Source: a virus
Taxonomy: Duplodnaviria; Caudoviricetes
Virus record (IMG/VR): IMGVR_UViG_2934543808_000001
Span: 1 to 64,000 of that record
DNA length: 64,000 nucleotides
Reading direction: 5' to 3' (one strand)
Shown: positions 1-64,000 of the stretch, one piece after another
Layout of the letters: each line of letters starts with the position of its first letter
How positions within the stretch are numbered: position 1 is the first letter of the stretch
Position numbers and translations under genes: made by a program
Notes under the pieces: generated by a model
Told to the model about the DNA's origin: nothing
The model's input: the letters and a program-made list of their open reading frames with translations, nothing else
Database searches by the model: none

Positions 1-9
1 CCGGATCTG

Positions 10-2079
10 CTACTGCCAGGTGACGCGGACGCGGTTCAGCGGGGTGTCGAGGACGAAGACACCGGGCTGCTCGTCCGCGGGCGCACCGAGCGGCAGGATC
101 TCGAAGGCGGCATCCCGGCCGCGGTACTCGCGGTCCCAGGTGCGGACGGCGTCGGCGACCTTCGTGGCCAGCTCGTCGCTCCCGGGGCCGTGCCCGATGA
201 CGCCGAACTCCCAGAGCTTGTCACCCTCGGGGGTCGTCTGCTCCGAGGGGCGCCGCGCTAGGTAGGTGACGGCGCCCTTGTCGACGGCGGCCGTGGCCGA
301 GGGGTAGGGGTCCTCGGTGAGCACCGTGCCCTTGGCGGACTTCGGGAAGAGCATCCGGATGAGCCCGGACGGCATGACGCAGGAGACGAACAGCTCCATC
401 CACTCCGGCGACTCCCCGGCGCGGACCGTCATCCCGGTCCACTCCTCGACGCGCGGCTGGTCGAGAACACCGGCGAGGGCGTCGGCGTCGATCGCCAGGC
501 CGGCGGGGGCCTGGAGGCGCACGGCGCTGTCCGTGCTGAGCGGCACGGCGCGGCGGTCGTCGTCGGCGATGCCCCGGCGCAGCGGCATGAAGGTGTTCAT
601 CTCCGAGCCTGCCGACTGCCACCGGCCATCGCGCTTCACGTAGATGATGGAGCGCGAGACGCTGCCGGTGAGCCGCTGCGGGGTGACGAGCCGGCCGCCT
701 TCGGCGAGCTGTTCGAGCCAGGCGTGGGGGATGCCGTGCGCGCCGACGGTGGCGATGATCCGGTCGTACGGGGCGCCTTCGGCGTGGCCGAGAGCACCGT
801 CACGCGTCAGGGCCTCGACGTTGGTGACCCCGGCGGCGGCGAGGTGGGCTCGGGCGCCTTCGACCAGGTCGTCATCGACGTCGATGGTGGTGACGTGTCC
901 GCTCGGACCGACGAGGTGGCCGATCAGGGCGGCGTTGTAGCCGGTGCCAGCGCCGAGTTCGAGGATGCGCTCGCCCGGCTGGGCTTCGAGCTGGTCCAGC
1001 ATGAGGGCGACGACGGCCGGCTGGGAGGCGCAGGAGATCGAGGTGCCCTCGGGGTCGTACTTCACGTGGACCGGGTCGTTGGCGTAGGCGTCGGCCAGCG
1101 GGGCTTCGGGGACGAACAGGTGCCGGGGCACGGTGCGCAGGGCGGCTTCGACCGCGGGGGTGCGGGCGTGACCGTCGGCCTGGATCTGGTCCACCAGGGC
1201 GTTGCGGAGCTGTTCGGCGTTGGCCTCGGGGGCGGTGAGTGTGTCGGTGTTCACCGCGCTGACGCTATTGGCCGCGGAGCCCGATTCTGCTGCTGACGCG
1301 GTGTTTTCACTCGATCCCATGACTACCTCTCGTGCGATGTGGAACAGGGTGTGCTGGTCGGCGCCGGGCAGACCGGCACGGTTGGCGTGGAAGATGGCGT
1401 GGTGCGCGATGACGGCGCGAAGACCGCGGGTCAGAGCGCCCTGGACGGCGAGGTAGGCGAGCGTGGTCCCAGCGCGCTCGAAGGCGGCGACCCAGTCGGC
1501 GTGGCCGTCCAGCGGCCCGCCCTCGCGGCTCAGGCCGCGGGCCTCGGTGGTCATCAGGGTCCGCATCGCCGAGATCAGGCGCGTGGACGCGGGCGTGCCG
1601 GTACCGGGGCGCAGCGCGCAGACCTTCGCCCACACGTCGCCCTGCTCGAACCAGTCGAGGTTCGCGGCGCGCATCAGGCTGCTCAGCAGCAGGACCGTGG
1701 TCTCGCGCCGCCCCAGGTGACCTTCCTGGACGGGGTAGGCGAGGAGATGACGGCTGTCCTCGTGGAAGAGGGCGTGCGCGGCCGTCATGGCGTCCGCCCC
1801 GCCGAACGCCTCGGTCTCCGGTTCGTAGATCGCGGTCGTGTGGGACTGCGCGGTGCCGTCGGCCACCCACTCGTCCAGCAGGGTCAGCACGGTCGGCGCC
1901 GGCTGGTCGGCGACGTACCGCAGGCGCCAGGGCTGCTTGTTGATGAACCACCAGCCGCTGAGCTGCCCGTCGGCCTCGGCGGCGAGCAGCGCGGGGGCGA
2001 GGCGTTCGGCGACGGCGCGCCGTCCGGTGTCGCGGTCGGGGAAGGTGATGTTGTGCTGCTGCCAGCGGTCGGAGCACAT
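10..2079 (-). CDS. fxlM: FxLD-system methyltransferase (PIMT/PCMT-like) fused to an N-terminal lantibiotic dehydratase C-terminal (SpaB_C-like) domain
   Basis: C-half has SAM motif ILELGAGTGYNAA, VPRHLF and YDRIIATVG. N-half has WWFINK..WRLRY, YEPETEAFGG, LFHEDS and HAIFHANRAGL. Lies downstream of lanC. Confidence 0.88.
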   Translation of the reverse strand: MCSDRWQQHNITFPDRDTGRRAVAERLAPALLAAEADGQLSGWWFINKQPWRLRYVADQPAPTVLTLLDEWVADGTAQSHTTAIYEPETEAFGGADAMTAAHALFHEDSRHLLAYPVQEGHLGRRETTVLLLSSLMRAANLDWFEQGDVWAKVCALRPGTGTPASTRLISAMRTLMTTEARGLSREGGPLDGHADWVAAFERAGTTLAYLAVQGALTRGLRAVIAHHAIFHANRAGLPGADQHTLFHIAREVVMGSSENTASAAESGSAANSVSAVNTDTLTAPEANAEQLRNALVDQIQADGHARTPAVEAALRTVPRHLFVPEAPLADAYANDPVHVKYDPEGTSISCASQPAVVALMLDQLEAQPGERILELGAGTGYNAALIGHLVGPSGHVTTIDVDDDLVEGARAHLAAAGVTNVEALTRDGALGHAEGAPYDRIIATVGAHGIPHAWLEQLAEGGRLVTPQRLTGSVSRSIIYVKRDGRWQSAGSEMNTFMPLRRGIADDDRRAVPLSTDSAVRLQAPAGLAIDADALAGVLDQPRVEEWTGMTVRAGESPEWMELFVSCVMPSGLIRMLFPKSAKGTVLTEDPYPSATAAVDKGAVTYLARRPSEQTTPEGDKLWEFGVIGHGPGSDELATKVADAVRTWDREYRGRDAAFEILPLGAPADEQPGVFVLDTPLNRVRVTWQ

Positions 2080-2101
2080 CGGGAAGTCCTTCGGTCGGGG
2101 T

Positions 2102-3370
2102 TCAGGCGGTGAGCAGGCAGGCGTCCCACCCGGTGCGGGGCGGCTCCGTGCCGTCCGCGGTGAGCAGTCCCAGCGCTGTTCCGGCGGCGCCGTCGAGGAG
2201 GCCGGCGCCCGCCGCGTCCTTCAGCAGCAGGGCGGCGGCGTCGTCCGGGGCGGCGCCGGGCGGGACCAGCACGGTGAGAAGGGCGGGTATGGCGGCGCGT
2301 AGCTGTCCGGCCGCGGCCCGCTCGGCGTCGGCGGCGGCCCGCGCCGCGATGTGGACGAGACCGGCGAAGCCGTGGCACAGGCCGCTGTCGGTGGTGGCGC
2401 GAAGCTGCGCGCGGTCGGTCAGTGCGTCCAGCAGGGCGGCCTCGGCTTCCGTCTGGAGGTCGCGGTCGCCGAGGGCGAGCGCGGCGAGCTGCTGAGCGCG
2501 GGCCAGACCCGCGGTGCCGTAGCACCAGCTCGGCCGCCGCGGTGTCGAGGCCGCGGGTCGGCCGCTGCGCAGTTCCTCGCGGGTGATCCAGTACGGCCAG
2601 GCCGTGCCGCGCCCGGCGGGCACCTTCCACCGCTCCAGCCAGGCCAGGATGGTGCGCATCGCCTGATGGTGGCCGGTGACGGTGGTGCCGCGGCGGGCGG
2701 CGAGCGCCAGCAGCGTGAGGACCGCGCCGATGCCGTGCGCCATGCCGTGGTTGGCGTGGCCGCCGGGGAAGCGGTCGTCCGGCCGGCCGGAGGGACCGGT
2801 GGCTGCCCACCAGCCCGGCAGGTGCTCGTCGTCGTGGGTGATCGGGTCGGTCAGGCGCACGCAGTAGTCGAGGACGGCCCGGGGCATCGGGCCGTCCGGG
2901 TCGCGGCGCAGCAGGTAGGCGCCGTACCCGGTCAGGCCCCGGATGGCGTCGAACTCGGCGAGCGCTGGGAGCTGCCCGGCGTCGATCCGTCGGTGGGCGG
3001 CGTCCAGGCGCCGCCGGGCGTCCACCGTCACCTGACGGTCGAGCACGTCGAGGCCGCGCCGGTAGGAGCCGGGCAGGTGATCGGCGGCGCACGCCAGGAC
3101 GTGGGCGAGCGCCGGGGCGCCGTAGAAGGGGTAGCTGTCGGAACCGCTGGTGAACGGCTGTCGGGTCGCCGCGGTCAGCCAGTCGTGGGCGCGCTGCCAC
3201 GGGGCGAGTCCGGCGGCGGCGCGCTCGACGTGGAGCAGGGCGATCCCGGTGGGGCCGTAGGCGAGGTTCTGCCGATTGGCGTCGTCGGTGGCGGCCACCG
3301 GCGCCTGATCAGGATGGGCGAGGTGGTCGGCGATGGCCGTGGCCACCGCGCCGGCGGACTGGTCGGTCAT
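2102..3370 (-). CDS. lanC: Lanthionine synthetase LanC-like cyclase
   Basis: Start MTDQSAG overlaps the lanB stop. Motifs GMAHG, WCYG and GLCHG (Zn ligands), and GLLDGAAG. Confidence 0.92.
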   Translation of the reverse strand: MTDQSAGAVATAIADHLAHPDQAPVAATDDANRQNLAYGPTGIALLHVERAAAGLAPWQRAHDWLTAATRQPFTSGSDSYPFYGAPALAHVLACAADHLPGSYRRGLDVLDRQVTVDARRRLDAAHRRIDAGQLPALAEFDAIRGLTGYGAYLLRRDPDGPMPRAVLDYCVRLTDPITHDDEHLPGWWAATGPSGRPDDRFPGGHANHGMAHGIGAVLTLLALAARRGTTVTGHHQAMRTILAWLERWKVPAGRGTAWPYWITREELRSGRPAASTPRRPSWCYGTAGLARAQQLAALALGDRDLQTEAEAALLDALTDRAQLRATTDSGLCHGFAGLVHIAARAAADAERAAAGQLRAAIPALLTVLVPPGAAPDDAAALLLKDAAGAGLLDGAAGTALGLLTADGTEPPRTGWDACLLTA

Positions 3371-6300
3371 GATCGCCTCCCGGCGCGGGCGGTGAAGGCG
3401 AGGGCGGCGGCGCGGGCGAGGTACAGGCAGACCTCTTCCTCGGGGAAGTCCACGGCCACGTGCCGCACGAAGTGCGTGTGCAGCAGGGAGGTCAGCACGC
3501 CGTCGGCCGCGATGCCCTCGGCGTGCGGGCCGGACAGATGCGGCTGGTACGCGGCGAGCGCGGCGGTGCGCCCGCTCCAGGCGTCCACGATCGCGGCGCC
3601 GCCCGGCGCGGACCGCAGGGCCGCCCAGTCGCCGCGCGGGTCGGCCAGTCGTACGGCGTCGGCGAACTGCGGGCGGGGGACCGGCTTCGGCGGGGTCGGT
3701 TCGACGTGGTCGATCAGCCAACGCGCGCCGTCGTCCGGGCTGCCGAGGAACGCGGAGGTGATGGCGAAGAAGTGCGCGGCCACGAGCGGGCGCTGCGCCG
3801 GCCGGACAGCCTGGGCGAGCTGTGCCACCAGCGCCGCGGAGTCCGCGCGGAACACGGCCTCGGCCGCGTTCCATGCCGGTCCGGAGCCCCACCGGCCCGT
3901 CTCGCGGTAGGAGGTGGGGTAGCGCAGGTCCGCCAGCAGCCCGGCGGCCCGCAGTTCGTCGGCCCAGGTGCTGACCGTGTGGATGGTGTCGGCGAAGTCG
4001 TCCGGGTCCGGCAGGGCGATGCGCAGGCGAAGGTGCTGCTGGGGGTCGCGGAAGCGGACGTACCACCAGGGGGGCGAGCCGAGGCGCCGTATCAGGTCGG
4101 GCACGTGCCGGGCGAGCAGGGCGTCTTGGCGCCGCGGGTCGCCGTACAGCGCGGCCAGCAGCACCGGCGAGGCGGCCGGGCTCTGGATCTGGGCCGGGGA
4201 CAGGGTGCGGGCGGTGGTCGGCGCGGGCAGTTCGGGCCAGGCCGGAGGCCGGACCGCTTTGAGGGGGACCACGATCTCGTGGGCCCGGCCCCCGCTCCAG
4301 CCGTCCGCCCCGCCCGGGGCGGCTTCCACCAGCACGGCCGTGCCGGTGCGGTCGAGGTGCTGGCGCAGCAGGCTGCGGTAGCCGGGCTGGTCGAGGTCGA
4401 GCGGAAGCCGCCGGTCGTCCTGGACCAGGTGCACGTGCTGCGGCAGGCGCCGGCGCTCCCGCCACTCGGACAGCGCGGCGTCCCAGTCCGTGCCGGGGCG
4501 GTGGCGGTCGGGGAGGTCGCCGCCCTCCAGCCTCCAGCGGGCTGGGGCCAACACGATGCGGCCGTACCGCAGGCGCGGGAGGAACGGCATCGCCGCGGCG
4601 GCGCCCCAGTCGAACCGGGTGACCTGGGCGCTCTGTGCCCGCGACACCTCGGTGATCAGCCGGGCCAGGGGCGGGGTGTGCTCGCTGAGGTTCAACGCGT
4701 GCATCCCGACAGCCTCGATGCGCAGACCGCGGCCGGGAGCGGCCAGGTACATCCGCCGCCCGTCGCAGCTCATCGCCAGATCCGCCGGCGTGAGCACCGC
4801 GGCGTCGGGGGCGCGGTGCTCTTGCAGGCTGATCACCAGCGGCAGCACGCGCGGGGTTCGGGTGACGTGGGCGGTGTCGGGCAGCAGCGCGGGGAAGGAG
4901 AGCTGCGCCGCCACGGTGCCGGAGTCGGCGGTGGGCAGCTCGGCCAGCTCCTCGTGCAGCGGGCCGCACTGAGCGGACGGCAGCACGCCGAGGAAGCGCC
5001 CTACGGTCACCCCGGCACCGCGGGCCACGCTGGTCACCTCCACGGTGAACTGCCCCCGGCGGACGTCGGCAAGGCTGGCCGCGTGCAGCCGCACGCCGAC
5101 CTCCAGGTGGGGCGGCACCCGCGGTTCCTGCGGTCCCCGGTCCAGGGCGGCCACCGTCTCGTCGGTCAGCACGATCTCGTCGCGGCCGTCGAGCGCCGCG
5201 CCCTGGGCGAGCCGCAGCAGCACGTCGTCCCGCGGCGACAGGCGGCGCCGGTCCGCGGTCGGGCTGCCGGGGTACCCGTCGGGGTAGCCGATGCCGCTGT
5301 CCGCGACGACCTCCCGCAGCGGCACCATCGTGCCGACGCCGAACCGCTCGTAGAACCGCTGGTGGTAGTCGTTCCACGGCTCGGTGCCGTACGGGCGGGC
5401 GCAGAGCCGGGTGAGGACCGTGGCGGCGCGCTCCACCTCGCGGGCGACCGCCGCGGTGAGCACCACGGCGGCGTCCAGGCTCAGGTCGAGGGCGAGCGGG
5501 TGCCGCCGCAGACCCGGCACCAGAGCGCGCATCCGGGCCGCTACGGCGTCCCGGCCCACCGCGGTACCGCACTGCTTCAGCCCGGCGTGGACGGCGCGCA
5601 GCTCCCGGACGGTGGCCGCCAGGAGGGGAACGTCCTCGGCCTGTGCCGTGTCGAGCTGGGCGACGAGGTGACCGAGCGCGTCGGGCTCGGTCGCTGGCGC
5701 GTGGAGGTTGGTGATCAGGACCCGTCGCTGTACAAGGCCCGCGAGGAGCCGGTGGACACGCTCGGGTGCCACGGCGGGGAACTCGGCGGCCAGCTTCTCG
5801 GCCAGTTCCCCGATGCGGACCGGCGCGTCGGCCGCTCGCAGAACGAGCCGGATCGGCGCCGACAGCTCGACGGCCGCCTCCACAGCCCGGCGGTGACCGG
5901 CCGGGCCGTTGTCCTGGTAGGGAACGACGAGACTGCCGTCCCGCTCGAAGGTGGTGTTGTTGACGACGACCGACAGGAGCGGCAGCAGTTCCCCGCTCCT
6001 CTCCAACTGCCCGATCAGCCTCGCCACCCACTCAGCGCCCGCGCGGGCGACGACAGCGTGGTTCTGCCCCCAGCGGGCGCGGGGCTCGGCGCCGAAGGCG
6101 GCGGTGGTGACTCCGGCGAACAGCCCGAACGGCGTGGGCCGGTGCAGCGCACGCAGGAGGTAGCGCGCCACGGATAACCCGACGCGGCGCACTTCGCGGG
6201 GAGAAGGGGAGCGGGCTCCCTCCAGGGCCTCCACCTCGGCGGCGAGAGCCGGGCTGGCGTGCCGGAGGGCCTGCGCGATACCGGGGTCGCGCCAGATGCC

Positions 6301-6459
6301 GCGCACCCAGGCGAGACGGCCGGCGGTGACCTCCGCCAGCTCCTCGGCCTGGAAGGACCGGTCATCGAAGTCGGGCAGGGGAAGCTGCGGCGCTGGCGGT
6401 CGAGCGACGGCACGCACCAAGGCGGTCGCGCCCGCCCTGAACGCTGGAGGTGTAGCCAC
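3367..6459 (-). CDS. lanB: Class I lanthipeptide dehydratase LanB
   Basis: RPTPFGLFAG, FLPRLRYGRIVLAPARW, WWYVRFRDP..HLRLR and YRETGRWG; about 1030 aa; GTG start after GAAGGG. Confidence 0.93.
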   Translation of the reverse strand: MATPPAFRAGATALVRAVARPPAPQLPLPDFDDRSFQAEELAEVTAGRLAWVRGIWRDPGIAQALRHASPALAAEVEALEGARSPSPREVRRVGLSVARYLLRALHRPTPFGLFAGVTTAAFGAEPRARWGQNHAVVARAGAEWVARLIGQLERSGELLPLLSVVVNNTTFERDGSLVVPYQDNGPAGHRRAVEAAVELSAPIRLVLRAADAPVRIGELAEKLAAEFPAVAPERVHRLLAGLVQRRVLITNLHAPATEPDALGHLVAQLDTAQAEDVPLLAATVRELRAVHAGLKQCGTAVGRDAVAARMRALVPGLRRHPLALDLSLDAAVVLTAAVAREVERAATVLTRLCARPYGTEPWNDYHQRFYERFGVGTMVPLREVVADSGIGYPDGYPGSPTADRRRLSPRDDVLLRLAQGAALDGRDEIVLTDETVAALDRGPQEPRVPPHLEVGVRLHAASLADVRRGQFTVEVTSVARGAGVTVGRFLGVLPSAQCGPLHEELAELPTADSGTVAAQLSFPALLPDTAHVTRTPRVLPLVISLQEHRAPDAAVLTPADLAMSCDGRRMYLAAPGRGLRIEAVGMHALNLSEHTPPLARLITEVSRAQSAQVTRFDWGAAAAMPFLPRLRYGRIVLAPARWRLEGGDLPDRHRPGTDWDAALSEWRERRRLPQHVHLVQDDRRLPLDLDQPGYRSLLRQHLDRTGTAVLVEAAPGGADGWSGGRAHEIVVPLKAVRPPAWPELPAPTTARTLSPAQIQSPAASPVLLAALYGDPRRQDALLARHVPDLIRRLGSPPWWYVRFRDPQQHLRLRIALPDPDDFADTIHTVSTWADELRAAGLLADLRYPTSYRETGRWGSGPAWNAAEAVFRADSAALVAQLAQAVRPAQRPLVAAHFFAITSAFLGSPDDGARWLIDHVEPTPPKPVPRPQFADAVRLADPRGDWAALRSAPGGAAIVDAWSGRTAALAAYQPHLSGPHAEGIAADGVLTSLLHTHFVRHVAVDFPEEEVCLYLARAAALAFTARAGRRS

Positions 6460-6491
6460 GTGACGTATCCCTTCGTGCGCCGGGAGGGGGT

Positions 6492-6536
6492 GGCGGCCGG
6501 TGCCGCCGCGCCAGCAGCGCGACGGCACCGGCCACC
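6492..6536 (-). terminator. Stem-loop between lanA and lanB (attenuating or mRNA-stabilising)
   Basis: GGCCGGTGCCGCCGCGC-cagca-GCGCGACGGCACCGGCC inverted repeat. Confidence 0.65.
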
Positions 6537-6572
6537 GTTCAGGACCTGATGGCCAGGTTCAGACGGCCGAGG

Positions 6573-6752
6573 TCAGTCGGTGAAGGTGACGCAGGCGCCG
6601 CAGGAGCTGCCGCAGTTGTCGTCCGTCAGGACGGTCAGCGCGGCGGCGTCGGAGACCTCCAGCAGGGAGACGTTCAGCTCGAACCCGTCCGACTGGCCGC
6701 CGGCCGTGGGGTCCTGGACCTGAGTGGTGCCCGCGGTGATGGTTCGCGTCAT
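6573..6752 (-). CDS. lanA: FxLD-family lanthipeptide precursor, 59 aa (not in the ORF track)
   Basis: Translated by hand: MTRTITAGTTQVQDPTAGGQSDGFELNVSLLEVSDAAALTVLTDDNCGSSCGACVTFTD. GGAG RBS, FELN leader motif, Cys/Ser/Thr-rich core. Confidence 0.93.
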   Translation of the reverse strand: MTRTITAGTTQVQDPTAGGQSDGFELNVSLLEVSDAAALTVLTDDNCGSSCGACVTFTD

Positions 6753-6946
6753 GACAACTCCAGTTGTCTCGTTGGTTGTTGCGAACAGGTGGTGCTTGCC
6801 AGCGCACTGACGCCCGGAGCGTAGCCACGGGGCTACGCCGCGGGTTCAGGTTCTGGCCAACCCGGCTCGGGTTCGAGCCGGGAAGCTCTGGGGTGGAGCG
6901 CCGCTCGACGGTCCGGTTCGTCGCCCAAGACCGCCGAGCGGCGGTT

Positions 6947-7600
6947 CTAGGCGGCCGGCACAAGATCGTCCAGGTTGACGACCGTGTACTCGCGCAGCTC
7001 GCGTACGAGCTGGGAGGCGAGGAACCAACCGATCTGGGGATGGCTGTAGGGGAGGGGAACGTCCGTGCTGGAGAGGGGCTGGATGCCGTCGGCGGTGTAC
7101 TGGTACGGGGTGCCGATGACGCCGTAGAGCGGGAACCGCGTGGCCAGCAGCGCGACGTGCCCCTTGCTCCTGAGCCGGGGGCACCGCCGAGCAGCCATCC
7201 GGGCGTGCTCCAGGCACACCGGCGGCTGCGCGGTCTTCACCGGCCCGGTGTAGTCGTCGCGGTCGTCGGCCGTCTCCACGAAGAGGATGCCGTCGCTGCG
7301 CTTCAACTGGACCGTGCACACCTGGCAGCGCAGGAGCGCCATCGTGGTGCGCTGCCGGAGCGGGTGCACCAGCCGCCACTTCGGGGACCCGGTGGGCTGC
7401 CCCCCGAAGTCCAGCGACATGGAGTACCGCGCCCACAGCACGCCGCGGAGGTCTCGGTCGGGCGCAGCCTCGTCCACGTACCCGAGACGCGGGCGCCGGT
7501 CAGGGCCGAGGCGTACGTTCAGGCTGAGGAGGGAGTCCGCCTCTTCGCCTTCGCGGGCGGTGATGTACGGGACGACCACCTCGGCCGCGGTGGCGGTCAT
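6947..7600 (-). CDS. Hypothetical protein with Cys motifs (CQVC, PPVC..H, C)
   Basis: MTATAAEVVVPYIT start coupled to the upstream stop; Zn-ligand pattern. Confidence 0.7.
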   Translation of the reverse strand: MTATAAEVVVPYITAREGEEADSLLSLNVRLGPDRRPRLGYVDEAAPDRDLRGVLWARYSMSLDFGGQPTGSPKWRLVHPLRQRTTMALLRCQVCTVQLKRSDGILFVETADDRDDYTGPVKTAQPPVCLEHARMAARRCPRLRSKGHVALLATRFPLYGVIGTPYQYTADGIQPLSSTDVPLPYSHPQIGWFLASQLVRELREYTVVNLDDLVPAA

Positions 7601-7803
7601 GCCGCGTTCCTGGCCGGGACCGCGAGCGGCCGGCGCGGAGCGACGACTTGTCCGTCGGGCAGCAGTTCGCCGGTGTCCTCGAAGAGCAGGACGCCGTTGC
7701 ACAGCAGGGTCCAGCCCTGTTCTGGCCGGTGCCGGATCGTGCGGGCGGCCTCCCGGTCGGCGGCGTCGGCCGCGGGGCAGGCGATCTCATGTTGGCACAT
7801 CAT
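7597..7803 (-). CDS. DUF5999-family small protein
   Basis: MCQH..CP.AD..DREAA...PEQGWTLLCNGVLLFEDTGELLPDG signature. Confidence 0.8.
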   Translation of the reverse strand: MMCQHEIACPAADAADREAARTIRHRPEQGWTLLCNGVLLFEDTGELLPDGQVVAPRRPLAVPARNAA

Positions 7804-7808
7804 GGTCC

Positions 7809-8312
7809 TCATCGCAGAGACCTCCGCCGCGGGCCCGACGACGGGCCGTACTCGTGTGCACGGGGGAGGAGTTGAGTTCCGCAGCGGGGGACTGCGGGAG
7901 TCGGAGAGGCGGCCGGCTGCGGGGGGCAGTCGCAGCCGCCGTAGAAGCGGGCTCGCTCGTCTTCGGTGGCGCGGGCGGGAAGCCGCTCGCCCCACTCCAC
8001 GACCCAGTAGGGCGCCCGTTCACGGGGGCCCGTGAGCCGGATACGCAGGCCGGGGAAGCCGACGCGTCCCAGCAGGGCCTCGCGGATCGCGATGGCCAAG
8101 GCGCCGGGGCCGGCGTCCATGCTGCCGCCGCGGCGTCGGCCGCCGACGGGCACGGCGAGCATCGGGGCGCGGAAGACGCGGACGGCGACGCTGCTGGCGA
8201 GGAGCTGCGGGTCGTGCAGGCGCGCGGCGACGAACTCGTAGTCGTAGGCGTCTTCGGGCGGCAGGAGCGTGACGAGCTGGGCGTCGTGCTCGGTCGCGGG
8301 CGGCGTCTTCAC
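7809..8312 (-). CDS. Hypothetical protein
   Basis: ORF translationally coupled to the upstream gene. Confidence 0.6.
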   Translation of the reverse strand: MKTPPATEHDAQLVTLLPPEDAYDYEFVAARLHDPQLLASSVAVRVFRAPMLAVPVGGRRRGGSMDAGPGALAIAIREALLGRVGFPGLRIRLTGPRERAPYWVVEWGERLPARATEDERARFYGGCDCPPQPAASPTPAVPRCGTQLLPRAHEYGPSSGPRRRSLR

Positions 8313-8773
8313 TCGGCATCATCGCCGGCAAGGAGGATGTCGAGGAGGTCTTGGGTGCAGCGGCCCAGGAGGCGCAGGTGCCCGAGGGCCAGCGGCAGGT
8401 CTGCCGGGGCGGCCGGGCGGCGCAGGAGTCTGCGGGCCTTGCTCTCTGCGGGGTTCTCGACCGGTTCGGTGTCGGCGAGCGCCTGGTTGGCGGCCTTGAT
8501 CGCCTCGATCTCGGCCTCGGTCACCTCGGTGGGCCGCTTGGCCGCCCGCTTCCGGGCCACGGTCACGAGCTGGGGGAGAGCCCTGCGCAGCCGGGGGGTG
8601 AACTCGGCGATCTGCTCGGCGGACGGGGTGACGCCACCGAGCGCGATCTCCACGTCGTCGTAGACGAGGTCAAGGGCGTGGTCGTCGCGTAACGCGTCGA
8701 GGAGCCGCGTGAGCCGTTCGACGTTGTCGTCCTGGTCTGCTGGCGCCGGCGCGAGGTGCGTCGGGGTGGTCAT
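8309..8773 (-). CDS. DUF6415-like protein
   Basis: Helical protein ending ALGHLRLLGRCTQDLL, directly downstream of the HATPase gene. Confidence 0.55.
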   Translation of the reverse strand: MTTPTHLAPAPADQDDNVERLTRLLDALRDDHALDLVYDDVEIALGGVTPSAEQIAEFTPRLRRALPQLVTVARKRAAKRPTEVTEAEIEAIKAANQALADTEPVENPAESKARRLLRRPAAPADLPLALGHLRLLGRCTQDLLDILLAGDDAE

Positions 8774-9348
8774 GCGGTCCTCCGCGGGGGTGTGGGGATC
8801 TTGAAGCAGCACCAGGTTTTGGTCCCGTCGGGGCTCACGCCGCACAGCGTGGCGAGCATGCTGACGATGAACATGCCGCGGCCGTTCTCGTCCAGGTCGT
8901 CGGCCGTCCCGATACGGGCGTGCTGGGTGGAGCCGTCGTTCACCTCGATCGCGAGCACGTCGGCGACGAGCAGGAACCGGAAGACGACTTGGTCGCCCGT
9001 TCCGTGCACCAGCGCGTTGGTGACGAGTTCGCTGATCGCGGTCTGCGCGTCATCGACCAGGCAGGGCAGGCCCCAGTGGCGCAGCTTGGCCGCGCTGATC
9101 CGCCGGAGGTAGCCGACCCACCGGCCCTCGTGCGGAGCGACGGGCTGCCCGCCGGCTCCGGGATCGCGCCGCAGGTTCAGGGTGAAGTCGTCCCGTACGG
9201 CTTCTGGGCCGGCGGTCACGTCCTCGATGGTCCCGACGATCATCCGGTCACCGCTCTCGGCAAGCGTGTCAGGCCACAGGCGTCGCTCGGTGGCGTTGTC
9301 GCGGTCCATCCGCATGCGGGGCGGATATGTGGTGCTCTGGCTCGTCAT
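8770..9348 (-). CDS. ATP-binding protein (HATPase_c, anti-sigma/AbaA-like)
   Basis: SELVTNALVH, EVNDG, ENGRGMFIV and GTKTWC boxes; divergent from the XRE gene. Confidence 0.88.
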   Translation of the reverse strand: MTSQSTTYPPRMRMDRDNATERRLWPDTLAESGDRMIVGTIEDVTAGPEAVRDDFTLNLRRDPGAGGQPVAPHEGRWVGYLRRISAAKLRHWGLPCLVDDAQTAISELVTNALVHGTGDQVVFRFLLVADVLAIEVNDGSTQHARIGTADDLDENGRGMFIVSMLATLCGVSPDGTKTWCCFKIPTPPRRTA

Positions 9349-9619
9349 CAGCGGCCTCGGCTTCGTCGGAGTGGGGGTAGCGGGGTTCGTCCTCTACGGG
9401 GGAGGAGGACGAACCCCGCCGAACCGGCGAACCGGTCCACACGAAGGCAGGCGTCACTGTGCGTCACAAATGATCATGACCTGATGGACAGTCACGTCCG
9501 CCGCTCGACTAGCTTGCTCCTTTTTCGCTTCCGTGCGCAACACTTTCGTCGATAATCCAAAGAGGCGAGAACAGACGTGCGCATGGCCAACGATGACGCG
9601 GGCGTGCCAGACTGCGCCT

Positions 9620-10465
9620 ATGACGCAGAAGAGAGCGACGCCGTCAATCAAGAGGCGACGTGTGGGTGCCCAACTGCGCCAGTGGCGCGAGGCGGTTGAG
9701 ATGCCGTCAGGTGATGTCGCACGGGCCATGGGCTGGAGCCAGCCCCGCTTCTCTCGCGTCGAGCGTGGCTACTACCGCATCGGTCGCGACGACGTGCTCG
9801 ACCTGTGCAAGAAGATCGGCGTCGATGACCCGAAGGGCGTCGAAGAGGTCGCTCGCGTCGCCGAAGAGCCGGCCGGGAAGGGCTGGTGGGCCTCGTACGC
9901 CGACAAGGTCAGTGAGGCGTACCTGGACTTCGTAGAGCTGGAGGCTGAGGCGGAGACGATCCGCATCGTCCATCCCAAGGTGATCCCGGGGCTGGTGCAG
10001 TCACCGCTCTACGTCCGGGAGATGCACTCGCGCGCCCGGTCGAACGACTCGGAGTCACTCATCGCCATCCGCCTCGCCAGGCAGGAAGTCCTCAGCCGAG
10101 CGAAGTTCCACGGCGTGATCCCCGAGTCCGCCTTCCACGCTGAGTTCGAGTCCAGCCCTGGCCTCATGGAAGACCAGCTCCGCAAGCTCATCGCCGCCAC
10201 CAAAATGGAGAACGTCACCCTCCAGATCCTGCCGTTGAAGGCGCACCCTTCCATCGGATCGAACGGAGCAATGACCATCCTTACGTTCCGGCACCCGTGG
10301 ACGCCCGTCGCCAGCATCGACAACCCGATGGGCGGCTCACACACCTACGACCCGGCCCAGGTCGCCTACCTGGAAGCCGAGTTCGAGAACATCTCTTCTG
10401 CCGCGCTTCCCGTGGACCAGTCACGGGATCTTCTTAACGAGTACCTGGAAGGACTGCACAAGTGA
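9620..10465 (+). CDS. XRE HTH regulator with DUF5753 domain (WhiJ/Scr1-like)
   Basis: RRRVGAQLRQWRE HTH, GWW..Y, IPGLVQSP.Y and RLARQ. Confidence 0.92.
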   Translation: MTQKRATPSIKRRRVGAQLRQWREAVEMPSGDVARAMGWSQPRFSRVERGYYRIGRDDVLDLCKKIGVDDPKGVEEVARVAEEPAGKGWWASYADKVSEAYLDFVELEAEAETIRIVHPKVIPGLVQSPLYVREMHSRARSNDSESLIAIRLARQEVLSRAKFHGVIPESAFHAEFESSPGLMEDQLRKLIAATKMENVTLQILPLKAHPSIGSNGAMTILTFRHPWTPVASIDNPMGGSHTYDPAQVAYLEAEFENISSAALPVDQSRDLLNEYLEGLHK

Positions 10466-10707
10466 CCACCAACAACGGACGCGCTCTCACTGCACCAGAG
10501 CTTGAGGGGGCCGTCTGGACGAAGTCTTCCTACAGCGGGGACTCGCAGGGGCAGTGCGTCGAACTCGCTGCTCTCAAGACTGCCCCGTTCGCTGGCATGC
10601 GAGCCGTCCGGGATTCCAAGAACCCGAACGGCCCCGCGCTCGTCTTCTCCGAGTCCTCGATCGCAGGCTTCCTCGCAGACGTTCAGGACGGCAAGTTCGA
10701 CTGCTGA
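10462..10707 (+). CDS. DUF397 protein
   Basis: WTKSSYSG...CVELA...AVRDSKNP.GP.L.F; coupled to the XRE gene. Confidence 0.93.
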   Translation: MTTNNGRALTAPELEGAVWTKSSYSGDSQGQCVELAALKTAPFAGMRAVRDSKNPNGPALVFSESSIAGFLADVQDGKFDC

Positions 10708-10724
10708 CCCCCGAACATCACGCG

Positions 10725-10769
10725 TCGAGGCCCGGTTCCCCCATCCCAACTGGGGGAACCGGGCCTCGA
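10725..10769. terminator. Bidirectional terminator hairpin
   Basis: Perfect 19-bp inverted repeat TCGAGGCCCGGTTCCCCCA with a 7-nt loop, between convergent genes. Confidence 0.8.
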
Positions 10770-10856
10770 TGTACTACTGCTCATGAGCCAAGGGCAGCGT
10801 ACCCCGGGTGATCGCTACTCCCCTGGGTAACGGGCAGAAACGAGTGGCTGCGGCTC

Positions 10857-12095
10857 TCAGGTCTCCGTCTGGGCGGGGTCGTCCGCCTGCGGCTCAGCTC
10901 TGGCTTGTGCGACTGCTGCTCGGGCGGGCCCGCCGTACTGCGGCACCTTGTCGAGCGGGTCGCTCGTGCCGACACCGTGGCGGCGGTCGTAGACCGTGTC
11001 CGCCGTGTGGGAGCCGTCCGCCCAACGGCCGGCCCGGTTGCGCTCGGCGAGCGGGACGCCCTTCTCGGCCATGTCGGTGTTCGCGCCGGCCCGCCACGAG
11101 TGGGAGGTGACCTTCTTGCCGTCGATGTACGGCACGCCCGCCTGCTCGGCGAGGAGCTGGAGCCGTTCGTTGAGCGAGCCCGGCCGCATCCGGGTGCCGC
11201 GCTTACGGTCCGCTGGGTAGGAGCGGAGGCCGCCCTTCACGGTCAGGGCGCGGAAGGTCGGCTGGTCGGGGCCGTCCGCGCCGAGTTCGCGCAGCACGGC
11301 GAACCAGGCGCGGGCGCGGCGTACGAGCTGGAGGTCGGTGCGGTCGTTGATGAAGCGGCCGGCGCCCTTGCCCGCCTGGTCCGTCTTGGATGTGGCGGTG
11401 GTGACGTGGATGCCGGTGTCGTAGATCCGCAGCCGCTTGTTGAGCTGATCGGCCAGCTCGGACTCCCGGTGCAGGTTGGCGTAGGCGAGCACCACTAGGA
11501 ACGCGTCGCGCTTGCCGATGTTCGTGCTCTCATCGATCGAGTCGAGGATGCGGACGGTGTACTCGATCGTGGCCGCAGCGGCGCGGTCGACTTCGCCGCC
11601 GGCCTTCACCCAGTCCTTCTTCCAGGCCCGCAGGCGGCCCTTGAAGCGGCTGGGGTCGGGGCGGAGGTCTACCGGCTGCCAGTTCCAGATCCGGGACATG
11701 TACTGACCGACGCTGTCCGGCTTGAACTCCCCGGTCTTGCCTCGGCGGATCAGGTGCAGGCCGTAGGAGGTGTACGTCGCCGTGGTGCACGGGTACGGCA
11801 GCCGCGGGGGGTCCTGGGTGGCGCACCAGGTCATGAAGGCGCGGATGGTGGACTCGCGGTTGGTGATGGTGTTGTCGGCGAGGTCGGGTTCGGAGAGGTC
11901 GGCGACGTCCTCGGCGGACAGCCGGAAGTCGGCGTCCGTCCAGGCCGGCTTCTGGTCGGCGAGCGGCGGCAGCTCGTCGGGGCCGAGCATGGTGTGCTGG
12001 GTGATCAGGTAGCGGGGCCCCTGCTCGGCCGCGGCCGGTCCGGGTTCACCGTCCCGGACCAGCTCGGCGCGTACGACCTCGACCTCCGTGCTCAC
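10857..12095 (-). CDS. Tyrosine recombinase (Cre-like integrase/resolvase)
   Basis: RDAFL...HRESEL, SKTDQ, SHSWRAG, GRW and C-terminal Tyr (TVY); N-terminal SAM-like domain. Confidence 0.9.
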   Translation of the reverse strand: MSTEVEVVRAELVRDGEPGPAAAEQGPRYLITQHTMLGPDELPPLADQKPAWTDADFRLSAEDVADLSEPDLADNTITNRESTIRAFMTWCATQDPPRLPYPCTTATYTSYGLHLIRRGKTGEFKPDSVGQYMSRIWNWQPVDLRPDPSRFKGRLRAWKKDWVKAGGEVDRAAAATIEYTVRILDSIDESTNIGKRDAFLVVLAYANLHRESELADQLNKRLRIYDTGIHVTTATSKTDQAGKGAGRFINDRTDLQLVRRARAWFAVLRELGADGPDQPTFRALTVKGGLRSYPADRKRGTRMRPGSLNERLQLLAEQAGVPYIDGKKVTSHSWRAGANTDMAEKGVPLAERNRAGRWADGSHTADTVYDRRHGVGTSDPLDKVPQYGGPARAAVAQARAEPQADDPAQTET

Positions 12096-12532
12096 GTCTC
12101 CTCCGGCGGCTCGTACTCCGGGTGGTCGGGGTGGTCGATGAACGGCGCGGCGAACTGCTGCACGACCATGCGGAGCGGCCCGACCAGAGGGGCCTTCTCG
12201 TCGGCGAGCTGCGCCTTGAGCAGGTTGACCAGCATCAGCTTGCCCAGGAGGTCGTCACGGGTGCGCTGCGGCTGGTTGCGGACGATGTGCATGGCCGTGG
12301 CCTGGTCCACGAAGTGCCCGTCGCCGGTCAGGATCGGGGCGAACACCCGACCGCCCATCCCCTGCACGCCGAACCGGCGCGCGCCCGGCTCGGTCAGCTC
12401 CCACCAGCCGTGGGGGGCGAGGGCGCCGGCGGCCTCCAACTCCTCGGTGACGCGGGCCTCCAGGAAGGTCGCCCACTGCGCGGCCGTCACCGCACCTTCG
12501 GCGGTCGGTCGCTCGGGTCGCTGCTCGGTCAC
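12092..12532 (-). CDS. DUF6221-like phage protein
   Basis: FLEARV.EE...HIVRNQPQR...K...APFIDHPD pattern. Confidence 0.65.
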   Translation of the reverse strand: MTEQRPERPTAEGAVTAAQWATFLEARVTEELEAAGALAPHGWWELTEPGARRFGVQGMGGRVFAPILTGDGHFVDQATAMHIVRNQPQRTRDDLLGKLMLVNLLKAQLADEKAPLVGPLRMVVQQFAAPFIDHPDHPEYEPPEET

Positions 12533-12870
12533 CGCCGGGCCTCCGCGGGGAAGTCCGGGTGCTCCGCCCACCGCTTCGCCTCGTTGCGCATCCACTCCAG
12601 CTTGCGCACGGCGCCGACGATGTCCCGGTTCTCCATGCACGCTTCGGCATACCCCAGCGCGTAGCCCAGGGCCTCGTGGAACAGCGGGTCCACGACAGGC
12701 GTCTCCGCGGCGCGCGCCTTCAAGAAGGTGTGCAGGGCGGCGAGTTGGGCGCTCATGTCCGCGTACGCGTCGACCGGGCGGTCGGCGGCCGGCGTGCCGG
12801 GGCCGGGAGCGGGCGGGGCCGTCGTCGGCTCCGGCCGGTGCCCCTGCGGGCTGTATCCGCGGCCGTTCAC
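12529..12870 (-). CDS. Hypothetical protein
   Basis: GTG start overlapping the upstream stop, after AGGAG. Confidence 0.55.
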   Translation of the reverse strand: MNGRGYSPQGHRPEPTTAPPAPGPGTPAADRPVDAYADMSAQLAALHTFLKARAAETPVVDPLFHEALGYALGYAEACMENRDIVGAVRKLEWMRNEAKRWAEHPDFPAEARR

Positions 12871-13250
12871 GCCTGCTGCTCCTGGTGGTTGAAGGGGTGG
12901 TTGCACTCCGGCGAGGGTTCGCCAGCGGGGCTGAGGCAGGTTCGGCACAGGTCGATGCCGGGGCCGCCGAGCGGCGTGGCCGCGGTGCCCTGCGGGTCGG
13001 TGTCCAGGAGCATGGTGGTGCTGGTCTTCCCGTCGCCGCCGGGCAGGTTCCCGGGGGCGAGGACTCGGCCGAACGCCGCGATCCACTCGTCCGCGTCGTC
13101 GGGCACCGGCATGCTGTTCGGTACCGGCTTGATGATCGTGTACATCTCGGCCGGGTGCTCGCCTCGCTGGAGGCGTGCCACGAACTCGGCCGGCGGTACT
13201 CCGCGCGAGCCGACCTCGTCCGGACCGTCCGCGCGCTCGTTCCCGCTCAT
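12867..13250 (-). CDS. Hypothetical protein
   Basis: ORF with RBS; first gene of the leftward operon. Confidence 0.55.
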   Translation of the reverse strand: MSGNERADGPDEVGSRGVPPAEFVARLQRGEHPAEMYTIIKPVPNSMPVPDDADEWIAAFGRVLAPGNLPGGDGKTSTTMLLDTDPQGTAATPLGGPGIDLCRTCLSPAGEPSPECNHPFNHQEQQA

Positions 13251-13391
13251 CTGTTCCCCTCCCCGCAGGTACCGGCTATTCCAGGGAGAATAACCGGAAA
13301 GGTAACCCTAAGTTGTTGTCAGCGTCCCCACCCTATCGCGGAGCAGTGACAATCGGCAGGCGAAACGCACAGCGCTGTAACCCACCCTCGT

Positions 13392-13422
13392 AACTACCCG
13401 ATGACATAGACTGCGGGTAGTT
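13392..13422. promoter_or_regulatory. Inverted repeat enclosing a -10-like TAGACT
   Basis: AACTACCCG-N13-CGGGTAGTT in a lower-GC divergent intergenic region. Confidence 0.45.
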
Positions 13423-13428
13423 CATTGG

Positions 13429-13869
13429 GTGGGTTCTGTCGAAAGGATCGCAGTGGATTTCGTGATCAGGGGCGCATCGCCCGCATTCGAGGAGGGATTG
13501 CTCGCGCTCATCGCCGAGCACGCGGATGATCTGACGATCGAGGCCGATCGGCAGTGGACCGTCGAGCGCGCGAAGGACTTCGTCCGCATCGCCACGCCGG
13601 CCGCCCGCACGCTGCTGCACGACGTCCTCAACGGTGGCGGATACCGGGCGGCGGCCGACCTGCGCGACATGAACCGGGACCTCGCCGGCCCCGCCATCTC
13701 CCTGACCAAGACCCTCACCAAGGGGGTAGTCGACGGACTTTGGCCCTCCGGGATGCCCGCGCCGGTCACCGCCGACTACGGCCGCGAGAAGCCGCAGAAC
13801 AAGAAGGTCGAGGGCTACCGCATGGCGGCCGACCTCATCCCCGTCTTCACCGCCGCCGTGGAAGGCTGA
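13429..13869 (+). CDS. Hypothetical protein (possible wHTH)
   Basis: ORF with high-GC3 codon usage. Confidence 0.65.
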   Translation: MGSVERIAVDFVIRGASPAFEEGLLALIAEHADDLTIEADRQWTVERAKDFVRIATPAARTLLHDVLNGGGYRAAADLRDMNRDLAGPAISLTKTLTKGVVDGLWPSGMPAPVTADYGREKPQNKKVEGYRMAADLIPVFTAAVEG

Positions 13870-13873
13870 CCCC

Positions 13874-14335
13874 GTGCACGACGACACCCTGAGCCACCAC
13901 GAGTTCGACACCGAGCCGTTCACCGCCTCCGAGTTGACGGCCATCATGGGCTACCGCAAGGCCATCGAGGGCATCCCCGACGCCATCATGGAGACGACAC
14001 CCGCCGAGATGGGCGCCGCGGCGACGGCGTTCGGCCCGGCCGCCGCGAAGAGCCTGCTCACGGACCACGGTGATGCCCTCAACACCTGGTTCCTCGCGCT
14101 CGACCAGGCCCTCGCGGAGCTGCTGACCTGCACTACCGAGTCCACCCGGTACTCGACCGCCGCCGGACGGTTCCTGACGGCGGAGGCCGCCGCCTACCAC
14201 CGCGCGCGCCAGCACTTCGAGCACACCACGACCGTCTTCCTGCTGGGCCGCGACACCACCCCGCTCATCGGGAACTACCCACGGTTCACCAGCACCCTCA
14301 ACCTGGGCATGCAGAGCCTGGACGGGCCTGAGTAG
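13874..14335 (+). CDS. Hypothetical protein
   Basis: ORF with high-GC3 codon usage. Confidence 0.65.
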   Translation: MHDDTLSHHEFDTEPFTASELTAIMGYRKAIEGIPDAIMETTPAEMGAAATAFGPAAAKSLLTDHGDALNTWFLALDQALAELLTCTTESTRYSTAAGRFLTAEAAAYHRARQHFEHTTTVFLLGRDTTPLIGNYPRFTSTLNLGMQSLDGPE

Positions 14336-14358
14336 AGGTCGCCACCGTACTGCACCAC

Positions 14359-14398
14359 CCCGGTCGCACGAGCGAGCGCCGGGCCTTCAACGCTCCGA
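14359..14398 (+). ncRNA. Conserved leader element, copy 1 (ACGAGCGA-loop hairpin plus AACGCTCCG)
   Basis: CCCGGtCGC-ACGAGCGA-GCGCCGGG ccttc AACGCTCCG, then RBS and ATG. Confidence 0.75.
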
Positions 14399-14411
14399 GA
14401 GGACAGAGGAC

Positions 14412-14687
14412 ATGCACTACACCGAGGACCCCCTGATGGAGGGCCCGCGGCGCAAGCACCGGCTCGTGCTGGAAGCCGTCGGTACCACGCGAAGCCTGTT
14501 CGGCGCCGAGCGAAAGCTGTTCGCGGCCGGCTGCGAGGCGGGCGACTGGATGGACCCCCGCCAGTACACGGACACGGCGCACTTCGAGGGCTTCGACCAG
14601 CACATGGCCGAGGTGCAGCAGCAGGTGCACCGGGAGACGGAAGCCGCCGCAACGGAGCAGGATGACTGCCCCGACCAGGAGGCGTGA
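14412..14687 (+). CDS. Hypothetical protein
   Basis: ATG after GAGGA, directly behind the leader element. Confidence 0.65.
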   Translation: MHYTEDPLMEGPRRKHRLVLEAVGTTRSLFGAERKLFAAGCEAGDWMDPRQYTDTAHFEGFDQHMAEVQQQVHRETEAAATEQDDCPDQEA

Positions 14688-15240
14688 CCCCGTGTTCCGT
14701 ATTAGCGCGAAGGAGGCCGCGCGCTACCCCGGCCTTCGGGCCCGGCTCAACGCCGCGCGCTCGCCGAGGCAGAAGCCGACCAAGGCCCGCTCCCGGTCCA
14801 CCCCCAGCGCGACGACGTACGTCGAGTGGGACTCCGGGCGGGAGATCGGGGCCGCCCGGCACTGGGTTCTCGACCTGCCCGACACCGAGCTGATCAACGC
14901 GAACGACCGCGGTCACTGGAGCCGGCGGCAGCGGCTCACCGCCTCCATTCGGGAGGCCACGGCCGTGCTCGCTCGCCAGCAGCGTGTACCCCGGTTGACC
15001 AGGGCTCGCGTGGTCTACGTCGTGAAGCCGAGGACGCGCACCAGGGTCTTCGATCCGTCGAACTGGTCGCTTTCGGCGAAGGCGGCCGTGGACGGCCTCC
15101 AGGACGCGGGCGTGTTCGAGGACGACAACGCCGCGGTGGTGACGGGCGTTGACCCCCGTGCAGGAGAGCGCCAGAGCGGCGCGAACATAAGGATGTCGCT
15201 GGTCATCATCGACCAGGGGGAGGAGAACGCAGGTGCTTGA
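14662..15240 (+). CDS. RusA-like Holliday junction resolvase (phage type)
   Basis: NAN.R.HW and DPSN...AKAAVDGLQDAGVFEDDN acidic motif. Confidence 0.75.
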   Translation: MTAPTRRRDPVFRISAKEAARYPGLRARLNAARSPRQKPTKARSRSTPSATTYVEWDSGREIGAARHWVLDLPDTELINANDRGHWSRRQRLTASIREATAVLARQQRVPRLTRARVVYVVKPRTRTRVFDPSNWSLSAKAAVDGLQDAGVFEDDNAAVVTGVDPRAGERQSGANIRMSLVIIDQGEENAGA

Positions 15241-15676
15241 CGAGAAGACCGCGTGGCAGCGAGCCGCCGGGCTGTACGAGGAGGCGGGCCTGCGCCGGCA
15301 GTTGGTGCCGACGTACGCGGACGCGCTCCTCGCGCTGCGGGACACCGAGATCGCGTCGCGCCTGCGCGAGGCCGGCTTCGAGAAAGCCGCAGCCCTGATC
15401 CAGCCGGACCCGGACCTGGTGGACGCCGCGTGGGGCGAGGAGCCCGGCGAGGAGACGCCCGAGGACGCTGTCCCGGACGGTCCGCCGCCGCGCATCAAGG
15501 TCTACGTGGGCATGGCCGCGGTCGCGGGGAGCACGGAGACGTACGAGCTGGGCGCGGAGGAGATCCCCGCGGGGTGGCACCGCATGACGGAGGACGAGAA
15601 GTCGGAGGCCATGCAGCCGATCGTCCAGCACTACATGGACAACGCCGTCCAGGCCGGATGGGGCGAGGTCGAATGA
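15233..15676 (+). CDS. Hypothetical protein
   Basis: Coupled ORF. Confidence 0.6.
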   Translation: MLDEKTAWQRAAGLYEEAGLRRQLVPTYADALLALRDTEIASRLREAGFEKAAALIQPDPDLVDAAWGEEPGEETPEDAVPDGPPPRIKVYVGMAAVAGSTETYELGAEEIPAGWHRMTEDEKSEAMQPIVQHYMDNAVQAGWGEVE

Positions 15677-16281
15677 GCACGCTCACGCCGATGGAGCGCC
15701 GACCCGCTCCCGTGGACAACGCGGTGAAGTCCGGGGTGCCGCACGGCGCCCCGGTGCTGTGGGGCGGCGAACTGGCCGCGCTGCTCCGGGACGCCTCCTT
15801 CTACAACCGTCCCGACGTTCGTACAGACAAGCAGGCGCACGTGGCCGTCTTCTCGACGGGGCTGACCACCCGGGGCGGCGGGTCGCTCGGCGACCTCGGG
15901 GCCGCCTGCGACCCGGGCAGGATCATGCTCAACGACGACCTGTTCCTGGAGGCGCACCAGGTTGGCAAGCCGGCGCGGTGCCGACGTCGGGCGTGCCAGG
16001 CGCTCTTCGCGGTCGCGGAGCGCCAGCACGGCGACCTCGACCACATCCGCTCGTACTACAAGCTGGAGCACCGGATCGGCGTCCGCGTCGACCTGGGGCT
16101 CCGGGTCCGGCACGAAGGCCGCCCGGGGGCGATCATCGACACCCGCGGGCAGTACCTCGTCGTCCGCCTGGACGACGAGACCGTGCCGGTGACGGTGCAC
16201 GCCACGTCCGGCATGGAGTACCAGGGCAAGGACGGCTGGGTGCGGGCCGTGCCGCTGCCGGACCCGTACGCCGCGGTGTAA
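15673..16281 (+). CDS. Hypothetical protein
   Basis: ATG overlapping the upstream TGA. Confidence 0.6.
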   Translation: MSTLTPMERRPAPVDNAVKSGVPHGAPVLWGGELAALLRDASFYNRPDVRTDKQAHVAVFSTGLTTRGGGSLGDLGAACDPGRIMLNDDLFLEAHQVGKPARCRRRACQALFAVAERQHGDLDHIRSYYKLEHRIGVRVDLGLRVRHEGRPGAIIDTRGQYLVVRLDDETVPVTVHATSGMEYQGKDGWVRAVPLPDPYAAV

Positions 16282-16379
16282 CGAACGGGCGGGCCACTCC
16301 GTCTATCCCGTGCACGGCCCCCTGCGTCGGCGCCCGCCGACACCTAGTCATGCAGGGGGCTGTGCTCTGGGGAGACATC

Positions 16380-16640
16380 GTGAGCACAGCCACCACCACC
16401 GATCGCGCTGAGCTGCTGCGCGAGGCGTCCTTGACGGTCTGCGGCCGGCGAGAGGGCAAGACGAGGGCCTGCAACTCGTGCCTGCGGAAGGCCGACGCCG
16501 CCGTGCAGCTCATCAAGGGCCCGACGCTGAACACGCGGCTCCTGCCGCGCGTCGCCGACATCGTGTGCGGCTCCGCCGGACAGCCCTGCGGCGACTGCTG
16601 GGAGAAGGCCACCACCCTGATTCTGGAGCTGCGCGGATGA
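16380..16640 (+). CDS. Small Cys-rich protein with a duplicated VCG...CxxC motif
   Basis: VCG..ACNSC..KA and VCG..PCGDC..KA; GGAGA RBS. Confidence 0.6.
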   Translation: MSTATTTDRAELLREASLTVCGRREGKTRACNSCLRKADAAVQLIKGPTLNTRLLPRVADIVCGSAGQPCGDCWEKATTLILELRG

Positions 16641-17194
16641 CCTTCGACTTCCCCGCGCCGATGATGGTGGAGGGCGACGTCGTCCACGACGGGGTGAAGT
16701 ACGGCAGCAGGCAGCAGGTCTCCGGCGTCTCGTGGCCGATGGTCCCGCCGACGGGATGGCGGTACGTCTCCCGGACGGTCAAGGCCCTGCTGTACGGCGC
16801 GGGCGCCGTCTGCGAGTACTGCGCCGAGGTCTCCGTCAGCGCGGGTCCGTGCGCGCGCACCACGCCGTGCGCCCCGGTCCGCCTGACCATCCTCACCGGG
16901 CGGGAGGCGTTCCCGCTGACGAACGACCTGCTGAAGACCTACACGCCCTTCGACCGGCTCCGGCTGATCGCTACCACCGCCGAGTACCGCCCCTTCCAGC
17001 CCTACGCCCAGCGGGAGATCGCGGCCCTGAAGTGGACCGCGACCGAGCCGGAGAAGCGGCACGAGCTGATGCGCGAAGTCGTGGCCGAGCTCCACGTTCC
17101 CGCGGCCGGCATCCGCACGTTCCTGTGGGACGGCACCGAGGAGATCCCCTACCCCTACAACTGGACTCGGGCGTCTGCCGATCAAGGCCGGTAG
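16637..17194 (+). CDS. Hypothetical protein
   Basis: ATG overlapping the upstream TGA. Confidence 0.6.
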   Translation: MTFDFPAPMMVEGDVVHDGVKYGSRQQVSGVSWPMVPPTGWRYVSRTVKALLYGAGAVCEYCAEVSVSAGPCARTTPCAPVRLTILTGREAFPLTNDLLKTYTPFDRLRLIATTAEYRPFQPYAQREIAALKWTATEPEKRHELMREVVAELHVPAAGIRTFLWDGTEEIPYPYNWTRASADQGR

Positions 17195-17231
17195 GCTTCT
17201 CCCATAACTGAACACCGGCCTTCGGCCGGCC

Positions 17232-17274
17232 GACTGCGGCGCACGAGCGAGCGCCCGCGGTCTCAACGCTCCGA
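17232..17274 (+). ncRNA. Conserved leader element, copy 2 (upstream of traB)
   Basis: GACTGCGGCGC-ACGAGCGA-GCGcCCGCGGTC tc AACGCTCCGA. Confidence 0.75.
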
Positions 17275-17296
17275 ACTCGACCAGGAGGGCATCACC

Positions 17297-17365
17297 ATGC
17301 CTCGCGTCTCCGCGATCTCTTCCGGCCTCGGCTCCCCGTCCTCATGTGACGTGACGAACACCTGA
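17297..17365 (+). CDS. Possible 22-aa leader peptide
   Basis: AGGAGG RBS followed by MPRVSAISSGLGSPSSCDVTNT*. Confidence 0.4.
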   Translation: MPRVSAISSGLGSPSSCDVTNT

Positions 17366-17416
17366 CCTGCGGTTTTCTCCGCCGTCCACGTCACGTCACT
17401 TCCCGGGGAGACTGCT

Positions 17417-19375
17417 GTGCCTCCGCACGACTCGATACTCGCGCGCGCCGCGCTCGGCACCGCGCACGCGCTGGGCAAGGCGTGCCGCTGGTGCGCGCGC
17501 CGCCGCTTTGAAGTTGCCCCCGCAGCCGCCTCCGCGAGCCTGACGGGACTGTCCTGGCTCCACCATGTCGATGGCGTCAGCATCCCCGAGCACGGCGTGT
17601 ACGGGCTGGCGACGCTCGCCGCCGGCGCGCTGACCGCCGGGGGGCTGAAGCACAAGCACAAGGCCCTCGCGACGGCGGGCGCCGGCAGCATGGCCGTGAT
17701 GGCGGACGCCTGGGTGGGTGCCGCTCTCGGCCCGTCCGTGCCTTCGCTGATCGCCAGCACTCTGGTGACCGGCGGGGCGTACGCCGCGTACGTGCCGTGG
17801 CTCGTACGCTCCCGCCGGGATCAGCTTGCGCTCCAGGTGAAGGCCGCGAAGGCGGGCGTGACCGCCGAGGGCCTGGGCACCAACACCCTCGCGCCGGGCC
17901 TGACCGGGGCCACCCGCGAGGAGACCGCGCTCATGCAGGCCCTCGTCGCGATGCTCTCCGTGCCCGCGGTGGACGTGACCGCGCTGGAGTACACCCGGTT
18001 CGGGTGGCGCGCCGTCATCGTGCTGCCGCCCGGCCGGGACACCTCCCCGCACAAGGTGATCGCGAGGCGCGACCAGCTCGCCACGAACCTCGGGCTGCCC
18101 GGGAAGCTGCGCCTGGCCAAGGGGGAGCACGACAACGAGCTGGTGGCGTACCTGTACGAGTCCGACCCGCTGGCCTCGCCGATCCCCTGGCCGGGCCCGT
18201 CGACCAGGACGTGCACGGAGCCGGCCGTTCTCGGCGTGGACGCGTACGGCCAGCCGGTGCTGATCCCGCTGCTGTACAACCACACCCTGATCGGCGGCGC
18301 GACCGACAACGGCAAGTCGGGAGTGCAGAGCGTCCTCATCGCGTACGCGGTGGCTTGCGAGGACGCCGAGGCCCTGCTGATCGACATGAAGCCCGGCGCG
18401 GTGGAGTTCGGGCCGTGGCGCCGGAGCGCCCTCGCGCTCGCGGACACGCCGAGCCGCGCGATGCAGCTGCTCAAGACGGTCTGGGCGGAGGTCGAGCGGC
18501 GCGGTGCGCTGCTCGCCGAGCTGGGCGAGAAGAAGTGGATACCGGGCAAGCACGGCCCGGCCTGGTTCGTGTTCATTGACGAGCTGGCCGAGTTGATCCG
18601 TCGCGTGCCCGCGGCGGCGAAGCTGATCGAGTCGCTGCTCCAGGTCGCCCGCTTCGTCGGCATCACGCTGGTGTGCGCCACCCAGTCGCCGAGCAACCGC
18701 GTGTTCGGCGGCTCCACCGACGGCCGCCAGCAGTACCAGGTGCGCATCGGCCTGGGCGCGAAGGAGTCCACCACCTCCAACTTGATCTTCGGTCCCGGGG
18801 CGTACGGGGACGGCTGGTGCTTGGACGAGCTGGACCTCGCGGGCAAGTTCCTGCGGTGGGACCGCGAGCACCAAGAGCCCGTCGATGCCCGCGCGTACTG
18901 GATGACCGAGGACGACGTGGCGGCGACGAGCCACCGCTACACCCGCGAGGAGGAGTCGACGGAGGCCAGGGAGCACCCGGAGCCGTCGCCGGACCCCGAC
19001 GACGACCCGACGCCCCCCTCGCGCCCCACGCCGCCGTCCGGCGGCCCCGGGGGCGGTCGCCCGCTGCTCCGTGCGGTCCCGACGTTCCCGGACGGGTCGG
19101 AGATCGCGGACGAGCGGCACGCGGCGCTGTGGCAGGCCATCGAGAAGGCTGGCCCGCGCGGCATCACCGTGGACGACCTGGTCGCGCTCGACCTGCCGCA
19201 GTTCGCGGCGCGGTCGTCGGTGAACGGACCGCTCGGGCAGTGGCGGCGGAAGGGCTGGGTGGAGGAGGCCGGGAAGCACGGGCGCGCGATGGCGTTCCGT
19301 ACGGCGCCGCGGCTTCCGGTCGCCAAGGTGTCGGCGGACGTCGAGGACTCCGAGTCGGTCACGGTCGGTGGGTGA
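17417..19375 (+). CDS. traB: FtsK/SpoIIIE-family conjugative DNA translocase
   Basis: N-terminal TM helices, Walker A GGATDNGKS, IDMK, Walker B FVFIDE, ATQ, Pro-rich linker and C-terminal wHTH. Confidence 0.88.
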   Translation: MPPHDSILARAALGTAHALGKACRWCARRRFEVAPAAASASLTGLSWLHHVDGVSIPEHGVYGLATLAAGALTAGGLKHKHKALATAGAGSMAVMADAWVGAALGPSVPSLIASTLVTGGAYAAYVPWLVRSRRDQLALQVKAAKAGVTAEGLGTNTLAPGLTGATREETALMQALVAMLSVPAVDVTALEYTRFGWRAVIVLPPGRDTSPHKVIARRDQLATNLGLPGKLRLAKGEHDNELVAYLYESDPLASPIPWPGPSTRTCTEPAVLGVDAYGQPVLIPLLYNHTLIGGATDNGKSGVQSVLIAYAVACEDAEALLIDMKPGAVEFGPWRRSALALADTPSRAMQLLKTVWAEVERRGALLAELGEKKWIPGKHGPAWFVFIDELAELIRRVPAAAKLIESLLQVARFVGITLVCATQSPSNRVFGGSTDGRQQYQVRIGLGAKESTTSNLIFGPGAYGDGWCLDELDLAGKFLRWDREHQEPVDARAYWMTEDDVAATSHRYTREEESTEAREHPEPSPDPDDDPTPPSRPTPPSGGPGGGRPLLRAVPTFPDGSEIADERHAALWQAIEKAGPRGITVDDLVALDLPQFAARSSVNGPLGQWRRKGWVEEAGKHGRAMAFRTAPRLPVAKVSADVEDSESVTVGG

Positions 19376-19485
19376 GGCGGGGTCAGCCGCCCGGGACGCT
19401 GCCGTGCGCGGGGGCGTAGAGACCAGGACACCGGCGGTCGCGGGAGGCACTTCCCCCGCGACCGCCGCGGTGCGTTCTGCGTGGC

Positions 19486-19974
19486 ATGATCTCCGCCATG
19501 ACCAAGGGGTGGGGGAGGGCCGCGGCCGTGCTGCTCGCGGCCGTGACGATGGCGGGGACTGCGGCGTGCGGCGGTGACGCCGGCGCGGAGAGCAAGCCGA
19601 AGGCGACCGCGTCCGCAGCGAAGAAGCCCACGGAGCCGGTGAAGGCGCAGTGGGACAAGGCGATGGAGTGGTGGGCGACCCACGACATCGGGTGCGTGAA
19701 CGGTTCGGCGGTCGACGCCGACCGTGAGGGCTGCGCGGTGCGCGTCCAGGACTACGTGGATGACGTGCGGAAGATCCGGAAGGCGATGAACGCGGACCCG
19801 GCGGCGCCGAAGGGCTTCTACTCCGAGGCGTACGCCATCATCGACCGGTTGGAGTCGTACGCCGGCACCCCGTCGGGGGAGGGCGACACCGAGGGGTGGC
19901 TGGACGCCCGGCCGCTGATCTGGGCCCAGGGCCAGGCCCTGGACGAGTGGATCGCGGCGCACCCGTTGCAGTAG
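19486..19974 (+). CDS. Putative lipoprotein
   Basis: Signal peptide with lipobox TAAC. Confidence 0.7.
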   Translation: MISAMTKGWGRAAAVLLAAVTMAGTAACGGDAGAESKPKATASAAKKPTEPVKAQWDKAMEWWATHDIGCVNGSAVDADREGCAVRVQDYVDDVRKIRKAMNADPAAPKGFYSEAYAIIDRLESYAGTPSGEGDTEGWLDARPLIWAQGQALDEWIAAHPLQ

Positions 19975-19989
19975 GCCCGTCGGCGAGTT

Positions 19990-20027
19990 GTGGCGTTCCG
20001 GCCTTCGGGTGCGGGCCGGAACGCCAC
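19990..20027 (+). terminator. Terminator-like hairpin
   Basis: 14-bp stem GTGGCGTTCCGGCC / GGCCGGAACGCCAC after the stop codon. Confidence 0.7.
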
Positions 20028-20080
20028 CATGAGGGAGCGGGCTCGTTGCGCAGGACGGCGGCGCGCAGCCGGCCCGCTGG

Positions 20081-20817
20081 TATCAACCTTGATAGAGGAG
20101 GCGGCGTGACCGAGGGGCCCGTGGAGTCGGGGGAGCGGCGGGAGAAGTGCACGTTCGCGATCGACGTGGAGCACGCTAAGCGCTTCACGGACCTGCGCAA
20201 GGAGCAGCGCCGGGCGATGGCGGAGTGGGTGCACGACTTGGTCGAGGAGAGCAACGGGGGGATCACCCGGGACGAGGCCCGGCTGGAGGCCCGGCGCCGC
20301 CGGTCCGAGCTGTGGCCCACGCTCGATCAGTACGTCGAGCGGGCGGTTCGACAGCGGCTTGCCGAGGACGATCTGGCTGGCCCGTGGGAGCCGTTGACGG
20401 CCATGGAGGAGGAGTTCGCGACGCTGGCCGGCCGGGGGATCGGGAAGAACTACCCGGGCTTCCTGATCACGCGCACGTACGAGCTGCCCTTGCCCTTGCT
20501 CAAGCAACTGCGGACGGCGTCGATCCGGGTGAGCGAGGAGCCCTTGAAGGAGATGGAGGAGCTGGGGCTGCTGTACAACTCGCTGGACTACACCCCCGAG
20601 GAGTACGACAAGCGCGAGGAGCTGGTGAAGCGGGTGATGTCGGCCCCGCGGATCGTGCGCCAGGCCCTCGAACGGTACGGTCCGTGGCCGCCGGACGAGC
20701 ACCCGCCGTCCTCGATCGCCGCGATCGGGACGCGGGCCCTCAATCAAGGTTGATAGAAGCGGAGCTGAGCGCGGCGCAGGGGCCCGCCTGCGCCGTCAGC
20801 ACTATCAAGGTTGATAG
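20081..20817. promoter_or_regulatory. Three TATCAA-NN-TTGATA palindromes (20081-20094, 20742-20755, 20802-20817)
   Basis: AT-rich palindrome repeated three times around one gene; the middle copy has one mismatch. Confidence 0.75.
20106..20753 (+). CDS. Putative DNA-binding protein (ribbon-helix-helix-like)
   Basis: GAGGAGG RBS; strand-helix segments KCTFAIDVEHAKRF and TRTYELPLPLLKQL; flanked by palindromes. Confidence 0.6.
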   Translation: MTEGPVESGERREKCTFAIDVEHAKRFTDLRKEQRRAMAEWVHDLVEESNGGITRDEARLEARRRRSELWPTLDQYVERAVRQRLAEDDLAGPWEPLTAMEEEFATLAGRGIGKNYPGFLITRTYELPLPLLKQLRTASIRVSEEPLKEMEELGLLYNSLDYTPEEYDKREELVKRVMSAPRIVRQALERYGPWPPDEHPPSSIAAIGTRALNQG

Positions 20818-20855
20818 GAGAAGGCCGGCTACGCGGCGCGGATACGGTGCTCGGC

Positions 20856-21197
20856 ATGAGCTATCTGGATGACGAGCCCGTGCAGGCCGCCTTCGACGTG
20901 ATGACGCTGGTGGACGCCGTGGACCGGTGCGCAGCGCAGGCCCGCGTCGGTGCGCGCCAGGCGGAGAGATTGGTGGGCGTCGCGCCAGACTCCTTCCGGG
21001 ATCGGCTGGGGCAGGAGCTGCGCGAGCGGAACGAGGTGCACACCGACGTGGACACGTGGCTGAGGATGCGGTCGATCACGGTCTCGTGGGTGGCCACGAG
21101 CGCGCCCGGCGCCGTGGTGGACGAGGCCGGGTCGGCGGCCGAAGTCCTCGAACCGCTGGACGGCCTGAAGCTCTGGCCGGCGGCCGAGATCTGGTGA
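20856..21197 (+). CDS. Hypothetical protein
   Basis: ORF with high-GC3 codon usage. Confidence 0.55.
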   Translation: MSYLDDEPVQAAFDVMTLVDAVDRCAAQARVGARQAERLVGVAPDSFRDRLGQELRERNEVHTDVDTWLRMRSITVSWVATSAPGAVVDEAGSAAEVLEPLDGLKLWPAAEIW

Positions 21198-21282
21198 GCC
21201 GGGGCGAAGACCGGATTGTGTACTCAGCCCGGAATCGCCCGTGGAAGACTGGCTGCCCCAACGGGACAGCATCGAAGGGCAC

Positions 21283-21714
21283 GTGATGACCGACCAGCCC
21301 CGCCTCTCCGAACTCCTCGGCGCCACCGATCGAGAGGCCGTGATCGCCGAGGACTTCGCGTACGTCCTCGACCGGATTTCCGCGCTGGTCGGGTACGCGG
21401 AGGATGGGAACTGGCGGTCCGTCCACGAGAAGATCGGCTCCTTGAGGTCCGCCCTGGACACCTTCGAGCGCAAGATCAGCGAGCCGGTGACGTACGAGGA
21501 CGGCGAGAAGGGGTCGGTGTACCACGATCCGATCGTGGACTCGCACCGGACTGTGCAGCTCATCATCGCGTTCGCGCAGCGGCATGGCGGGCGGCTCGGG
21601 CCGACGCTCTTCCCCATCGAGAAGTTGGAGAACGAGCAGGCCGTCGAGCAGATCCGCTCCGACCAGGAGCGCACCCGTCGCTTCAAGCAGGAGCTGTTCG
21701 GGGACGACGCCTGA
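21283..21714 (+). CDS. Hypothetical protein
   Basis: ORF with GAAGGG RBS. Confidence 0.65.
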   Translation: MMTDQPRLSELLGATDREAVIAEDFAYVLDRISALVGYAEDGNWRSVHEKIGSLRSALDTFERKISEPVTYEDGEKGSVYHDPIVDSHRTVQLIIAFAQRHGGRLGPTLFPIEKLENEQAVEQIRSDQERTRRFKQELFGDDA

Positions 21715-22448
21715 TGGCGGTTCCGCGGCGGGCCGAGCGGCTGCGCAAGGTCGCCTGGAAGCTCACCGAGCAGTACGGCCTGCCGCGCGACCGGCAGATC
21801 GAGGCCGAGCTGGACGAGTACGCGCACCCCAAGCGGTGGGCGTTCTTCTGGAGGGACGGCCCCACCGAGACCGCGGTCCGCCGGGCCGCGGCGAAGCTCG
21901 ACAGGGAGGCCCTGGACGGAGTCGGCTACCGGCGCGAGTACTCCGACGCGGCTTGGGCCGTCGCCGCGATCCGCTACGTCCGCGACGGCGACCCCGGCGA
22001 GGACGCGTACAGCGCCGGCGTCAGCGTGTACGACGCCCGCCGGCTGCTGGACACCCTGAAGAACCCGGGCCCGAGCGACGACCGCGAACGCGCCATGGCC
22101 GACCGTCTGGTGAAAGCCTCCGAGCGGCACGCGTCGTGCTTCGGTGACGGTGACGCGATCTGCCGCGAGGTCACTGAGCGGGGGTTGGCCCCGCTGCTGC
22201 GCGGCGAGGGCGCCCCGCCGCTGACGCCGATCGAGGCCCTGACCGACCGGTACGCCAGCGGCCGGGCGAGCGCCTTGTGGACGCGCAGGCTCGTCCCGAT
22301 GACGCCGCTGGAGGCGTTCGCCGCGGTGCAGGCGGACCCGAAGGCCGGCCCCGACCACATCGAGGCGGCGCTGTCGCTGCTGCCGGAGCTGCACGCCGCG
22401 CTCGACGCCGCGGCGACGGCACTTCAGGCGAGACTCCCAGCGGTGTGA
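21714..22448 (+). CDS. Hypothetical protein
   Basis: TGATG coupling to the upstream gene. Confidence 0.65.
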   Translation: MAVPRRAERLRKVAWKLTEQYGLPRDRQIEAELDEYAHPKRWAFFWRDGPTETAVRRAAAKLDREALDGVGYRREYSDAAWAVAAIRYVRDGDPGEDAYSAGVSVYDARRLLDTLKNPGPSDDRERAMADRLVKASERHASCFGDGDAICREVTERGLAPLLRGEGAPPLTPIEALTDRYASGRASALWTRRLVPMTPLEAFAAVQADPKAGPDHIEAALSLLPELHAALDAAATALQARLPAV

Positions 22449-22473
22449 TGATCACGGAGTAGAGTGCGTCCTA

Positions 22474-22512
22474 GGCCCGGTACCGCATCCCCCGTCGGTA
22501 CCGGGCCCTTTC
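22474..22512 (+). terminator. Intrinsic terminator
   Basis: GGCCCGGTACCG...CGGTACCGGGCC followed by CTTT. Confidence 0.7.
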
Positions 22513-22612
22513 GTTGCCCGGTCGCCGAGCGCGCCGGGACGCTAGCCCTCCCCAACCCGCACAGTCCTTCCCGCCTGCCGGTCCGGCAGGCTTCACTACG
22601 GAAGGACTCTGC

Positions 22613-23029
22613 ATGACTTCTTGGACTCCGAAGCTCACGAACGTCCAGGGCACGGACGGCACCACCAGCGACGGCGAGTTCGTCGATGCGAACGGCGTCG
22701 TCACCTTCACCGCCATGATCGTGGCGCGTAAGGAGACGAACTCGGCCAGCGACGCCGGGTTCGGCCTGACCCTGCCGGTGCCGGCCAAGGTCACCGGCGC
22801 CCGCACGGTGTTCCAGCTCTCCCTGGACGGCCGGAGCGCGGACCACGGCGTGTGGACGGGCGAGGCCCAGATCTACGCGGGCAGCGACGGCAAGTCGATC
22901 GACCGTCTGCGCGTGACCGGCACCTCCAACGGTGCGGCCGTGCAGAACATCACCCACCTCTACGGCGACGCCGAGGGTGTGACGGACGCGGAGATCATCA
23001 CCGTGTCGGGGTCGTACATCCGCGCCTGA
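22613..23029 (+). CDS. Beta-rich protein resembling a phage tail-fibre C-terminal domain
   Basis: WTP.L...G.....G.F...NGVV.F...LTLPVPA...ITVSGSY pattern. Confidence 0.5.
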   Translation: MTSWTPKLTNVQGTDGTTSDGEFVDANGVVTFTAMIVARKETNSASDAGFGLTLPVPAKVTGARTVFQLSLDGRSADHGVWTGEAQIYAGSDGKSIDRLRVTGTSNGAAVQNITHLYGDAEGVTDAEIITVSGSYIRA

Positions 23030-23107
23030 TGAGCGCGGTCTGACGGGCCGCCGGGCACCGATGGGGTTCTTCCCCGTCCGCCCGGCGGCCCGTCGGCGTT
23101 TCCGAAC

Positions 23108-24163
23108 TCAGGCGGTCCGGCCACGGAGGACGATGACCTGCTGCACGCCGCCGCGGTCTTCCTCGCGCTGGCGCAGCTCGTCTTCGACGGCGCGGCGGAG
23201 GGGTTCGAGCCGGGTCGGCATCGGCGACCACTCCGGCACTTCGGCGCCGATCTGGGGCGCGCCGCGCTCCTCCAGGAGCTGCTCCATCTCGTCGTTCAGG
23301 GCTTCGGCCGCCCGGAAGAAGACGCGCTGGACCCCGCGGGGCCGCAGCCGCATCCCGGGCGGCTCGGTGACCTTCGTGCCGTCGGGGAGCTGCCGGGTGT
23401 TGTGCTCCAGGGACACCCACAGGTGCTTGACGGCGTTCTGCTCGTGCTGCCGTTCCTGCTGGTGCCGTCTGGTGAGCTGTTCCCGCAGCGGAAGGTAGGC
23501 GTTGAGGGCGTCGCGGGTGGCTGGCGACAACTCCCACTCCTCGATGGGGGGCGGCTCGGCCATGCGGCCTTGGCGGGGGCGCTGTATGCGCACCGTGGAC
23601 AGGTCTCGGGCGAGGTGCGCGACGTGCTGCTCGGCGAGCGTGCCGGAGCTGGCGGCCGTGTCCAGGACGATGCCGTACATGGCGAGGAAGCGGACGCGGA
23701 ACGGTTCGCTGATGTCGCGCTTGACCTGGCCCTTGAAGTGCTCCAGGAGCAGGGACCGGGTGACCGGGGGCACGACCGGGGCCAGCGCGGGGGCGGGGGG
23801 CATCTCCGGCCGCATGAACGGTGTGCGGGTGTGCTGGGCGATGATCTCCATCGCGCGGATGCGGGCGCGGATCTGCGCGTCGGACTCGGGGGCGGTCTTG
23901 TCGTCGCCGCGGATGCGGCCCTCGCTCGCGAGGCGCAGGAACTCGGTGACGGACGGGCCGGAGAGCAGGGACGTCAGGTCGTCGTACGCATCGGGCACGA
24001 GGCCGTGCTTGGTCAGGGCCCGCTCGAAGGCTCCCTGGAGCGCCCGGAGGTGCTTCTTGCGGGAGGAGCCCATCTGCTCGCTGGGAAGGGCGCACAGCTC
24101 GTCCACGGCGCGCTTGAGGGCGGCCAGGGACGGCGCGGCGGGCGACTCGGCAGCGGTGGACAT
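23108..24163 (-). CDS. Divergent tyrosine-recombinase-fold protein, apparently lacking catalytic residues
   Basis: RFLAMYGIVLDTAASSGTL (box I without Arg), LSPATRDALNAYL and LWVS; ends shortly after LEPLRR. Confidence 0.6.
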   Translation of the reverse strand: MSTAAESPAAPSLAALKRAVDELCALPSEQMGSSRKKHLRALQGAFERALTKHGLVPDAYDDLTSLLSGPSVTEFLRLASEGRIRGDDKTAPESDAQIRARIRAMEIIAQHTRTPFMRPEMPPAPALAPVVPPVTRSLLLEHFKGQVKRDISEPFRVRFLAMYGIVLDTAASSGTLAEQHVAHLARDLSTVRIQRPRQGRMAEPPPIEEWELSPATRDALNAYLPLREQLTRRHQQERQHEQNAVKHLWVSLEHNTRQLPDGTKVTEPPGMRLRPRGVQRVFFRAAEALNDEMEQLLEERGAPQIGAEVPEWSPMPTRLEPLRRAVEDELRQREEDRGGVQQVIVLRGRTA

Positions 24164-24278
24164 GCCCCCATGATGACGGGTCGCCTCTCAGCCGGCCCTC
24201 GGAGACCGCAGATTCGGCCGACGAAGTGCGCGGGCGCACTCCCGGGCCGGAGCCCCGTGGGTGCGCCCGCGTCGTCGG

Positions 24279-24560
24279 TCACTCGCCGGCGGGCTGCTCC
24301 GGCTCCGGCTCGGTGTCCTCCTCGAAGGTGACCGGCACGCGCTCCTGGTACGTGAGGGACCCGGCCACGTCGTACTTCTCCGGCAGGGCGGCGCCCATGC
24401 CTTCGAGGGCGCCGATGAGCAGCGCCTCGCGCTCCTCGGCGGTGAGGTCGAGCAGTGCGTCACGGGGCCCGCTGATGGTCACGAAGACGTTGACGTACTG
24501 CTTGTCCGGATCTCCCCCGGCGCGGTAGACGGCGGTGTCGAGGGCGACGGCCTTCTGCAA
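24279..24560 (-). CDS. Hypothetical protein
   Basis: AGGAGGAG RBS; acidic ORF. Confidence 0.6.
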   Translation of the reverse strand: MQKAVALDTAVYRAGGDPDKQYVNVFVTISGPRDALLDLTAEEREALLIGALEGMGAALPEKYDVAGSLTYQERVPVTFEEDTEPEPEQPAGE

Positions 24561-24633
24561 GGCTCCTCCTTGGGTGTGGGCCGACGGGGCGTCGGCGGGA
24601 GGCGTACGGTGCCGGGCCGGGCGGGCTTGCGTC

Positions 24634-26400
24634 TCAGGCGATGAGGCCGCGGCGGCGGACGTGCGGCTCGTAGACGGCGAGGAGGATGCCCTCGGCCCGG
24701 TCCGGGCTCTTCATGCCGCGGGCCTTCATCTGCTTCTTCGACTCGACCACCGAGTAGCCGCCGGCGTTGTTGCCGAGGTTCGGCGTGGTGAGCTGGATGG
24801 CGGCCTGGCGGTCGACGCGGAGCCGGAGCCGGCCGGAGCCGGTGGCCGGGTCCGGCTGGAGCAGGGCCCGGGAGGCGAGCCACATCTCGTCTCGCTTCCG
24901 GAAGGGCCGCATCACGGCGCCCGGGTCGTCCCGGTCGGGGGACTCGGAGACCATCACGCCGATGATCTCGCTGTTGTGCTTGCCGTTCTGCCCCCAGACC
25001 TCCAGCATGCCGACGGCGCCGTGCCCAAGGCCGTTCTTGTCGATCTTGACGTGCACCTTCGCCGTGGAGCCGAGGGCCTGCGCCAGGCGCTCCGCGGCGT
25101 GGATCTCCTCCAGGATCTTCGCGGCGACCTTGACCTGGTTGTCGTTGGCGGCGCCGCTGGAGTGGTGGCGGTGCTCGATCGCGTCGCCGACGATGCGGTA
25201 GATCGTGAACTCATCGCCGCCGTCTGCGGCCACGTCCACGCCGAGGCGGACCCAGGCGCCTTGCTTGACGGTGTGCGTGGCCGTCTCGCCGGGCAGGCCG
25301 AGGTCGCACAGGCGCGCCCAGCCGGGCCCGGTCGGGTCCTCGTTCTGCTGGGCGTCCTCGACCCAGGTGATCGGGATGACCTTGCCGCCGCCGCCCTTGG
25401 GGAAGCGGGCGTACACCTTGGCCTGGACGTACGGGTGGTCTTCGCCGTACTCCCTGATCGTGCGGTCGACCCAGTCCATGTCTGGGAGGTGGATCGCGAG
25501 GGAGTGCTGCGGGACACCCGGGGGGCAGTCGTTGCAGAACGGGACGCGTTCCTTGGTGATCGCCGGGGAGTCGAACGTGGCGATCGGCACGGTGACGGTG
25601 GTGGGCTCCTCGGGGTCGTCGCCTTCCTCGCACAGGCCCTCGAACCAGGACCGGGGGTCGTCGGCCGGCGGATTGCCGATGGCGAGCATCCGGGCGTCAC
25701 CGGTCAAGAGGTTGTTCGTACCGGCGCCGATGCTGCGGGCGATACCTCCGGCCTCGTCCACGACGATCAGCAACTTCGGCGTGCCGTGGATGCCCTGCAT
25801 GGCCGCCTCGTCGCCCTCGGGGGCGGTGAAGCCGTAGGCCACCACGACGTCGTTGCCGTAGGCGTCGGGCATCTTCCACTGCGTCGTGTCGCACCACCCG
25901 GGCAGGCCCGCGCGGGCGACCGTCTTCCTGATGTGCGGCCAGAGCTGGTTGCGCACCTGCCGGAAGCGAGTCGCGGTGGTGACGATGACCATCGTCCCGG
26001 GCGGGTTCACCGCGCCCGCCCACGCGACCAAGCGGCCCGCGATCCACGTCTTGCCGACGCCGAACCCCGCGGGGACGGCGATCCGCTTGTGGAAGGGGAC
26101 TGCGTCAACGATGTCGCGCTGCTTGCTCCAGATCGACTCGCCCAGCACGTCCTCGATGAACCCGCTCGGGGAGTCCGCCCACAGGCCGTAGAGGGTGCCG
26201 GTCTCCCGCTCGACCTCGGTGAGCACGTGGCTCAGGTCGTGGGTGTCGAGCGTCTTGAGGACGGCGCGCCGGGCCGGCACGGGGGCCCGGAGGAGCAGGT
26301 CGGCTTCACGGGAGGCGATGCGGGAGCGGACGCCGGAGCGCTGCTCGACGGCGGCTTGCGCGGCGGCCACGGCGGGGGTCGGGGAAGTCGGGGCGGCCAT
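24634..26400 (-). CDS. terL: Phage terminase large subunit
   Basis: WSKQ, Walker A AGFGVGKT, Walker B LIVVDEA, coupling motif IGNP, nuclease motifs LGVDVA, IDKNGLG and SPDRAE. Confidence 0.88.
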   Translation of the reverse strand: MAAPTSPTPAVAAAQAAVEQRSGVRSRIASREADLLLRAPVPARRAVLKTLDTHDLSHVLTEVERETGTLYGLWADSPSGFIEDVLGESIWSKQRDIVDAVPFHKRIAVPAGFGVGKTWIAGRLVAWAGAVNPPGTMVIVTTATRFRQVRNQLWPHIRKTVARAGLPGWCDTTQWKMPDAYGNDVVVAYGFTAPEGDEAAMQGIHGTPKLLIVVDEAGGIARSIGAGTNNLLTGDARMLAIGNPPADDPRSWFEGLCEEGDDPEEPTTVTVPIATFDSPAITKERVPFCNDCPPGVPQHSLAIHLPDMDWVDRTIREYGEDHPYVQAKVYARFPKGGGGKVIPITWVEDAQQNEDPTGPGWARLCDLGLPGETATHTVKQGAWVRLGVDVAADGGDEFTIYRIVGDAIEHRHHSSGAANDNQVKVAAKILEEIHAAERLAQALGSTAKVHVKIDKNGLGHGAVGMLEVWGQNGKHNSEIIGVMVSESPDRDDPGAVMRPFRKRDEMWLASRALLQPDPATGSGRLRLRVDRQAAIQLTTPNLGNNAGGYSVVESKKQMKARGMKSPDRAEGILLAVYEPHVRRRGLIA

Positions 26401-26449
26401 GGCGCGCACCGTGCACGCCCTGCTCGCCTACCGTCCCGGGCCGCCTTGA

Positions 26450-26776
26450 TCAGGGGCAGTACCCGCAGCCGGCGGTGCCGTTCTGGCACTCCTCGGTGAG
26501 GTGGTAGTCGCCGCGGCATCCGCAGTCGCAGCCGCCCAGGAGCCCCTTGGCGAACAGCCGCCTGATCTTGGCGAGGAACAGCCGGTCGGGCACCGGGCCG
26601 GTGACCTCCTCCAGGGCGGCCTGCACGTCCCACGACATCCGCCAGGGCACCGCCCCCGGGCCGCGGGGCACCGGCACGCGGCGTACGGCGTCGCACAGGA
26701 CTTCGTCGGGGATGTCCTTGCACTGCATGCGGCGGCCAGCGATGAACCGGACCGTGGGGCGTTCGGCGGTGTCCAT
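26450..26776 (-). CDS. Hypothetical protein with CDCGCRGDY motif
   Basis: ORF with AGGA RBS. Confidence 0.6.
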   Translation of the reverse strand: MDTAERPTVRFIAGRRMQCKDIPDEVLCDAVRRVPVPRGPGAVPWRMSWDVQAALEEVTGPVPDRLFLAKIRRLFAKGLLGGCDCGCRGDYHLTEECQNGTAGCGYCP

Positions 26777-27019
26777 GCGAGTCCTGGAACGTCTGCGGCC
26801 CCCGTCCGGTCTCAGTGCCTCCGCTGCGGCCACCTGGGGGAGTTGGTGGGAGCGGCGCCTGATCGGGGAACGGGGGCCGAAGTTGAGGGTGGGGCGGCCC
26901 CGGGGGGGTGGGGCCGCCCCGGGTGGGTGCTGACCTACCTGGAGCGAAGGGAGGGGACCCCCTTCACCGCCATAGACGGAGTGAGTCCGCCAGGTGTTAC
27001 AGGTTCAGCGGAAGATTTT

Positions 27020-28060
27020 TCAGGCGCTCTCGGCCGCGGGCAGGATGCGGCGGACGATCTTGTCGTCGCGGTCGATGGCCTCGGCGATCCGGAGCGGCCC
27101 CCACCCGTACGGTTCGGCGTTCATGACGGGGATCAGCTCGTTGCGGATCTGGATGGCCGCGGCCTGCCGCGCCTTTGCCGCCTCGTACTCCGTGGCGATC
27201 TTGGGCAGCTTCCGCTCGGCGTTCTTGACGAACCGCACGCCCGCGGCGCGCGCGGCGGCCGGCTGCTTGTCCCGCTTGGGGAGGTCAGCGACGCTCGGCA
27301 CCTTCAGGACGCGGGCCAGGACCCGGTTGCAGGCGTTGCGGTTGATGCCCGCGGAGAAGTAGACGCCTTGCGCCGTGGTGTAGAAGGCGAGTGAGCACAT
27401 CGCGGCGTCGCGCTTGGGCAGCAGCTCGGCGACCTTCTCCTCCCAGAGGTCCACGGCTTCGGCCGCGCGGCGCAGCCGGTCCTCGGGTGCCCCGTCGGCC
27501 GCGGTGAGTTCGTCCACGATCTCCTGCCGGGCCTGCTCGCGGATGGTCGTGAAGTCGGGCCGCTCCAACGGGTCGACGCGGACTCGGCCGCCCGCGGTGC
27601 GCAGCATCTCGCCGGCGTCCTCCAGGTGGGCGATGGCGGCACTCCGGCGGGCGGCGGCGCCCTCGTACCGGGCGCAGATCGCGGCGGCCTTCTGGACGAC
27701 GTCCTTGTGGTGCGGGATGCCGGCGTTGCGGGCGGCCTCCGCGCGGTCGGCGGGCCAGCTCGGGGGGTTGATCTGCTCCTCGCGGTCGAGGTCGTCGTGC
27801 AGCAGGGTCATCGTCAGGCGCCGCAGGTGGGTGCGGGCGATCCCGAACTTCTCGTGGAGGTCGGGGGCGTACTCGTACAGGGCCGCGGAGGCGACGAGCT
27901 GCTGACGCTCCTCCTTGAGCATGGACAGTTCCATGAACGCCTGGTCGCGGATCTCCTCGGCGAGCGTGCGGCGCTCGCGCGGGTCGGTGACCTCGGCCAG
28001 TTCGGCGTCCACCTCGGCTCTCGCGTCGGTGCGGATCTTGTCGTAGTCGATGCTGCTCAT
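27020..28060 (-). CDS. Internally duplicated helical protein with C-terminal HTH; candidate regulator
   Basis: Two related halves (DYDKIR..AR.E / DFTTIR..AR.E; AARNAGI / AARAAGV; YEGAAARRSAAI / YEAAKARQAAAI); C-terminal WGPLRIAEAIDRDDKIVRRIL. Confidence 0.75.
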   Translation of the reverse strand: MSSIDYDKIRTDARAEVDAELAEVTDPRERRTLAEEIRDQAFMELSMLKEERQQLVASAALYEYAPDLHEKFGIARTHLRRLTMTLLHDDLDREEQINPPSWPADRAEAARNAGIPHHKDVVQKAAAICARYEGAAARRSAAIAHLEDAGEMLRTAGGRVRVDPLERPDFTTIREQARQEIVDELTAADGAPEDRLRRAAEAVDLWEEKVAELLPKRDAAMCSLAFYTTAQGVYFSAGINRNACNRVLARVLKVPSVADLPKRDKQPAAARAAGVRFVKNAERKLPKIATEYEAAKARQAAAIQIRNELIPVMNAEPYGWGPLRIAEAIDRDDKIVRRILPAAESA

Positions 28061-28137
28061 GGTGTGCCCGTTTCCGGGTGCGCGCCCTGTGGGCGCTGGT
28101 GGCAGGGGACCCCCCTAGCCGTTCGTCCTTGGCGCAG

Positions 28138-28156
28138 AACTGTACACCATGTCCGC
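28138..28156 (-). promoter_or_regulatory. GCGGACATGGTGTACAGTT promoter/operator box without the leader hairpin
   Basis: 19/19 identical to the boxes at 39404-39422 and 43379-43397. Confidence 0.8.
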
Positions 28157-28275
28157 GACGGGGAGCTTGGCGCGGCCGAGATCGCGGAGCGCGCGCAGCA
28201 CCAGGAGGTCAGTGCCGGGCGGCCGGCCGGGGTCGAGCCGGACCCGTGGGGGGATCGTCGGCGGGGGAGCGGCGG

Positions 28276-28704
28276 TCATCGCTTCCCCTGGTGGCGGCGC
28301 TTGGCCTCACGCATCGGGCGGTATTCGGCGGCCGAGCACAGGTAGGTGAAGTGCAGCGTGCGGGACGCGACCGTGATCGTGATGCCGTACGGCCACCGAC
28401 GGCCACGCATCAGCCCGAAGCTGATCAGGACCGGGTGGGTGTGGCGCCAGCCGCCGACGCTGCACCGGGGCAGGAAGTGCCCGCCGAAGGTCCGGTACCA
28501 GGAACCGGTCGTGTGGAGGGTGAGGGTGGGGCCGAGTCGGGCGAGACCGACGGTGTACCGGAACAGGCTCAGGGTGGCGCCGACGGTGCGGGTGCGCTCC
28601 TGGTCCATGTCGTAGGTGCGCACGGGCCCGACGGCGAAGCGGGAGCCGCCGCGCCACATCAGCAGGTGCCAGCACAGGGTGAGCTGGAGGGTACGGGTCT
28701 TCAT
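28276..28704 (-). CDS. Hypothetical protein
   Basis: ATG overlapping the HNH stop. Confidence 0.5.
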   Translation of the reverse strand: MKTRTLQLTLCWHLLMWRGGSRFAVGPVRTYDMDQERTRTVGATLSLFRYTVGLARLGPTLTLHTTGSWYRTFGGHFLPRCSVGGWRHTHPVLISFGLMRGRRWPYGITITVASRTLHFTYLCSAAEYRPMREAKRRHQGKR

Positions 28705-29198
28705 CGCGCACCGCCGGTGACGCGGATGACGGTCCCGTCGGACCGTCGGACGGTCTCGGAGGCCGGCTCGGGGGTGACGCGGGAGCGGCTGCCGTCCGGG
28801 TGCAGCGCGAACTCGGCGCCGCCCGGGTAGCGGACGGTCATCTCGCCGGGGAGCATCGGCCGGCGGACCTTCCAACCGTGGCTGTAGGACTCGCGGGGGT
28901 GGTCCTCGAACCAGGAGTTGCACGTCGTGCACACCAGGAGCAGGTTCTGCGGCTGGTTGATCCACTCCTCGCGCGAGGAGCCCATGCCCCGGTTGACCCG
29001 GTGGTGGATGGTCAGGTTGGCCGGGGTGTTGCAGCGGACGCAGCGCCCGCCGTCGCGCACGTGCACGAGGTGGCGCACCGCGTCCGTGGGGCCTGTACGG
29101 CGGCGTCGAGAGGCCACGGCCGGATCTCCGTCCTGCGCCCGCGCGCTGGGCCGCCGGTGACGGCCGCGAGGGAGCGGCGGGAGCGAGGACGGGAACAT
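28701..29198 (-). CDS. HNH endonuclease (actinophage type)
   Basis: RDGGRCVRC, HHRVNRGMG, NLLLVCTTCN and HP...GW.V. Confidence 0.85.
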   Translation of the reverse strand: MFPSSLPPLPRGRHRRPSARAQDGDPAVASRRRRTGPTDAVRHLVHVRDGGRCVRCNTPANLTIHHRVNRGMGSSREEWINQPQNLLLVCTTCNSWFEDHPRESYSHGWKVRRPMLPGEMTVRYPGGAEFALHPDGSRSRVTPEPASETVRRSDGTVIRVTGGAR

Positions 29199-29213
29199 GC
29201 ACGTCCGGGGCGG

Positions 29214-29747
29214 CTACCGTCCCGGGCGGTGCGGGGCCTCGCTGCTGGTGTGGTGCGCGTACACGGCCCCGGCCAGCGTCTTCATGGTGTCGGTGACCTG
29301 CTGGAGATCGGCAGCGTCGAGGGCGGCCAAGGCGTCGGCCGCGGCCTTCCGTACGGGCTCGGGTACGTCCTCGCGTGCGGCGATCTTGTAGGCGATGGAG
29401 CGGCGAGCGGTCCGCTCCTCGGTGGCGACCCCGTCGGCGATGTGGGGGAAGACGGCGGCCTCGTAGTTCGCGGCGGTGATCAGGACGTACTGCGCGACGC
29501 CGGCGGAGTAGCCGTGCTGCATCGCTGCGTTCCGGGCGTCGTTCAGCGTCTTCTCGTAGCCGCTGATGCCGCGCCCACGGTTGAGGAAGGCGCCTACGGC
29601 GGTGAAGGCGGCGGCGATCAGGCCGGCGAGGAGGCCGGTGTTCCAGGCGTCGATCAGCCACCCCAGAAGCCCGCCCAGCAGCCCCATCAAGCAGGCCATA
29701 CCGATGGTGATCAGTATGTAGGCGCGGGCGGGCGTCAGAGGACTCAT
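29214..29747 (-). CDS. Membrane protein (2 TM)
   Basis: Two N-terminal hydrophobic helices. Confidence 0.7.
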   Translation of the reverse strand: MSPLTPARAYILITIGMACLMGLLGGLLGWLIDAWNTGLLAGLIAAAFTAVGAFLNRGRGISGYEKTLNDARNAAMQHGYSAGVAQYVLITAANYEAAVFPHIADGVATEERTARRSIAYKIAAREDVPEPVRKAAADALAALDAADLQQVTDTMKTLAGAVYAHHTSSEAPHRPGR

Positions 29748-29771
29748 GCCGTGCAGTGTGCCAGCGGACGG

Positions 29772-30275
29772 TCAGCCGGTGGTAGCCGCTTCTTCCTGCT
29801 CCTGGCGCTCTCGGGCGGTGGTGATGGCGTCGAGGAGTTCGGCGGCGTACGGGACGGGCACGTAGCCGACGTAGACGCGGCCGGTGTTGGTGTCGTTGTC
29901 GCCGAGGACGATCTCGTACTCCCCGCCGGTCTGCTCGTCGTCGTAGTTGTACGTGCCGGGCCCGGCGTCCTCCAGGGGCCCCTCGGCCTGGTCGAACCAG
30001 GCGATCCCGAAGACGGCGTCGACCGCTTCGGCGATGACCTTGTTCGGGACGTCGTTCAGCTCGACGGTGGCGCGGGTGTCGTCATCGACGCAGACCCGGC
30101 CGTCGCCGAGATCGTTCGGCTTGCTGATGTTGAGCATGACGGGGCAGCAGTAGGTGGGGGTCTTGGTGTGGTCGAGGCCGGGCAGGGCCAGGCAGAGAGC
30201 GTTGACGGCGGAGTTCTGGAGTTCGTCCCAGGCGTCCTTCCACTCTGCGAGGGCTTCCTTCACGGTGGGCTTCAT
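29772..30275 (-). CDS. Hypothetical acidic protein
   Basis: MKPTVKEAL start; high-GC3 codon usage. Confidence 0.65.
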   Translation of the reverse strand: MKPTVKEALAEWKDAWDELQNSAVNALCLALPGLDHTKTPTYCCPVMLNISKPNDLGDGRVCVDDDTRATVELNDVPNKVIAEAVDAVFGIAWFDQAEGPLEDAGPGTYNYDDEQTGGEYEIVLGDNDTNTGRVYVGYVPVPYAAELLDAITTARERQEQEEAATTG

Positions 30276-30508
30276 GTGCTCGTGTCCGATCGTTCGTGCC
30301 GGGGAGCCGACGGGTTCGGCTGCCCGGCCTGGAGCGGGGTTCGAGCTGGAGAAGGTGCCGGCTGAAAGCGCTAGCGTCTCGGCGTGAGGCCGCTTGTCGG
30401 CCGAGAAGTCTCCTGGGCCACGACGAGGCCCGCAGCAGTCCACTTCGGTCCGCGGCGGGCCCTTCTTCGTCTTCTTCCTTCGGTTGTGTTGGGTTCTTCT
30501 TGTTTACG

Positions 30509-30628
30509 TGCGCTCCAGCGCATGAGGCCAAATGCGGTGTCGCGTACGTGGCCTGATGCGGTGTAGCGCACGTGGGTTTCACCTCATGCGCTACACCGCA
30601 CTAGGAAACCCTGATGCGCTCTGGCGTA
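30509..30628. repeat. Five 14-bp TGCG-N6-CG(C/T)A pseudo-palindromes
   Basis: Copies start at 30509, 30533, 30557, 30587 and 30615, with shared flanks CCT(C/G)A and CGTGG. Confidence 0.8.
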
Positions 30629-30647
30629 CGTGGATTATTTGCGCAGG

Positions 30648-31661
30648 TCAGACACGGTGCGGCTGTCGCGCTCCGAAGCGGTCGAGGATCAGGCGCTTCA
30701 GGAGCTGTCGGCGGCGCGGTTGCCCGATCACGATGACCGGCTCCACGGGCCCGCCCTCCCCGATCTCCGGGAGGGTGACCACACCGCCGCGCGCGGGCTC
30801 CAGCTCCGCGGCCGGGGCCGCGGCCGGCTGCTTCCTCTCCTCGTCCGCCTGGTCGACGCCCGCGCGCAGCTCCCAGCACAGCCGCTCGTGCTCGCTCGCG
30901 TACGTCCCGGCCGCGCTGACCCGGGCGCCGAGGGCCAGCCACCGCGCGAACGTCCGGTACGAGACCCCGATGCCCTCGGCGGCCTGCACGCGCGTCGCCC
31001 CCTCGCGGATCGCGGCGACGAGCTGCTTCACGTTCTCGGCCGTCACCACGAACGACCCGCCCGTCGGGTTCGTCGGCCCGCCCTGGGCCGGGGACAGCAC
31101 CGGCACGACCACCTCGGGCCGCGCGGCTTCCACGCGGGCGTGGAGGATGCCGCACAGCCGCTCGTACTCGGTGCGGGCCGTACCGTTCGCGTGCACCTCG
31201 CGGCCCCGGGCGAGCCACCGCAGGACGCTGCGCTTGTCCACCCCCGCAGCCTCGGCCGCGTCCCGCAGTCGGCCCTCCTCGCACAGGGGCGTCACGGCCT
31301 CCAGGATCGCCTCCGTGAGCAGCGCCGGGCGGCCGATCGGCTTCTTCCCGGCGGGCACGCCTCGGCCCAGGTCCTCGTCGCTCACGATCCTGTCGATGGC
31401 CTTGCGCTTCCGCTCGGCGTTCTCCAGCTCCAGGACCAGGCGCAGCGTCAGCAGGTCGAGGCCGCTCGTCGCGCTGCCCTCGTTGTCGCGGACTCGGCGG
31501 CCGTGGGTGATCCACCCCTGCAACGTCGACAGGGGCACGTCGAGCTGCGCGGCGACCTCCGGCCGGGTCTTGCCCTTCTGCACCGCCTTGGCGATGCGGG
31601 TGATCGTCTGCGTGGTCAGGCGGGTCGGGCGGCCACGGGTCGGAAGAGAGGTGTTCGTCAT
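30648..31661 (-). CDS. Protein with three tandem HTH domains of terminase-small-subunit/transposase type
   Basis: Three GRP..LT / ..G.T..AA..GV...T..W...G units. Confidence 0.75.
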   Translation of the reverse strand: MTNTSLPTRGRPTRLTTQTITRIAKAVQKGKTRPEVAAQLDVPLSTLQGWITHGRRVRDNEGSATSGLDLLTLRLVLELENAERKRKAIDRIVSDEDLGRGVPAGKKPIGRPALLTEAILEAVTPLCEEGRLRDAAEAAGVDKRSVLRWLARGREVHANGTARTEYERLCGILHARVEAARPEVVVPVLSPAQGGPTNPTGGSFVVTAENVKQLVAAIREGATRVQAAEGIGVSYRTFARWLALGARVSAAGTYASEHERLCWELRAGVDQADEERKQPAAAPAAELEPARGGVVTLPEIGEGGPVEPVIVIGQPRRRQLLKRLILDRFGARQPHRV

Positions 31662-31815
31662 GGCGCGGAAGGTAGGCACACCGGCCCATTAGTGTCCTGG
31701 GGTCCCCGGGCGGGACTCCGGCCAGCAACGATGCCGGGGACGGTAGCGGTCGGCGAACCGCATGGTGCACGGCCTCCGGGGCGCGGCAGAGCGCCCCCAC
31801 ACCGTGGAGGACTCC

Positions 31816-32310
31816 GTGCCCCGATCGACCCCCGGCGCAGCCCCGGGGAGACCGAGACTGCACCTGGTGCCGGTCCGGCAGAAGGACGCCAAGGCGTTCG
31901 TCACCGAGTGGCACCGCCACCACAAGCCTCCGGCCGGCGCGGTGTTCTGCGTCGGCGCGGCCGACGACGACGGCGTACTGCGCGCGGTCGCCATGGTCGG
32001 CCGCCCGGTGGCCCGGATGCTCGACAACGGCCAGACCCTCGAAGTCACCCGCACGGCCACGGACGGCACGGTCAACGCGAACTCGCTCTTGGACGGCGCA
32101 GCGTGGCGCGCGGCGAAGGCCCTCGGCTACACGCGGCTCGTCACGTACACGCAGGCCGGGGAGAGCGGGGCGAGCCTGCGCGGCGCCGGGTGGCGGGTCA
32201 TCGCGCAGCGGGCACCGCGACGGGGCTGGAGCTGCCCGAGCCGCCCCCGGGAGTCCCACGGCACGGACCGGATCGCCCGGACGCTGTGGGAAGCCCCAGC
32301 AGTCTCCTGA
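31816..32310 (+). CDS. XF1762-family (GNAT/Mom-like) protein
   Basis: HRHH.PP, VGRPVAR.LD.G.TLEVTR, AAWRAAKALGY and YT..ESGASLR.AGW. Confidence 0.82.
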   Translation: MPRSTPGAAPGRPRLHLVPVRQKDAKAFVTEWHRHHKPPAGAVFCVGAADDDGVLRAVAMVGRPVARMLDNGQTLEVTRTATDGTVNANSLLDGAAWRAAKALGYTRLVTYTQAGESGASLRGAGWRVIAQRAPRRGWSCPSRPRESHGTDRIARTLWEAPAVS

Positions 32311-32456
32311 GTCCCACCAGCCACGAAAACGTCAAGTAACGCCGTCGAAGACCGTTCTTCGCCACGAGCGGACTGAGGGAGCAGACAGCAACGGCCCGCG
32401 CGCCACCCGGCGCGCGGGCCTTCCTCGTTCCAGATGACCCGGGAGGTCAGACCACC

Positions 32457-32849
32457 GTGTTCGCAACCATCTTCATCCTGCTGTACGCCGCGCACCTGGT
32501 GTCCGACTACACGCTCCAGACGGATTGGCAGTCGGAGCACAAGGCGCTGCGGACCCTGGCCGGCTGGTGGGCCAACCTGTCCCACGCCGGTACGCACGTC
32601 GCCGTGTCGGCGCTCGCCCTCGGCGCCGGGAAGGCGCTGCTCGACCTGCTGCTGACGTGGCCGGACGTGACGGGCGTCCTCGTGTGGGTGGGCTTCTCGC
32701 ACGGCCTGATCGATCGCCGCTGGCCGATCCAGTGGTGGATGGAGCACACCGGCAGCCGCTCGTTCTTCCAGCGCGGCGGGGCGCCGCTGGTCGACCAGAC
32801 CGCTCACGTCACCGCGCTGGTGATCGCCGCTCTGGGGGCCGCCGCGTGA
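32457..32849 (+). CDS. DUF3307 membrane protein
   Basis: AHLVSDY.LQT, H...H, SHGLID and DQTAH motifs. Confidence 0.85.
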   Translation: MFATIFILLYAAHLVSDYTLQTDWQSEHKALRTLAGWWANLSHAGTHVAVSALALGAGKALLDLLLTWPDVTGVLVWVGFSHGLIDRRWPIQWWMEHTGSRSFFQRGGAPLVDQTAHVTALVIAALGAAA

Positions 32850-33205
32850 CGGGCGGGGCGCAGCGCCCGGTACTCGGCGATCAGCTCGGCCACCTCGGCG
32901 CCGGTGAACCCGTCGGCCTCCTCCAGGGCGGCGTCCGGGATCGGCTCGTCGGCCGGGTAGCCGAGGGCGGGGCGGCCCGCGAGGTGCCCGCACAGGGCGT
33001 CCAGGCGGTCAAGGAGCGCCGCTCGGCGGGCCTGCTCGGGGTTCAGCGACCGCAGCCACCAGTAGCGCTCATGGGGCAGCTCACCGATGCGCGGGGGGAG
33101 GGCCCGGCGGATCGTGTCGGCACGCTCGGCCAGCGCGTTCCACACGGGCAGCCGCAGCGCAGCGACCAGCGTCGCCGGGTCGGCTTCGACGGTCGTGGCG
33201 GTCAT
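32804..33205 (-). CDS. Hypothetical protein
   Basis: MTATTVEAD start. Confidence 0.55.
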   Translation of the reverse strand: MTATTVEADPATLVAALRLPVWNALAERADTIRRALPPRIGELPHERYWWLRSLNPEQARRAALLDRLDALCGHLAGRPALGYPADEPIPDAALEEADGFTGAEVAELIAEYRALRPARHAAAPRAAITSAVT

Positions 33206-33294
33206 GCTCTTCACCGTCGCACCCGGCACTGACAATGCGCCGCGCCCCGTACGCGGAGGTCCGTCGTACGGGGCGCGGCGTTGCTGCGGGCGGC

Positions 33295-33609
33295 TCAGCC
33301 CTCGGCGCCGCCGAAGAGTCCGCCGGTCGTGCCGCCGTTGCCGCCGCCGCTGTCGTCGCCCGGCGGCGGCGTGGGGGAGACGGGCGGCGGGCTGGACGGC
33401 TCGGGCTGCGTCGGGCCGGCTGTGGGCTCCGGGTCGGGCTCGCACTCCGGGTCGAAGATGTTGCAGCTCGCCGTCGGCGACGGCTCGGGCGCGGGGGCCT
33501 CGGGGTCTCCGGTGAACACGGCGAACGCGGCCAGGACGGCGCCGACGACGATCAGGGCGACGCCGACGGCCAGGGCGCCGAACCGGCGACGGGACGGGCT
33601 ATCGGACAT
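33295..33609 (-). CDS. Small membrane-anchored Pro-rich protein
   Basis: N-terminal TM helix and Pro/Gly tail. Confidence 0.65.
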   Translation of the reverse strand: MSDSPSRRRFGALAVGVALIVVGAVLAAFAVFTGDPEAPAPEPSPTASCNIFDPECEPDPEPTAGPTQPEPSSPPPVSPTPPPGDDSGGGNGGTTGGLFGGAEG

Positions 33610-33681
33610 GGGGGGGCCTTCCTCTCGGGGACGAATCCGCGGGAGGGTGGCCCACCCGAACAGCTTGTGACCCGGGCTCGA

Positions 33682-34092
33682 TCAGCGCCGGACGGACGGC
33701 GCCCTCACGGCGGGCGGCGCGGCCGGAGCCTTGGGCGCGGCGGGCGCCTTCGCGGCCGGGGCCTTCGGTGCGGCCGGGGCCTTCGGCTGCTTCGCCGTAC
33801 CGCCGCCCGGCTTCTTCGGGGACGTCGTCTTGCCCGAGCCGCCCGGCACGGCCGCGTGCCCGGTGCCGACGCCGGGCGCAGCACCAGCTCCGGCCGGGGC
33901 GTGCAGCACACACGGCCGGGCGCCGGAGGCCACGATGTCCACCGCCCCGGACCGGGAGGCCGGGCAGGTCGGCAAGCTGTCGTCGTCATCGTCCGTGAGC
34001 AGGCTCAGCGAGAACAGCAGGGCGAACGTGAACAGGGCGGCGGATATGGCGACCGTCAGGCGGTGGCGGTCGACGGGGCGGTGCGGCTTCAC
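33682..34092 (-). CDS. Membrane or secreted protein with KAPAA repeats
   Basis: TM helix and a C-terminal KAPAAP low-complexity tail. Confidence 0.6.
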   Translation of the reverse strand: MKPHRPVDRHRLTVAISAALFTFALLFSLSLLTDDDDDSLPTCPASRSGAVDIVASGARPCVLHAPAGAGAAPGVGTGHAAVPGGSGKTTSPKKPGGGTAKQPKAPAAPKAPAAKAPAAPKAPAAPPAVRAPSVRR

Positions 34093-34120
34093 GGAGGGGC
34101 CTTTCAGCGGATGGGGCGGG

Positions 34121-34582
34121 TCAGGGGAGGGGCTGGACGTAGGGGTCGCCAGCGCCGTGGTGGGGGTTGCCGGGGAAGTGGCCCCACTTGTCGGAGACGA
34201 CGACTTGCCACACCGGCGCGCCGGGGGCGACGCCTTCGAGGCGGCCGGTGTCCTGCACGAGGCGCAGCCGGGCCGCGTACCCGTCGACCAAGACGTCGTC
34301 CTCCAGCTCCAGGCCCTCGAACGGGGCGCGGAAGTGCCGGGCAAGGTGATCGGCGGTGTGCACGATCAGGGAGTGGGCCAGCTTCAGCGGCAGGCCGAAC
34401 GCGGCCACCTCGTACCCGTAGCGGGGCCGGTCGGCCAAGCCGAGGGAGTACGCGAACGGCGGTTCGTCGCTGTTCGGGTTGTGCACCCAGATGACGCTGC
34501 TGTCCTCGGGGAGCAGCGGGAACGCCGGTTCCCGCAGCCGCCAGTTGGTGTTGTCGTCGTAGACGTCGTGGCTGATGCTCAC
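34121..34582 (-). CDS. DUF4262-like protein
   Basis: PFAYSLGL...EV..FGLP...WQVV.SD..G.FP. Confidence 0.7.
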   Translation of the reverse strand: MSISHDVYDDNTNWRLREPAFPLLPEDSSVIWVHNPNSDEPPFAYSLGLADRPRYGYEVAAFGLPLKLAHSLIVHTADHLARHFRAPFEGLELEDDVLVDGYAARLRLVQDTGRLEGVAPGAPVWQVVVSDKWGHFPGNPHHGAGDPYVQPLP

Positions 34583-34908
34583 GCGGTCCTCCGTACGGGA
34601 ACGGGGCGCGGCCGGGGCTGCGGCACCCGGGCCGGCTGCGGGGCAGGGGTGGCGAGCACGCGCGTGGACACGTCCGTCATCCAGGCCCGGAACGCCTCCG
34701 GCGCCCGGTAGCCGGCCCGCTCCACCAGCGGCCACACCTGGGCGGCCGTGGCGATCCCGAGCAGTGCGTTCGGCGAGGCGGGGAGCAGCGGGCCGGGCGG
34801 GAACCGCACGCCCAGGGCGGCGGCCACGTCCCGGACGAACCACACGGGCTCGCCGCCCCGCACACGCACCCGCACCGGGGCGTGGTCGTAGTGGAAGACG
34901 CGGGTCAC
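34579..34908 (-). CDS. Bro-N-like protein
   Basis: F.Y...VRV...GEPVWFVRDVAAALG...EAFRAW; GGAGG RBS. Confidence 0.7.
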   Translation of the reverse strand: MTRVFHYDHAPVRVRVRGGEPVWFVRDVAAALGVRFPPGPLLPASPNALLGIATAAQVWPLVERAGYRAPEAFRAWMTDVSTRVLATPAPQPARVPQPRPRPVPVRRTA

Positions 34909-35009
34909 AGGGGGAACCTCCAGGTGGTTCGGTGCCGTCGCGTAGACGGAGTGGGGGGCCGGAACCGTTACACCCCGCCGCAGCGGCGCGGCGGGGCGCA
35001 GCGGCGGGC

Positions 35010-35312
35010 TCAGGGCGCGGTGGGCGGGAGCGTGAACCCTTCGGCCTCCAGCCGCCGGACGAGGTCTTCCAGGTCGGCGCCGTCTCCCTCGGTCGCCTCG
35101 GTGACGGTCTCGGCGATGATCCGGAGGATGCGTTCGTGCGGCTCCGGCGGGGCGACGGGCCAGGACATCTCGCCGATGGGCTCGCGGATGTACCGGCCGA
35201 TGATGACGGCGTGGTGGTCCGTGTCCGGGCCGTGCGGCTCCAGGCCGCACGTGACGTCGATGCCCTCTTCCTCTTCACGGCCGGGCGCGCCGCACACGTT
35301 CTTGGCGCTCAC
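35010..35312 (-). CDS. Hypothetical protein
   Basis: Coupled ORF. Confidence 0.6.
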   Translation of the reverse strand: MSAKNVCGAPGREEEEGIDVTCGLEPHGPDTDHHAVIIGRYIREPIGEMSWPVAPPEPHERILRIIAETVTEATEGDGADLEDLVRRLEAEGFTLPPTAP

Positions 35313-35890
35313 GTCAGCGACCACTTTCCGGAGCGCTCGAACTCGCCGGTGGTGAGGTCCACGATCAGGTGGTCACCGTGGGACGGCCAGTCGGCGCGGG
35401 AGTAGTCGGCCAGCAGGTCACGGAACCGCTCGTCCAGGGCGGCGTACTCCGGGTCCGCGCCCTCTTCGTCCTCCTCCGTGAAGTCGGAGAACGGCGTCAC
35501 CGTGCCGTCCGTGTCGTGGAGGTAGACGGTGTCCTCGCTCCAGAACACGCCCTCGTCGTAGTTCGGGTCGGTGACGAACTCGACCCGGGCGGCGGGCGTC
35601 TTCTCCCCTTCCACGAACAGGGCGCGCAGCACTTCCAGCAGCTCCCCCTTGATGCGCCGGTCTCCTTCAACGACCAGGGCGTTGCCGAGGGTGTACAGCT
35701 CGTCCCGGCTCCAGTGCGCGACCAGGGCCCGCACGCGCTCCGCGTCGGCGAAGAACGCGGCGTCCAGGCGTACCTGGGTCACGGTGGAGGCGGACGGGTC
35801 GAGGCGGGGGGCGGCGGCCGGCTCAGGGGCAGCCGTGCCGGGCGTGCGGGTCACGCCGACGTCGATGGTGTCGCCGGGGTACAGGTTCAC
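35309..35890 (-). CDS. Hypothetical protein (shares a domain with 35951-36784)
   Basis: PA..V.F....YD.G..W...P..GD.L.V. Confidence 0.7.
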   Translation of the reverse strand: MNLYPGDTIDVGVTRTPGTAAPEPAAAPRLDPSASTVTQVRLDAAFFADAERVRALVAHWSRDELYTLGNALVVEGDRRIKGELLEVLRALFVEGEKTPAARVEFVTDPNYDEGVFWSEDTVYLHDTDGTVTPFSDFTEEDEEGADPEYAALDERFRDLLADYSRADWPSHGDHLIVDLTTGEFERSGKWSLT

Positions 35891-35950
35891 GGGGGTCCTT
35901 CCAGGGGCGGGGGCCGCCCGGCGCGCGCCGGGCGGCGTACGGCGGTCGGG

Positions 35951-36784
35951 TCAGGCGAAGTTGGCGCGGATGATCGCGGCGATGTCCTCGCCGACGGCGC
36001 GCAGCTCGTACGGGTGGGAGGGCGCGCCGTTGGGGAGGTCGACGGTGACCCGCTTGCCGTCGGGGTCGTCGTGGAGCGCGACCACCAGGTCGTCGTACTC
36101 GTCCACGAACACGCGCAGCGTCGGGACGCCGGGGCCCCAGAGCTTCCCGTACGAGCCGATGTACCCGGACTCGGAGCCCCAGCCCTCCCCGAGGACGGTC
36201 GCGGCCTCCACGGCGTACTCGCTGACGGTGTACGTGTACTCGGTGCTGCGCGTGACCTCGGCCGGCTCGGTGAACGGGGAGGGGATGACGACGCGGAGGA
36301 CGTCACCGACCTGCGGCCGGTCGAAGTCGCCGAGCTCCACCAGGGCCTCAGAGACGAACGACCGCTCGAAGTCCTCGCCGTACGTCTGCCCCTTGGGGGA
36401 GTCGGTGAAGTAGGCGGTGGTGTCCCAGGTGGCCCACGCCGGGCCGTCGTCGTACTCGGTGGTGACGCGGAAGCTGATCGCGGCCGGGCGGCGCACCTTC
36501 GGCCGGTCATCGAACCACTCGGTCAGCGCGGCGCGGAGGTCTTCCAGGAGGGTGCCGTACTTGTACCGGGGCGGGGTGACGTCCTTGGTCCACAGGCGCG
36601 CCTCGTGGCAGCCGCCGCACGCCGTGAGGTCGAGGGTGTTCAGCTCCTTGCAGACGCAGCGCCACACCAGGCCCGTGAAGGGCCCGAGGTCGGTGAGGGC
36701 GTGCTGCTGGGAGAGGAACGCGGCGCTCATCAGGCGGCCGAAGACCTTGGCGGCGAAGTTGCGCGGCATGGTCGCGGAGTACAT
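35951..36784 (-). CDS. Hypothetical protein
   Basis: GAAGGGA RBS; high-GC3 codon usage. Confidence 0.7.
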   Translation of the reverse strand: MYSATMPRNFAAKVFGRLMSAAFLSQQHALTDLGPFTGLVWRCVCKELNTLDLTACGGCHEARLWTKDVTPPRYKYGTLLEDLRAALTEWFDDRPKVRRPAAISFRVTTEYDDGPAWATWDTTAYFTDSPKGQTYGEDFERSFVSEALVELGDFDRPQVGDVLRVVIPSPFTEPAEVTRSTEYTYTVSEYAVEAATVLGEGWGSESGYIGSYGKLWGPGVPTLRVFVDEYDDLVVALHDDPDGKRVTVDLPNGAPSHPYELRAVGEDIAAIIRANFA

Positions 36785-36841
36785 GGGGGTCCCTTCGGTG
36801 GGCCGCCCGGCGCGGTGCCGGGCGGCAAGGTGGAGCGGTGG

Positions 36842-37408
36842 TCAGGAGGTCAGTGCGAGGGGCGCAGCGGCGTCGAGGGCGGGCGCTCCGGCGGTGATCG
36901 CGGGCGCCTCGGGGGCGGCGGCCTGGTGCTCGGCCTGCTCGCGGCGCAGGTCGTTGTACGCGCCCCACTCCGGTATCCCGGGGTGCGACTCGTCGGCGAT
37001 GAACAGCACGTCCGGCGCCTGGTCGTCCGGGTCGTTCCAACCGCGCTGCTCCTCGTACCACTCGCGCCAGAACGGCAGGGTCACGAGGGTGCGGCGGGCG
37101 TCGTCCAGGTCGCTGCCGCAGACGACGAAGGAGTACGGCTTCTCTCCGTCGTGCCGCTCCGGGCCCGCCCAGGTGAGCGTGAACGGCGTCCCCGGGACGG
37201 GCGGCCCGGCCAGCTTCCGCAGGTGCGCGGCGAGCCGGAGGAGGAAGTCCTCGGACTCCAGGGCGTTGCTGAACCGGGTGTCGGCGTACCCCTCGCGCTG
37301 CTCGTCGTTCTCGAACTCGGAGAGCTGTTCGGCGTGAGTGGCGGTCAGGCGGTCGCACCGGGCGAGCCATGTGTGGATCTCGCCGATGAAGTCGATGGTG
37401 TCGTTCAT
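36842..37408 (-). CDS. Hypothetical protein
   Basis: GGAG RBS; high-GC3 codon usage. Confidence 0.7.
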   Translation of the reverse strand: MNDTIDFIGEIHTWLARCDRLTATHAEQLSEFENDEQREGYADTRFSNALESEDFLLRLAAHLRKLAGPPVPGTPFTLTWAGPERHDGEKPYSFVVCGSDLDDARRTLVTLPFWREWYEEQRGWNDPDDQAPDVLFIADESHPGIPEWGAYNDLRREQAEHQAAAPEAPAITAGAPALDAAAPLALTS

Positions 37409-37484
37409 GCTCCGGGGCTTTCTGCGGGGGCCGCGCCCCGGGCCGGCTGAGGGGCACCGGGGCGCGGCGGGAGGGGAGGGGGGG

Positions 37485-37703
37485 TCAGTTGGCGGCCGGG
37501 TAGACCGGGGTGACGTCGGGCTGCTCGGCGGCGTAGTCCCGCTCGGCGCGGTGAAGGATCTGCTCGGCGTCGTCGGGGGCGAACAGGAGCAGCACGTCCG
37601 TCACGAGGTCGCTGGCCTGCCACGTCTCGGGCTCGTTCGCCTCGGCGGGCCCGCACGCGGCCACGTACGTGGTGAGCGCGGCTTGCGCGCCGGTGGCGTT
37701 CAC
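37485..37703 (-). CDS. Small hypothetical protein
   Basis: GTG overlapping the upstream TGA. Confidence 0.6.
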   Translation of the reverse strand: MNATGAQAALTTYVAACGPAEANEPETWQASDLVTDVLLLFAPDDAEQILHRAERDYAAEQPDVTPVYPAAN

Positions 37704-38128
37704 GCCGTGGCTCCGGCGGCGAGCCGGTCCGCGTGGTCTCCGGCCTTCTCGGCGTACTTCGTGAGGGGGCAGCGGGGCGAGCCGTACGCCCACATGTCCC
37801 TGATCGCCTGCCGGGCCTCCAGTTCGGCGGCCTCCGCCTCCGTGACCTCGGTCTGGGCGAAGACGGCGCGGATCTCGTCCAGGCGGGCCGTCACGGCGCG
37901 GGCGACGCTGCCGAGGAACGGGCCCGACCCGCCGGTGATCTCCCGGAAGCGGTCGTTGGCCAGGTGCATGAACTGGGTGGTCGGCGTGCCGTCGGCGCTC
38001 GTGAGGGTGGCAAGCATCTGGGGCGTGGCGCGGAACAGGTCGCGGGCCATCTCCTTGACGGCGGGGTGCTGGTGCAGGGCGGTGACGTCCGTCAGCTCGA
38101 TGACGGCGGGCGCGGCGATGGAAGACAC
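37700..38128 (-). CDS. Hypothetical protein
   Basis: GGAG RBS. Confidence 0.65.
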   Translation of the reverse strand: MSSIAAPAVIELTDVTALHQHPAVKEMARDLFRATPQMLATLTSADGTPTTQFMHLANDRFREITGGSGPFLGSVARAVTARLDEIRAVFAQTEVTEAEAAELEARQAIRDMWAYGSPRCPLTKYAEKAGDHADRLAAGATA

Positions 38129-38229
38129 GGGGGCTCCGTTCAGGGGCGTTGCGTGGCGCTGTGCGTTGAGGGCGGGAGGGTGCCGGGCGGGAGCGGCTTA
38201 GGTCGCGCGCTCCCGCCCGGGAGGGGCCG

Positions 38230-39336
38230 TCAGGCGTCGCCGCGAGCGATGGCCTGGAGGTCGGCGAGGCTCAGTTCCGGCAGCGGGCCGTTGGCGGTCG
38301 CGCGCTGGGCGAACTCGAACGCCTCGCGCTCCCGCTCCGGCGTCGGCTCGTACTCCTCGCGCAGCGCTTCGATCGCGGGCGCCTCTTCGGTGAGGAACTG
38401 GAACCAGGCGGCGTGCGGGCCCTCGGTCTCCCAGCGCTTGCGGGCCAGGTGCAGGGCGTGCCCGGCGCTCACGGCGTCGGTGAAGCCGTACCGGGACAGT
38501 CCGGCCCCGTCGAGGCGGCGTTCCACGACGTCCCAGTCGTGCCCGGCGCGGAGCTGGGCGGTGCGCTTCACGGAGACGACGGGCATGTCGGCCCAGCGCT
38601 CCCCGGTGAACGGGGACTTCGTGGCGAAGAGGACCTGCCACCCGCCCGGGTCCTTCTCCAGCACGACGGGCGGCGTGCGGTGGGACTCCTGGCGCAGCAG
38701 GTCACGCGCTTCGGTGACCAGCTCATCCCAGCGGGACAGGCTGAGCTTCCCGGCGGTGGCGAGCCGGTCGAGGTGCGCCCACACCTTGTTGAAGCCCTCC
38801 GGGGTGGCCCACTCGTTGGGGTCGGTCTCCCAGTCGTGCTTGAGGTAGGCGCCCGGCTCCGCGCCGATGTGGTCCCAGATGTCGGCGGGGGAGAAGCGGG
38901 GGCCGCCCTCCGCGATGGTGTCCAGGGCGTTGCGCTGGTAGGCGTCCACGACCGCGAGGGAGGCCGGGTGCAGCGCGGCGAAGATCCGGGCGGCGTCCGC
39001 GTACTGCAAGGTGCGCTCCGCCGGGGACAGCTCCTTGCGGGCGGGGGACTTCTCCGGGGCGGGCGCGGGGGCGGGGCCCTGTGCCGGCTGGCGGGCCTCG
39101 GCGCGCCGCTTCAGCTCGGCGGCGACGCGCTTGCCGACGGTGGTGAGGATGCACCAGTTGAAGCCGCCGTTGCGGTTCTTCACCTCGCGGATGAGCTTCC
39201 GGCGGTGCAGGGCGTTCACGGTGCGGTCGTGGACGGTGTACGGCACGCGCCCGTCCTCGGCGGCGGCGGTGGCGAGGATCGCGTCTCGGGCGTTCTTGTT
39301 GAGGCCCTTGATGATCTCGTTGATGTACGCGGACAC
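38230..39336 (-). CDS. Hypothetical protein with N-terminal wHTH-like domain
   Basis: RTVNALHRRKLI...ILTTVGKRVA; first gene behind leader copy 3. Confidence 0.7.
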   Translation of the reverse strand: MSAYINEIIKGLNKNARDAILATAAAEDGRVPYTVHDRTVNALHRRKLIREVKNRNGGFNWCILTTVGKRVAAELKRRAEARQPAQGPAPAPAPEKSPARKELSPAERTLQYADAARIFAALHPASLAVVDAYQRNALDTIAEGGPRFSPADIWDHIGAEPGAYLKHDWETDPNEWATPEGFNKVWAHLDRLATAGKLSLSRWDELVTEARDLLRQESHRTPPVVLEKDPGGWQVLFATKSPFTGERWADMPVVSVKRTAQLRAGHDWDVVERRLDGAGLSRYGFTDAVSAGHALHLARKRWETEGPHAAWFQFLTEEAPAIEALREEYEPTPEREREAFEFAQRATANGPLPELSLADLQAIARGDA

Positions 39337-39358
39337 AGTTGTCCCCTTTGGGTTGAGT

Positions 39359-39399
39359 TCGGAGCGTTTGTTGTCCGGCTCGCTCGTGCCGTCCAACAA
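39359..39399 (-). ncRNA. Conserved leader element, copy 3
   Basis: TTGTTGgaCGGC-ACGAGCGA-GCCGgaCAACAA ACGCTCCGA. Confidence 0.8.
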
Positions 39400-39403
39400 G
39401 GAA

Positions 39404-39432
39404 AACTGTACACCATGTCCGCCGATGGTCAA
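39404..39432 (-). promoter_or_regulatory. Promoter TTGACC-N16-TACAGT overlapping the CGGACATGGTGTACA box
   Basis: -35/-10-like hexamers immediately upstream of the leader hairpin. Confidence 0.7.
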
Positions 39433-40157
39433 CAGGGAACAGCGGCCCCGACTTCACGCAGGTGAGCAGCAGCAGCGCCCCGCGCACCGTCCCGGGACGG
39501 CACGGTCGCACGCCACCCGCACGAGCACGCGGCCACCGACGAACCGTCGTACATCCACCCGCTCTTCACCCCGACCGGGCCACCCGCCCAGCTCCCCCAG
39601 CGGTCCGCCGCACGCGACCAGCCGCGCGGCTCCGACGTCCGGGTCACGTGCCGGGCCTCCGGCGCGCACAGCAGCCGCAGCGCCGCGTCCGCCACGGCGG
39701 CCACCCTGTGTGTGTCCCACTGCTCCCCCTCCAGCCGGGCCGACAGCTCCACCCCGGCGGCCGAGGTGACCGTCAGCCGGCCGTCGGGCCACACCCGCGC
39801 GGACGCCCCGGGCACGCTCCACCCCACCGACCCGTCCGACTGCCGGGGCACCCCGTTGGCGTGGTTCCGGGTCATCCGGGCGACCAGCCGCACCGACCCC
39901 GGGGCCGCGCCCGGGTTCCGGTGGTCGGCCGCGCCCGGGGCGTACTCGGCGAGCGCAGCCAGCCACGCCCCGGCGTACGGGTACGCGGCCGGGCGCAGCG
40001 TCACCAGGGCCGCCCGGTCCCGCCCGTTGCCCGCCAGGACGGCGGCCCGCACGAACTCATGGCCGGGCGCGCCGCCGTACTTCCTCAGCCGCACCGGGCC
40101 GTGCGGCGTCTCGAACTCGGTCGTCTCACGGGGGGCGAGCAGCAACAGGCCGGGCAT
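39429..40157 (-). CDS. Hypothetical protein
   Basis: GGAGG RBS; C-terminal CSCGW...H motif. Confidence 0.6.
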   Translation of the reverse strand: MPGLLLLAPRETTEFETPHGPVRLRKYGGAPGHEFVRAAVLAGNGRDRAALVTLRPAAYPYAGAWLAALAEYAPGAADHRNPGAAPGSVRLVARMTRNHANGVPRQSDGSVGWSVPGASARVWPDGRLTVTSAAGVELSARLEGEQWDTHRVAAVADAALRLLCAPEARHVTRTSEPRGWSRAADRWGSWAGGPVGVKSGWMYDGSSVAACSCGWRATVPSRDGARGAAAAHLREVGAAVPC

Positions 40158-40200
40158 GACGGTGTCCTCCAGGGCGACAGGGGTGAGCAGGGGGCGGGGG

Positions 40201-40842
40201 TCAGCAGGGCTGAGGGTGCACGCGCGCACGGGCCCGCTCCAGGACGGCGGCGCGCTGCTCCTCGGGTATGGGCAGGTAGTGAGCGGCGTAGTCGTACGGG
40301 CCGTCCCCCGGGGCCCGGAGCCGGTGAACAACGAGCGCTCCGCCCGGGTACGCGGCCGTCGGCTCGCTGATCTCGAACCGGACGCGGGTGCGGCCCATGC
40401 GGCGGACCCACACGTACGTCGTCCCGTCGTGCTCAGGCACGGCGTAGCGGGCCGGGCCGATGCTCAGCCGGTAGCGGGTGCACGCGGTTGGCACGGCCGG
40501 GTGGTCGTGCTCGCCCTTCCAGTGCCCGCACAGGGCACAGCACGGCGTGCGGGCCGGGCGCTCGCACGGCACGGCACGGAACACAGGGCCGAGGCGCCCG
40601 GGGACCATCCCGCCGATCTGCGGCCACGTGAACGTCACGGCGTCCGTGTCCGGCTCCAGGGCGGCGGCGCCCCCGCAGTGCAGCGCGGAGGCGAGCAGCG
40701 AGCGCACCAGGGCGCCGGAGACCGGGACGGCGGTGGCCGGGCGGTCGGCGTTGCTCAGGGCGTACGCGGTCCGGAAGGCGTCGAGCGGGCGGGCGATGGC
40801 GTACGGGATGGTGGGCAGTGCGACGGCAACGGCGGCGGGCAC
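40201..40842 (-). CDS. Zn-finger-like hypothetical protein (paralog of 46378-46863)
   Basis: SGALVRSLLASALHCGG and CALCGHWKGEH...ACTRY. Confidence 0.65.
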   Translation of the reverse strand: MPAAVAVALPTIPYAIARPLDAFRTAYALSNADRPATAVPVSGALVRSLLASALHCGGAAALEPDTDAVTFTWPQIGGMVPGRLGPVFRAVPCERPARTPCCALCGHWKGEHDHPAVPTACTRYRLSIGPARYAVPEHDGTTYVWVRRMGRTRVRFEISEPTAAYPGGALVVHRLRAPGDGPYDYAAHYLPIPEEQRAAVLERARARVHPQPC

Positions 40843-40904
40843 GGTGGTCTCCGTTCGGGGTTGGGCGCGGGGCGCGGCGGGCGCGCCCCGGGCCGGCTGA
40901 GGGG

Positions 40905-41414
40905 TCAGGGTTCTTCGCGGCGCAGCGTGACGCGGTGGGCTTCCTCGCGGCCCTGGTCGTACAGCTCGATCAGGCCGTCCGGGAAGTGCGTGGTGGTGGA
41001 CAGCCGGTACTCGGCGGCGCCGAGGGCGTACGCGGCCTGTCCGGCGGTGTGCGGCGCGTCGTCGGCACCCCAGACGGCCCACGGCCACATACCGCCGAGG
41101 AGGTACCGGCCGTGCGCGTCCGGCACCACGATGACCATGCGGCCCAACGCGTCGTAGTCGTCGGTCCACTGGAGCGTCAGGGTGCCGTCGGCGGCGAACG
41201 CGTAGCTCATGCACAGGTCGTCGCGGGCGACGTCGGCGGCGACCTGGGCGACGGTCTCCCTGGTGAACAGGTGCGGGGTGTCGTCGAACCACAGGGACGT
41301 GATGGGCAGTCCGACGTACGGGCCGAGTCCGGTCTCCGCGATGGTGAAGAGCTGGATGCTCAGGCGCGTTCCGTCCTCGTACGTGGCGTGCGGCATGGGC
41401 GGGATGCTGGTCAT
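40905..41414 (-). CDS. Hypothetical protein
   Basis: AAGGA RBS. Confidence 0.65.
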   Translation of the reverse strand: MTSIPPMPHATYEDGTRLSIQLFTIAETGLGPYVGLPITSLWFDDTPHLFTRETVAQVAADVARDDLCMSYAFAADGTLTLQWTDDYDALGRMVIVVPDAHGRYLLGGMWPWAVWGADDAPHTAGQAAYALGAAEYRLSTTTHFPDGLIELYDQGREEAHRVTLRREEP

Positions 41415-41510
41415 GACGTGTCGGTTCCTTCCGGATGGCGGGGAGGGTGCCAGAGGGCGGGGGCTTGCGGCCCGGGGCGCGGCGGTCACGCCCCGGGCCG
41501 GCTGCGGGAC

Positions 41511-42041
41511 TCAGCGGCGGCTCATGACGCCACGGGACGCGCGGGGCACACGGGCCACGGGCGCGGCGGCGGGGCGGGGCGCCGGTTCGGCCGGGGCGGC
41601 GCGCGCGTGCTCCGGCTCCGGCTCCTGCTGCGCGTCCCGCTCCACGGGCGGGGCGTAGCGGGTCATGATGCGGGCGATGGCGGCGGCGGCGTTCGCGTCC
41701 TCGGAGAACAGATCCCGCTCCCAGTACTCGAACGGCAGACCCCGCTTCTTCTCGTACTCGCCGAGGTACCCGAGGTCTCCCCACTCGGCGCCGAGCGGGA
41801 AGCCGGACAGGCACGTCCAGCCGTAGCCGTTCAGCGTCTCCGGGTCGATCTCGGTGACGACGATGTGGCCCCACGGGGAGTGGAAGACGATGCACGGCGC
41901 CTTGTCGGGCGCGGGGCGGGGCGTACGGGGCGCCAGGGCCCGCAGCACGCGCGCGCCCGGGTAGAAGTTGTGGCCGCGCAGCTTGCGCTGCGACTCGAAC
42001 ATCGGCATGTCGGACAGGGGGTGAAAGCGGGGGATGCGCAC
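41511..42041 (-). CDS. DUF2958-like protein
   Basis: FHSPWG...TEIDPET..GYGW...AEWG...ERDLF pattern. Confidence 0.6.
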   Translation of the reverse strand: MRIPRFHPLSDMPMFESQRKLRGHNFYPGARVLRALAPRTPRPAPDKAPCIVFHSPWGHIVVTEIDPETLNGYGWTCLSGFPLGAEWGDLGYLGEYEKKRGLPFEYWERDLFSEDANAAAAIARIMTRYAPPVERDAQQEPEPEHARAAPAEPAPRPAAAPVARVPRASRGVMSRR

Positions 42042-42099
42042 GGACGTTCCGTTCTGGGGTCGGCGGCCCGGGGCGGTCGTGCCCCGGGCCGGCTGAGGG

Positions 42100-42483
42100 T
42101 CAGCGGCGGGGCGGGATGGCGGTGAAGCCCCGGTTGGCGGCGGCTTCCTCGGCGGTCGTGCGGTCGCGGTTGCTGGTGCCGATGAGCCGGTGACCCGCGT
42201 CGGTGATCAGGTGCGAGTCCAGTCCCCAAGGGCGGTCGAGCACGACCAGGACGTCACCGTTGTCGTCGGCCCGCGCGAACCCGGGCTCGGAGTTCACGGA
42301 CTCGGCGGTGATGCCGAGCTGTCGGGCCAGGTCGGCGCGGGCGGCGGCCAGGGTGGAGCCCCGGGCGACGAACCGGCCCAGCTCCAGGCGGTAGCCGTCG
42401 CCACGCTTGAGCGGGCGGCGCACGGTGACGCCCGGCAGGGGGACGGAGACGGTTTCGACGGTGGCGGGGGCGTATCCGGTCAC
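42100..42483 (-). CDS. Hypothetical protein
   Basis: GAAAGG RBS. Confidence 0.65.
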   Translation of the reverse strand: MTGYAPATVETVSVPLPGVTVRRPLKRGDGYRLELGRFVARGSTLAAARADLARQLGITAESVNSEPGFARADDNGDVLVVLDRPWGLDSHLITDAGHRLIGTSNRDRTTAEEAAANRGFTAIPPRR

Positions 42484-42567
42484 GGCGGTGGGCGCCTTTC
42501 TGGCGAGAGGGAAGCGGGGTTGGGGCCCGGGGCGCGGGAGGGCGCGCCCCGGGCCGGCTGGGGGCCG

Positions 42568-43311
42568 TCAGGCGGCGGCGGGCACGTCGTGCGAGAGGCC
42601 GAACGTCATCTGCGCCGTGCGCTGGTCCCCATCCCAGTGGACGAACGCCATCGGTGCGCCGCTGTACCAGTGGAGCCACAGCTCCAGCACCACGCCCGCG
42701 GCGCCGTATCCGGACTGGACGGTGTCGCCGACGGCGAAGCCGTACACGCCGCGCTCGCGCTCGATCTCGTCCGGCGCGGCCAGCCGCATCACGGGGTCGG
42801 TGACGACCGGCCAGCGTCCGGCCCACGCGATCGTCAGGGCGTCGTCTTCGACGGCGGTGACGGTGCCGCGCTGGATCACGGCGCGGGGTTCGGTGCCGTG
42901 CCGGTGGTCGGAGTCGTCGGGCAGGTGGATGAAGCTGCGGACCACCCGGTCCCCGGGGCGGTACTCGGCCGTGTGGCGCCCGTACACCCCGGCGGGAACG
43001 TGCTCGCGGGGGATGACCAGCGCGACGCCGTTCGAGGGCCACACGAGGGATTCGCCTTCCAGGGCGGTGTACCCGCCGGTGCTCACCGGGAGCGCGGGGA
43101 AGGCCGCGCAGCTCTGCATGGCCCAGCGCAGCCGCGCGGGGTCGGGCGCGCCGTCGTACGCGCCGAGCACCAGGTCACCGGGGCGCACGTCCAGGTTGGG
43201 GACGATGCGCAGTTGGCTCATGTCGGTGCCGGTGGGCGGCATCTCGTAGACGCCGTTGTCGGGCCGGTCCGCGACGATCAGCGGGTAGAACGTGACGTCG
43301 GTGACGCACAT
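42568..43311 (-). CDS. Hypothetical protein (SH3-like beta segments)
   Basis: YRPGDRV and FAVGDTV motifs; behind leader copy 4. Confidence 0.65.
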   Translation of the reverse strand: MCVTDVTFYPLIVADRPDNGVYEMPPTGTDMSQLRIVPNLDVRPGDLVLGAYDGAPDPARLRWAMQSCAAFPALPVSTGGYTALEGESLVWPSNGVALVIPREHVPAGVYGRHTAEYRPGDRVVRSFIHLPDDSDHRHGTEPRAVIQRGTVTAVEDDALTIAWAGRWPVVTDPVMRLAAPDEIERERGVYGFAVGDTVQSGYGAAGVVLELWLHWYSGAPMAFVHWDGDQRTAQMTFGLSHDVPAAA

Positions 43312-43332
43312 GGGTGTCCCCTTCGGGTTGGT

Positions 43333-43397
43333 TCGGAGCGTTTGTTGGGGCGGCTCGCTCGTGCCGTCCAACAAGGAAAACTGTACACCATGTCCGC
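43333..43397 (-). ncRNA. Conserved leader element, copy 4, with upstream box (43379-43397)
   Basis: TTGTTGGaCGGC-ACGAGCGA-GCCGccCCAACAA ACGCTCCGA. Confidence 0.8.
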
Positions 43398-43443
43398 CGG
43401 TGTTCGGTAGGGACCCCGGGCGAGTCCCTACCGGGACGCAGCG

Positions 43444-43965
43444 TCAGGAGCGGGCGCGGACGGCGGCAACGTCGCCCGGGTGTCCCGCAGCCGGCCCGCA
43501 GATACGGTTGCCCATCGTGCGGCAGTCCCACCCCGACTCGTCCTCGTCCACGACCCCGTCACGGTTGTCGTCGCCGAGCGCGTCAGCCTGACCGTCCACC
43601 CACCCGTCCACCCACGCGACCGTGCCCGGGTCGTCGCCGTCGGCCCGGACGTTCGGGTACGTGGGCGTGCGCCCGTCGCCGAGATCGGCCACGCCCGCCG
43701 TCCACCCGGCGTTGTAGGTGGCCACGATGTCCACGGCCGCGCCCTGAGCCGGCCGTGGGGCGTCCGGGTCCCTGCCCGTGCAGGAGGCGAACGGGCCCGG
43801 GTCGCCGCGCCACTCGACGCCGACGGAGCACCCGGGCGTGCCGACGGTCGCCCCAGCGTTCGCGCCGTTGTAGAAGGTGGTCGCCGACGCGGCCACGAGG
43901 AGCAGGCCGGTCGCGACGGCGGCGGCCACGGCGGCGCGCGCCCGGCGGGTGAGAGAGCGGGTCAT
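43444..43965 (-). CDS. Secreted protein with an EF-hand-like DDNRDGVVDEDE loop
   Basis: Signal peptide (TRR, hydrophobic stretch, ASA); DxDxDG-type motif. Confidence 0.65.
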   Translation of the reverse strand: MTRSLTRRARAAVAAAVATGLLLVAASATTFYNGANAGATVGTPGCSVGVEWRGDPGPFASCTGRDPDAPRPAQGAAVDIVATYNAGWTAGVADLGDGRTPTYPNVRADGDDPGTVAWVDGWVDGQADALGDDNRDGVVDEDESGWDCRTMGNRICGPAAGHPGDVAAVRARS

Positions 43966-44034
43966 GACGGGGTTCTCCGATCGTGGGAAGGGCGGGGCGC
44001 GGCGGGGGTGCCGCGCCCCGGGGAGCAGCAGGGG

Positions 44035-44718
44035 CTACGCGGGGACGGCGGCGGCCGTGCGGCGGGTCAGCATCTCGGCGGCCCGCTCGCGCGCCGTGGG
44101 CAGGTCCGGCGCGGCGGGGGACAGCACCTCGTACGTGTGGGTGCGGCGGCGGTCGCCGTGCCGCGTCCAGCCGTTGACCGTGCTCCAGGCGTGACCGCGC
44201 GGGTTCCGGCAGGGGTGCGACTCCTGCCGACTCGGGTCGGTGGCCCGGGGCGCGCACACCGTGCAGTCCCACCCCAGCGCGTGAGCGTTCCCCCCGCCGT
44301 ACGTGCCGTCCGGGTTGATCACGGCCGCGATGTAGACGCGCCCGATCTCCACGGGGGCGTTCTCCGGGAGCGGCAGGCCCATAGCGCGCGCGGCGTCCAG
44401 CTCGGCGAGCGCCCGGCGGTACTCGGCGTGCGCCGCCTTCTCCCACCCCCACAAGCGCGCGTCCTCCATCACGGCCCGCGCCTCCCGGTACCGGTCCAGC
44501 GCCACGACGGGCGCCGTGACGTAGGCCAGCAGACCGGCGGGGGTGATGCACCAGCGCTCATCCGGGTCCAACACCAAGTCGCGCGGGGTGATGACGCTCC
44601 CGCACGGGCAGTGAAAGCGACCGTCCGCCCCAACGGCGAAGTGGTTCGTGCAGCACTCGGCGCAGACGATGACGGTCACGAGTTCGGGCAGTTCGGGGGC
44701 GCGGTCGATCGCGGGCAT
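44035..44718 (-). CDS. Cys-rich hypothetical protein
   Basis: CAEC, CPCG and CTVC; GGAGA RBS. Confidence 0.65.
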   Translation of the reverse strand: MPAIDRAPELPELVTVIVCAECCTNHFAVGADGRFHCPCGSVITPRDLVLDPDERWCITPAGLLAYVTAPVVALDRYREARAVMEDARLWGWEKAAHAEYRRALAELDAARAMGLPLPENAPVEIGRVYIAAVINPDGTYGGGNAHALGWDCTVCAPRATDPSRQESHPCRNPRGHAWSTVNGWTRHGDRRRTHTYEVLSPAAPDLPTARERAAEMLTRRTAAAVPA

Positions 44719-44822
44719 GGCTGATCTCCAGTCGGGGCGTAGCGGGGTGAGCGTGGGAGGGCCGGGCGGCCGGTGAGGGGGGAGTGCCGACCGCCCGGCC
44801 GGCTGAGGGGCGCAGCGGTGAG

Positions 44823-45152
44823 CTACGCGGCGGGGGCGTACTCGGCGGTGCGCTTGTAGGTGTTCAGCGCGATCTCCAGCGCCGGGTCACCCGGCTGGTA
44901 CTGGAAGACGTCCCGGAGTCGGCCGTTCACGCGGCGCTTGGTGGTCTGCGGGTCGGTGCCGCCGTGGGCCGTGCGGTACGCCTTCGCGGCGTGCTTGCCG
45001 AACGGGGAGGCGTAGCGCTTCACGAACTCCGGCTCGTAGCCCCGGGAGCGCAGGAAGGGCTTCACGGTGTGCGGCCGGTTCACGCGGCGGCGGTTGCGGA
45101 GTCGGGCGGTGAGTACGCGGCGGTGGGCGCGGCGGGTGGCGGCAGCAGACAC
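44823..45152 (-). CDS. 109-aa basic protein with N-terminal arginine-rich motif (candidate N-like RNA-binding regulator)
   Basis: MSAAATRRAHRRVLTARLRNRRR; AAAGGGG RBS; first gene of the leftward array. Confidence 0.75.
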   Translation of the reverse strand: MSAAATRRAHRRVLTARLRNRRRVNRPHTVKPFLRSRGYEPEFVKRYASPFGKHAAKAYRTAHGGTDPQTTKRRVNGRLRDVFQYQPGDPALEIALNTYKRTAEYAPAA

Positions 45153-45169
45153 AGAGGTCCCCTTTGATC

Positions 45170-45209
45170 CGGAGCGTTCGGCGTGACGGTCGCTCGTCCG
45201 TCACTGCCG
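45170..45209 (-). ncRNA. Conserved leader element, copy 5 (stem sequence replaced)
   Basis: CGGCaGTGACGG-ACGAGCGA-CCGTCACGCCG AACGCTCCG. Confidence 0.82.
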
Positions 45210-45358
45210 TTCGGTGCAAGCACCACTCTACATGACCACAGCTCGCATGTGTACACCCTGTCCGCCAAGAGTTGAGCGAGCCCGTTCCAGCTCACTCCCT
45301 ATAGAGGGGTTGAGAAGTGGGGGGTTGCGCATCGCCGGACATGGTGTACAGTTCCTCT
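45210..45358. promoter_or_regulatory. Divergent promoter region with two outward-facing CGGACAnGGTGTACA boxes (45250-45265 minus, 45336-45353 plus)
   Basis: Strand-switch point; TTGCGC-N16-TACAGT rightward and TAGAGT leftward. Confidence 0.8.
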
Positions 45359-45401
45359 TGTTGGTCGGCACGAGCGAGCCGCACCGACACCAACGCTCCG
45401 A
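45359..45401 (+). ncRNA. Conserved leader element, copy 6
   Basis: TGTTGGTCGGC-ACGAGCGA-GCCGcACCGACA cc AACGCTCCGA. Confidence 0.82.
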
Positions 45402-45423
45402 ACCCAACCCGAAGGGGACACCC

Positions 45424-46161
45424 ATGTCCGTCACCCTGGCCAAGCCCAGCGACACCGCGACCGAGAGCGAAGAGGTCGACTACATCGCCCCGGCCCGCGT
45501 GTTCATCGCGGTCGCCCAGCTCCCCGACGGCCGCGTGAGCGGCGTGGACCTCTACGCCAACGCCCCCGCCGCCGACGAAGTCCTTCCCGCCACCGTGTGG
45601 ACCGTCGCGGTCCCCGACGCGGACGACGTGTACGGCTCCGCCGCCGCCAAGGTTCTCGACCTGGCGCTCACCAGCGGCTACCGCGACACCGACGGGCACG
45701 GCTGGGCCGAGGGAGAGCGCACGGCCCGCGCCTTCCACGGCGACCACACCGACGAGCGGGCGTTCCTCCGCACCGTCGAAGCGCTGCTCATCCGCGCGGG
45801 CTACCTCGACGCGCACGCCGGCCTCGTGCACTGCCGGGGGTACGGGCTGCGCGTCGGTGACGACGACGTGGTCATGAAGTGGGCCGAAGGCTGGAAGTGG
45901 GCCGCGCTCGACTCCACCGACATGGACGGCTGGTGCTTGCAGCCCGGAGTACTCGCCCCCGCCGACGCCTCCCCCCAGCGCGTCGCCAACGCCATCATCC
46001 TCAACCTCGCCTGCCTCGGTTACCTCCCCTGGACGGACATGCGACTGCGCGACCGCGCCCGCGTCTACGTCCGCACCTTCGGATGGCGCGCCCGGCTCCA
46101 GCGCATCACCTACCGGGCCACCCGCTTCCGCCGCACCGTCCGGGCCCGCATCACCCGCTGA
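45424..46161 (+). CDS. Hypothetical protein
   Basis: GAAGGGG RBS; first gene of the rightward array. Confidence 0.7.
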   Translation: MSVTLAKPSDTATESEEVDYIAPARVFIAVAQLPDGRVSGVDLYANAPAADEVLPATVWTVAVPDADDVYGSAAAKVLDLALTSGYRDTDGHGWAEGERTARAFHGDHTDERAFLRTVEALLIRAGYLDAHAGLVHCRGYGLRVGDDDVVMKWAEGWKWAALDSTDMDGWCLQPGVLAPADASPQRVANAIILNLACLGYLPWTDMRLRDRARVYVRTFGWRARLQRITYRATRFRRTVRARITR

Positions 46162-46377
46162 ACCCCGGCTGGGGCGCACCGCACCCCCCGGTGCGCCCCA
46201 GCCGGCCCCGGGACCCCCGCGCGCGCGTGGGACGGTCTCACGGGTTCCACGAACGCCCCTTTGCGCTGGTCACAGCGTTGCCCCCTCGTCGCACGGTTGA
46301 CCCCGTTCGGGTCTCGTCCGGGGAGTCTCGGGCCCCTTCCTCTCCTTCTCCCGCCCTACCCCTTGCCTGGAGTTCTC

Positions 46378-46863
46378 GTGTTCTTCGCTGACCCCACGCC
46401 GTCCACCATCGGTGAGTTCCGTCTGTGCGACCCCCGTGAGGCGACGTTCGCCGCGTACTCGGTCGACGCGTCCCCGGTCTCGGCTGTCGTCCCCGGTATG
46501 GAGTCCCGCCCCATGTCCGGCGGTCTGCTGCGCGCCCAGTTGGTCAACGCCCGGCAGTGCGGCGGCTCCATCGTCCTGGACGACCTGAGCGGCACCGTGG
46601 CGTTCACCTACGCGTCCGGCACCTTCCACCGCATGGTGCAGGTGGCCACGCCGCTCACCTCGTCCATCCCCCTGTGCGGGACGTGCGACCAGTGGGAGAG
46701 CGAGCACCGCAACCCGAACGCGGCGGCGTGCGACCGGTTCGACGTCGATCCCCGTCCGGGCACGGCCGCGAACCCCCTGTGTCTCCGTGAGGAGTGCGGC
46801 GGCTACCCGCGTACGCACCACGGGCGCCCCTTCACGGTGGCGTGCCACTCCTTCGAGGGCTGA
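46378..46863 (+). CDS. Zn-finger-like hypothetical protein (paralog of 40201-40842)
   Basis: SGGLLRAQLVNARQCGG and CGTCDQWESEH...ACDRF. Confidence 0.65.
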   Translation: MFFADPTPSTIGEFRLCDPREATFAAYSVDASPVSAVVPGMESRPMSGGLLRAQLVNARQCGGSIVLDDLSGTVAFTYASGTFHRMVQVATPLTSSIPLCGTCDQWESEHRNPNAAACDRFDVDPRPGTAANPLCLREECGGYPRTHHGRPFTVACHSFEG

Positions 46864-46968
46864 CGGCCGGTCGTCCGGCGTGTCCGCATCGAGCCGCGGC
46901 GCCTTGGTCGCGGCCCGGTGCGGGGATGCACGAGCGCCCCGCCCGCCTATGACCCTTCGGAGGTCTGC

Positions 46969-47109
46969 ATGTCCAGCACCACCCCTGAGAACCGCGAGCG
47001 CCCCGTGACCCGGCGGGAGTTCCGCGCCGCCGTGCTCACGTTCGCCGCCGCCATGGTCGCGTGCGCCCTCGCGATCTTCTGCCTCCTGGCCCTGGAGATC
47101 ACGGGCTGA
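46969..47109 (+). CDS. Small single-TM protein, 46 aa
   Basis: GGAGG RBS; hydrophobic C-terminus. Confidence 0.6.
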   Translation: MSSTTPENRERPVTRREFRAAVLTFAAAMVACALAIFCLLALEITG

Positions 47110-47284
47110 TCCGTCCGCCGGCCGGGGCGCGCACTCCCGCCGCCCCGGCCCGTTCCTCCCGCTTCCGCTGCTCCCCGCTCTCGTCCGCGCCGCCGCCCGT
47201 CTCGGCCGTGTGCAGGACGCGCCGTAAGCGAGTCCGCCGGGCCATCATCCGCGCCCGTGAACCACTGAACCTCTGGAGTTCCCC

Positions 47285-47905
47285 GTGACCGTGACCAGTC
47301 TCCCCGTGTCCGCGCTTCCGTACATCCCGTCCGCGTTCTCCCCGGGCGACCGCCTCGACTTCGCGGGCGACTTCGCCACCCGTGACGACAAGGGCCGCTG
47401 GATATGCGAGCGGCCGGAGTGCGCCCACGGCCTCACGGACTCGGACGTGCGGCGCCTGTACACCGACACGGAGACCCTGACCCGGTTCGGCCTGCCGCTG
47501 CTCGCCCCGGGGGAGGTCTCGGACGACGAGCCGCTTCCCGGCCGTGCGGTCGCCCCGGGAGAAGCGCCGTTCGAGCGGGACCGGCCGTACCTGGTGTGCG
47601 GCAACCTGCTGGGCTACTTCCACCCCATCACCGAGATGGACCCGGGCCCGTGGGGGACCGCCCAGGGTGCGGCGACGTTCAACGGCCCCAAGCGCCCGGG
47701 GGAGCACGAGATGACGCTTACGGCCACGGGCGTGGTGTGGGTCCGTACGCCGTCGCGGTTCGGTGGCCACCTGGTCACGTACGCGTTCATCCCGGCCGAG
47801 CTGCCGTCCGGTGACGACCTGGTGGACCTGATGTCGGTCGCCGTACTCCGCGCCGCCTTCCCCGCCGACGCCTACGCGCCGCGCGTTCCCCGCCACGCGT
47901 TCTGA
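47285..47905 (+). CDS. Hypothetical protein
   Basis: GGAG RBS. Confidence 0.65.
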   Translation: MTVTSLPVSALPYIPSAFSPGDRLDFAGDFATRDDKGRWICERPECAHGLTDSDVRRLYTDTETLTRFGLPLLAPGEVSDDEPLPGRAVAPGEAPFERDRPYLVCGNLLGYFHPITEMDPGPWGTAQGAATFNGPKRPGEHEMTLTATGVVWVRTPSRFGGHLVTYAFIPAELPSGDDLVDLMSVAVLRAAFPADAYAPRVPRHAF

Positions 47906-47993
47906 CCCCGTTCCCCGGCGGGGCGTACTGCCCGCGTGCGCCCCCGCCGGCCCGCTCCCCTTCCTGCCCGCTGACTCCCGGAGGACTCCCGCC

Positions 47994-48791
47994 ATGACCA
48001 CCGCCGTCGCCACCGACTACCGCACGCCCCTGATGACCTTCCGCGCCGCCGTACACCGTGTCCGGCAGTCTCCGGAGCCGTCGACCCTCGCGGAGCTGTC
48101 CCGCGCCGCCCTGGCGCTCCCTGGGGGCCCGCGCGGCACGGTCACGGACGACGAGAAGTACGTGGGCCTGCTCCGGACCCTGGAGTTCGCCGAGGAGTCG
48201 CAGGTCTTCCCCCGCATCGACCACATGGTGACCACCGTGGGAGACCTCGCCCGGATGACGCCGAGCTGGTTCCGCCCGCACGAGCCGGAGGGTACGGCGG
48301 ACGTGGTCCGGCTCCTGGCCATGTGCCACGAGCGGCAGCCCGACATGGAGTCCAGCCCGTTGAGCCCGTGGACCCGCGCGGCCGAGGCGGGGACGCGACT
48401 GCTCGGAATCATGCTGCGGCGGACGGACGCGCGGCCGGCCGAGGCCCTGATGGTGCGCACCGCCGAGGAGTTCGCCGCGCGGATGCGGACCGCCGTCGCT
48501 CACGCTGCGGTCGCCACGGCCACCCACTTCGCGGAGTACGCCGCGCGGGCCTACGGCCTGTTCCCCATCGGAGGCCGCATCGCCCGGATGAACGGCGGCT
48601 ACGTCGAGTGGTCCCGGGTCTTCGGCACGCGCCGGTACACCTTCGAGCTGGTCGAAGGCGGGTGGCTCGAAGGCTTCCCCCACGGGCGCGTGACCGTCCG
48701 CCGGACCGGTTCGTACGAGGTCTTCCGCACGTTCGCGCTGACCGCCCGTACCCGGCGCAAGGACACCGACCGCTTCACCGCCTCCCTGTGA
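47994..48791 (+). CDS. Hypothetical protein (tandem paralog A)
   Basis: YGLF.IG...R.FGT...FE...EG.P.G.V.VRRT. Confidence 0.7.
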   Translation: MTTAVATDYRTPLMTFRAAVHRVRQSPEPSTLAELSRAALALPGGPRGTVTDDEKYVGLLRTLEFAEESQVFPRIDHMVTTVGDLARMTPSWFRPHEPEGTADVVRLLAMCHERQPDMESSPLSPWTRAAEAGTRLLGIMLRRTDARPAEALMVRTAEEFAARMRTAVAHAAVATATHFAEYAARAYGLFPIGGRIARMNGGYVEWSRVFGTRRYTFELVEGGWLEGFPHGRVTVRRTGSYEVFRTFALTARTRRKDTDRFTASL

Positions 48792-48877
48792 TCCGCCCGG
48801 CGGGGGCGTGCGCTCCGTGCGCCCCCGCCGGCCCCCACACCCCCTCTCCCATCCCTGAGCCCATGGAGGACTCGACC

Positions 48878-49693
48878 ATGAACACCGACGTCACCACCGC
48901 CGTACAGGGGTCCGTCACCGCCGCCATGCGGGAGCTGCTGACCGCCGGGCAAGAAGCCGTGCGCGCCGCCGAGCACCGCGGCTCCCCGGAAACCGTCGCC
49001 GGGCTGGACAAGGCGCTGTGCGCGCTGCCGCTCCTCGACATGGACGACCAGGCCCACCGCATCCTGAACCACGCGCTGACGGTCGTGACGCGGGCCGAAG
49101 ACGCCGACGAGTGGACGCTTCTGGCCGACGTGGAGCACGCCGTGTCCCGCCTGATGCACGAGCCGGACGGGGCGACGCTCGAACACCCGGCAGTGCTCGC
49201 CGTGGGCAATCTCGCGATGCGGTGCAGCACCCGTGAGAGAGAGACGGGCATGGCCGTGGGGCGGGCGTGGAGCCGGGGCTACATGGCTGGCATGGAGGCC
49301 CTGCGCATGGTGACGGGCGCCATCTATGGCGAGCGGGACGGCCGCGCCCTGGACAAGGCCGTGACCGAGTTCCTGACCGCCGTACGGCGCGCGATCCCGT
49401 ACGCGGCCCTGTACGAGACGCGCCGTGCCCTGGTGGAGTTCGCCCGCTCGTACGGACTGTTCGTCATCGGGATGCGGCAGACGCTGCCGCCCGGCCGGTG
49501 GGAGTACGCCCGCCGCATCGGCACCGCCGTCTTCCTGTTCGAGATCGTCCCCCCGCTTGTGGAAGGCCACCCGTACGGCTCGGTCGCTGTCCGGCGCACC
49601 GCCGCCGACGGCACGGCGGGCCCCGTCCGGTACTTCCCGTTCCGCTCCATCGAGGCGCACCACGCCGCGAACGAAGCCCTGTACGTCATCTGA
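48878..49693 (+). CDS. Hypothetical protein (tandem paralog B)
   Basis: YGLFVIG...RRIGT...FE...EGHPYGSVAVRRT. Confidence 0.7.
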   Translation: MNTDVTTAVQGSVTAAMRELLTAGQEAVRAAEHRGSPETVAGLDKALCALPLLDMDDQAHRILNHALTVVTRAEDADEWTLLADVEHAVSRLMHEPDGATLEHPAVLAVGNLAMRCSTRERETGMAVGRAWSRGYMAGMEALRMVTGAIYGERDGRALDKAVTEFLTAVRRAIPYAALYETRRALVEFARSYGLFVIGMRQTLPPGRWEYARRIGTAVFLFEIVPPLVEGHPYGSVAVRRTAADGTAGPVRYFPFRSIEAHHAANEALYVI

Positions 49694-49752
49694 CCGCCCG
49701 CCGGCCGGGGCGTTCCATGCCCACGCCCCGGCCCTGCCCGGAGGGAACTCCC

Positions 49753-50166
49753 GTGCTCTACCTGCCCAAGAAGATTCACGTCTGGTTCGTGCCGCGCGCG
49801 GACCGTGCCCTTCACCAACTGCTCATCGACGCCGACCAGCTCGACGGCACCACCCTGGTGAACGTCCCGCGCGGCCGTGACGGGACTGCGGAGCTGCCGC
49901 GCATCGACGTCCTGGAGCCCGTGCTCCTCGGCTCCAGCTCGGGCCAGTTGCGCCGCCCCAAGGAGTGGGCCGCGAGCACCATCCGCTTCCGCATGGCGAG
50001 CACGAGCGGCGGCGCGCTCCCGGCGCACAGGCTGCGCGAGACGACGCGCGTGCACGAGGTTCCGGCCGCCGAACTCGGCGACATGGCCGAGGTGCTGCGC
50101 CGCGCGGGCAATGAGCAGCGGGTCGTGACCGTGCCCGTGCCGCCGTGGGTCGCCTACGTCCGCTGA
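49753..50166 (+). CDS. Hypothetical protein
   Basis: GGAGGG RBS. Confidence 0.65.
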   Translation: MLYLPKKIHVWFVPRADRALHQLLIDADQLDGTTLVNVPRGRDGTAELPRIDVLEPVLLGSSSGQLRRPKEWAASTIRFRMASTSGGALPAHRLRETTRVHEVPAAELGDMAEVLRRAGNEQRVVTVPVPPWVAYVR

Positions 50167-50296
50167 GCCCCGCCGCCCCGGGGCGCTCGTTCCCCGGGGC
50201 TGGCCCGGCGCTTCCTTCCCTCGGCCGTGCCCGTCACGGCCGTGCGCAGGGCGCACCGTGCCCCCGCCGTATCCGTACTCACTGCTTGGAGACCCC

Positions 50297-50920
50297 GTGT
50301 CCACCATGACCTTGACCGCCCTGGCCGTGCAGCCGGCCGTGTTCCCCCCGCCGTCCGTCCCGGTGGTCTTCACCGACGGCGACCGCTACGAGTGGCCGAC
50401 CGGAGACATCTGGACCCGTACCCGGGGGTGGTGGGTGCCGTCCTCCGCAGGCGACCCGCGCGACGACGGCACCGGGTACTGGACGGACGCGGAGGTGCGC
50501 GCGAGCCTCGGCCGCGCCATCGAGGCGTGGGACGTGCGGAAGATGTTCGTGCCCGCCCGCCCCGCTGATCTGCCGCCCGGCCCGTTCCCGGTGATGCCCA
50601 CCAGCCGGCCCACGTCTCAGTACGTCCTCGACCACCAGGCCGACCGGCTCGTTCCCCTGCGGGACCTCGTCGCCGCGTTCGACGAGGACACCGCGTACGA
50701 CATCCCGGCCGTCCTCACCGCGCAGGAGACGGAGCGGGTGGTGGCGGAGATCATCGCCGATCACGAAGACGTGCGGATGAGCCGTGACGAAGCCGCGGGC
50801 CGCATCTACATCCGCTACCGGCGGCCCAGCGAGTTCGGCATCCTGACGGCCGCCGGTTTCCCCGACCACTACGACGTCGAGTGCCTGCACGTCTTCGTAC
50901 TCACGAACCAGGCGGCGTAG
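50297..50920 (+). CDS. Hypothetical protein
   Basis: GGAGA RBS; high-GC3 codon usage. Confidence 0.65.
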   Translation: MSTMTLTALAVQPAVFPPPSVPVVFTDGDRYEWPTGDIWTRTRGWWVPSSAGDPRDDGTGYWTDAEVRASLGRAIEAWDVRKMFVPARPADLPPGPFPVMPTSRPTSQYVLDHQADRLVPLRDLVAAFDEDTAYDIPAVLTAQETERVVAEIIADHEDVRMSRDEAAGRIYIRYRRPSEFGILTAAGFPDHYDVECLHVFVLTNQAA

Positions 50921-50922
50921 CC

Positions 50923-51216
50923 GTGTCGAACGTGAAGGAGCGCGGCCGGCTCGGGGACATCCTCATGCGGGAGTTCGGCGAGTACGTCCAGGCGCTCATC
51001 GAGGCCGGGCACGACTGGGAAGCCGTCTGGGCCACGGCCGTGTGGCCGCCGGACAGCCAACTGCGCTGGCTGCAAGGCCGGTTCCTACTCGCGCGGGAGT
51101 GCGCGGGCATGGCCAACCACCGCTTCACCGACGACGAGATCACCCAGTTCGGCCGTGAGCGCCTGGCCTACCTCGCGCTCTACCCGGACGGGCCGCCGAG
51201 CCTGATTCATGGGTGA
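50923..51216 (+). CDS. Hypothetical protein
   Basis: Coupled ORF. Confidence 0.6.
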   Translation: MSNVKERGRLGDILMREFGEYVQALIEAGHDWEAVWATAVWPPDSQLRWLQGRFLLARECAGMANHRFTDDEITQFGRERLAYLALYPDGPPSLIHG

Positions 51217-51556
51217 ACGCTCGTGGGCGCGCGCGCAGCTCCTGTTGCGCGCGGACGCCCTCCGGTACGAACTCGCCCGGCGGCTGCGCGGCGCTGTCGA
51301 AGCCGACGGGGCGGTCGAGACCCGGCACGTCCGGGCCGTTGTGACCGTCCACGCGGTGCGCGCCGGCGCGGTGCGGGTGACCGTCCGTCGCCACGACCGC
51401 GCTCGTCCGCCGGTGACCGTCGAGATGCCTGCGGACGGGATCGACGTCCGCGCCCTGGTCGCGGTCGCCCGCGTCGTCTCCCGGACACCGTGGCGGGCCC
51501 TGCTCGCCGCCGTCCGCCCCCGCTTCCCCTTCCCCCTTCGCAGAGATCAGGAGTGA
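51209..51556 (+). CDS. Hypothetical protein
   Basis: Overlapping coupled ORF. Confidence 0.55.
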   Translation: MGERSWARAQLLLRADALRYELARRLRGAVEADGAVETRHVRAVVTVHAVRAGAVRVTVRRHDRARPPVTVEMPADGIDVRALVAVARVVSRTPWRALLAAVRPRFPFPLRRDQE

Positions 51557-51561
51557 TCCTC

Positions 51562-52620
51562 ATGACCAGCACCACCCCGCACGCCATCCGGTCCGTACGG
51601 CTCGCCGCCCGGGTGACGACGCTGCTCGCCAGCATCTTCCCGGAGGCCGGGCCGGACCTGGCCGAGGGCTTCCGCGTCATGTCGCACGACCAGCAGGAGC
51701 CGCGTCGGATGTTCGTCCGCTGGTACGGCGCCGAGCCGCCCCGCCCGATGGCGCTGGGCGTCGTCGCCTACCGGGTGCGGATCGCCGAGGCCCTGACGCG
51801 CGCCGGGTACGCGGTGACGCTGCCTCCGGACGGCTGGGACGTCTATGTGGACGACCGGCCGGTCGACACTTCCGGGCCCCGGTACTCGGTCGTGTCGTCC
51901 AGCCTGCCGTTCGGTGACCAGTGGTTGGTCATGGACCAGTGGACGCGGGTGCACACGGCCACCGCGGCGACCGAGGAGGAAGCGAAGGACGAAGCAGCGC
52001 ACCGCGAGCGGCGGCACGTGCTGACGGACGCCCGGCTCGTCACCGTCTCCGACCCCGACCTGTGGCCGCACCTGGAGCGCGCGGACGAGCTGCTCGGCGA
52101 CGGCCTGACGTGGCTGCGGCAGGAGGTGCACGACGTGACCCGGTACGGGGACCTCGTGGAGCACGAGCGGATAGACGCCCTGGTGCAGACGGCGAACGCG
52201 CTGCGGGCCGGCCGCGAGGTGGCCCAGCAGGGCCGCATGGTGACGTGGCGCGCGCCGGAGCGGTACGAGGTGCGTTGGGTGCCGAAGAGCAGTACCCCGA
52301 CCGTCGGGTACTTCCCCGGGTTCCAGCGGGGCCCGGTGCAGGACGACGCGATTGCGGTGCTGGTCGCGGCGGGGCTGCGCATGGTGGTCTACGGCGAGCC
52401 GATCGGCGAAGGCGCGTGGCAGTGCGAGCAGAACGGCGTGATGGTGACGGCGGCCGAGCCGACCGGCGAGCGGGCCGCCGGGGTGTCCGTGGACGCGATC
52501 GGGCGGGGGATGGAGGAGCAGACGGAGCGCGTGCCGGAGGTGCTGCGCGCGGCCGGCTGGACGGTCGCGGCTGACCGGGGCTGGACCGGTGCGTGGGCGG
52601 CGTTCCCGCCGGCGGGGTAG
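51562..52620 (+). CDS. Hypothetical protein
   Basis: AGGAG RBS. Confidence 0.7.
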   Translation: MTSTTPHAIRSVRLAARVTTLLASIFPEAGPDLAEGFRVMSHDQQEPRRMFVRWYGAEPPRPMALGVVAYRVRIAEALTRAGYAVTLPPDGWDVYVDDRPVDTSGPRYSVVSSSLPFGDQWLVMDQWTRVHTATAATEEEAKDEAAHRERRHVLTDARLVTVSDPDLWPHLERADELLGDGLTWLRQEVHDVTRYGDLVEHERIDALVQTANALRAGREVAQQGRMVTWRAPERYEVRWVPKSSTPTVGYFPGFQRGPVQDDAIAVLVAAGLRMVVYGEPIGEGAWQCEQNGVMVTAAEPTGERAAGVSVDAIGRGMEEQTERVPEVLRAAGWTVAADRGWTGAWAAFPPAG

Positions 52621-52631
52621 TCCAGCAGGGG

Positions 52632-52648
52632 TGTTCCCCGTGGGAACA
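52632..52648. promoter_or_regulatory. Palindrome TGTTCCCcgtGGGAACA (parS-like), repeated at 63153-63168
   Basis: Intergenic; the two sites are a 16-bp exact reverse-complement match. Confidence 0.5.
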
Positions 52649-52683
52649 GTTCGGCCCGGCCGGTCCGGGCCCCTGTCCCCACG

Positions 52684-52747
52684 GCGGACCTGGTGTACAG
52701 TTTTCCTTGTTGGACGGCACGAGCGAGCCGGACAACAAACGCTCCGA
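52684..52747 (+). ncRNA. Conserved leader element, copy 7, with upstream box (52684-52702)
   Basis: Hairpin and AACGCTCCGA identical to copy 3. Confidence 0.82.
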
Positions 52748-52768
52748 ACCAACCCGAAGGGGACAACT

Positions 52769-53581
52769 GTGTCCGCATCCCTGACCACTCACCAGCCGTT
52801 GACGGCCGCCGCCGTCCTGGAGGCCGCGCGTACCGTGCTCGGCGCCGGCTGGATGACGTTCCCCGCCCACAACGGCCACATCGAGGGCAGTATCCGGTCC
52901 CACCAGGGCCACAAGGTCGTGCTGCGCGGCCTGGCCAGCGGCAACGTCTTCGCCGTGGGCCTCCTGCCCAACGGTGTTCGCCGCGAGAGCAGCACCCGCC
53001 CGCAGGCGCACACCGCCGCCGGGTACGGCAGCGCCCTGGGCGACCTGATCAAGAGCACGCTCGTCCCCGCGCACGACGCCGCCAGCCCGACCCTGCGGGC
53101 CCACCGCGCGGTGACCAAGGTCCTGCCCCACCCGGCCCGGACGCACTGGGAGTACGGCACCGTCACGACGACGTGGGCCCTTCCCGGCGGCGGCCGAGGC
53201 GCGCACTGCGCCGAGCCGCGCGCCGACTTCGCCGAGGGCACGCCCGGCGGCCCCGGCACGGACTCCTACGTCCGCTTGACCGGGCTGACGGCCGAGCAGG
53301 CGACCACGGTGCTGCGCGCCCTCCACACGGGCAACCGCGACCCCCGGCAGCACGAGCCCGTGCACGGCGGTCTCGCCCAGCAGATGAAGGCCGCCGCGCC
53401 CGGACTGCGCCCCATCGACACCTACAACTGGCCCCGCCTCGGCGGCCGGTGCACCACGTCGCTGTGCGTGGACAACCGGGTGAAGGTGGAGCTCCACTAC
53501 GGCGCCCGGCCGAACGTGGCGAACATCGTCGTCACCGGCCCGCTGCTGGCCAACCAGCTCAACGCGGTCACCGCCCTCTGA
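52769..53581 (+). CDS. Hypothetical protein
   Basis: GAAGGGG RBS and GTG behind the leader. Confidence 0.7.
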   Translation: MSASLTTHQPLTAAAVLEAARTVLGAGWMTFPAHNGHIEGSIRSHQGHKVVLRGLASGNVFAVGLLPNGVRRESSTRPQAHTAAGYGSALGDLIKSTLVPAHDAASPTLRAHRAVTKVLPHPARTHWEYGTVTTTWALPGGGRGAHCAEPRADFAEGTPGGPGTDSYVRLTGLTAEQATTVLRALHTGNRDPRQHEPVHGGLAQQMKAAAPGLRPIDTYNWPRLGGRCTTSLCVDNRVKVELHYGARPNVANIVVTGPLLANQLNAVTAL

Positions 53582-53631
53582 TCCGTCCGGCCGCCGCGCC
53601 CCGGGGTGCGGCGGCCGGCCTCCCGCCGCGC

Positions 53632-53695
53632 CGGACGCGGTGTACACCCTCCGTTGCAGGTCGGCACGAGCGAGCCGACCCGCGCAACGCTCCGA
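53632..53695 (+). ncRNA. Conserved leader element, copy 8, with upstream box (53632-53646)
   Basis: CGGACGCGGTGTACA, then GCaGGTCGGC-ACGAGCGA-GCCGACCcGC gc AACGCTCCGA. Confidence 0.8.
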
Positions 53696-53711
53696 ACCGA
53701 AGGGGACCCCA

Positions 53712-54701
53712 GTGTCCACGCCCGACTTCCTCGCCAACCTGCCCACCGCCCCCCGCCGTCAGGCCCTGCGCATGCTGGAGCGCACCCGCCTCGCCGAAGC
53801 CGTCGAGTACACCGGGCAGGAACGGACCATCGCCCGCAAGGTCGTGCACCGGCTGAACCAGCAGATCGACGCCACCCGGGCCGAACGGGACAAGCTCAAC
53901 TCCTACAGCCTGCTGTACCCGCCGTCCGAGGAGATCGACGCCCAGCGCGCCCGGCTCACCGAGGAGTACGCCCGGCTCATCCGCGAGCACCGGCACGCCT
54001 CGGCGCTCCGGGCCGCCGCCGACGTCGTCCACGAATCCGCGGTGCTCGAACAGGCGTGGGCCAACCGTCCTGACCCGAGCAAGACCGACGGCCGGCTGTT
54101 CGCCAATGTCCTCTGCCCGCCCGTCGGCCGGTTCGTCAACGCCCCCGGCTACACGGTGACCGTGCTCCACCCCGACCCCCACGTCCGGGACCGTCAGCTC
54201 TGGCGGGAGATGCACCACGGCACGGTGAAGCGCAGCCGCGCCCGCTCGATCCTGGAGAAGTGGGCCGAGCGGGACCAGGCGTACATCCTCCGGGACGCGC
54301 ACGGCCGGTTCTACGTGGCCACGCCCACCCAGCGGCTGGAGCTGGTCCCCACCGACATCGCGCCCCCGCACACCGAGGGAGACGCCCTGCGGGCCGCTCT
54401 CGCCGTCTACGGCTTCCCGGCGTACGACGACACCGAAGGCGGCTTCTCGTGGCTGTCCGTGCCGCTGGAGCAGCACGCCTGCCACGAGGAGACGCACGAC
54501 GGCCCGCACTTCCGGATCTCCTCCGGGGAGCGCGCCGACCGGCCCGCGTCCCAGAACGACGAGCGATGGGGCGCCTCCCTCTACGACGCGCTCGGCGAGC
54601 ACGTCACGACGCTCGACGGCGCGCCCGACGGCTCCACCCTCGCCGAGGACTGCGCGTACATCGCCCGCGCCATCGCCGAGTACGCCCCCGCACAGCTCTG
54701 A
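53712..54701 (+). CDS. Hypothetical protein (N-terminal coiled coil)
   Basis: GAAGGGG RBS; C-terminal domain shared with the next gene. Confidence 0.7.
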   Translation: MSTPDFLANLPTAPRRQALRMLERTRLAEAVEYTGQERTIARKVVHRLNQQIDATRAERDKLNSYSLLYPPSEEIDAQRARLTEEYARLIREHRHASALRAAADVVHESAVLEQAWANRPDPSKTDGRLFANVLCPPVGRFVNAPGYTVTVLHPDPHVRDRQLWREMHHGTVKRSRARSILEKWAERDQAYILRDAHGRFYVATPTQRLELVPTDIAPPHTEGDALRAALAVYGFPAYDDTEGGFSWLSVPLEQHACHEETHDGPHFRISSGERADRPASQNDERWGASLYDALGEHVTTLDGAPDGSTLAEDCAYIARAIAEYAPAQL

Positions 54702-54793
54702 CCCGGAGCGCCACACTGCCCGCCCGCGCCCCGGCACGGGCGGGGAGGTGCGGAACCCCGGTTCCCCCTGTCCCGAACCACCGAGAGGTCACC

Positions 54794-55549
54794 ATGCCCA
54801 CCACCCTCCCCATCGCCCCCGACGACGCGGTGATAGCCGCCTGCAAGGCCATCGGTGTTGCCGCCTTCTTCGACCCCGGGGACCGCGTGGTCTACGCGCA
54901 CCCGACCGACGTACCGCAGTCGGAGGCGCTGAACGGCCTGCACATCATGATTGCCTTCGAGGAGGCGTGGTTCCCCAGCCACGAGGCGCCGCCGGTGCGG
55001 GTGTCCGCCTGGAAGCCGGACGGGTCGCCCGACTTCCACGACCTCGGCACCGTCTACGCCTCGGACGGGGCGTACCCCACCACCGAGGAAGCCGCCCGGT
55101 GCGCACAGGCCGCCGCCGACTGGCTCGCGGGGCGCCTGGCCGGCCTCGTGCTGCTGGAAGCGCTCGCCGAGTACGGCATCACCCCGGGCGACGGCATGTC
55201 CGTCACCTACTCCGGCCACAGCGACACGTACGACGTTCTTCTGCCGCTCCCGCGCGGTGAGTTCGCCCGGCTGGTCGTCGCCGACCGGGACGGCTCCGTC
55301 CGGCACGTCCCTGCCGCGCACACCGGCTGGAGCGTCATGCTGCACGACGAGCGGGGCGACCTGGTCGGGGACCCGGTGTACATCTCCGGCGACGGCACGC
55401 CCCTGGACTGCGCGGAGGACTCGGCCGCCGCCGCGGCGTTCATCGCCGACTTCGTCACCGCCCCCGTCTCCCGGCACTGCGACTGCTACGCCCAGGAGGG
55501 ACACGGGCGGCGCCACGACCGCGAGTGCAACCGGTACCGGCGGCCGTGA
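54794..55549 (+). CDS. Hypothetical protein
   Basis: GAGAGG RBS. Confidence 0.7.
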   Translation: MPTTLPIAPDDAVIAACKAIGVAAFFDPGDRVVYAHPTDVPQSEALNGLHIMIAFEEAWFPSHEAPPVRVSAWKPDGSPDFHDLGTVYASDGAYPTTEEAARCAQAAADWLAGRLAGLVLLEALAEYGITPGDGMSVTYSGHSDTYDVLLPLPRGEFARLVVADRDGSVRHVPAAHTGWSVMLHDERGDLVGDPVYISGDGTPLDCAEDSAAAAAFIADFVTAPVSRHCDCYAQEGHGRRHDRECNRYRRP

Positions 55550-56043
55550 TCGCCCGACTCGCCACCTGGTGGACCGTCGGCGTGGACAGCTTCGCGGGGG
55601 ACAACGGCTACGACGTCGCCGAGGTCCCCCGGGAGCTGATCGGATACGTCACCGCGTCCATCACCGACATCAAGGCGCTCGAAGAGGCCGAAGGGTGGGC
55701 GTACGACGGCGGCATGACCCGCCTCCGGGTCCTCGACGGCCGCGTGCACATGGCGCTCGCCTGGCGCCTGGAGGTCGACCGCGAGGCATGGGCGGCCGTC
55801 CGCGGCCTCGACCCGCACGCCGGCCTCCGCCACGACTTCGCCCAGCACATCGCCCGCGAACTCATCGGCCTGCCCTCCGTGTGCGAGACCGACGCCGCGA
55901 TGACCGCCCGGTACGCCACCGGGCGCGGCACCGTCCACCGCACGTGGACGTGGCAGGACCGCCACCCCGACGCCCGAGGCGACGGACCCCCCATCCACCT
56001 CCCGGCCGTTCCCGGCCGGGTCCACAGGAAGACGAACCCATGA
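55546..56043 (+). CDS. Hypothetical protein
   Basis: GTGA coupling. Confidence 0.6.
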   Translation: MIARLATWWTVGVDSFAGDNGYDVAEVPRELIGYVTASITDIKALEEAEGWAYDGGMTRLRVLDGRVHMALAWRLEVDREAWAAVRGLDPHAGLRHDFAQHIARELIGLPSVCETDAAMTARYATGRGTVHRTWTWQDRHPDARGDGPPIHLPAVPGRVHRKTNP

Positions 56044-57008
56044 CGACGGACCTCTCACCGACCGGTGCGCGCATCCTCCACGCCAACGAGAACGGCATGG
56101 TCGGCGGACACGCGGCGGCGCTCGCCAGGCTCGAAGCCGACGGGCTGGTCGTCCCGCAGCGCGACGAAGGCGGCACCCACTGGATGACCGAGGAGGGGTG
56201 GGCGGCCCTGAACGCCTGGCGCGAGGCGAACCCCGAGCGCGCAGCGGCGCCGGACCTGCCGACGATCCCGCCGAAGCTCCCGGGCAAGCAGCACGACGCG
56301 ATCGTGACCGCCGCCGGACGCCCGGACCAGCGCGTGCCGGGACGCGACGACAACGACGTCTTCGCGGCCGGTGAGGCGTGGTTCCGCGGCCCCACGCTGC
56401 GCGCCGTCCAGGCCGCCGGGTACGCCACCACGTTCGGCCGGTACAGCTCCCTCTACCTCACCCCGGACGGCCGGGCCTACGCCCGGCAGCGCGGCGGCGT
56501 GGACGTGCGCCGCCGACGGCTCGTCATCTGCGCGTGCGGGAACGAGAAGAAGCCGCACCCGGGCTTCAACGAGTACGGCAACGTGAACGCCGGCTACCCG
56601 GCCGGGGAGCTTTACACCGGCCAGTACCACCGGTCCCTGCGGCTCGCGGCCGACGCCCTGACCGACGCCTCCCTGACCCACATCATGTCCGCGCGGCACG
56701 GCCTGGTGGACCTCAAGCGCCCGCTCCTCCCGTACGACGTCACGATCGGCGACGAGGGGGCCGTCACGCCCGCGCGGCTCGCCGAGCACGCCGTGAGCCT
56801 CGGCGTCCACGACGCTGACGTGATCTTCCTCGGTGGCCGGGAGTACGCCGAGCTGCTGCGCCCGGCCATCCCCCACCTGTACGCCCCGCTCGCCGGCGGG
56901 ATGGGCGAGCACCGCGGCTTGTGCAAGCAGGCCCGCGAGGACTCCGCGCTGCGCGAGGCGTGGTGGGCGACGGCCGCCGAGCTGCACGAGACGCAACCCG
57001 CGAAGTGA
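56040..57008 (+). CDS. Tandem wHTH plus DUF6884-like protein
   Basis: LVICACG..K...PAGELYTG.Y...IMSARHGLV...PYDVT; two N-terminal wHTH-like segments ending MTEEG and LTPDG. Confidence 0.75.
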   Translation: MTTDLSPTGARILHANENGMVGGHAAALARLEADGLVVPQRDEGGTHWMTEEGWAALNAWREANPERAAAPDLPTIPPKLPGKQHDAIVTAAGRPDQRVPGRDDNDVFAAGEAWFRGPTLRAVQAAGYATTFGRYSSLYLTPDGRAYARQRGGVDVRRRRLVICACGNEKKPHPGFNEYGNVNAGYPAGELYTGQYHRSLRLAADALTDASLTHIMSARHGLVDLKRPLLPYDVTIGDEGAVTPARLAEHAVSLGVHDADVIFLGGREYAELLRPAIPHLYAPLAGGMGEHRGLCKQAREDSALREAWWATAAELHETQPAK

Positions 57009-57100
57009 CGGTTGCCTGTCCCCGCCCGCGCCACCTCGGCCGGGCGGGGGCGGGGAGCCGATCAGTTCCCGGCCCCACCCCCTACGACATCGTGGAGACG

Positions 57101-57859
57101 ATGATGACCACACCCGAGTTCGCCCACTCCACCCCGACGGCCGCGGGGCCGGACGTGGATCTCGACTGCGAGTTCCTGCCCGGCGACCTGACTCCCGCCG
57201 GGCTGGTGTCCATCGGGCTCACCGCCGGCCCCGGGCGCAGCCTGTACGCGGTCAACGCCGACATGGACGTCGCCGAGGTGCTGCGCCACCCGTTCCTGCG
57301 CGAGCACGTGTGGCCGCACCTGCCGCTCACCCCCGACGGGTTCCTCATCCGTAGCCACCCCGACGTCCTCAGCTACCAGGAGATCCGGCAGCGGGTCGGA
57401 GCGTTCTTCGCCGAGCTCGGCGACGACGTCACCCTGTGGGTGTACTGCGGCGCCCAGGACGTGATCCGGCTGCACACGCTCTGGGGCAACGACTGGTCGG
57501 TGATGCCGGACACCGTCCCGCAGTGGGCGGACGACTTGGCCCGCCTGCGCCGGAAGGCCGGCGGCGCGAAGCTGCCGCAGCACCCGGGCCGTCAACACCA
57601 CGCCCTGGAGGACGCCGAGCACCAGCGCCGGGCCCGCGCCTACCTGCGGTCGCTGGCCAGGCAGGCGGCCGACATCCAGCGCTCCGCCGGGGCGGCCCCG
57701 GCGTGGGACGACGAGTGCACGTGCGTCATCAACTGCGCGGAGGACCCGAGGACGGCGTGCTCCCTGTCCGGGCGGCGCCACGTGCACCCGGAGATCCCCG
57801 GCATGCCCGGCGTGTACGGGCCGTGCCCGGAGCACCCGGACGCCCCCGGCGACCACTGA
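57101..57859 (+). CDS. DEDDh 3'-5' exonuclease (Rv2179c/RNase AS-like)
   Basis: DLDCEF, LVSIGL, LYAVN, YCGAQD and HHALEDA. Confidence 0.82.
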   Translation: MMTTPEFAHSTPTAAGPDVDLDCEFLPGDLTPAGLVSIGLTAGPGRSLYAVNADMDVAEVLRHPFLREHVWPHLPLTPDGFLIRSHPDVLSYQEIRQRVGAFFAELGDDVTLWVYCGAQDVIRLHTLWGNDWSVMPDTVPQWADDLARLRRKAGGAKLPQHPGRQHHALEDAEHQRRARAYLRSLARQAADIQRSAGAAPAWDDECTCVINCAEDPRTACSLSGRRHVHPEIPGMPGVYGPCPEHPDAPGDH

Positions 57860-57926
57860 GGAGCGGTGTCCGGCGTCCTGCGGCGCTCGGGCATGCTGGT
57901 CGCAACCGACCGAAGGGACACCCGCG

Positions 57927-58403
57927 GTGAAGGCCGAGGACATCCGCCTGAGCTACACCGACCCCATCACCGGGGTGAGGGCGCCGCGTGACGCGGGCCG
58001 GCAGTACGTCGAAGTCGACGGTGTGCTCCTCGTCGTGACGCACGTCTACCGCAGCCGCGGGCTCCCGGACTGGTCCGCCGAGGCGTACACCGATCACCTG
58101 GAGAGCAGGGCCCACCTGGAGTGGGCGAAGGGCGGCAACGCCTTCGGCTTCGCCCACATCCGCCGCCGGGATCTGCTGGCACAGATCGCCGCGTACACCG
58201 AGATCAAGGACTGGGCGGAGAAGCGGGCCGCGTGGCTGGCCGTGCCGCGCGACCGGTGGAGGCCCACACGCCGGTACACCATCGAGCGGCGGGGCGTGGG
58301 GGACTGGTGGGCGGCCCCCAGGTTCCCGGACCGAGACCGGGAACGCGGCCCGTACCTGAGCGAGGAGACGGCTCGCGCCGACCTCGGTGACGCCGCACAG
58401 TAG
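57927..58403 (+). CDS. Hypothetical protein
   Basis: CCGAAGGGACA RBS similar to those of the leader-bearing genes. Confidence 0.65.
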   Translation: MKAEDIRLSYTDPITGVRAPRDAGRQYVEVDGVLLVVTHVYRSRGLPDWSAEAYTDHLESRAHLEWAKGGNAFGFAHIRRRDLLAQIAAYTEIKDWAEKRAAWLAVPRDRWRPTRRYTIERRGVGDWWAAPRFPDRDRERGPYLSEETARADLGDAAQ

Positions 58404-58414
58404 GACAGCAGCAG

Positions 58415-58449
58415 CGAAGGGCCCCGGTTCATGGAACCGGGGCCCTTCG
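58415..58449. terminator. Bidirectional terminator
   Basis: Perfect 16-bp stem CGAAGGGCCCCGGTTC between convergent genes. Confidence 0.8.
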
Positions 58450-58503
58450 GCGTACGGGCACGCCCCGCCTCACCCCCGTGGGGGCCGGGCGCGCCCGGGT
58501 TCA

Positions 58504-60075
58504 TCAGGCCGTGAGCGCAGGCGCCTTGGGAGCGGCGGGCAGGACGGGCGCGAGGAGCTTCGCCACGGAGATCAGCTTCCGGTCCGACAGGTACGGGCCG
58601 ATGATCTGGACCGAGAGCGGCAGGCCCTCGGCGGTCTGGCCCGCGGGCAGGACGATGGACGGCAGGCCGGCCGGGACGGCGAGGTTGATCCATGCCGTCT
58701 GGTCGTAGTAGGAGCGCTTCTCGCCGTCCACGGTGATGTACCGCTGATTGGTCGGCACCGAGGTCTGGTCGAGGACCGCCGCAGTGGGCGCGGCCGGGGT
58801 GACCAGGATGTCGTGGGTGCTGAAGTACTCGGCCCACTTCGCCCGGAGCTTCTGCCGGTCCTCGTCGGCGCGCGACCAGTCCCGGTGCCGCATGGTGCGG
58901 GACTTCAGGTAGAGGGCGCTGGGGTCGTCGTCGGCGACGGCGTCGGCGGCCGTGACTTCGCCGGCGAACGCCTCGTCGGTGGAGGACGCCGCGCTGGTGG
59001 CGTACATGAGGCGGGTGAACAGCTTGTCGCTGGTCGCGAAGTCGACGGGCCGGGCGGAGTCATCGACGGTCGCGCCGGCCTTGCGGAAGGCGGCGGCGAC
59101 CTGGGCGACGAGCTGGCGGGTGGCGGTGTCGACGCGGCAGTAGGCGTCATCGGCCCACAGGCCCACGCGGTACTGGCCGAGGCGGGTCTTGGTGGGGGCG
59201 GGCAGGCAGATGCTCCATGCCGGGTCGTCGGCCGGGGACGGCGCGGCGATGACGTCCAGGAGCAGGTCGAGGTCGGCGGCGTTCCGCGCGATCGGGCCGA
59301 GGGTGATCATGTCGGAGCTGGTGAGCCAACCGGGCGGGCGGGGGATGTGGCCGCGGGTCGGGACGATCGGGGAGGCACCGCGGGAGGTGCGCAGGGCGTA
59401 GACGCCGCAGTACGCGGCCGGGAGGCGCAGCGATCCGGCGAGGTCGGAGCCGACTTCGAGGGAGGACAGGCCCGCGGCGACGGCGGCGGACGGGCCGCCG
59501 GAGGAGCCGCCGGCGGTGCGGTCGTCGGCGAAGGGGTTCTTCGTCTTGCCGAAGATGGGGTTGCTGGTCTGGATGTCCTGGCACATCGTCGGCACGTTGG
59601 TCTTGCCGATGATGATGGCGCCGGCCGCGCGCAGGAGCGCGACGACGTCGGCGTCCGCGGTGGGGACGTGGTCGGTCAGGTCGGGGGACCCGCAGGTGGT
59701 ACGCATGCCCTTGGTCTCCAGGGCGTCCTTCACGGTCATGGGCAGGCCGTGCAGGGGGCCGAGGGGCTTGCCGGTGTCGGCGAGGTGCTTGTCGGCCTGG
59801 TCGGCGGCGGCCCGCGCGCCGTCGGCGTCGAGGGTCACGACCGCGTTCAGGCCGGGGTTCGCCGCGGCGTGGTGCTTCAGGAGCTGGTCGAGGAGGGCAC
59901 GGCTGGATATCTCGCCGTTGCGCAGGGCTGCGACCTGCCTGCGCGCCGAGGCGAGGTGCAGGGTGCCGGTGCCGCCGACGGTGGTGGTCTCGCTCTGGGC
60001 GGCGGTGGCCGCGCGCGGCAGGCCGAGGACGCTGGCAACGGCCGCTGAGGTGGCGAGGAGGCTACGGCGGGACAT
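58504..60075 (-). CDS. Amidase-signature enzyme with Tat signal peptide
   Basis: MSRRSLL; GPLHGLPMTVKD, GKTN, GGSSGG and GSDLAGSLRLPA. Confidence 0.92.
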   Translation of the reverse strand: MSRRSLLATSAAVASVLGLPRAATAAQSETTTVGGTGTLHLASARRQVAALRNGEISSRALLDQLLKHHAAANPGLNAVVTLDADGARAAADQADKHLADTGKPLGPLHGLPMTVKDALETKGMRTTCGSPDLTDHVPTADADVVALLRAAGAIIIGKTNVPTMCQDIQTSNPIFGKTKNPFADDRTAGGSSGGPSAAVAAGLSSLEVGSDLAGSLRLPAAYCGVYALRTSRGASPIVPTRGHIPRPPGWLTSSDMITLGPIARNAADLDLLLDVIAAPSPADDPAWSICLPAPTKTRLGQYRVGLWADDAYCRVDTATRQLVAQVAAAFRKAGATVDDSARPVDFATSDKLFTRLMYATSAASSTDEAFAGEVTAADAVADDDPSALYLKSRTMRHRDWSRADEDRQKLRAKWAEYFSTHDILVTPAAPTAAVLDQTSVPTNQRYITVDGEKRSYYDQTAWINLAVPAGLPSIVLPAGQTAEGLPLSVQIIGPYLSDRKLISVAKLLAPVLPAAPKAPALTA

Positions 60076-61322
60076 CACGTACGGGCTCCATCTGGGGTGC
60101 TGGGGGTGGAGGAATCGGATGGAGTGTCTGGCGGCGCGGGGGAAAAGTACGAAGCGACACGCAGGAGGTGCTTCTGCTCGGCCTTGATCGTGGTGAGCTT
60201 GGGCTTGAGCGGGGCGTCGGCGTACTCGGCCGGCTCGGCGACCGGCTTGCCCTGGGCGTGCAGGACGATCGCGTGGCGCAACTGGTCGGCGGTGACCGCT
60301 GCGGCGAGCCGTGATCCCTTGAGCGGGACGACGAGGAGCCGCCGTTCCCGGCTGCGGCGCGCTTCTGCCTCGGTGCGGACGGCCGGCGAGAGGTAGGGCC
60401 GCAGGGCGACTTGACCGTCGCGTATCTCGGTGCGCTGCCGGATCAGCGGGTAGTGGATGCTCTGCCTGTTGCGCAGGAACTCCCGCTGCGGCGCCTGCTG
60501 TTGGAGGACGATGCTGGGGTCCATGCGCACCATCGCGGCCCACAGCTTGTTCAGCCGGGCGTAGGCGTAGTGCTCCGCCGCGAAGGCGTACGCGGCGCCG
60601 ACCCGGGCCGCGATGATCGGGATGAAGTAGCCGATCTGCGTGAGCGTGGCACCGATGTCGCCGCAGGCCCACGCGAGATCGTTGAGGTGGTCGACGCTGA
60701 ACCCCGCCTCGGCGCCGATGACGGCCGCGAGGCGCTGTCCGCTGTAGACGAGCGTGATGACGGCGCCGACGGTGACCAGGCGCAGGCCGACCGCGATGGA
60801 CCGGGTGGCCGCGGTGCGCGAGTACTTCCAGCAGGACCAGGCGAGGTAGGTCTCCGCCGCGGTGTACGTCCCGAAGTACAGCAGGACGTACGCCTGGTAG
60901 AAGGGGTCGTGCGCGTAGTACATCGCGAAGTCGGTGGGCCGCTGCGAGGCCGGCGTGAGGAGCGCGAAGAGGACGGCCATGCCGATGATGACGGTGACGC
61001 CCGTGATCATCAGGTGGTTGGCGCGGCGGCGCGCTTCCTCCGGGGGCTTGGACCAGTAGGCGAGAACGCCGCCTTGGAGGGCCAGGACCAGGATCACGAA
61101 GCTCTGGGCGATGGGTACGACGATGTTCGTGACGCCGAGCGCCCCGTCGATCCGGACCCACACCCAGGTGATGGAGACGGCGTAGCTGAGGGCTGACGCG
61201 AGGAAGGACCAGGCGAGCGCGACCAGGGCGCGGTCGCGGCGGTCGCGTTTCAGGTCGCGGAGCAGGATGAGGAACCCTGCGCCGGCGATGATCAGGCACA
61301 GGGGGTGGAGGAGGTCTTTCAA
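60075..61322 (-). CDS. MAB_1171c-family membrane protein
   Basis: About 7 TM helices and C-terminal L..LW...EIRDG..L; TTG start overlapping the upstream stop. Confidence 0.82.
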   Translation of the reverse strand: MKDLLHPLCLIIAGAGFLILLRDLKRDRRDRALVALAWSFLASALSYAVSITWVWVRIDGALGVTNIVVPIAQSFVILVLALQGGVLAYWSKPPEEARRRANHLMITGVTVIIGMAVLFALLTPASQRPTDFAMYYAHDPFYQAYVLLYFGTYTAAETYLAWSCWKYSRTAATRSIAVGLRLVTVGAVITLVYSGQRLAAVIGAEAGFSVDHLNDLAWACGDIGATLTQIGYFIPIIAARVGAAYAFAAEHYAYARLNKLWAAMVRMDPSIVLQQQAPQREFLRNRQSIHYPLIRQRTEIRDGQVALRPYLSPAVRTEAEARRSRERRLLVVPLKGSRLAAAVTADQLRHAIVLHAQGKPVAEPAEYADAPLKPKLTTIKAEQKHLLRVASYFSPAPPDTPSDSSTPSTPDGART

Positions 61323-61882
61323 CGTGGCCTTCGCAGGAGCGTGCGGGATATCGGATCGTCTCGGTGGGCCGAGCGACTGGCGTGGACGTGCTCCTGGAGG
61401 AGGGAGCCCAGCGTCTCCGCCTCTGCCTCGTCGGGTTCGGCGTACCGGGTGCGCCCGAGGAGCATGCGGATCAGGCCCGGCGTCATGTCGGGCAGGAGTC
61501 CGCCGAGGGTGCCGACGCCGGCGAGCAGGCCCTCGTCCACGGTGTGGTGGCGCAGCAGGATGTGGCCCAGCTCGTGGCCGATGATGCCGTCGGAGTGGGG
61601 GACGCTGGTCGTGTCGTCGAAGAAGATGTGGTCTTCGGTGTCCATCGCGAGCCACAGGCCGCACATGGAAGTCGCGTCCAGACTTTCGGGGAGCGCCTTC
61701 GGGTCGGTCACCGGGACCAGCTTGATGGGGCGGCCGGTGTACTCCGTCACGAACGGCACCAGCGCGCGGATGTTCTCGACCGGCGGGAGCTGGAGTTCGG
61801 CGATGAAGTCTCGGAGGGGTGCGGTGTCGTCTGGGGTCTCAGGCTGTTCGGCTGTGGCCGCTGCGCGCCTGCGCTTCCACAT
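61319..61882 (-). CDS. ImmA/IrrE-like HExxH metallopeptidase
   Basis: CGLW...D.IF, HELGH, and R..Y...E.EAE. Confidence 0.82.
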   Translation of the reverse strand: MWKRRRAAATAEQPETPDDTAPLRDFIAELQLPPVENIRALVPFVTEYTGRPIKLVPVTDPKALPESLDATSMCGLWLAMDTEDHIFFDDTTSVPHSDGIIGHELGHILLRHHTVDEGLLAGVGTLGGLLPDMTPGLIRMLLGRTRYAEPDEAEAETLGSLLQEHVHASRSAHRDDPISRTLLRRPR

Positions 61883-61932
61883 GGCGGCTCCTTCAGCAGC
61901 CGAGGGGCTTTGTACGGTCGTCTGCACCAGTA

Positions 61933-62439
61933 TCAGGCCAGTGCATCTGGGGACTCCGGGAGTCCTTCCATGGCGCGTGCAGCGTCGACCATCTTGAGCA
62001 GGGCTTCCTTGCTGGCCGGAGAGAGCCCGGCGGCGCGCATGGCGAGATTCTTCACACCCTGGTCGTGCAGCTGCTGCACGAGCTGGAACTGGTTGACGAT
62101 CCGCTCCGTGACGTCGTCCTCCACGAAGTAGCTGGCCGGCACCTCGAAGAAGCGCGCGAGAAGCCGGGCGACGCGGATGGACGGGTTGTCGCCGGCCGGT
62201 CCGCGGAGTTTGCCGATGTACGCCGCGGTGAGCGTCCCGTCGCCGTAGCCGGAGATGGTTTCGGCGACGTGGGCATTGGAGAACTCACCGGTGAGACGGT
62301 TCGTCTTGGCCGGGTCGCCGTCTCTTGGGCGTAGCACGTCGAACAGGTAGTTCAGTCTCTCGGCGAAGCTGGAGCCGGGTCCGGGGGCGGGCACTGGCGG
62401 CCTTTCACCCTCGGGGTCCTGGGCTTTCCGATGGGGCAT
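61933..62439 (-). CDS. XRE HTH regulator (EspR-like)
   Basis: FAERLNYLF, YIGKLR, NPS, LARFFEVPASYF and RAAGLS. Confidence 0.85.
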   Translation of the reverse strand: MPHRKAQDPEGERPPVPAPGPGSSFAERLNYLFDVLRPRDGDPAKTNRLTGEFSNAHVAETISGYGDGTLTAAYIGKLRGPAGDNPSIRVARLLARFFEVPASYFVEDDVTERIVNQFQLVQQLHDQGVKNLAMRAAGLSPASKEALLKMVDAARAMEGLPESPDALA

Positions 62440-62469
62440 GGATGCGACTGCTCTCGATGGGGGGTCTGC

Positions 62470-62536
62470 TAAACAATAGTTGACTATGCCACAGGCACCC
62501 GCCTACGTTCGATGTCACTCAGCCAACTATTGTTTA
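62470..62536. promoter_or_regulatory. Paired inverted 16-bp operator-like sites
   Basis: TAAACAATAGTTGACT and AGCCAACTATTGTTTA (15/16 inverted match), 35 bp apart, between divergent genes. Confidence 0.72.
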
Positions 62537-62628
62537 CTGAGTGTGTACGGGGGCTTCGGCATTGACCTGCCGGTTTCCCCTCGTTGCATTGCTTTCGATC
62601 AGCGCCAGCCGACGGGACGGAACGCAGA

Positions 62629-63144
62629 GTGACCACCGCACCGGAGCCTTGGACTCCGAATAGCACCGCCTACGAGCGGGAGGCCGTCACGACCACCACG
62701 TCGGTGAAGGCCCCCGCTGACTGTTCCGCCCTCTTCCCCGAGAAGCCTGCCCTGCCCAACGGTCTTGCCATCTCCCGGCGCATCCGCTTCCCCGTACCCG
62801 CCACAGGCGCCGCCGCGCTCCAGGCCCGGCAGGTCGCTCGCCCCGCGCTCAAGCTCATCCTCGGCGCCGGCGACCAGGCCGAACGCCTCAGCCGCCGCAT
62901 CGAGACGTGCCTTGCCGAACTCGTCGCCCTGGCCTACACGGTGACCACCGGTGACGACCTCCTGTGCTCGGTGTGGACCGACCGCGATCACGTCTTCCTC
63001 GCCGTCGAGCACGAGCAGGCGCTGCCCAGCGTGCCCAGCGACACCACCATGGGACTGAGCGTCGTCAAGGCCATCGCGGACGACTACGGCACCCACCGCA
63101 CCGACAGCGGTCACCAGACCTGGGCCGCCATCGTCCGAGGCTGA
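62629..63144 (+). CDS. Degenerate HATPase_c-like protein
   Basis: CLAELVA, GLSVVKAIADDYG and TWA; the N-box Asn is absent. Confidence 0.65.
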   Translation: MTTAPEPWTPNSTAYEREAVTTTTSVKAPADCSALFPEKPALPNGLAISRRIRFPVPATGAAALQARQVARPALKLILGAGDQAERLSRRIETCLAELVALAYTVTTGDDLLCSVWTDRDHVFLAVEHEQALPSVPSDTTMGLSVVKAIADDYGTHRTDSGHQTWAAIVRG

Positions 63145-63176
63145 TGCGCAGGTGTTCCCACGGGGAACGCTCCCCT

Positions 63177-64000
63177 TCACGCCGCCCACGCCGGCCGAGG
63201 GACGGGGTGGTACGGGTCCGATACGTCCCATCCCTCCCATGCCGGGTCGATGATCTCCCCGGTCTCCACGTCGACCGCCCCGGCCGGTACGAGCCGCAGC
63301 ACCGCGTCGACTCGCTTGGCTCGCCGCTCGGTCCTCCACCTGCGGTAGTTCAGCCGCTCGCGCACGTGCCGGGCCCTGCGCCGGGCACCCGCACCGGCTG
63401 TTCCGCGGGCCTCTGCCGCCTCCTGCAACACCTCCTGGTCCGGCATCACCCCGGCAGGTCCCGCCAGGGCCGACACCAGGTAGAAGAGCCCTTCCACCTC
63501 CTCGGCCAGGCCGTCCTCCACGAGGGCACGCAGGCGCCGGTCGACGGTAGTGCGGTGCAGTCCGGTGGCCGCTTGAAGCTCCTTCTGGCTCTTGCCCTCT
63601 TCCTCCTCCAGCAGCGTCAGCAGGCGAGCACCGTTGGTGCCGTGCCCGTAACGGTGGAAGGCGTCGTGACCGGCAAGACGAACGAGGGCGCGGGTGTCGG
63701 TGTGCGCCGCTGACACACGGGGCCCTGCCCCCCCAGCACTACCTGCGGCTGGTGGGTGTGTCACTGCCGCACCATCTGCTTCACCCCGATCAGGGATGGA
63801 CAGCCGCCACTTCGAGCCCGTCTCGGACCCAGCACCGGACTTCTCCAGCACCAGCCAACCGGCCTTCTCCAACCTCCGGTTGCTCAGCACCGCCGTACGC
63901 AGCGCGCACCCCATCAGCTCGGCCTGCCGGCGTGCAGACAGCTCGTGGTCCAGGCCGCCGCCGCGCTCGCACAGCTCCAGGCGGACGCTGAGGTTCTTCA
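63177..64000 (-). CDS. Multi-wHTH protein, 5'-truncated by the window edge (possible replication or regulatory protein)
   Basis: Frame is open to the window end; LSARRQAELMG...LEKAGWL and SQKELQAATGLHRTTVDRRL. Confidence 0.7.
   Translation of the reverse strand, partial: KNLSVRLELCERGGGLDHELSARRQAELMGCALRTAVLSNRRLEKAGWLVLEKSGAGSETGSKWRLSIPDRGEADGAAVTHPPAAGSAGGAGPRVSAAHTDTRALVRLAGHDAFHRYGHGTNGARLLTLLEEEEGKSQKELQAATGLHRTTVDRRLRALVEDGLAEEVEGLFYLVSALAGPAGVMPDQEVLQEAAEARGTAGAGARRRARHVRERLNYRRWRTERRAKRVDAVLRLVPAGAVDVETGEIIDPAWEGWDVSDPYHPVPRPAWAA

What the first reader, a model, noticed from the sequence alone, without database searches (positions are those of the whole stretch)
44823..45209. Lambda-N-like arginine-rich protein as first gene of the leftward promoter: candidate actinobacterial N/nut antitermination system
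Seen: a 109-aa basic protein beginning MSAAATRRAHRRVLTARLRNRRR, directly behind leader copy 5 at the divergence centre. Established: lambda N (107 aa, MDAQTRRRERR) and P22 N (AKTRRHERR) bind boxB hairpins through this kind of motif and are the first gene of pL. Inference: this protein binds the ACGAGCGA hairpin and drives read-through of the hairpin-rich arrays, and possibly of traB. Caveats: Arg runs are common in GC-rich DNA, and the C-half (FGK...AY...G..P...VNGR.R.V..Y) also recalls domains of actinophage antirepressor-like proteins, so it may bind DNA instead.
Basis: inference. Interest (0 to 1): 0.85.

Follow-up and report, generated by a model that had tools for sequence, protein, structure and literature searches.

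The report
Arginine-rich early regulator of phage-plasmid
A small, very basic and probably short-lived protein at the control centre of a Streptomyces phage-plasmid is the best candidate to recognise a conserved RNA hairpin found in front of eleven operons, but it is not a relative of lambda N and its action is untested.

Summary
44823-45152(-) is a real 109-aa gene (GTG start, GC3 0.91, pI 11.6) with 10 Arg in its first 28 residues. It lies directly behind its own copy of the covarying ACGAGCGA leader hairpin, at a divergent promoter centre of a 134-kb Streptomyces phage-plasmid.

The lambda-N reading is only partly supported.

For it:
- The Arg-rich helix is kept in 11 of 11 phage-plasmid relatives, and each has a leader hairpin just upstream of the gene.
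- A sister lineage changes both the arm (ARTHRPRR) and the loop (CACAGCGA).
- Nearly every downstream gene is followed by a strong GC hairpin without a U tract.

Against it:
- There is no sequence similarity to N.
- Residues 30-107 are a predicted folded domain of an unannotated family. That family also occurs fused to Bro-N or HTH_17, and in 15 prophage-like loci without this hairpin.
- No canonical terminators were found.
- Binding and read-through could not be tested.

New here: the family ends in Ala-Ala-COOH (29 of 46 members), a ClpXP-type degron.

Odds: binds the leader RNA hairpin about 0.4 (N-like antitermination about 0.13 within that); DNA-binding regulator about 0.3.

Other notes of this scan cover the hairpins and promoter box, here and in two other genomes. 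None listed covers this protein.

The parts
44823..45152 (-). CDS of the 109-aa basic protein (GTG start at 45152, TAG stop at 44825-44823). Residues 1-28 form the Arg-rich helix, residues about 30-107 the conserved alpha/beta domain, and the C-terminus is YAPAA.
   Evidence: family; AF2 model
45158..45165 (-). Ribosome-binding site AAAGGGGA, 5 nt before the GTG.
   Evidence: similar in L010 and L011
45171..45178 (-). Leader tail AACGCTCC. In the MFE fold its CUCC pairs with the GGGG of the RBS.
45180..45208 (-). The gene's own leader hairpin: stem ggca-gtgacgg / ccgtcac-gcc, loop ACGAGCGA (45197-45190).
   Evidence: covariation
45225..45230 (-). Probable -10 hexamer TAGAGT of the leftward promoter, conserved as TAGAGT/TAGTGT in L010 and L011. 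Inferred, not mapped.
45250..45264 (-). CGGACAGGGTGTACA box upstream of the leftward promoter, one of 7 exact copies in the window.
   Evidence: 9 matches at <=1 mismatch, 0.08 expected by chance
44760..44800 (-). GC-rich 14-bp hairpin directly after the stop codon, with no U tract. It is the first of the post-gene hairpins of the leftward arm.
   Evidence: intergenic fold, -40.1 kcal/mol; family D1
45336..45426 (+). Divergent rightward promoter box, leader hairpin (loop 45370-45377), tail, RBS and ATG of the opposite 245-aa gene.
43348..43369 (-). Leader hairpin copy (loop 43362-43355); candidate target site.
39373..39394 (-). Leader hairpin copy (loop 39387-39380); candidate target site.
52712..52733 (+). 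Leader hairpin copy (loop 52719-52726); candidate target site.
53659..53680 (+). Leader hairpin copy (loop 53666-53673, 7-bp stem); candidate target site.
17236..17257 (+). Leader hairpin copy before the TraB (FtsK/SpoIIIE) gene. It has the loop and tail but not the TGTACAGT promoter box.
14361..14382 (+). Leader hairpin copy (3-bp stem) with tail, without the promoter box.

Best explanation
The gene encodes an early, probably short-lived regulator of a Streptomyces phage-plasmid. It belongs to an unannotated family: a basic N-terminal helix, a folded domain of about 80 aa, and an Ala-Ala C-terminus. The most likely mechanism is as follows. The Arg-rich N-terminal helix recognises the fixed 8-nt loop (ACGAGCGA, whose last four bases GCGA fit GNRA) of the hairpin at the 5' end of its own mRNA and of about ten other operon leaders. 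The C-terminal domain then delivers the effect. ClpXP-type proteolysis through the C-terminal Ala-Ala keeps the signal brief. Shown: the gene, its conservation, the arm, the hairpins and their covariation, the co-occurrence, and the conserved Ala-Ala. Inferred: RNA binding, the direction of the effect, and proteolysis. Within this reading I split the outcome roughly 1:2 between lambda-N-like read-through of the post-gene hairpins and control of translation or mRNA stability at the leader, which could be positive or negative.
For: (1) The target is an RNA-type structure.
- Of 38 loop-plus-tail co-occurrences in the record and six related loci, 35 have 3 or more flanking pairs.
- On 33 of those 35, 4 of 5 stem pairs show changes on both sides. 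87.8% of cells pair, against 24-47% with slid partners. The covariation score is 0.508 against 0.119 shuffled, reached by 0 of 500 shuffles.
- G.U wobbles occur on the sense strand only.
- The loop is fixed while the arms vary, the opposite of a dimer's DNA operator.
- All 10 copies found in the 134-kb record point toward a downstream gene.

(2) The protein has the densest N-terminal Arg run of the element, predicted as a helix over residues 3-24 with pLDDT about 88.

(3) Synteny. In 11 of 11 records of 124-137 kb that encode a homologue, the gene lies directly behind a leader hairpin and diverges from another leader.

(4) Matched variation.
- Seven records have arms of type A(x)RRxRRR with loops ACGAGCGA or ACGAGCAA.
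- Four records have MPKARTHRPRR arms with loop CACAGCGA on equally variable stems.
- The only loop change seen more than once (G7 to A, 3 copies) keeps GNRA.

That would leave the hairpin without another obvious partner.

(6) Ala-Ala-COOH ends 29 of 46 family representatives and 22 of 25 locus-encoded homologues, against 8 of 100 ORFs of this record. A C-terminal Ala-Ala is a proven ClpXP degron in Streptomyces sigma-AntA (PMC7142297, passages read).
Against:
- The domain family is far wider than the hairpin. 15 of 15 distant loci (L007, L012-L025) lack the loop-plus-tail motif within 20 kb. Their upstream regions instead carry DNA palindromes such as TGTGGCCACA.
- In other members the arm's place is taken by Bro-N (1 of 46) or HTH_17/MerR (2 of 46), which are DNA-binding modules.
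- Arm-loop covariation rests on only two lineages.
- The rows of A5 were pre-selected for 3 or more pairs next to the loop. This inflates the percentage paired for the inner pairs, though not the diversity of pair types.
- The hairpin could act alone, as a 5' stabiliser or an anti-SD switch. It could also be read by a host factor.
- The own-leader fold is not better than shuffles (z -1.65).
Confidence: 0.4

Rival explanations
1. It is a DNA-binding early transcription factor of Cro-like, activator or antirepressor-type. The folded domain, with the basic helix as an extra DNA-contacting arm, binds duplex DNA at the divergent promoters, for example the CGGACNNGGTGTACA box or another site. The leader hairpin would be an independent cis element.
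For: - The domain occurs behind DNA-binding modules: Bro-N in P0037, and HTH_17/MerR in 2 of 46 members.
- In distant loci the gene is the first gene behind arrays of DNA palindromes and diverges from a small gene, like cro next to cI.
- The box has a palindromic core, GTGTACAC, in some copies, and a copy lies upstream of this gene.
- Weak fold rows include winged-helix and partition DNA-binding domains at Z 2.9-3.5.
- The nearest named Atlas clusters are KilAC/ANT at 0.82-0.83, a lead only.
Against: - No HTH or other DNA-binding family was detected in the protein at E<=1.
- The fold matches are all below Z 5.
- This reading does not explain why the arm changes together with the RNA loop between the two lineages, nor why every homologue sits behind a hairpin.
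- Another protein (27020-28060, with a box but no hairpin) is an equally good candidate for binding the box (note e1-6247922).
Confidence: 0.3
2. It is a strict lambda-N analogue. The arm binds the hairpin as a boxB equivalent on nascent RNA. The protein rides with RNA polymerase, with host Nus factors, and suppresses termination at the GC hairpins after each gene, including on the way to traB. This is a sub-case of the best explanation and is listed separately because it is the first reader's claim.
For: - The gene has an Arg-rich arm and is the first gene of a leftward unit.
- Hairpins sit within the first 40 nt or so of eleven transcripts.
- Nearly every gene of both arms (35.3-54.7 kb) is followed by a perfect 10-17 bp GC stem, with intergenic folds of -27 to -64 kcal/mol, so one promoter serves 3-7 such barriers.
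- A paper whose title reports rho-independent terminators without poly-U tails in actinophage phiC31 exists (seen only as reference 24 of PMC3993855).
- A labile protein would match N's short half-life (recalled).
Against: - There is no similarity to N.
- N is disordered beyond its arm (recalled), whereas here a folded domain is predicted at mean pLDDT 84.
- The scan finds no sense-strand hairpin-plus-U-tract terminators in 36.5-54.5 kb: 4 sites found against 3.8 expected, all antisense to the genes.
- The abstract of PMC3993855 (search listing) states that mycobacterial RNA polymerase needs a U tract.
- The tail AACGCTCC follows the hairpin rather than preceding it, and it is replaced by a CA-rich tract in the sister lineage, so a boxA equivalent is not conserved.
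- Nus dependence could not be tested.
Confidence: 0.13
3. It is a protein-binding adaptor, for example an antirepressor or a small packaging or recombination accessory protein. On this reading the basic N-terminus is a non-specific tail.
For: - In P0037 the domain replaces the usual C-terminal domain of Bro-N 'Ant' proteins. Twelve PHROG anti-repressor families match only the Bro-N part.
- In 2 of 2 distant loci examined, a portal gene lies 3-6 kb downstream.
Against: - In the phage-plasmid the gene is more than 40 kb from the tail genes and not next to the integrase-like gene.
- The Arg positions are conserved across 11 relatives while the residues between them vary.
- The link to the hairpin would be left unexplained.
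Confidence: 0.12

Closest known systems
Lambdoid phage N proteins with boxB/nut sites (lambda, P22, phi21)
   Same: A small protein (109 aa against 107 aa, as the finding states) with an N-terminal Arg-rich helix-forming arm. It is the first gene of an early unit at a divergent control region. Short hairpins with a fixed loop lie in the leaders of several transcripts, and the last four loop bases fit GNRA. The protein is probably labile.
   Different: There is no detectable sequence similarity. The rest of the protein is predicted to fold. The loop is 8 nt, not a pentaloop. There are about 11 sites rather than 2. No conserved boxA equivalent was found. The downstream barriers lack U tracts. 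The host is an actinobacterium, and my two paper searches found no N-type system described there.
HK022 Nun and hairpin-binding translational repressors (T4 RegA, MS2 coat protein); recalled, not tested
   Same: Small basic proteins that read an RNA hairpin in phage leaders and act negatively, by arrest or translational block. The gene's own leader carries the site, as expected for autoregulation.
   Different: No similarity was tested or found. The sign of regulation here is unknown.
Bro-N / KilAC(ANT) 'antirepressor' proteins of phages
   Same: One family member (P0037) has Bro-N followed by this domain, in the place where KilAC usually sits. The nearest named Atlas clusters carry ANT (0.82, with ANT on 56% of members; 0.83, with ANT on 13%).
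   Different: Pfam ANT is not detected in the query at E<=1, nor in any of 46 members at E<=0.01. The Atlas scores are below the level the tool treats as evidence.
Streptomyces sigma-AntA and other ClpXP substrates with a C-terminal Ala-Ala
   Same: A conserved Ala-Ala-COOH on a regulator: 67 of 71 sigma-AntA orthologues in PMC7142297, against 29 of 46 and 22 of 25 here.
   Different: It is an unrelated protein. Degradation was not tested here. The background in this Ala-rich proteome is already 8 of 100.

Membership tests
Lambdoid N antiterminators | Sequence homology to N proteins | tested here: not met
   No Pfam, PHROG or NCBIfam family at E<=1. tblastn against 50,697 phage records found no match at 1e-3.
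Lambdoid N antiterminators | N-terminal arginine-rich motif | tested here: met
   10 Arg in residues 1-28. Conserved in 11 of 11 phage-plasmid homologues. Predicted helix over residues 3-24.
Lambdoid N antiterminators | Cognate hairpin (boxB) in the nascent RNA of the regulated units | tested here: inconclusive
   Covarying hairpins with a fixed loop exist in 10-11 leaders. Binding by this protein was not testable.
Lambdoid N antiterminators | Intrinsically disordered body with NusA- and RNAP-binding segments | tested here: not met
   AF2 predicts a folded helix-helix-beta-hairpin-helix domain with mean pLDDT 84 and no stretch below 50. The domain is shared with unrelated architectures.
Lambdoid N antiterminators | boxA and Nus-factor dependence | not testable with these tools
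   The tail AACGCTCC is 3' of the hairpin and is absent from the sister lineage. The host genome is not held, because the record is a virus record.
Lambdoid N antiterminators | Downstream terminators that are read through | tested here: inconclusive
   Strong GC hairpins follow nearly every gene, but the scan found no U-tract terminators on the sense strand. No RNA runs were available.
KilAC / ANT domain (PF03374) | Match to the family HMM | tested here: not met
   0 of 46 members match at E<=0.01, and the query does not match at E<=1. There are only Atlas leads at 0.82-0.83.
Winged-helix / Cro-like DNA-binding proteins | Recognisable HTH or wHTH fold | tested here: inconclusive
   Foldseek against PDB gave a best E of 0.23. 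VIA-align wide gave a best Z of 4.2, with winged-helix and Par rows at Z 2.9-3.5. BFVD gave a best E of 0.019.
ClpXP substrates with an ssrA-like C-terminal degron | C-terminal Ala-Ala-COOH, conserved | tested here: met
   Ends in YAPAA. 29 of 46 representatives and 22 of 25 locus homologues end in AA, against 8 of 100 ORFs of the record.
ClpXP substrates with an ssrA-like C-terminal degron | ClpXP-dependent degradation, abolished by changing AA to DD | not testable with these tools
   The only support is the sigma-AntA precedent (PMC7142297, passages read).

The most novel reading that the evidence does not exclude
An N/nut-like processive antitermination system in actinobacterial phage-plasmids. 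An Arg-rich-arm protein of a new fold family binds GNRA-containing 8-nt loops at the 5' ends of about eleven operons. It carries RNA polymerase through the U-less GC hairpins that follow almost every gene. A built-in ClpXP Ala-Ala degron sets its lifetime. Arm and loop have co-diverged into at least two specificity groups (ACGAGCGA and CACAGCGA).
Probability: 0.13. Interest if true: 0.85.

Novelty: new variant of a known kind. Interest (0 to 1): 0.6.

Why it matters
If the protein reads the leader hairpin, this would be a compact protein-RNA switch that governs the whole early gene set of a family of 125-137-kb Streptomyces phage-plasmids, elements that also carry conjugation (TraB) and lanthipeptide genes. 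It would be a first handle on how such hybrids choose between plasmid life, transfer and lysis. It would also show whether the U-less hairpins common in high-GC actinobacterial and actinophage DNA really stop polymerase and can be overridden, which is an open point between the phiC31 title and the mycobacterial in vitro work. The two natural specificity pairs (arm A with ACGAGCGA, arm B with CACAGCGA) make the idea directly testable by swaps, and could give orthogonal RNA-protein parts for Streptomyces engineering. Independently of mechanism, it defines an unannotated domain family (41 representative clusters) with a conserved Ala-Ala end.

Tried and rejected
**Family libraries**
- Pfam, PHROGs and NCBIfam gave nothing for the protein at E<=1.
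- PHROGs gave nothing for the domain in 10 distant members. The hits were Bro-N and HTH parts only, plus one E 0.035 hit of unknown function.

**Structure and fold**
- A PDB sequence profile gave nothing better than E 0.16.
- Foldseek against PDB gave no match at E<=0.001.
- VIA-align wide gave 0 chains at Z>=5.
- BFVD gave a best E of 0.019, with two 'antirepressor' rows at E 0.087 and 0.68.
- I therefore name no fold.

**RNA families**
- Rfam found no family, neither at gathering thresholds on the window nor at E<=1 on 43-46 kb.

**Expression and binding**
- No RNA holder was listed.

**Neighbourhoods and relatives**
I used fetched loci with my own GC3-based ORF calls instead.
I used the search for related loci, as the message advised.
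- Two 39-kb fragments that carry the hairpin have no homologue, but they are 29% complete, so this says nothing.

**Papers**
- PMC306685 (phiC31 terminators) is not held, so only its title was seen.
- No paper in the library held 'arginine-rich motif', 'antitermination' and 'actinophage' together.
- None of the 8 listed papers with at least 3 of 'antitermination', 'Streptomyces', 'phiC31' and 'early region' describes such a system by title or abstract.
- No supplementary files were asked for.

**Ideas dropped**
- The copy at 72395 as a trans-acting small RNA. It has the tail, an RBS and an ATG 70 nt further on.
- A small terminase or ParG-like centromere protein. There is no neighbouring terminase or ParA here, and the fold rows were weak.
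- The loop-tail pseudoknot as the general mechanism. The sister lineage has a CA-rich tail with no complementarity.
- My first motif search (GGCACGAGCGAGCC, up to 2 mismatches) was not above chance on its own (9 found against 4.3 expected). It also missed the gene's own leader, because the stem differs.

Full report
**Observation**

The minus-strand ORF 44823-45152 encodes 109 residues.
- It has the codon-position GC pattern of real genes in this 72% GC DNA: 0.67/0.58/0.91.
- An RBS, AAAGGGGA, lies 5 nt before the start.
- The protein has pI 11.6 and 10 Arg in its first 28 residues.
- Among 121 GC3-supported ORFs of the record it ties for the most Arg in the first 25 residues. Three other ORFs also reach 10 or more Arg in some 23-residue window, so the density is extreme but not unique.
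- The finding's coordinates run to 45209, and this extra stretch holds the gene's own leader: hairpin gtgacgg-ACGAGCGA-ccgtcac (45204-45183), tail AACGCTCC (45178-45171), then the RBS.
- My first motif search missed this copy because its stem differs from the others.
- A second box-plus-leader at 45336-45426 drives the opposite gene, so 'divergence centre' is correct.

**What the element is**

The window is the first 64 kb of a single 134,012-bp virus record.
- It carries a TraB-type FtsK/SpoIIIE gene, an integrase-like gene and lanthipeptide dehydratase genes.
- Beyond the window it carries a tape-measure gene and a minor-tail gene.
- It is therefore a phage-plasmid, as earlier notes said.
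- Close homologues of the protein come from Streptomyces contigs or plasmids of 124-137 kb.

**The hairpin is a real RNA-type structure**
- In the record I find 10 copies of stem-ACGAGCGA-stem followed within 11-14 nt by AACGCTCC. An eleventh copy (72395) has its tail displaced by an inserted hairpin.
- All copies face a downstream gene.
- Across the record and six related loci, 35 of 38 loop-plus-tail co-occurrences have 3 or more flanking pairs. The three without lie inside coding DNA.
- On 33 of the 35 (the other two lie outside the window), 4 of 5 stem pairs change on both sides. 87.8% of cells pair, against 24-47% when the partner is slid. The covariation score is 0.508 against 0.119 in shuffles, reached by 0 of 500.
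- The rows were chosen by a filter that required three pairs. This inflates the percentage paired but cannot create the variety of pair types seen (C-G, G-C, A-U, U.G).
- A fixed loop on variable arms, with sense-strand G.U pairs, is what an RNA hairpin read at its loop looks like. It is the reverse of a dimer's DNA operator.
- Rfam has no family for it.

**The protein family**
- No Pfam, PHROG or NCBIfam model matches.
- An exhaustive phmmer search finds 41 representative clusters at E<=0.001. The shared part is residues about 30-107.
- AlphaFold2 with 46 sequences gives mean pLDDT 84. It predicts a long N-terminal helix (3-24), then helix 30-36, helix 41-62, a beta-hairpin (69-85) and two short helices.
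- No fold search gives a convincing match: Foldseek PDB best E 0.23, VIA-align best Z 4.2, BFVD best E 0.019.
- Most members are 105-160 aa with a basic N-terminal segment of varying Arg density.
- Some members carry long C-terminal extensions. One has Bro-N in front of the domain, and two have HTH_17/MerR in front of it.
- The Atlas's nearest named clusters carry KilAC/ANT at 0.82-0.83, which the tool treats as a lead only. The ANT HMM itself is not matched.

- Eleven records of 124-137 kb encode a homologue: the window, L001-L006 and L008-L011. All eleven place it directly behind a leader hairpin and diverging from another leader.
- Seven records have the ACGAGCGA or ACGAGCAA loop with arms such as SAAATRRAHRR or SANARRTRRR.
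- Four records (L001, L004, L006, L008) have a parallel regulon. It has a related promoter (CTGTAYGGT), equally variable stems, a different fixed loop (CACAGCGA), a CA-rich tail and a different arm, MPKARTHRPRR.
- The loops share AGCGA, and GCGA fits GNRA. The only repeated loop variant (GCAA, 3 copies) still fits GNRA.
- This matched change suggests a protein-loop pair, but it is only two lineages.
- Conversely, 15 of 15 distant loci (L007, L012-L025; prophage-like, 11-88 kb contigs and one 431-kb contig) lack the motif. There the gene is the first gene behind arrays of DNA palindromes and diverges from a small gene. In the two loci I annotated, a portal gene lies 3-6 kb downstream.
- So the family as a whole is 'first gene of a repressor-controlled lytic unit'. 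Its link to this hairpin is specific to one clade.
- Scanning IMG/VR for the loop-tail pattern returned 32 stretches. Seven of them carry a flanked hairpin copy (3 or more pairs) in high-GC DNA: four from the two records already known to hold the homologue, and three from two 29%-complete fragments, which cannot be judged.

**Terminators**
- Almost every gene of both arms (35.3-54.7 kb) is followed by a perfect GC hairpin of 10-17 bp, with intergenic folds of -27 to -64 kcal/mol, and then by the next RBS.
- None has a U tract. The consensus scan finds no sense-strand terminator.
- Whether such hairpins stop an actinobacterial polymerase is disputed. A 1995 paper title reports poly-U-less terminators in phiC31 (seen only as a reference; the paper is not held). 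The abstract of PMC3993855 says mycobacterial RNAP needs a U tract.
- Read-through as a need is therefore plausible but unproven.

**A new point: the C-terminus**
- The protein ends in YAPAA.
- 29 of 46 representatives and 22 of 25 locus-encoded homologues end in Ala-Ala, down to 30-35% identity. The background is 8 of 100 ORFs of this record.
- In Streptomyces, the C-terminal Ala-Ala of sigma-AntA is required for ClpXP degradation, and Asp-Asp stabilises it (PMC7142297, passages read).
- I infer a built-in degron, which fits a transient switch protein.

**Weighing**
- The strongest facts are the RNA nature of the hairpin, the 11-of-11 synteny, the arm, and the matched lineage change. I put 0.4 on the protein recognising the leader hairpin RNA. 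About a third of that (0.13 overall) goes to N-like antitermination, and the rest to translational or stability control. The own-leader fold pairs the tail with the RBS.
- A DNA-binding early regulator gets 0.3, because of the domain's company (Bro-N, HTH_17), the palindromes in distant loci, and the palindromic core of the promoter box.
- A protein-binding adaptor gets 0.12. The remainder is unknown.
- It is not a member of the N family. Homology and the disordered body were tested and not met, although it may work like N.

**Limits**
- No binding, expression or transcript-end data could be obtained.
- Arm-loop covariation has n=2.
- pN/pS in the arm rests on 1-2 synonymous changes.

Noticed in passing
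window 35300-54700, both arms: Nearly every gene is followed by a perfect GC hairpin of 10-17 bp without a U tract, then 10-30 nt and the next RBS. Many share CAGCCGGCCCGGGGC (repeat family D1, 7 copies). Whether these are terminators, processing sites or stabilisers is open.
   Followed up: partly
window 28141-28155(-), 39407, 43382, 45250, 45336, 52685, 53632: There are seven exact copies of CGGACNNGGTGTACA (0.08 expected by chance). Six precede a leader hairpin.
   Followed up: partly
L001, L004, L006, L008 (Streptomyces contigs or plasmids of 125-134 kb): A sister lineage has a parallel leader regulon: promoter cgttcgYaCTGTAYGGT, variable stems, fixed loop CACAGCGA, and a CA-rich tail (CCACACCACACAC) in place of AACGCTCC.
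   Followed up: partly
window 45069-45149 (codons 2-28 of the gene): Synonymous divergence from L010 and L011 is much lower in the arm codons (pS 0.04-0.08) than in the domain (0.24-0.31). Non-Arg positions change freely. The counts are tiny (1-2 synonymous changes). It may reflect a nucleotide-level constraint at the 5' end of the mRNA.
   Followed up: no
G000 72366-72534 (outside the window): A leader copy has the promoter box and the ACGAGCGA hairpin, but its tail, RBS and ATG lie about 70 nt further on, after an inserted extra hairpin. It is an ordinary leader with an insertion, not a small RNA.
   Followed up: yes
L007 and L012, about 160 nt upstream of the homologue: Four to five copies of the palindrome TGTGGCCACA are packed between the homologue and a small divergent gene. 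Other distant loci have different palindromes (GCGATAGC..GCTATCGC, TAGGCCTA). They look like repressor operators.
   Followed up: no
L020 13741-16314: An 857-aa gene just upstream of the portal gene carries homing-endonuclease/LAGLIDADG domains. It is probably an intein-containing terminase large subunit.
   Followed up: no
window 10-6528(-): Lanthipeptide dehydratase genes (Lant_dehydr_N/C), one fused to a protein-isoaspartate methyltransferase domain, sit on the phage-plasmid.
   Followed up: no
window 45150-45225(-): In the minimum-energy fold of the gene's own leader, the tail's CUCC pairs with the GGGG of the RBS. This fits an anti-SD role for the tail, but the fold is no better than shuffles (z -1.65).
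   Followed up: partly
window 42568-43374(-), 50258-50920(+), 32457-32849(+) and four more in G000: Seven other GC3-supported ORFs of the record also end in Ala-Ala, including a leader-driven gene next to this one. These are possible further ClpXP-labile products.
   Followed up: no
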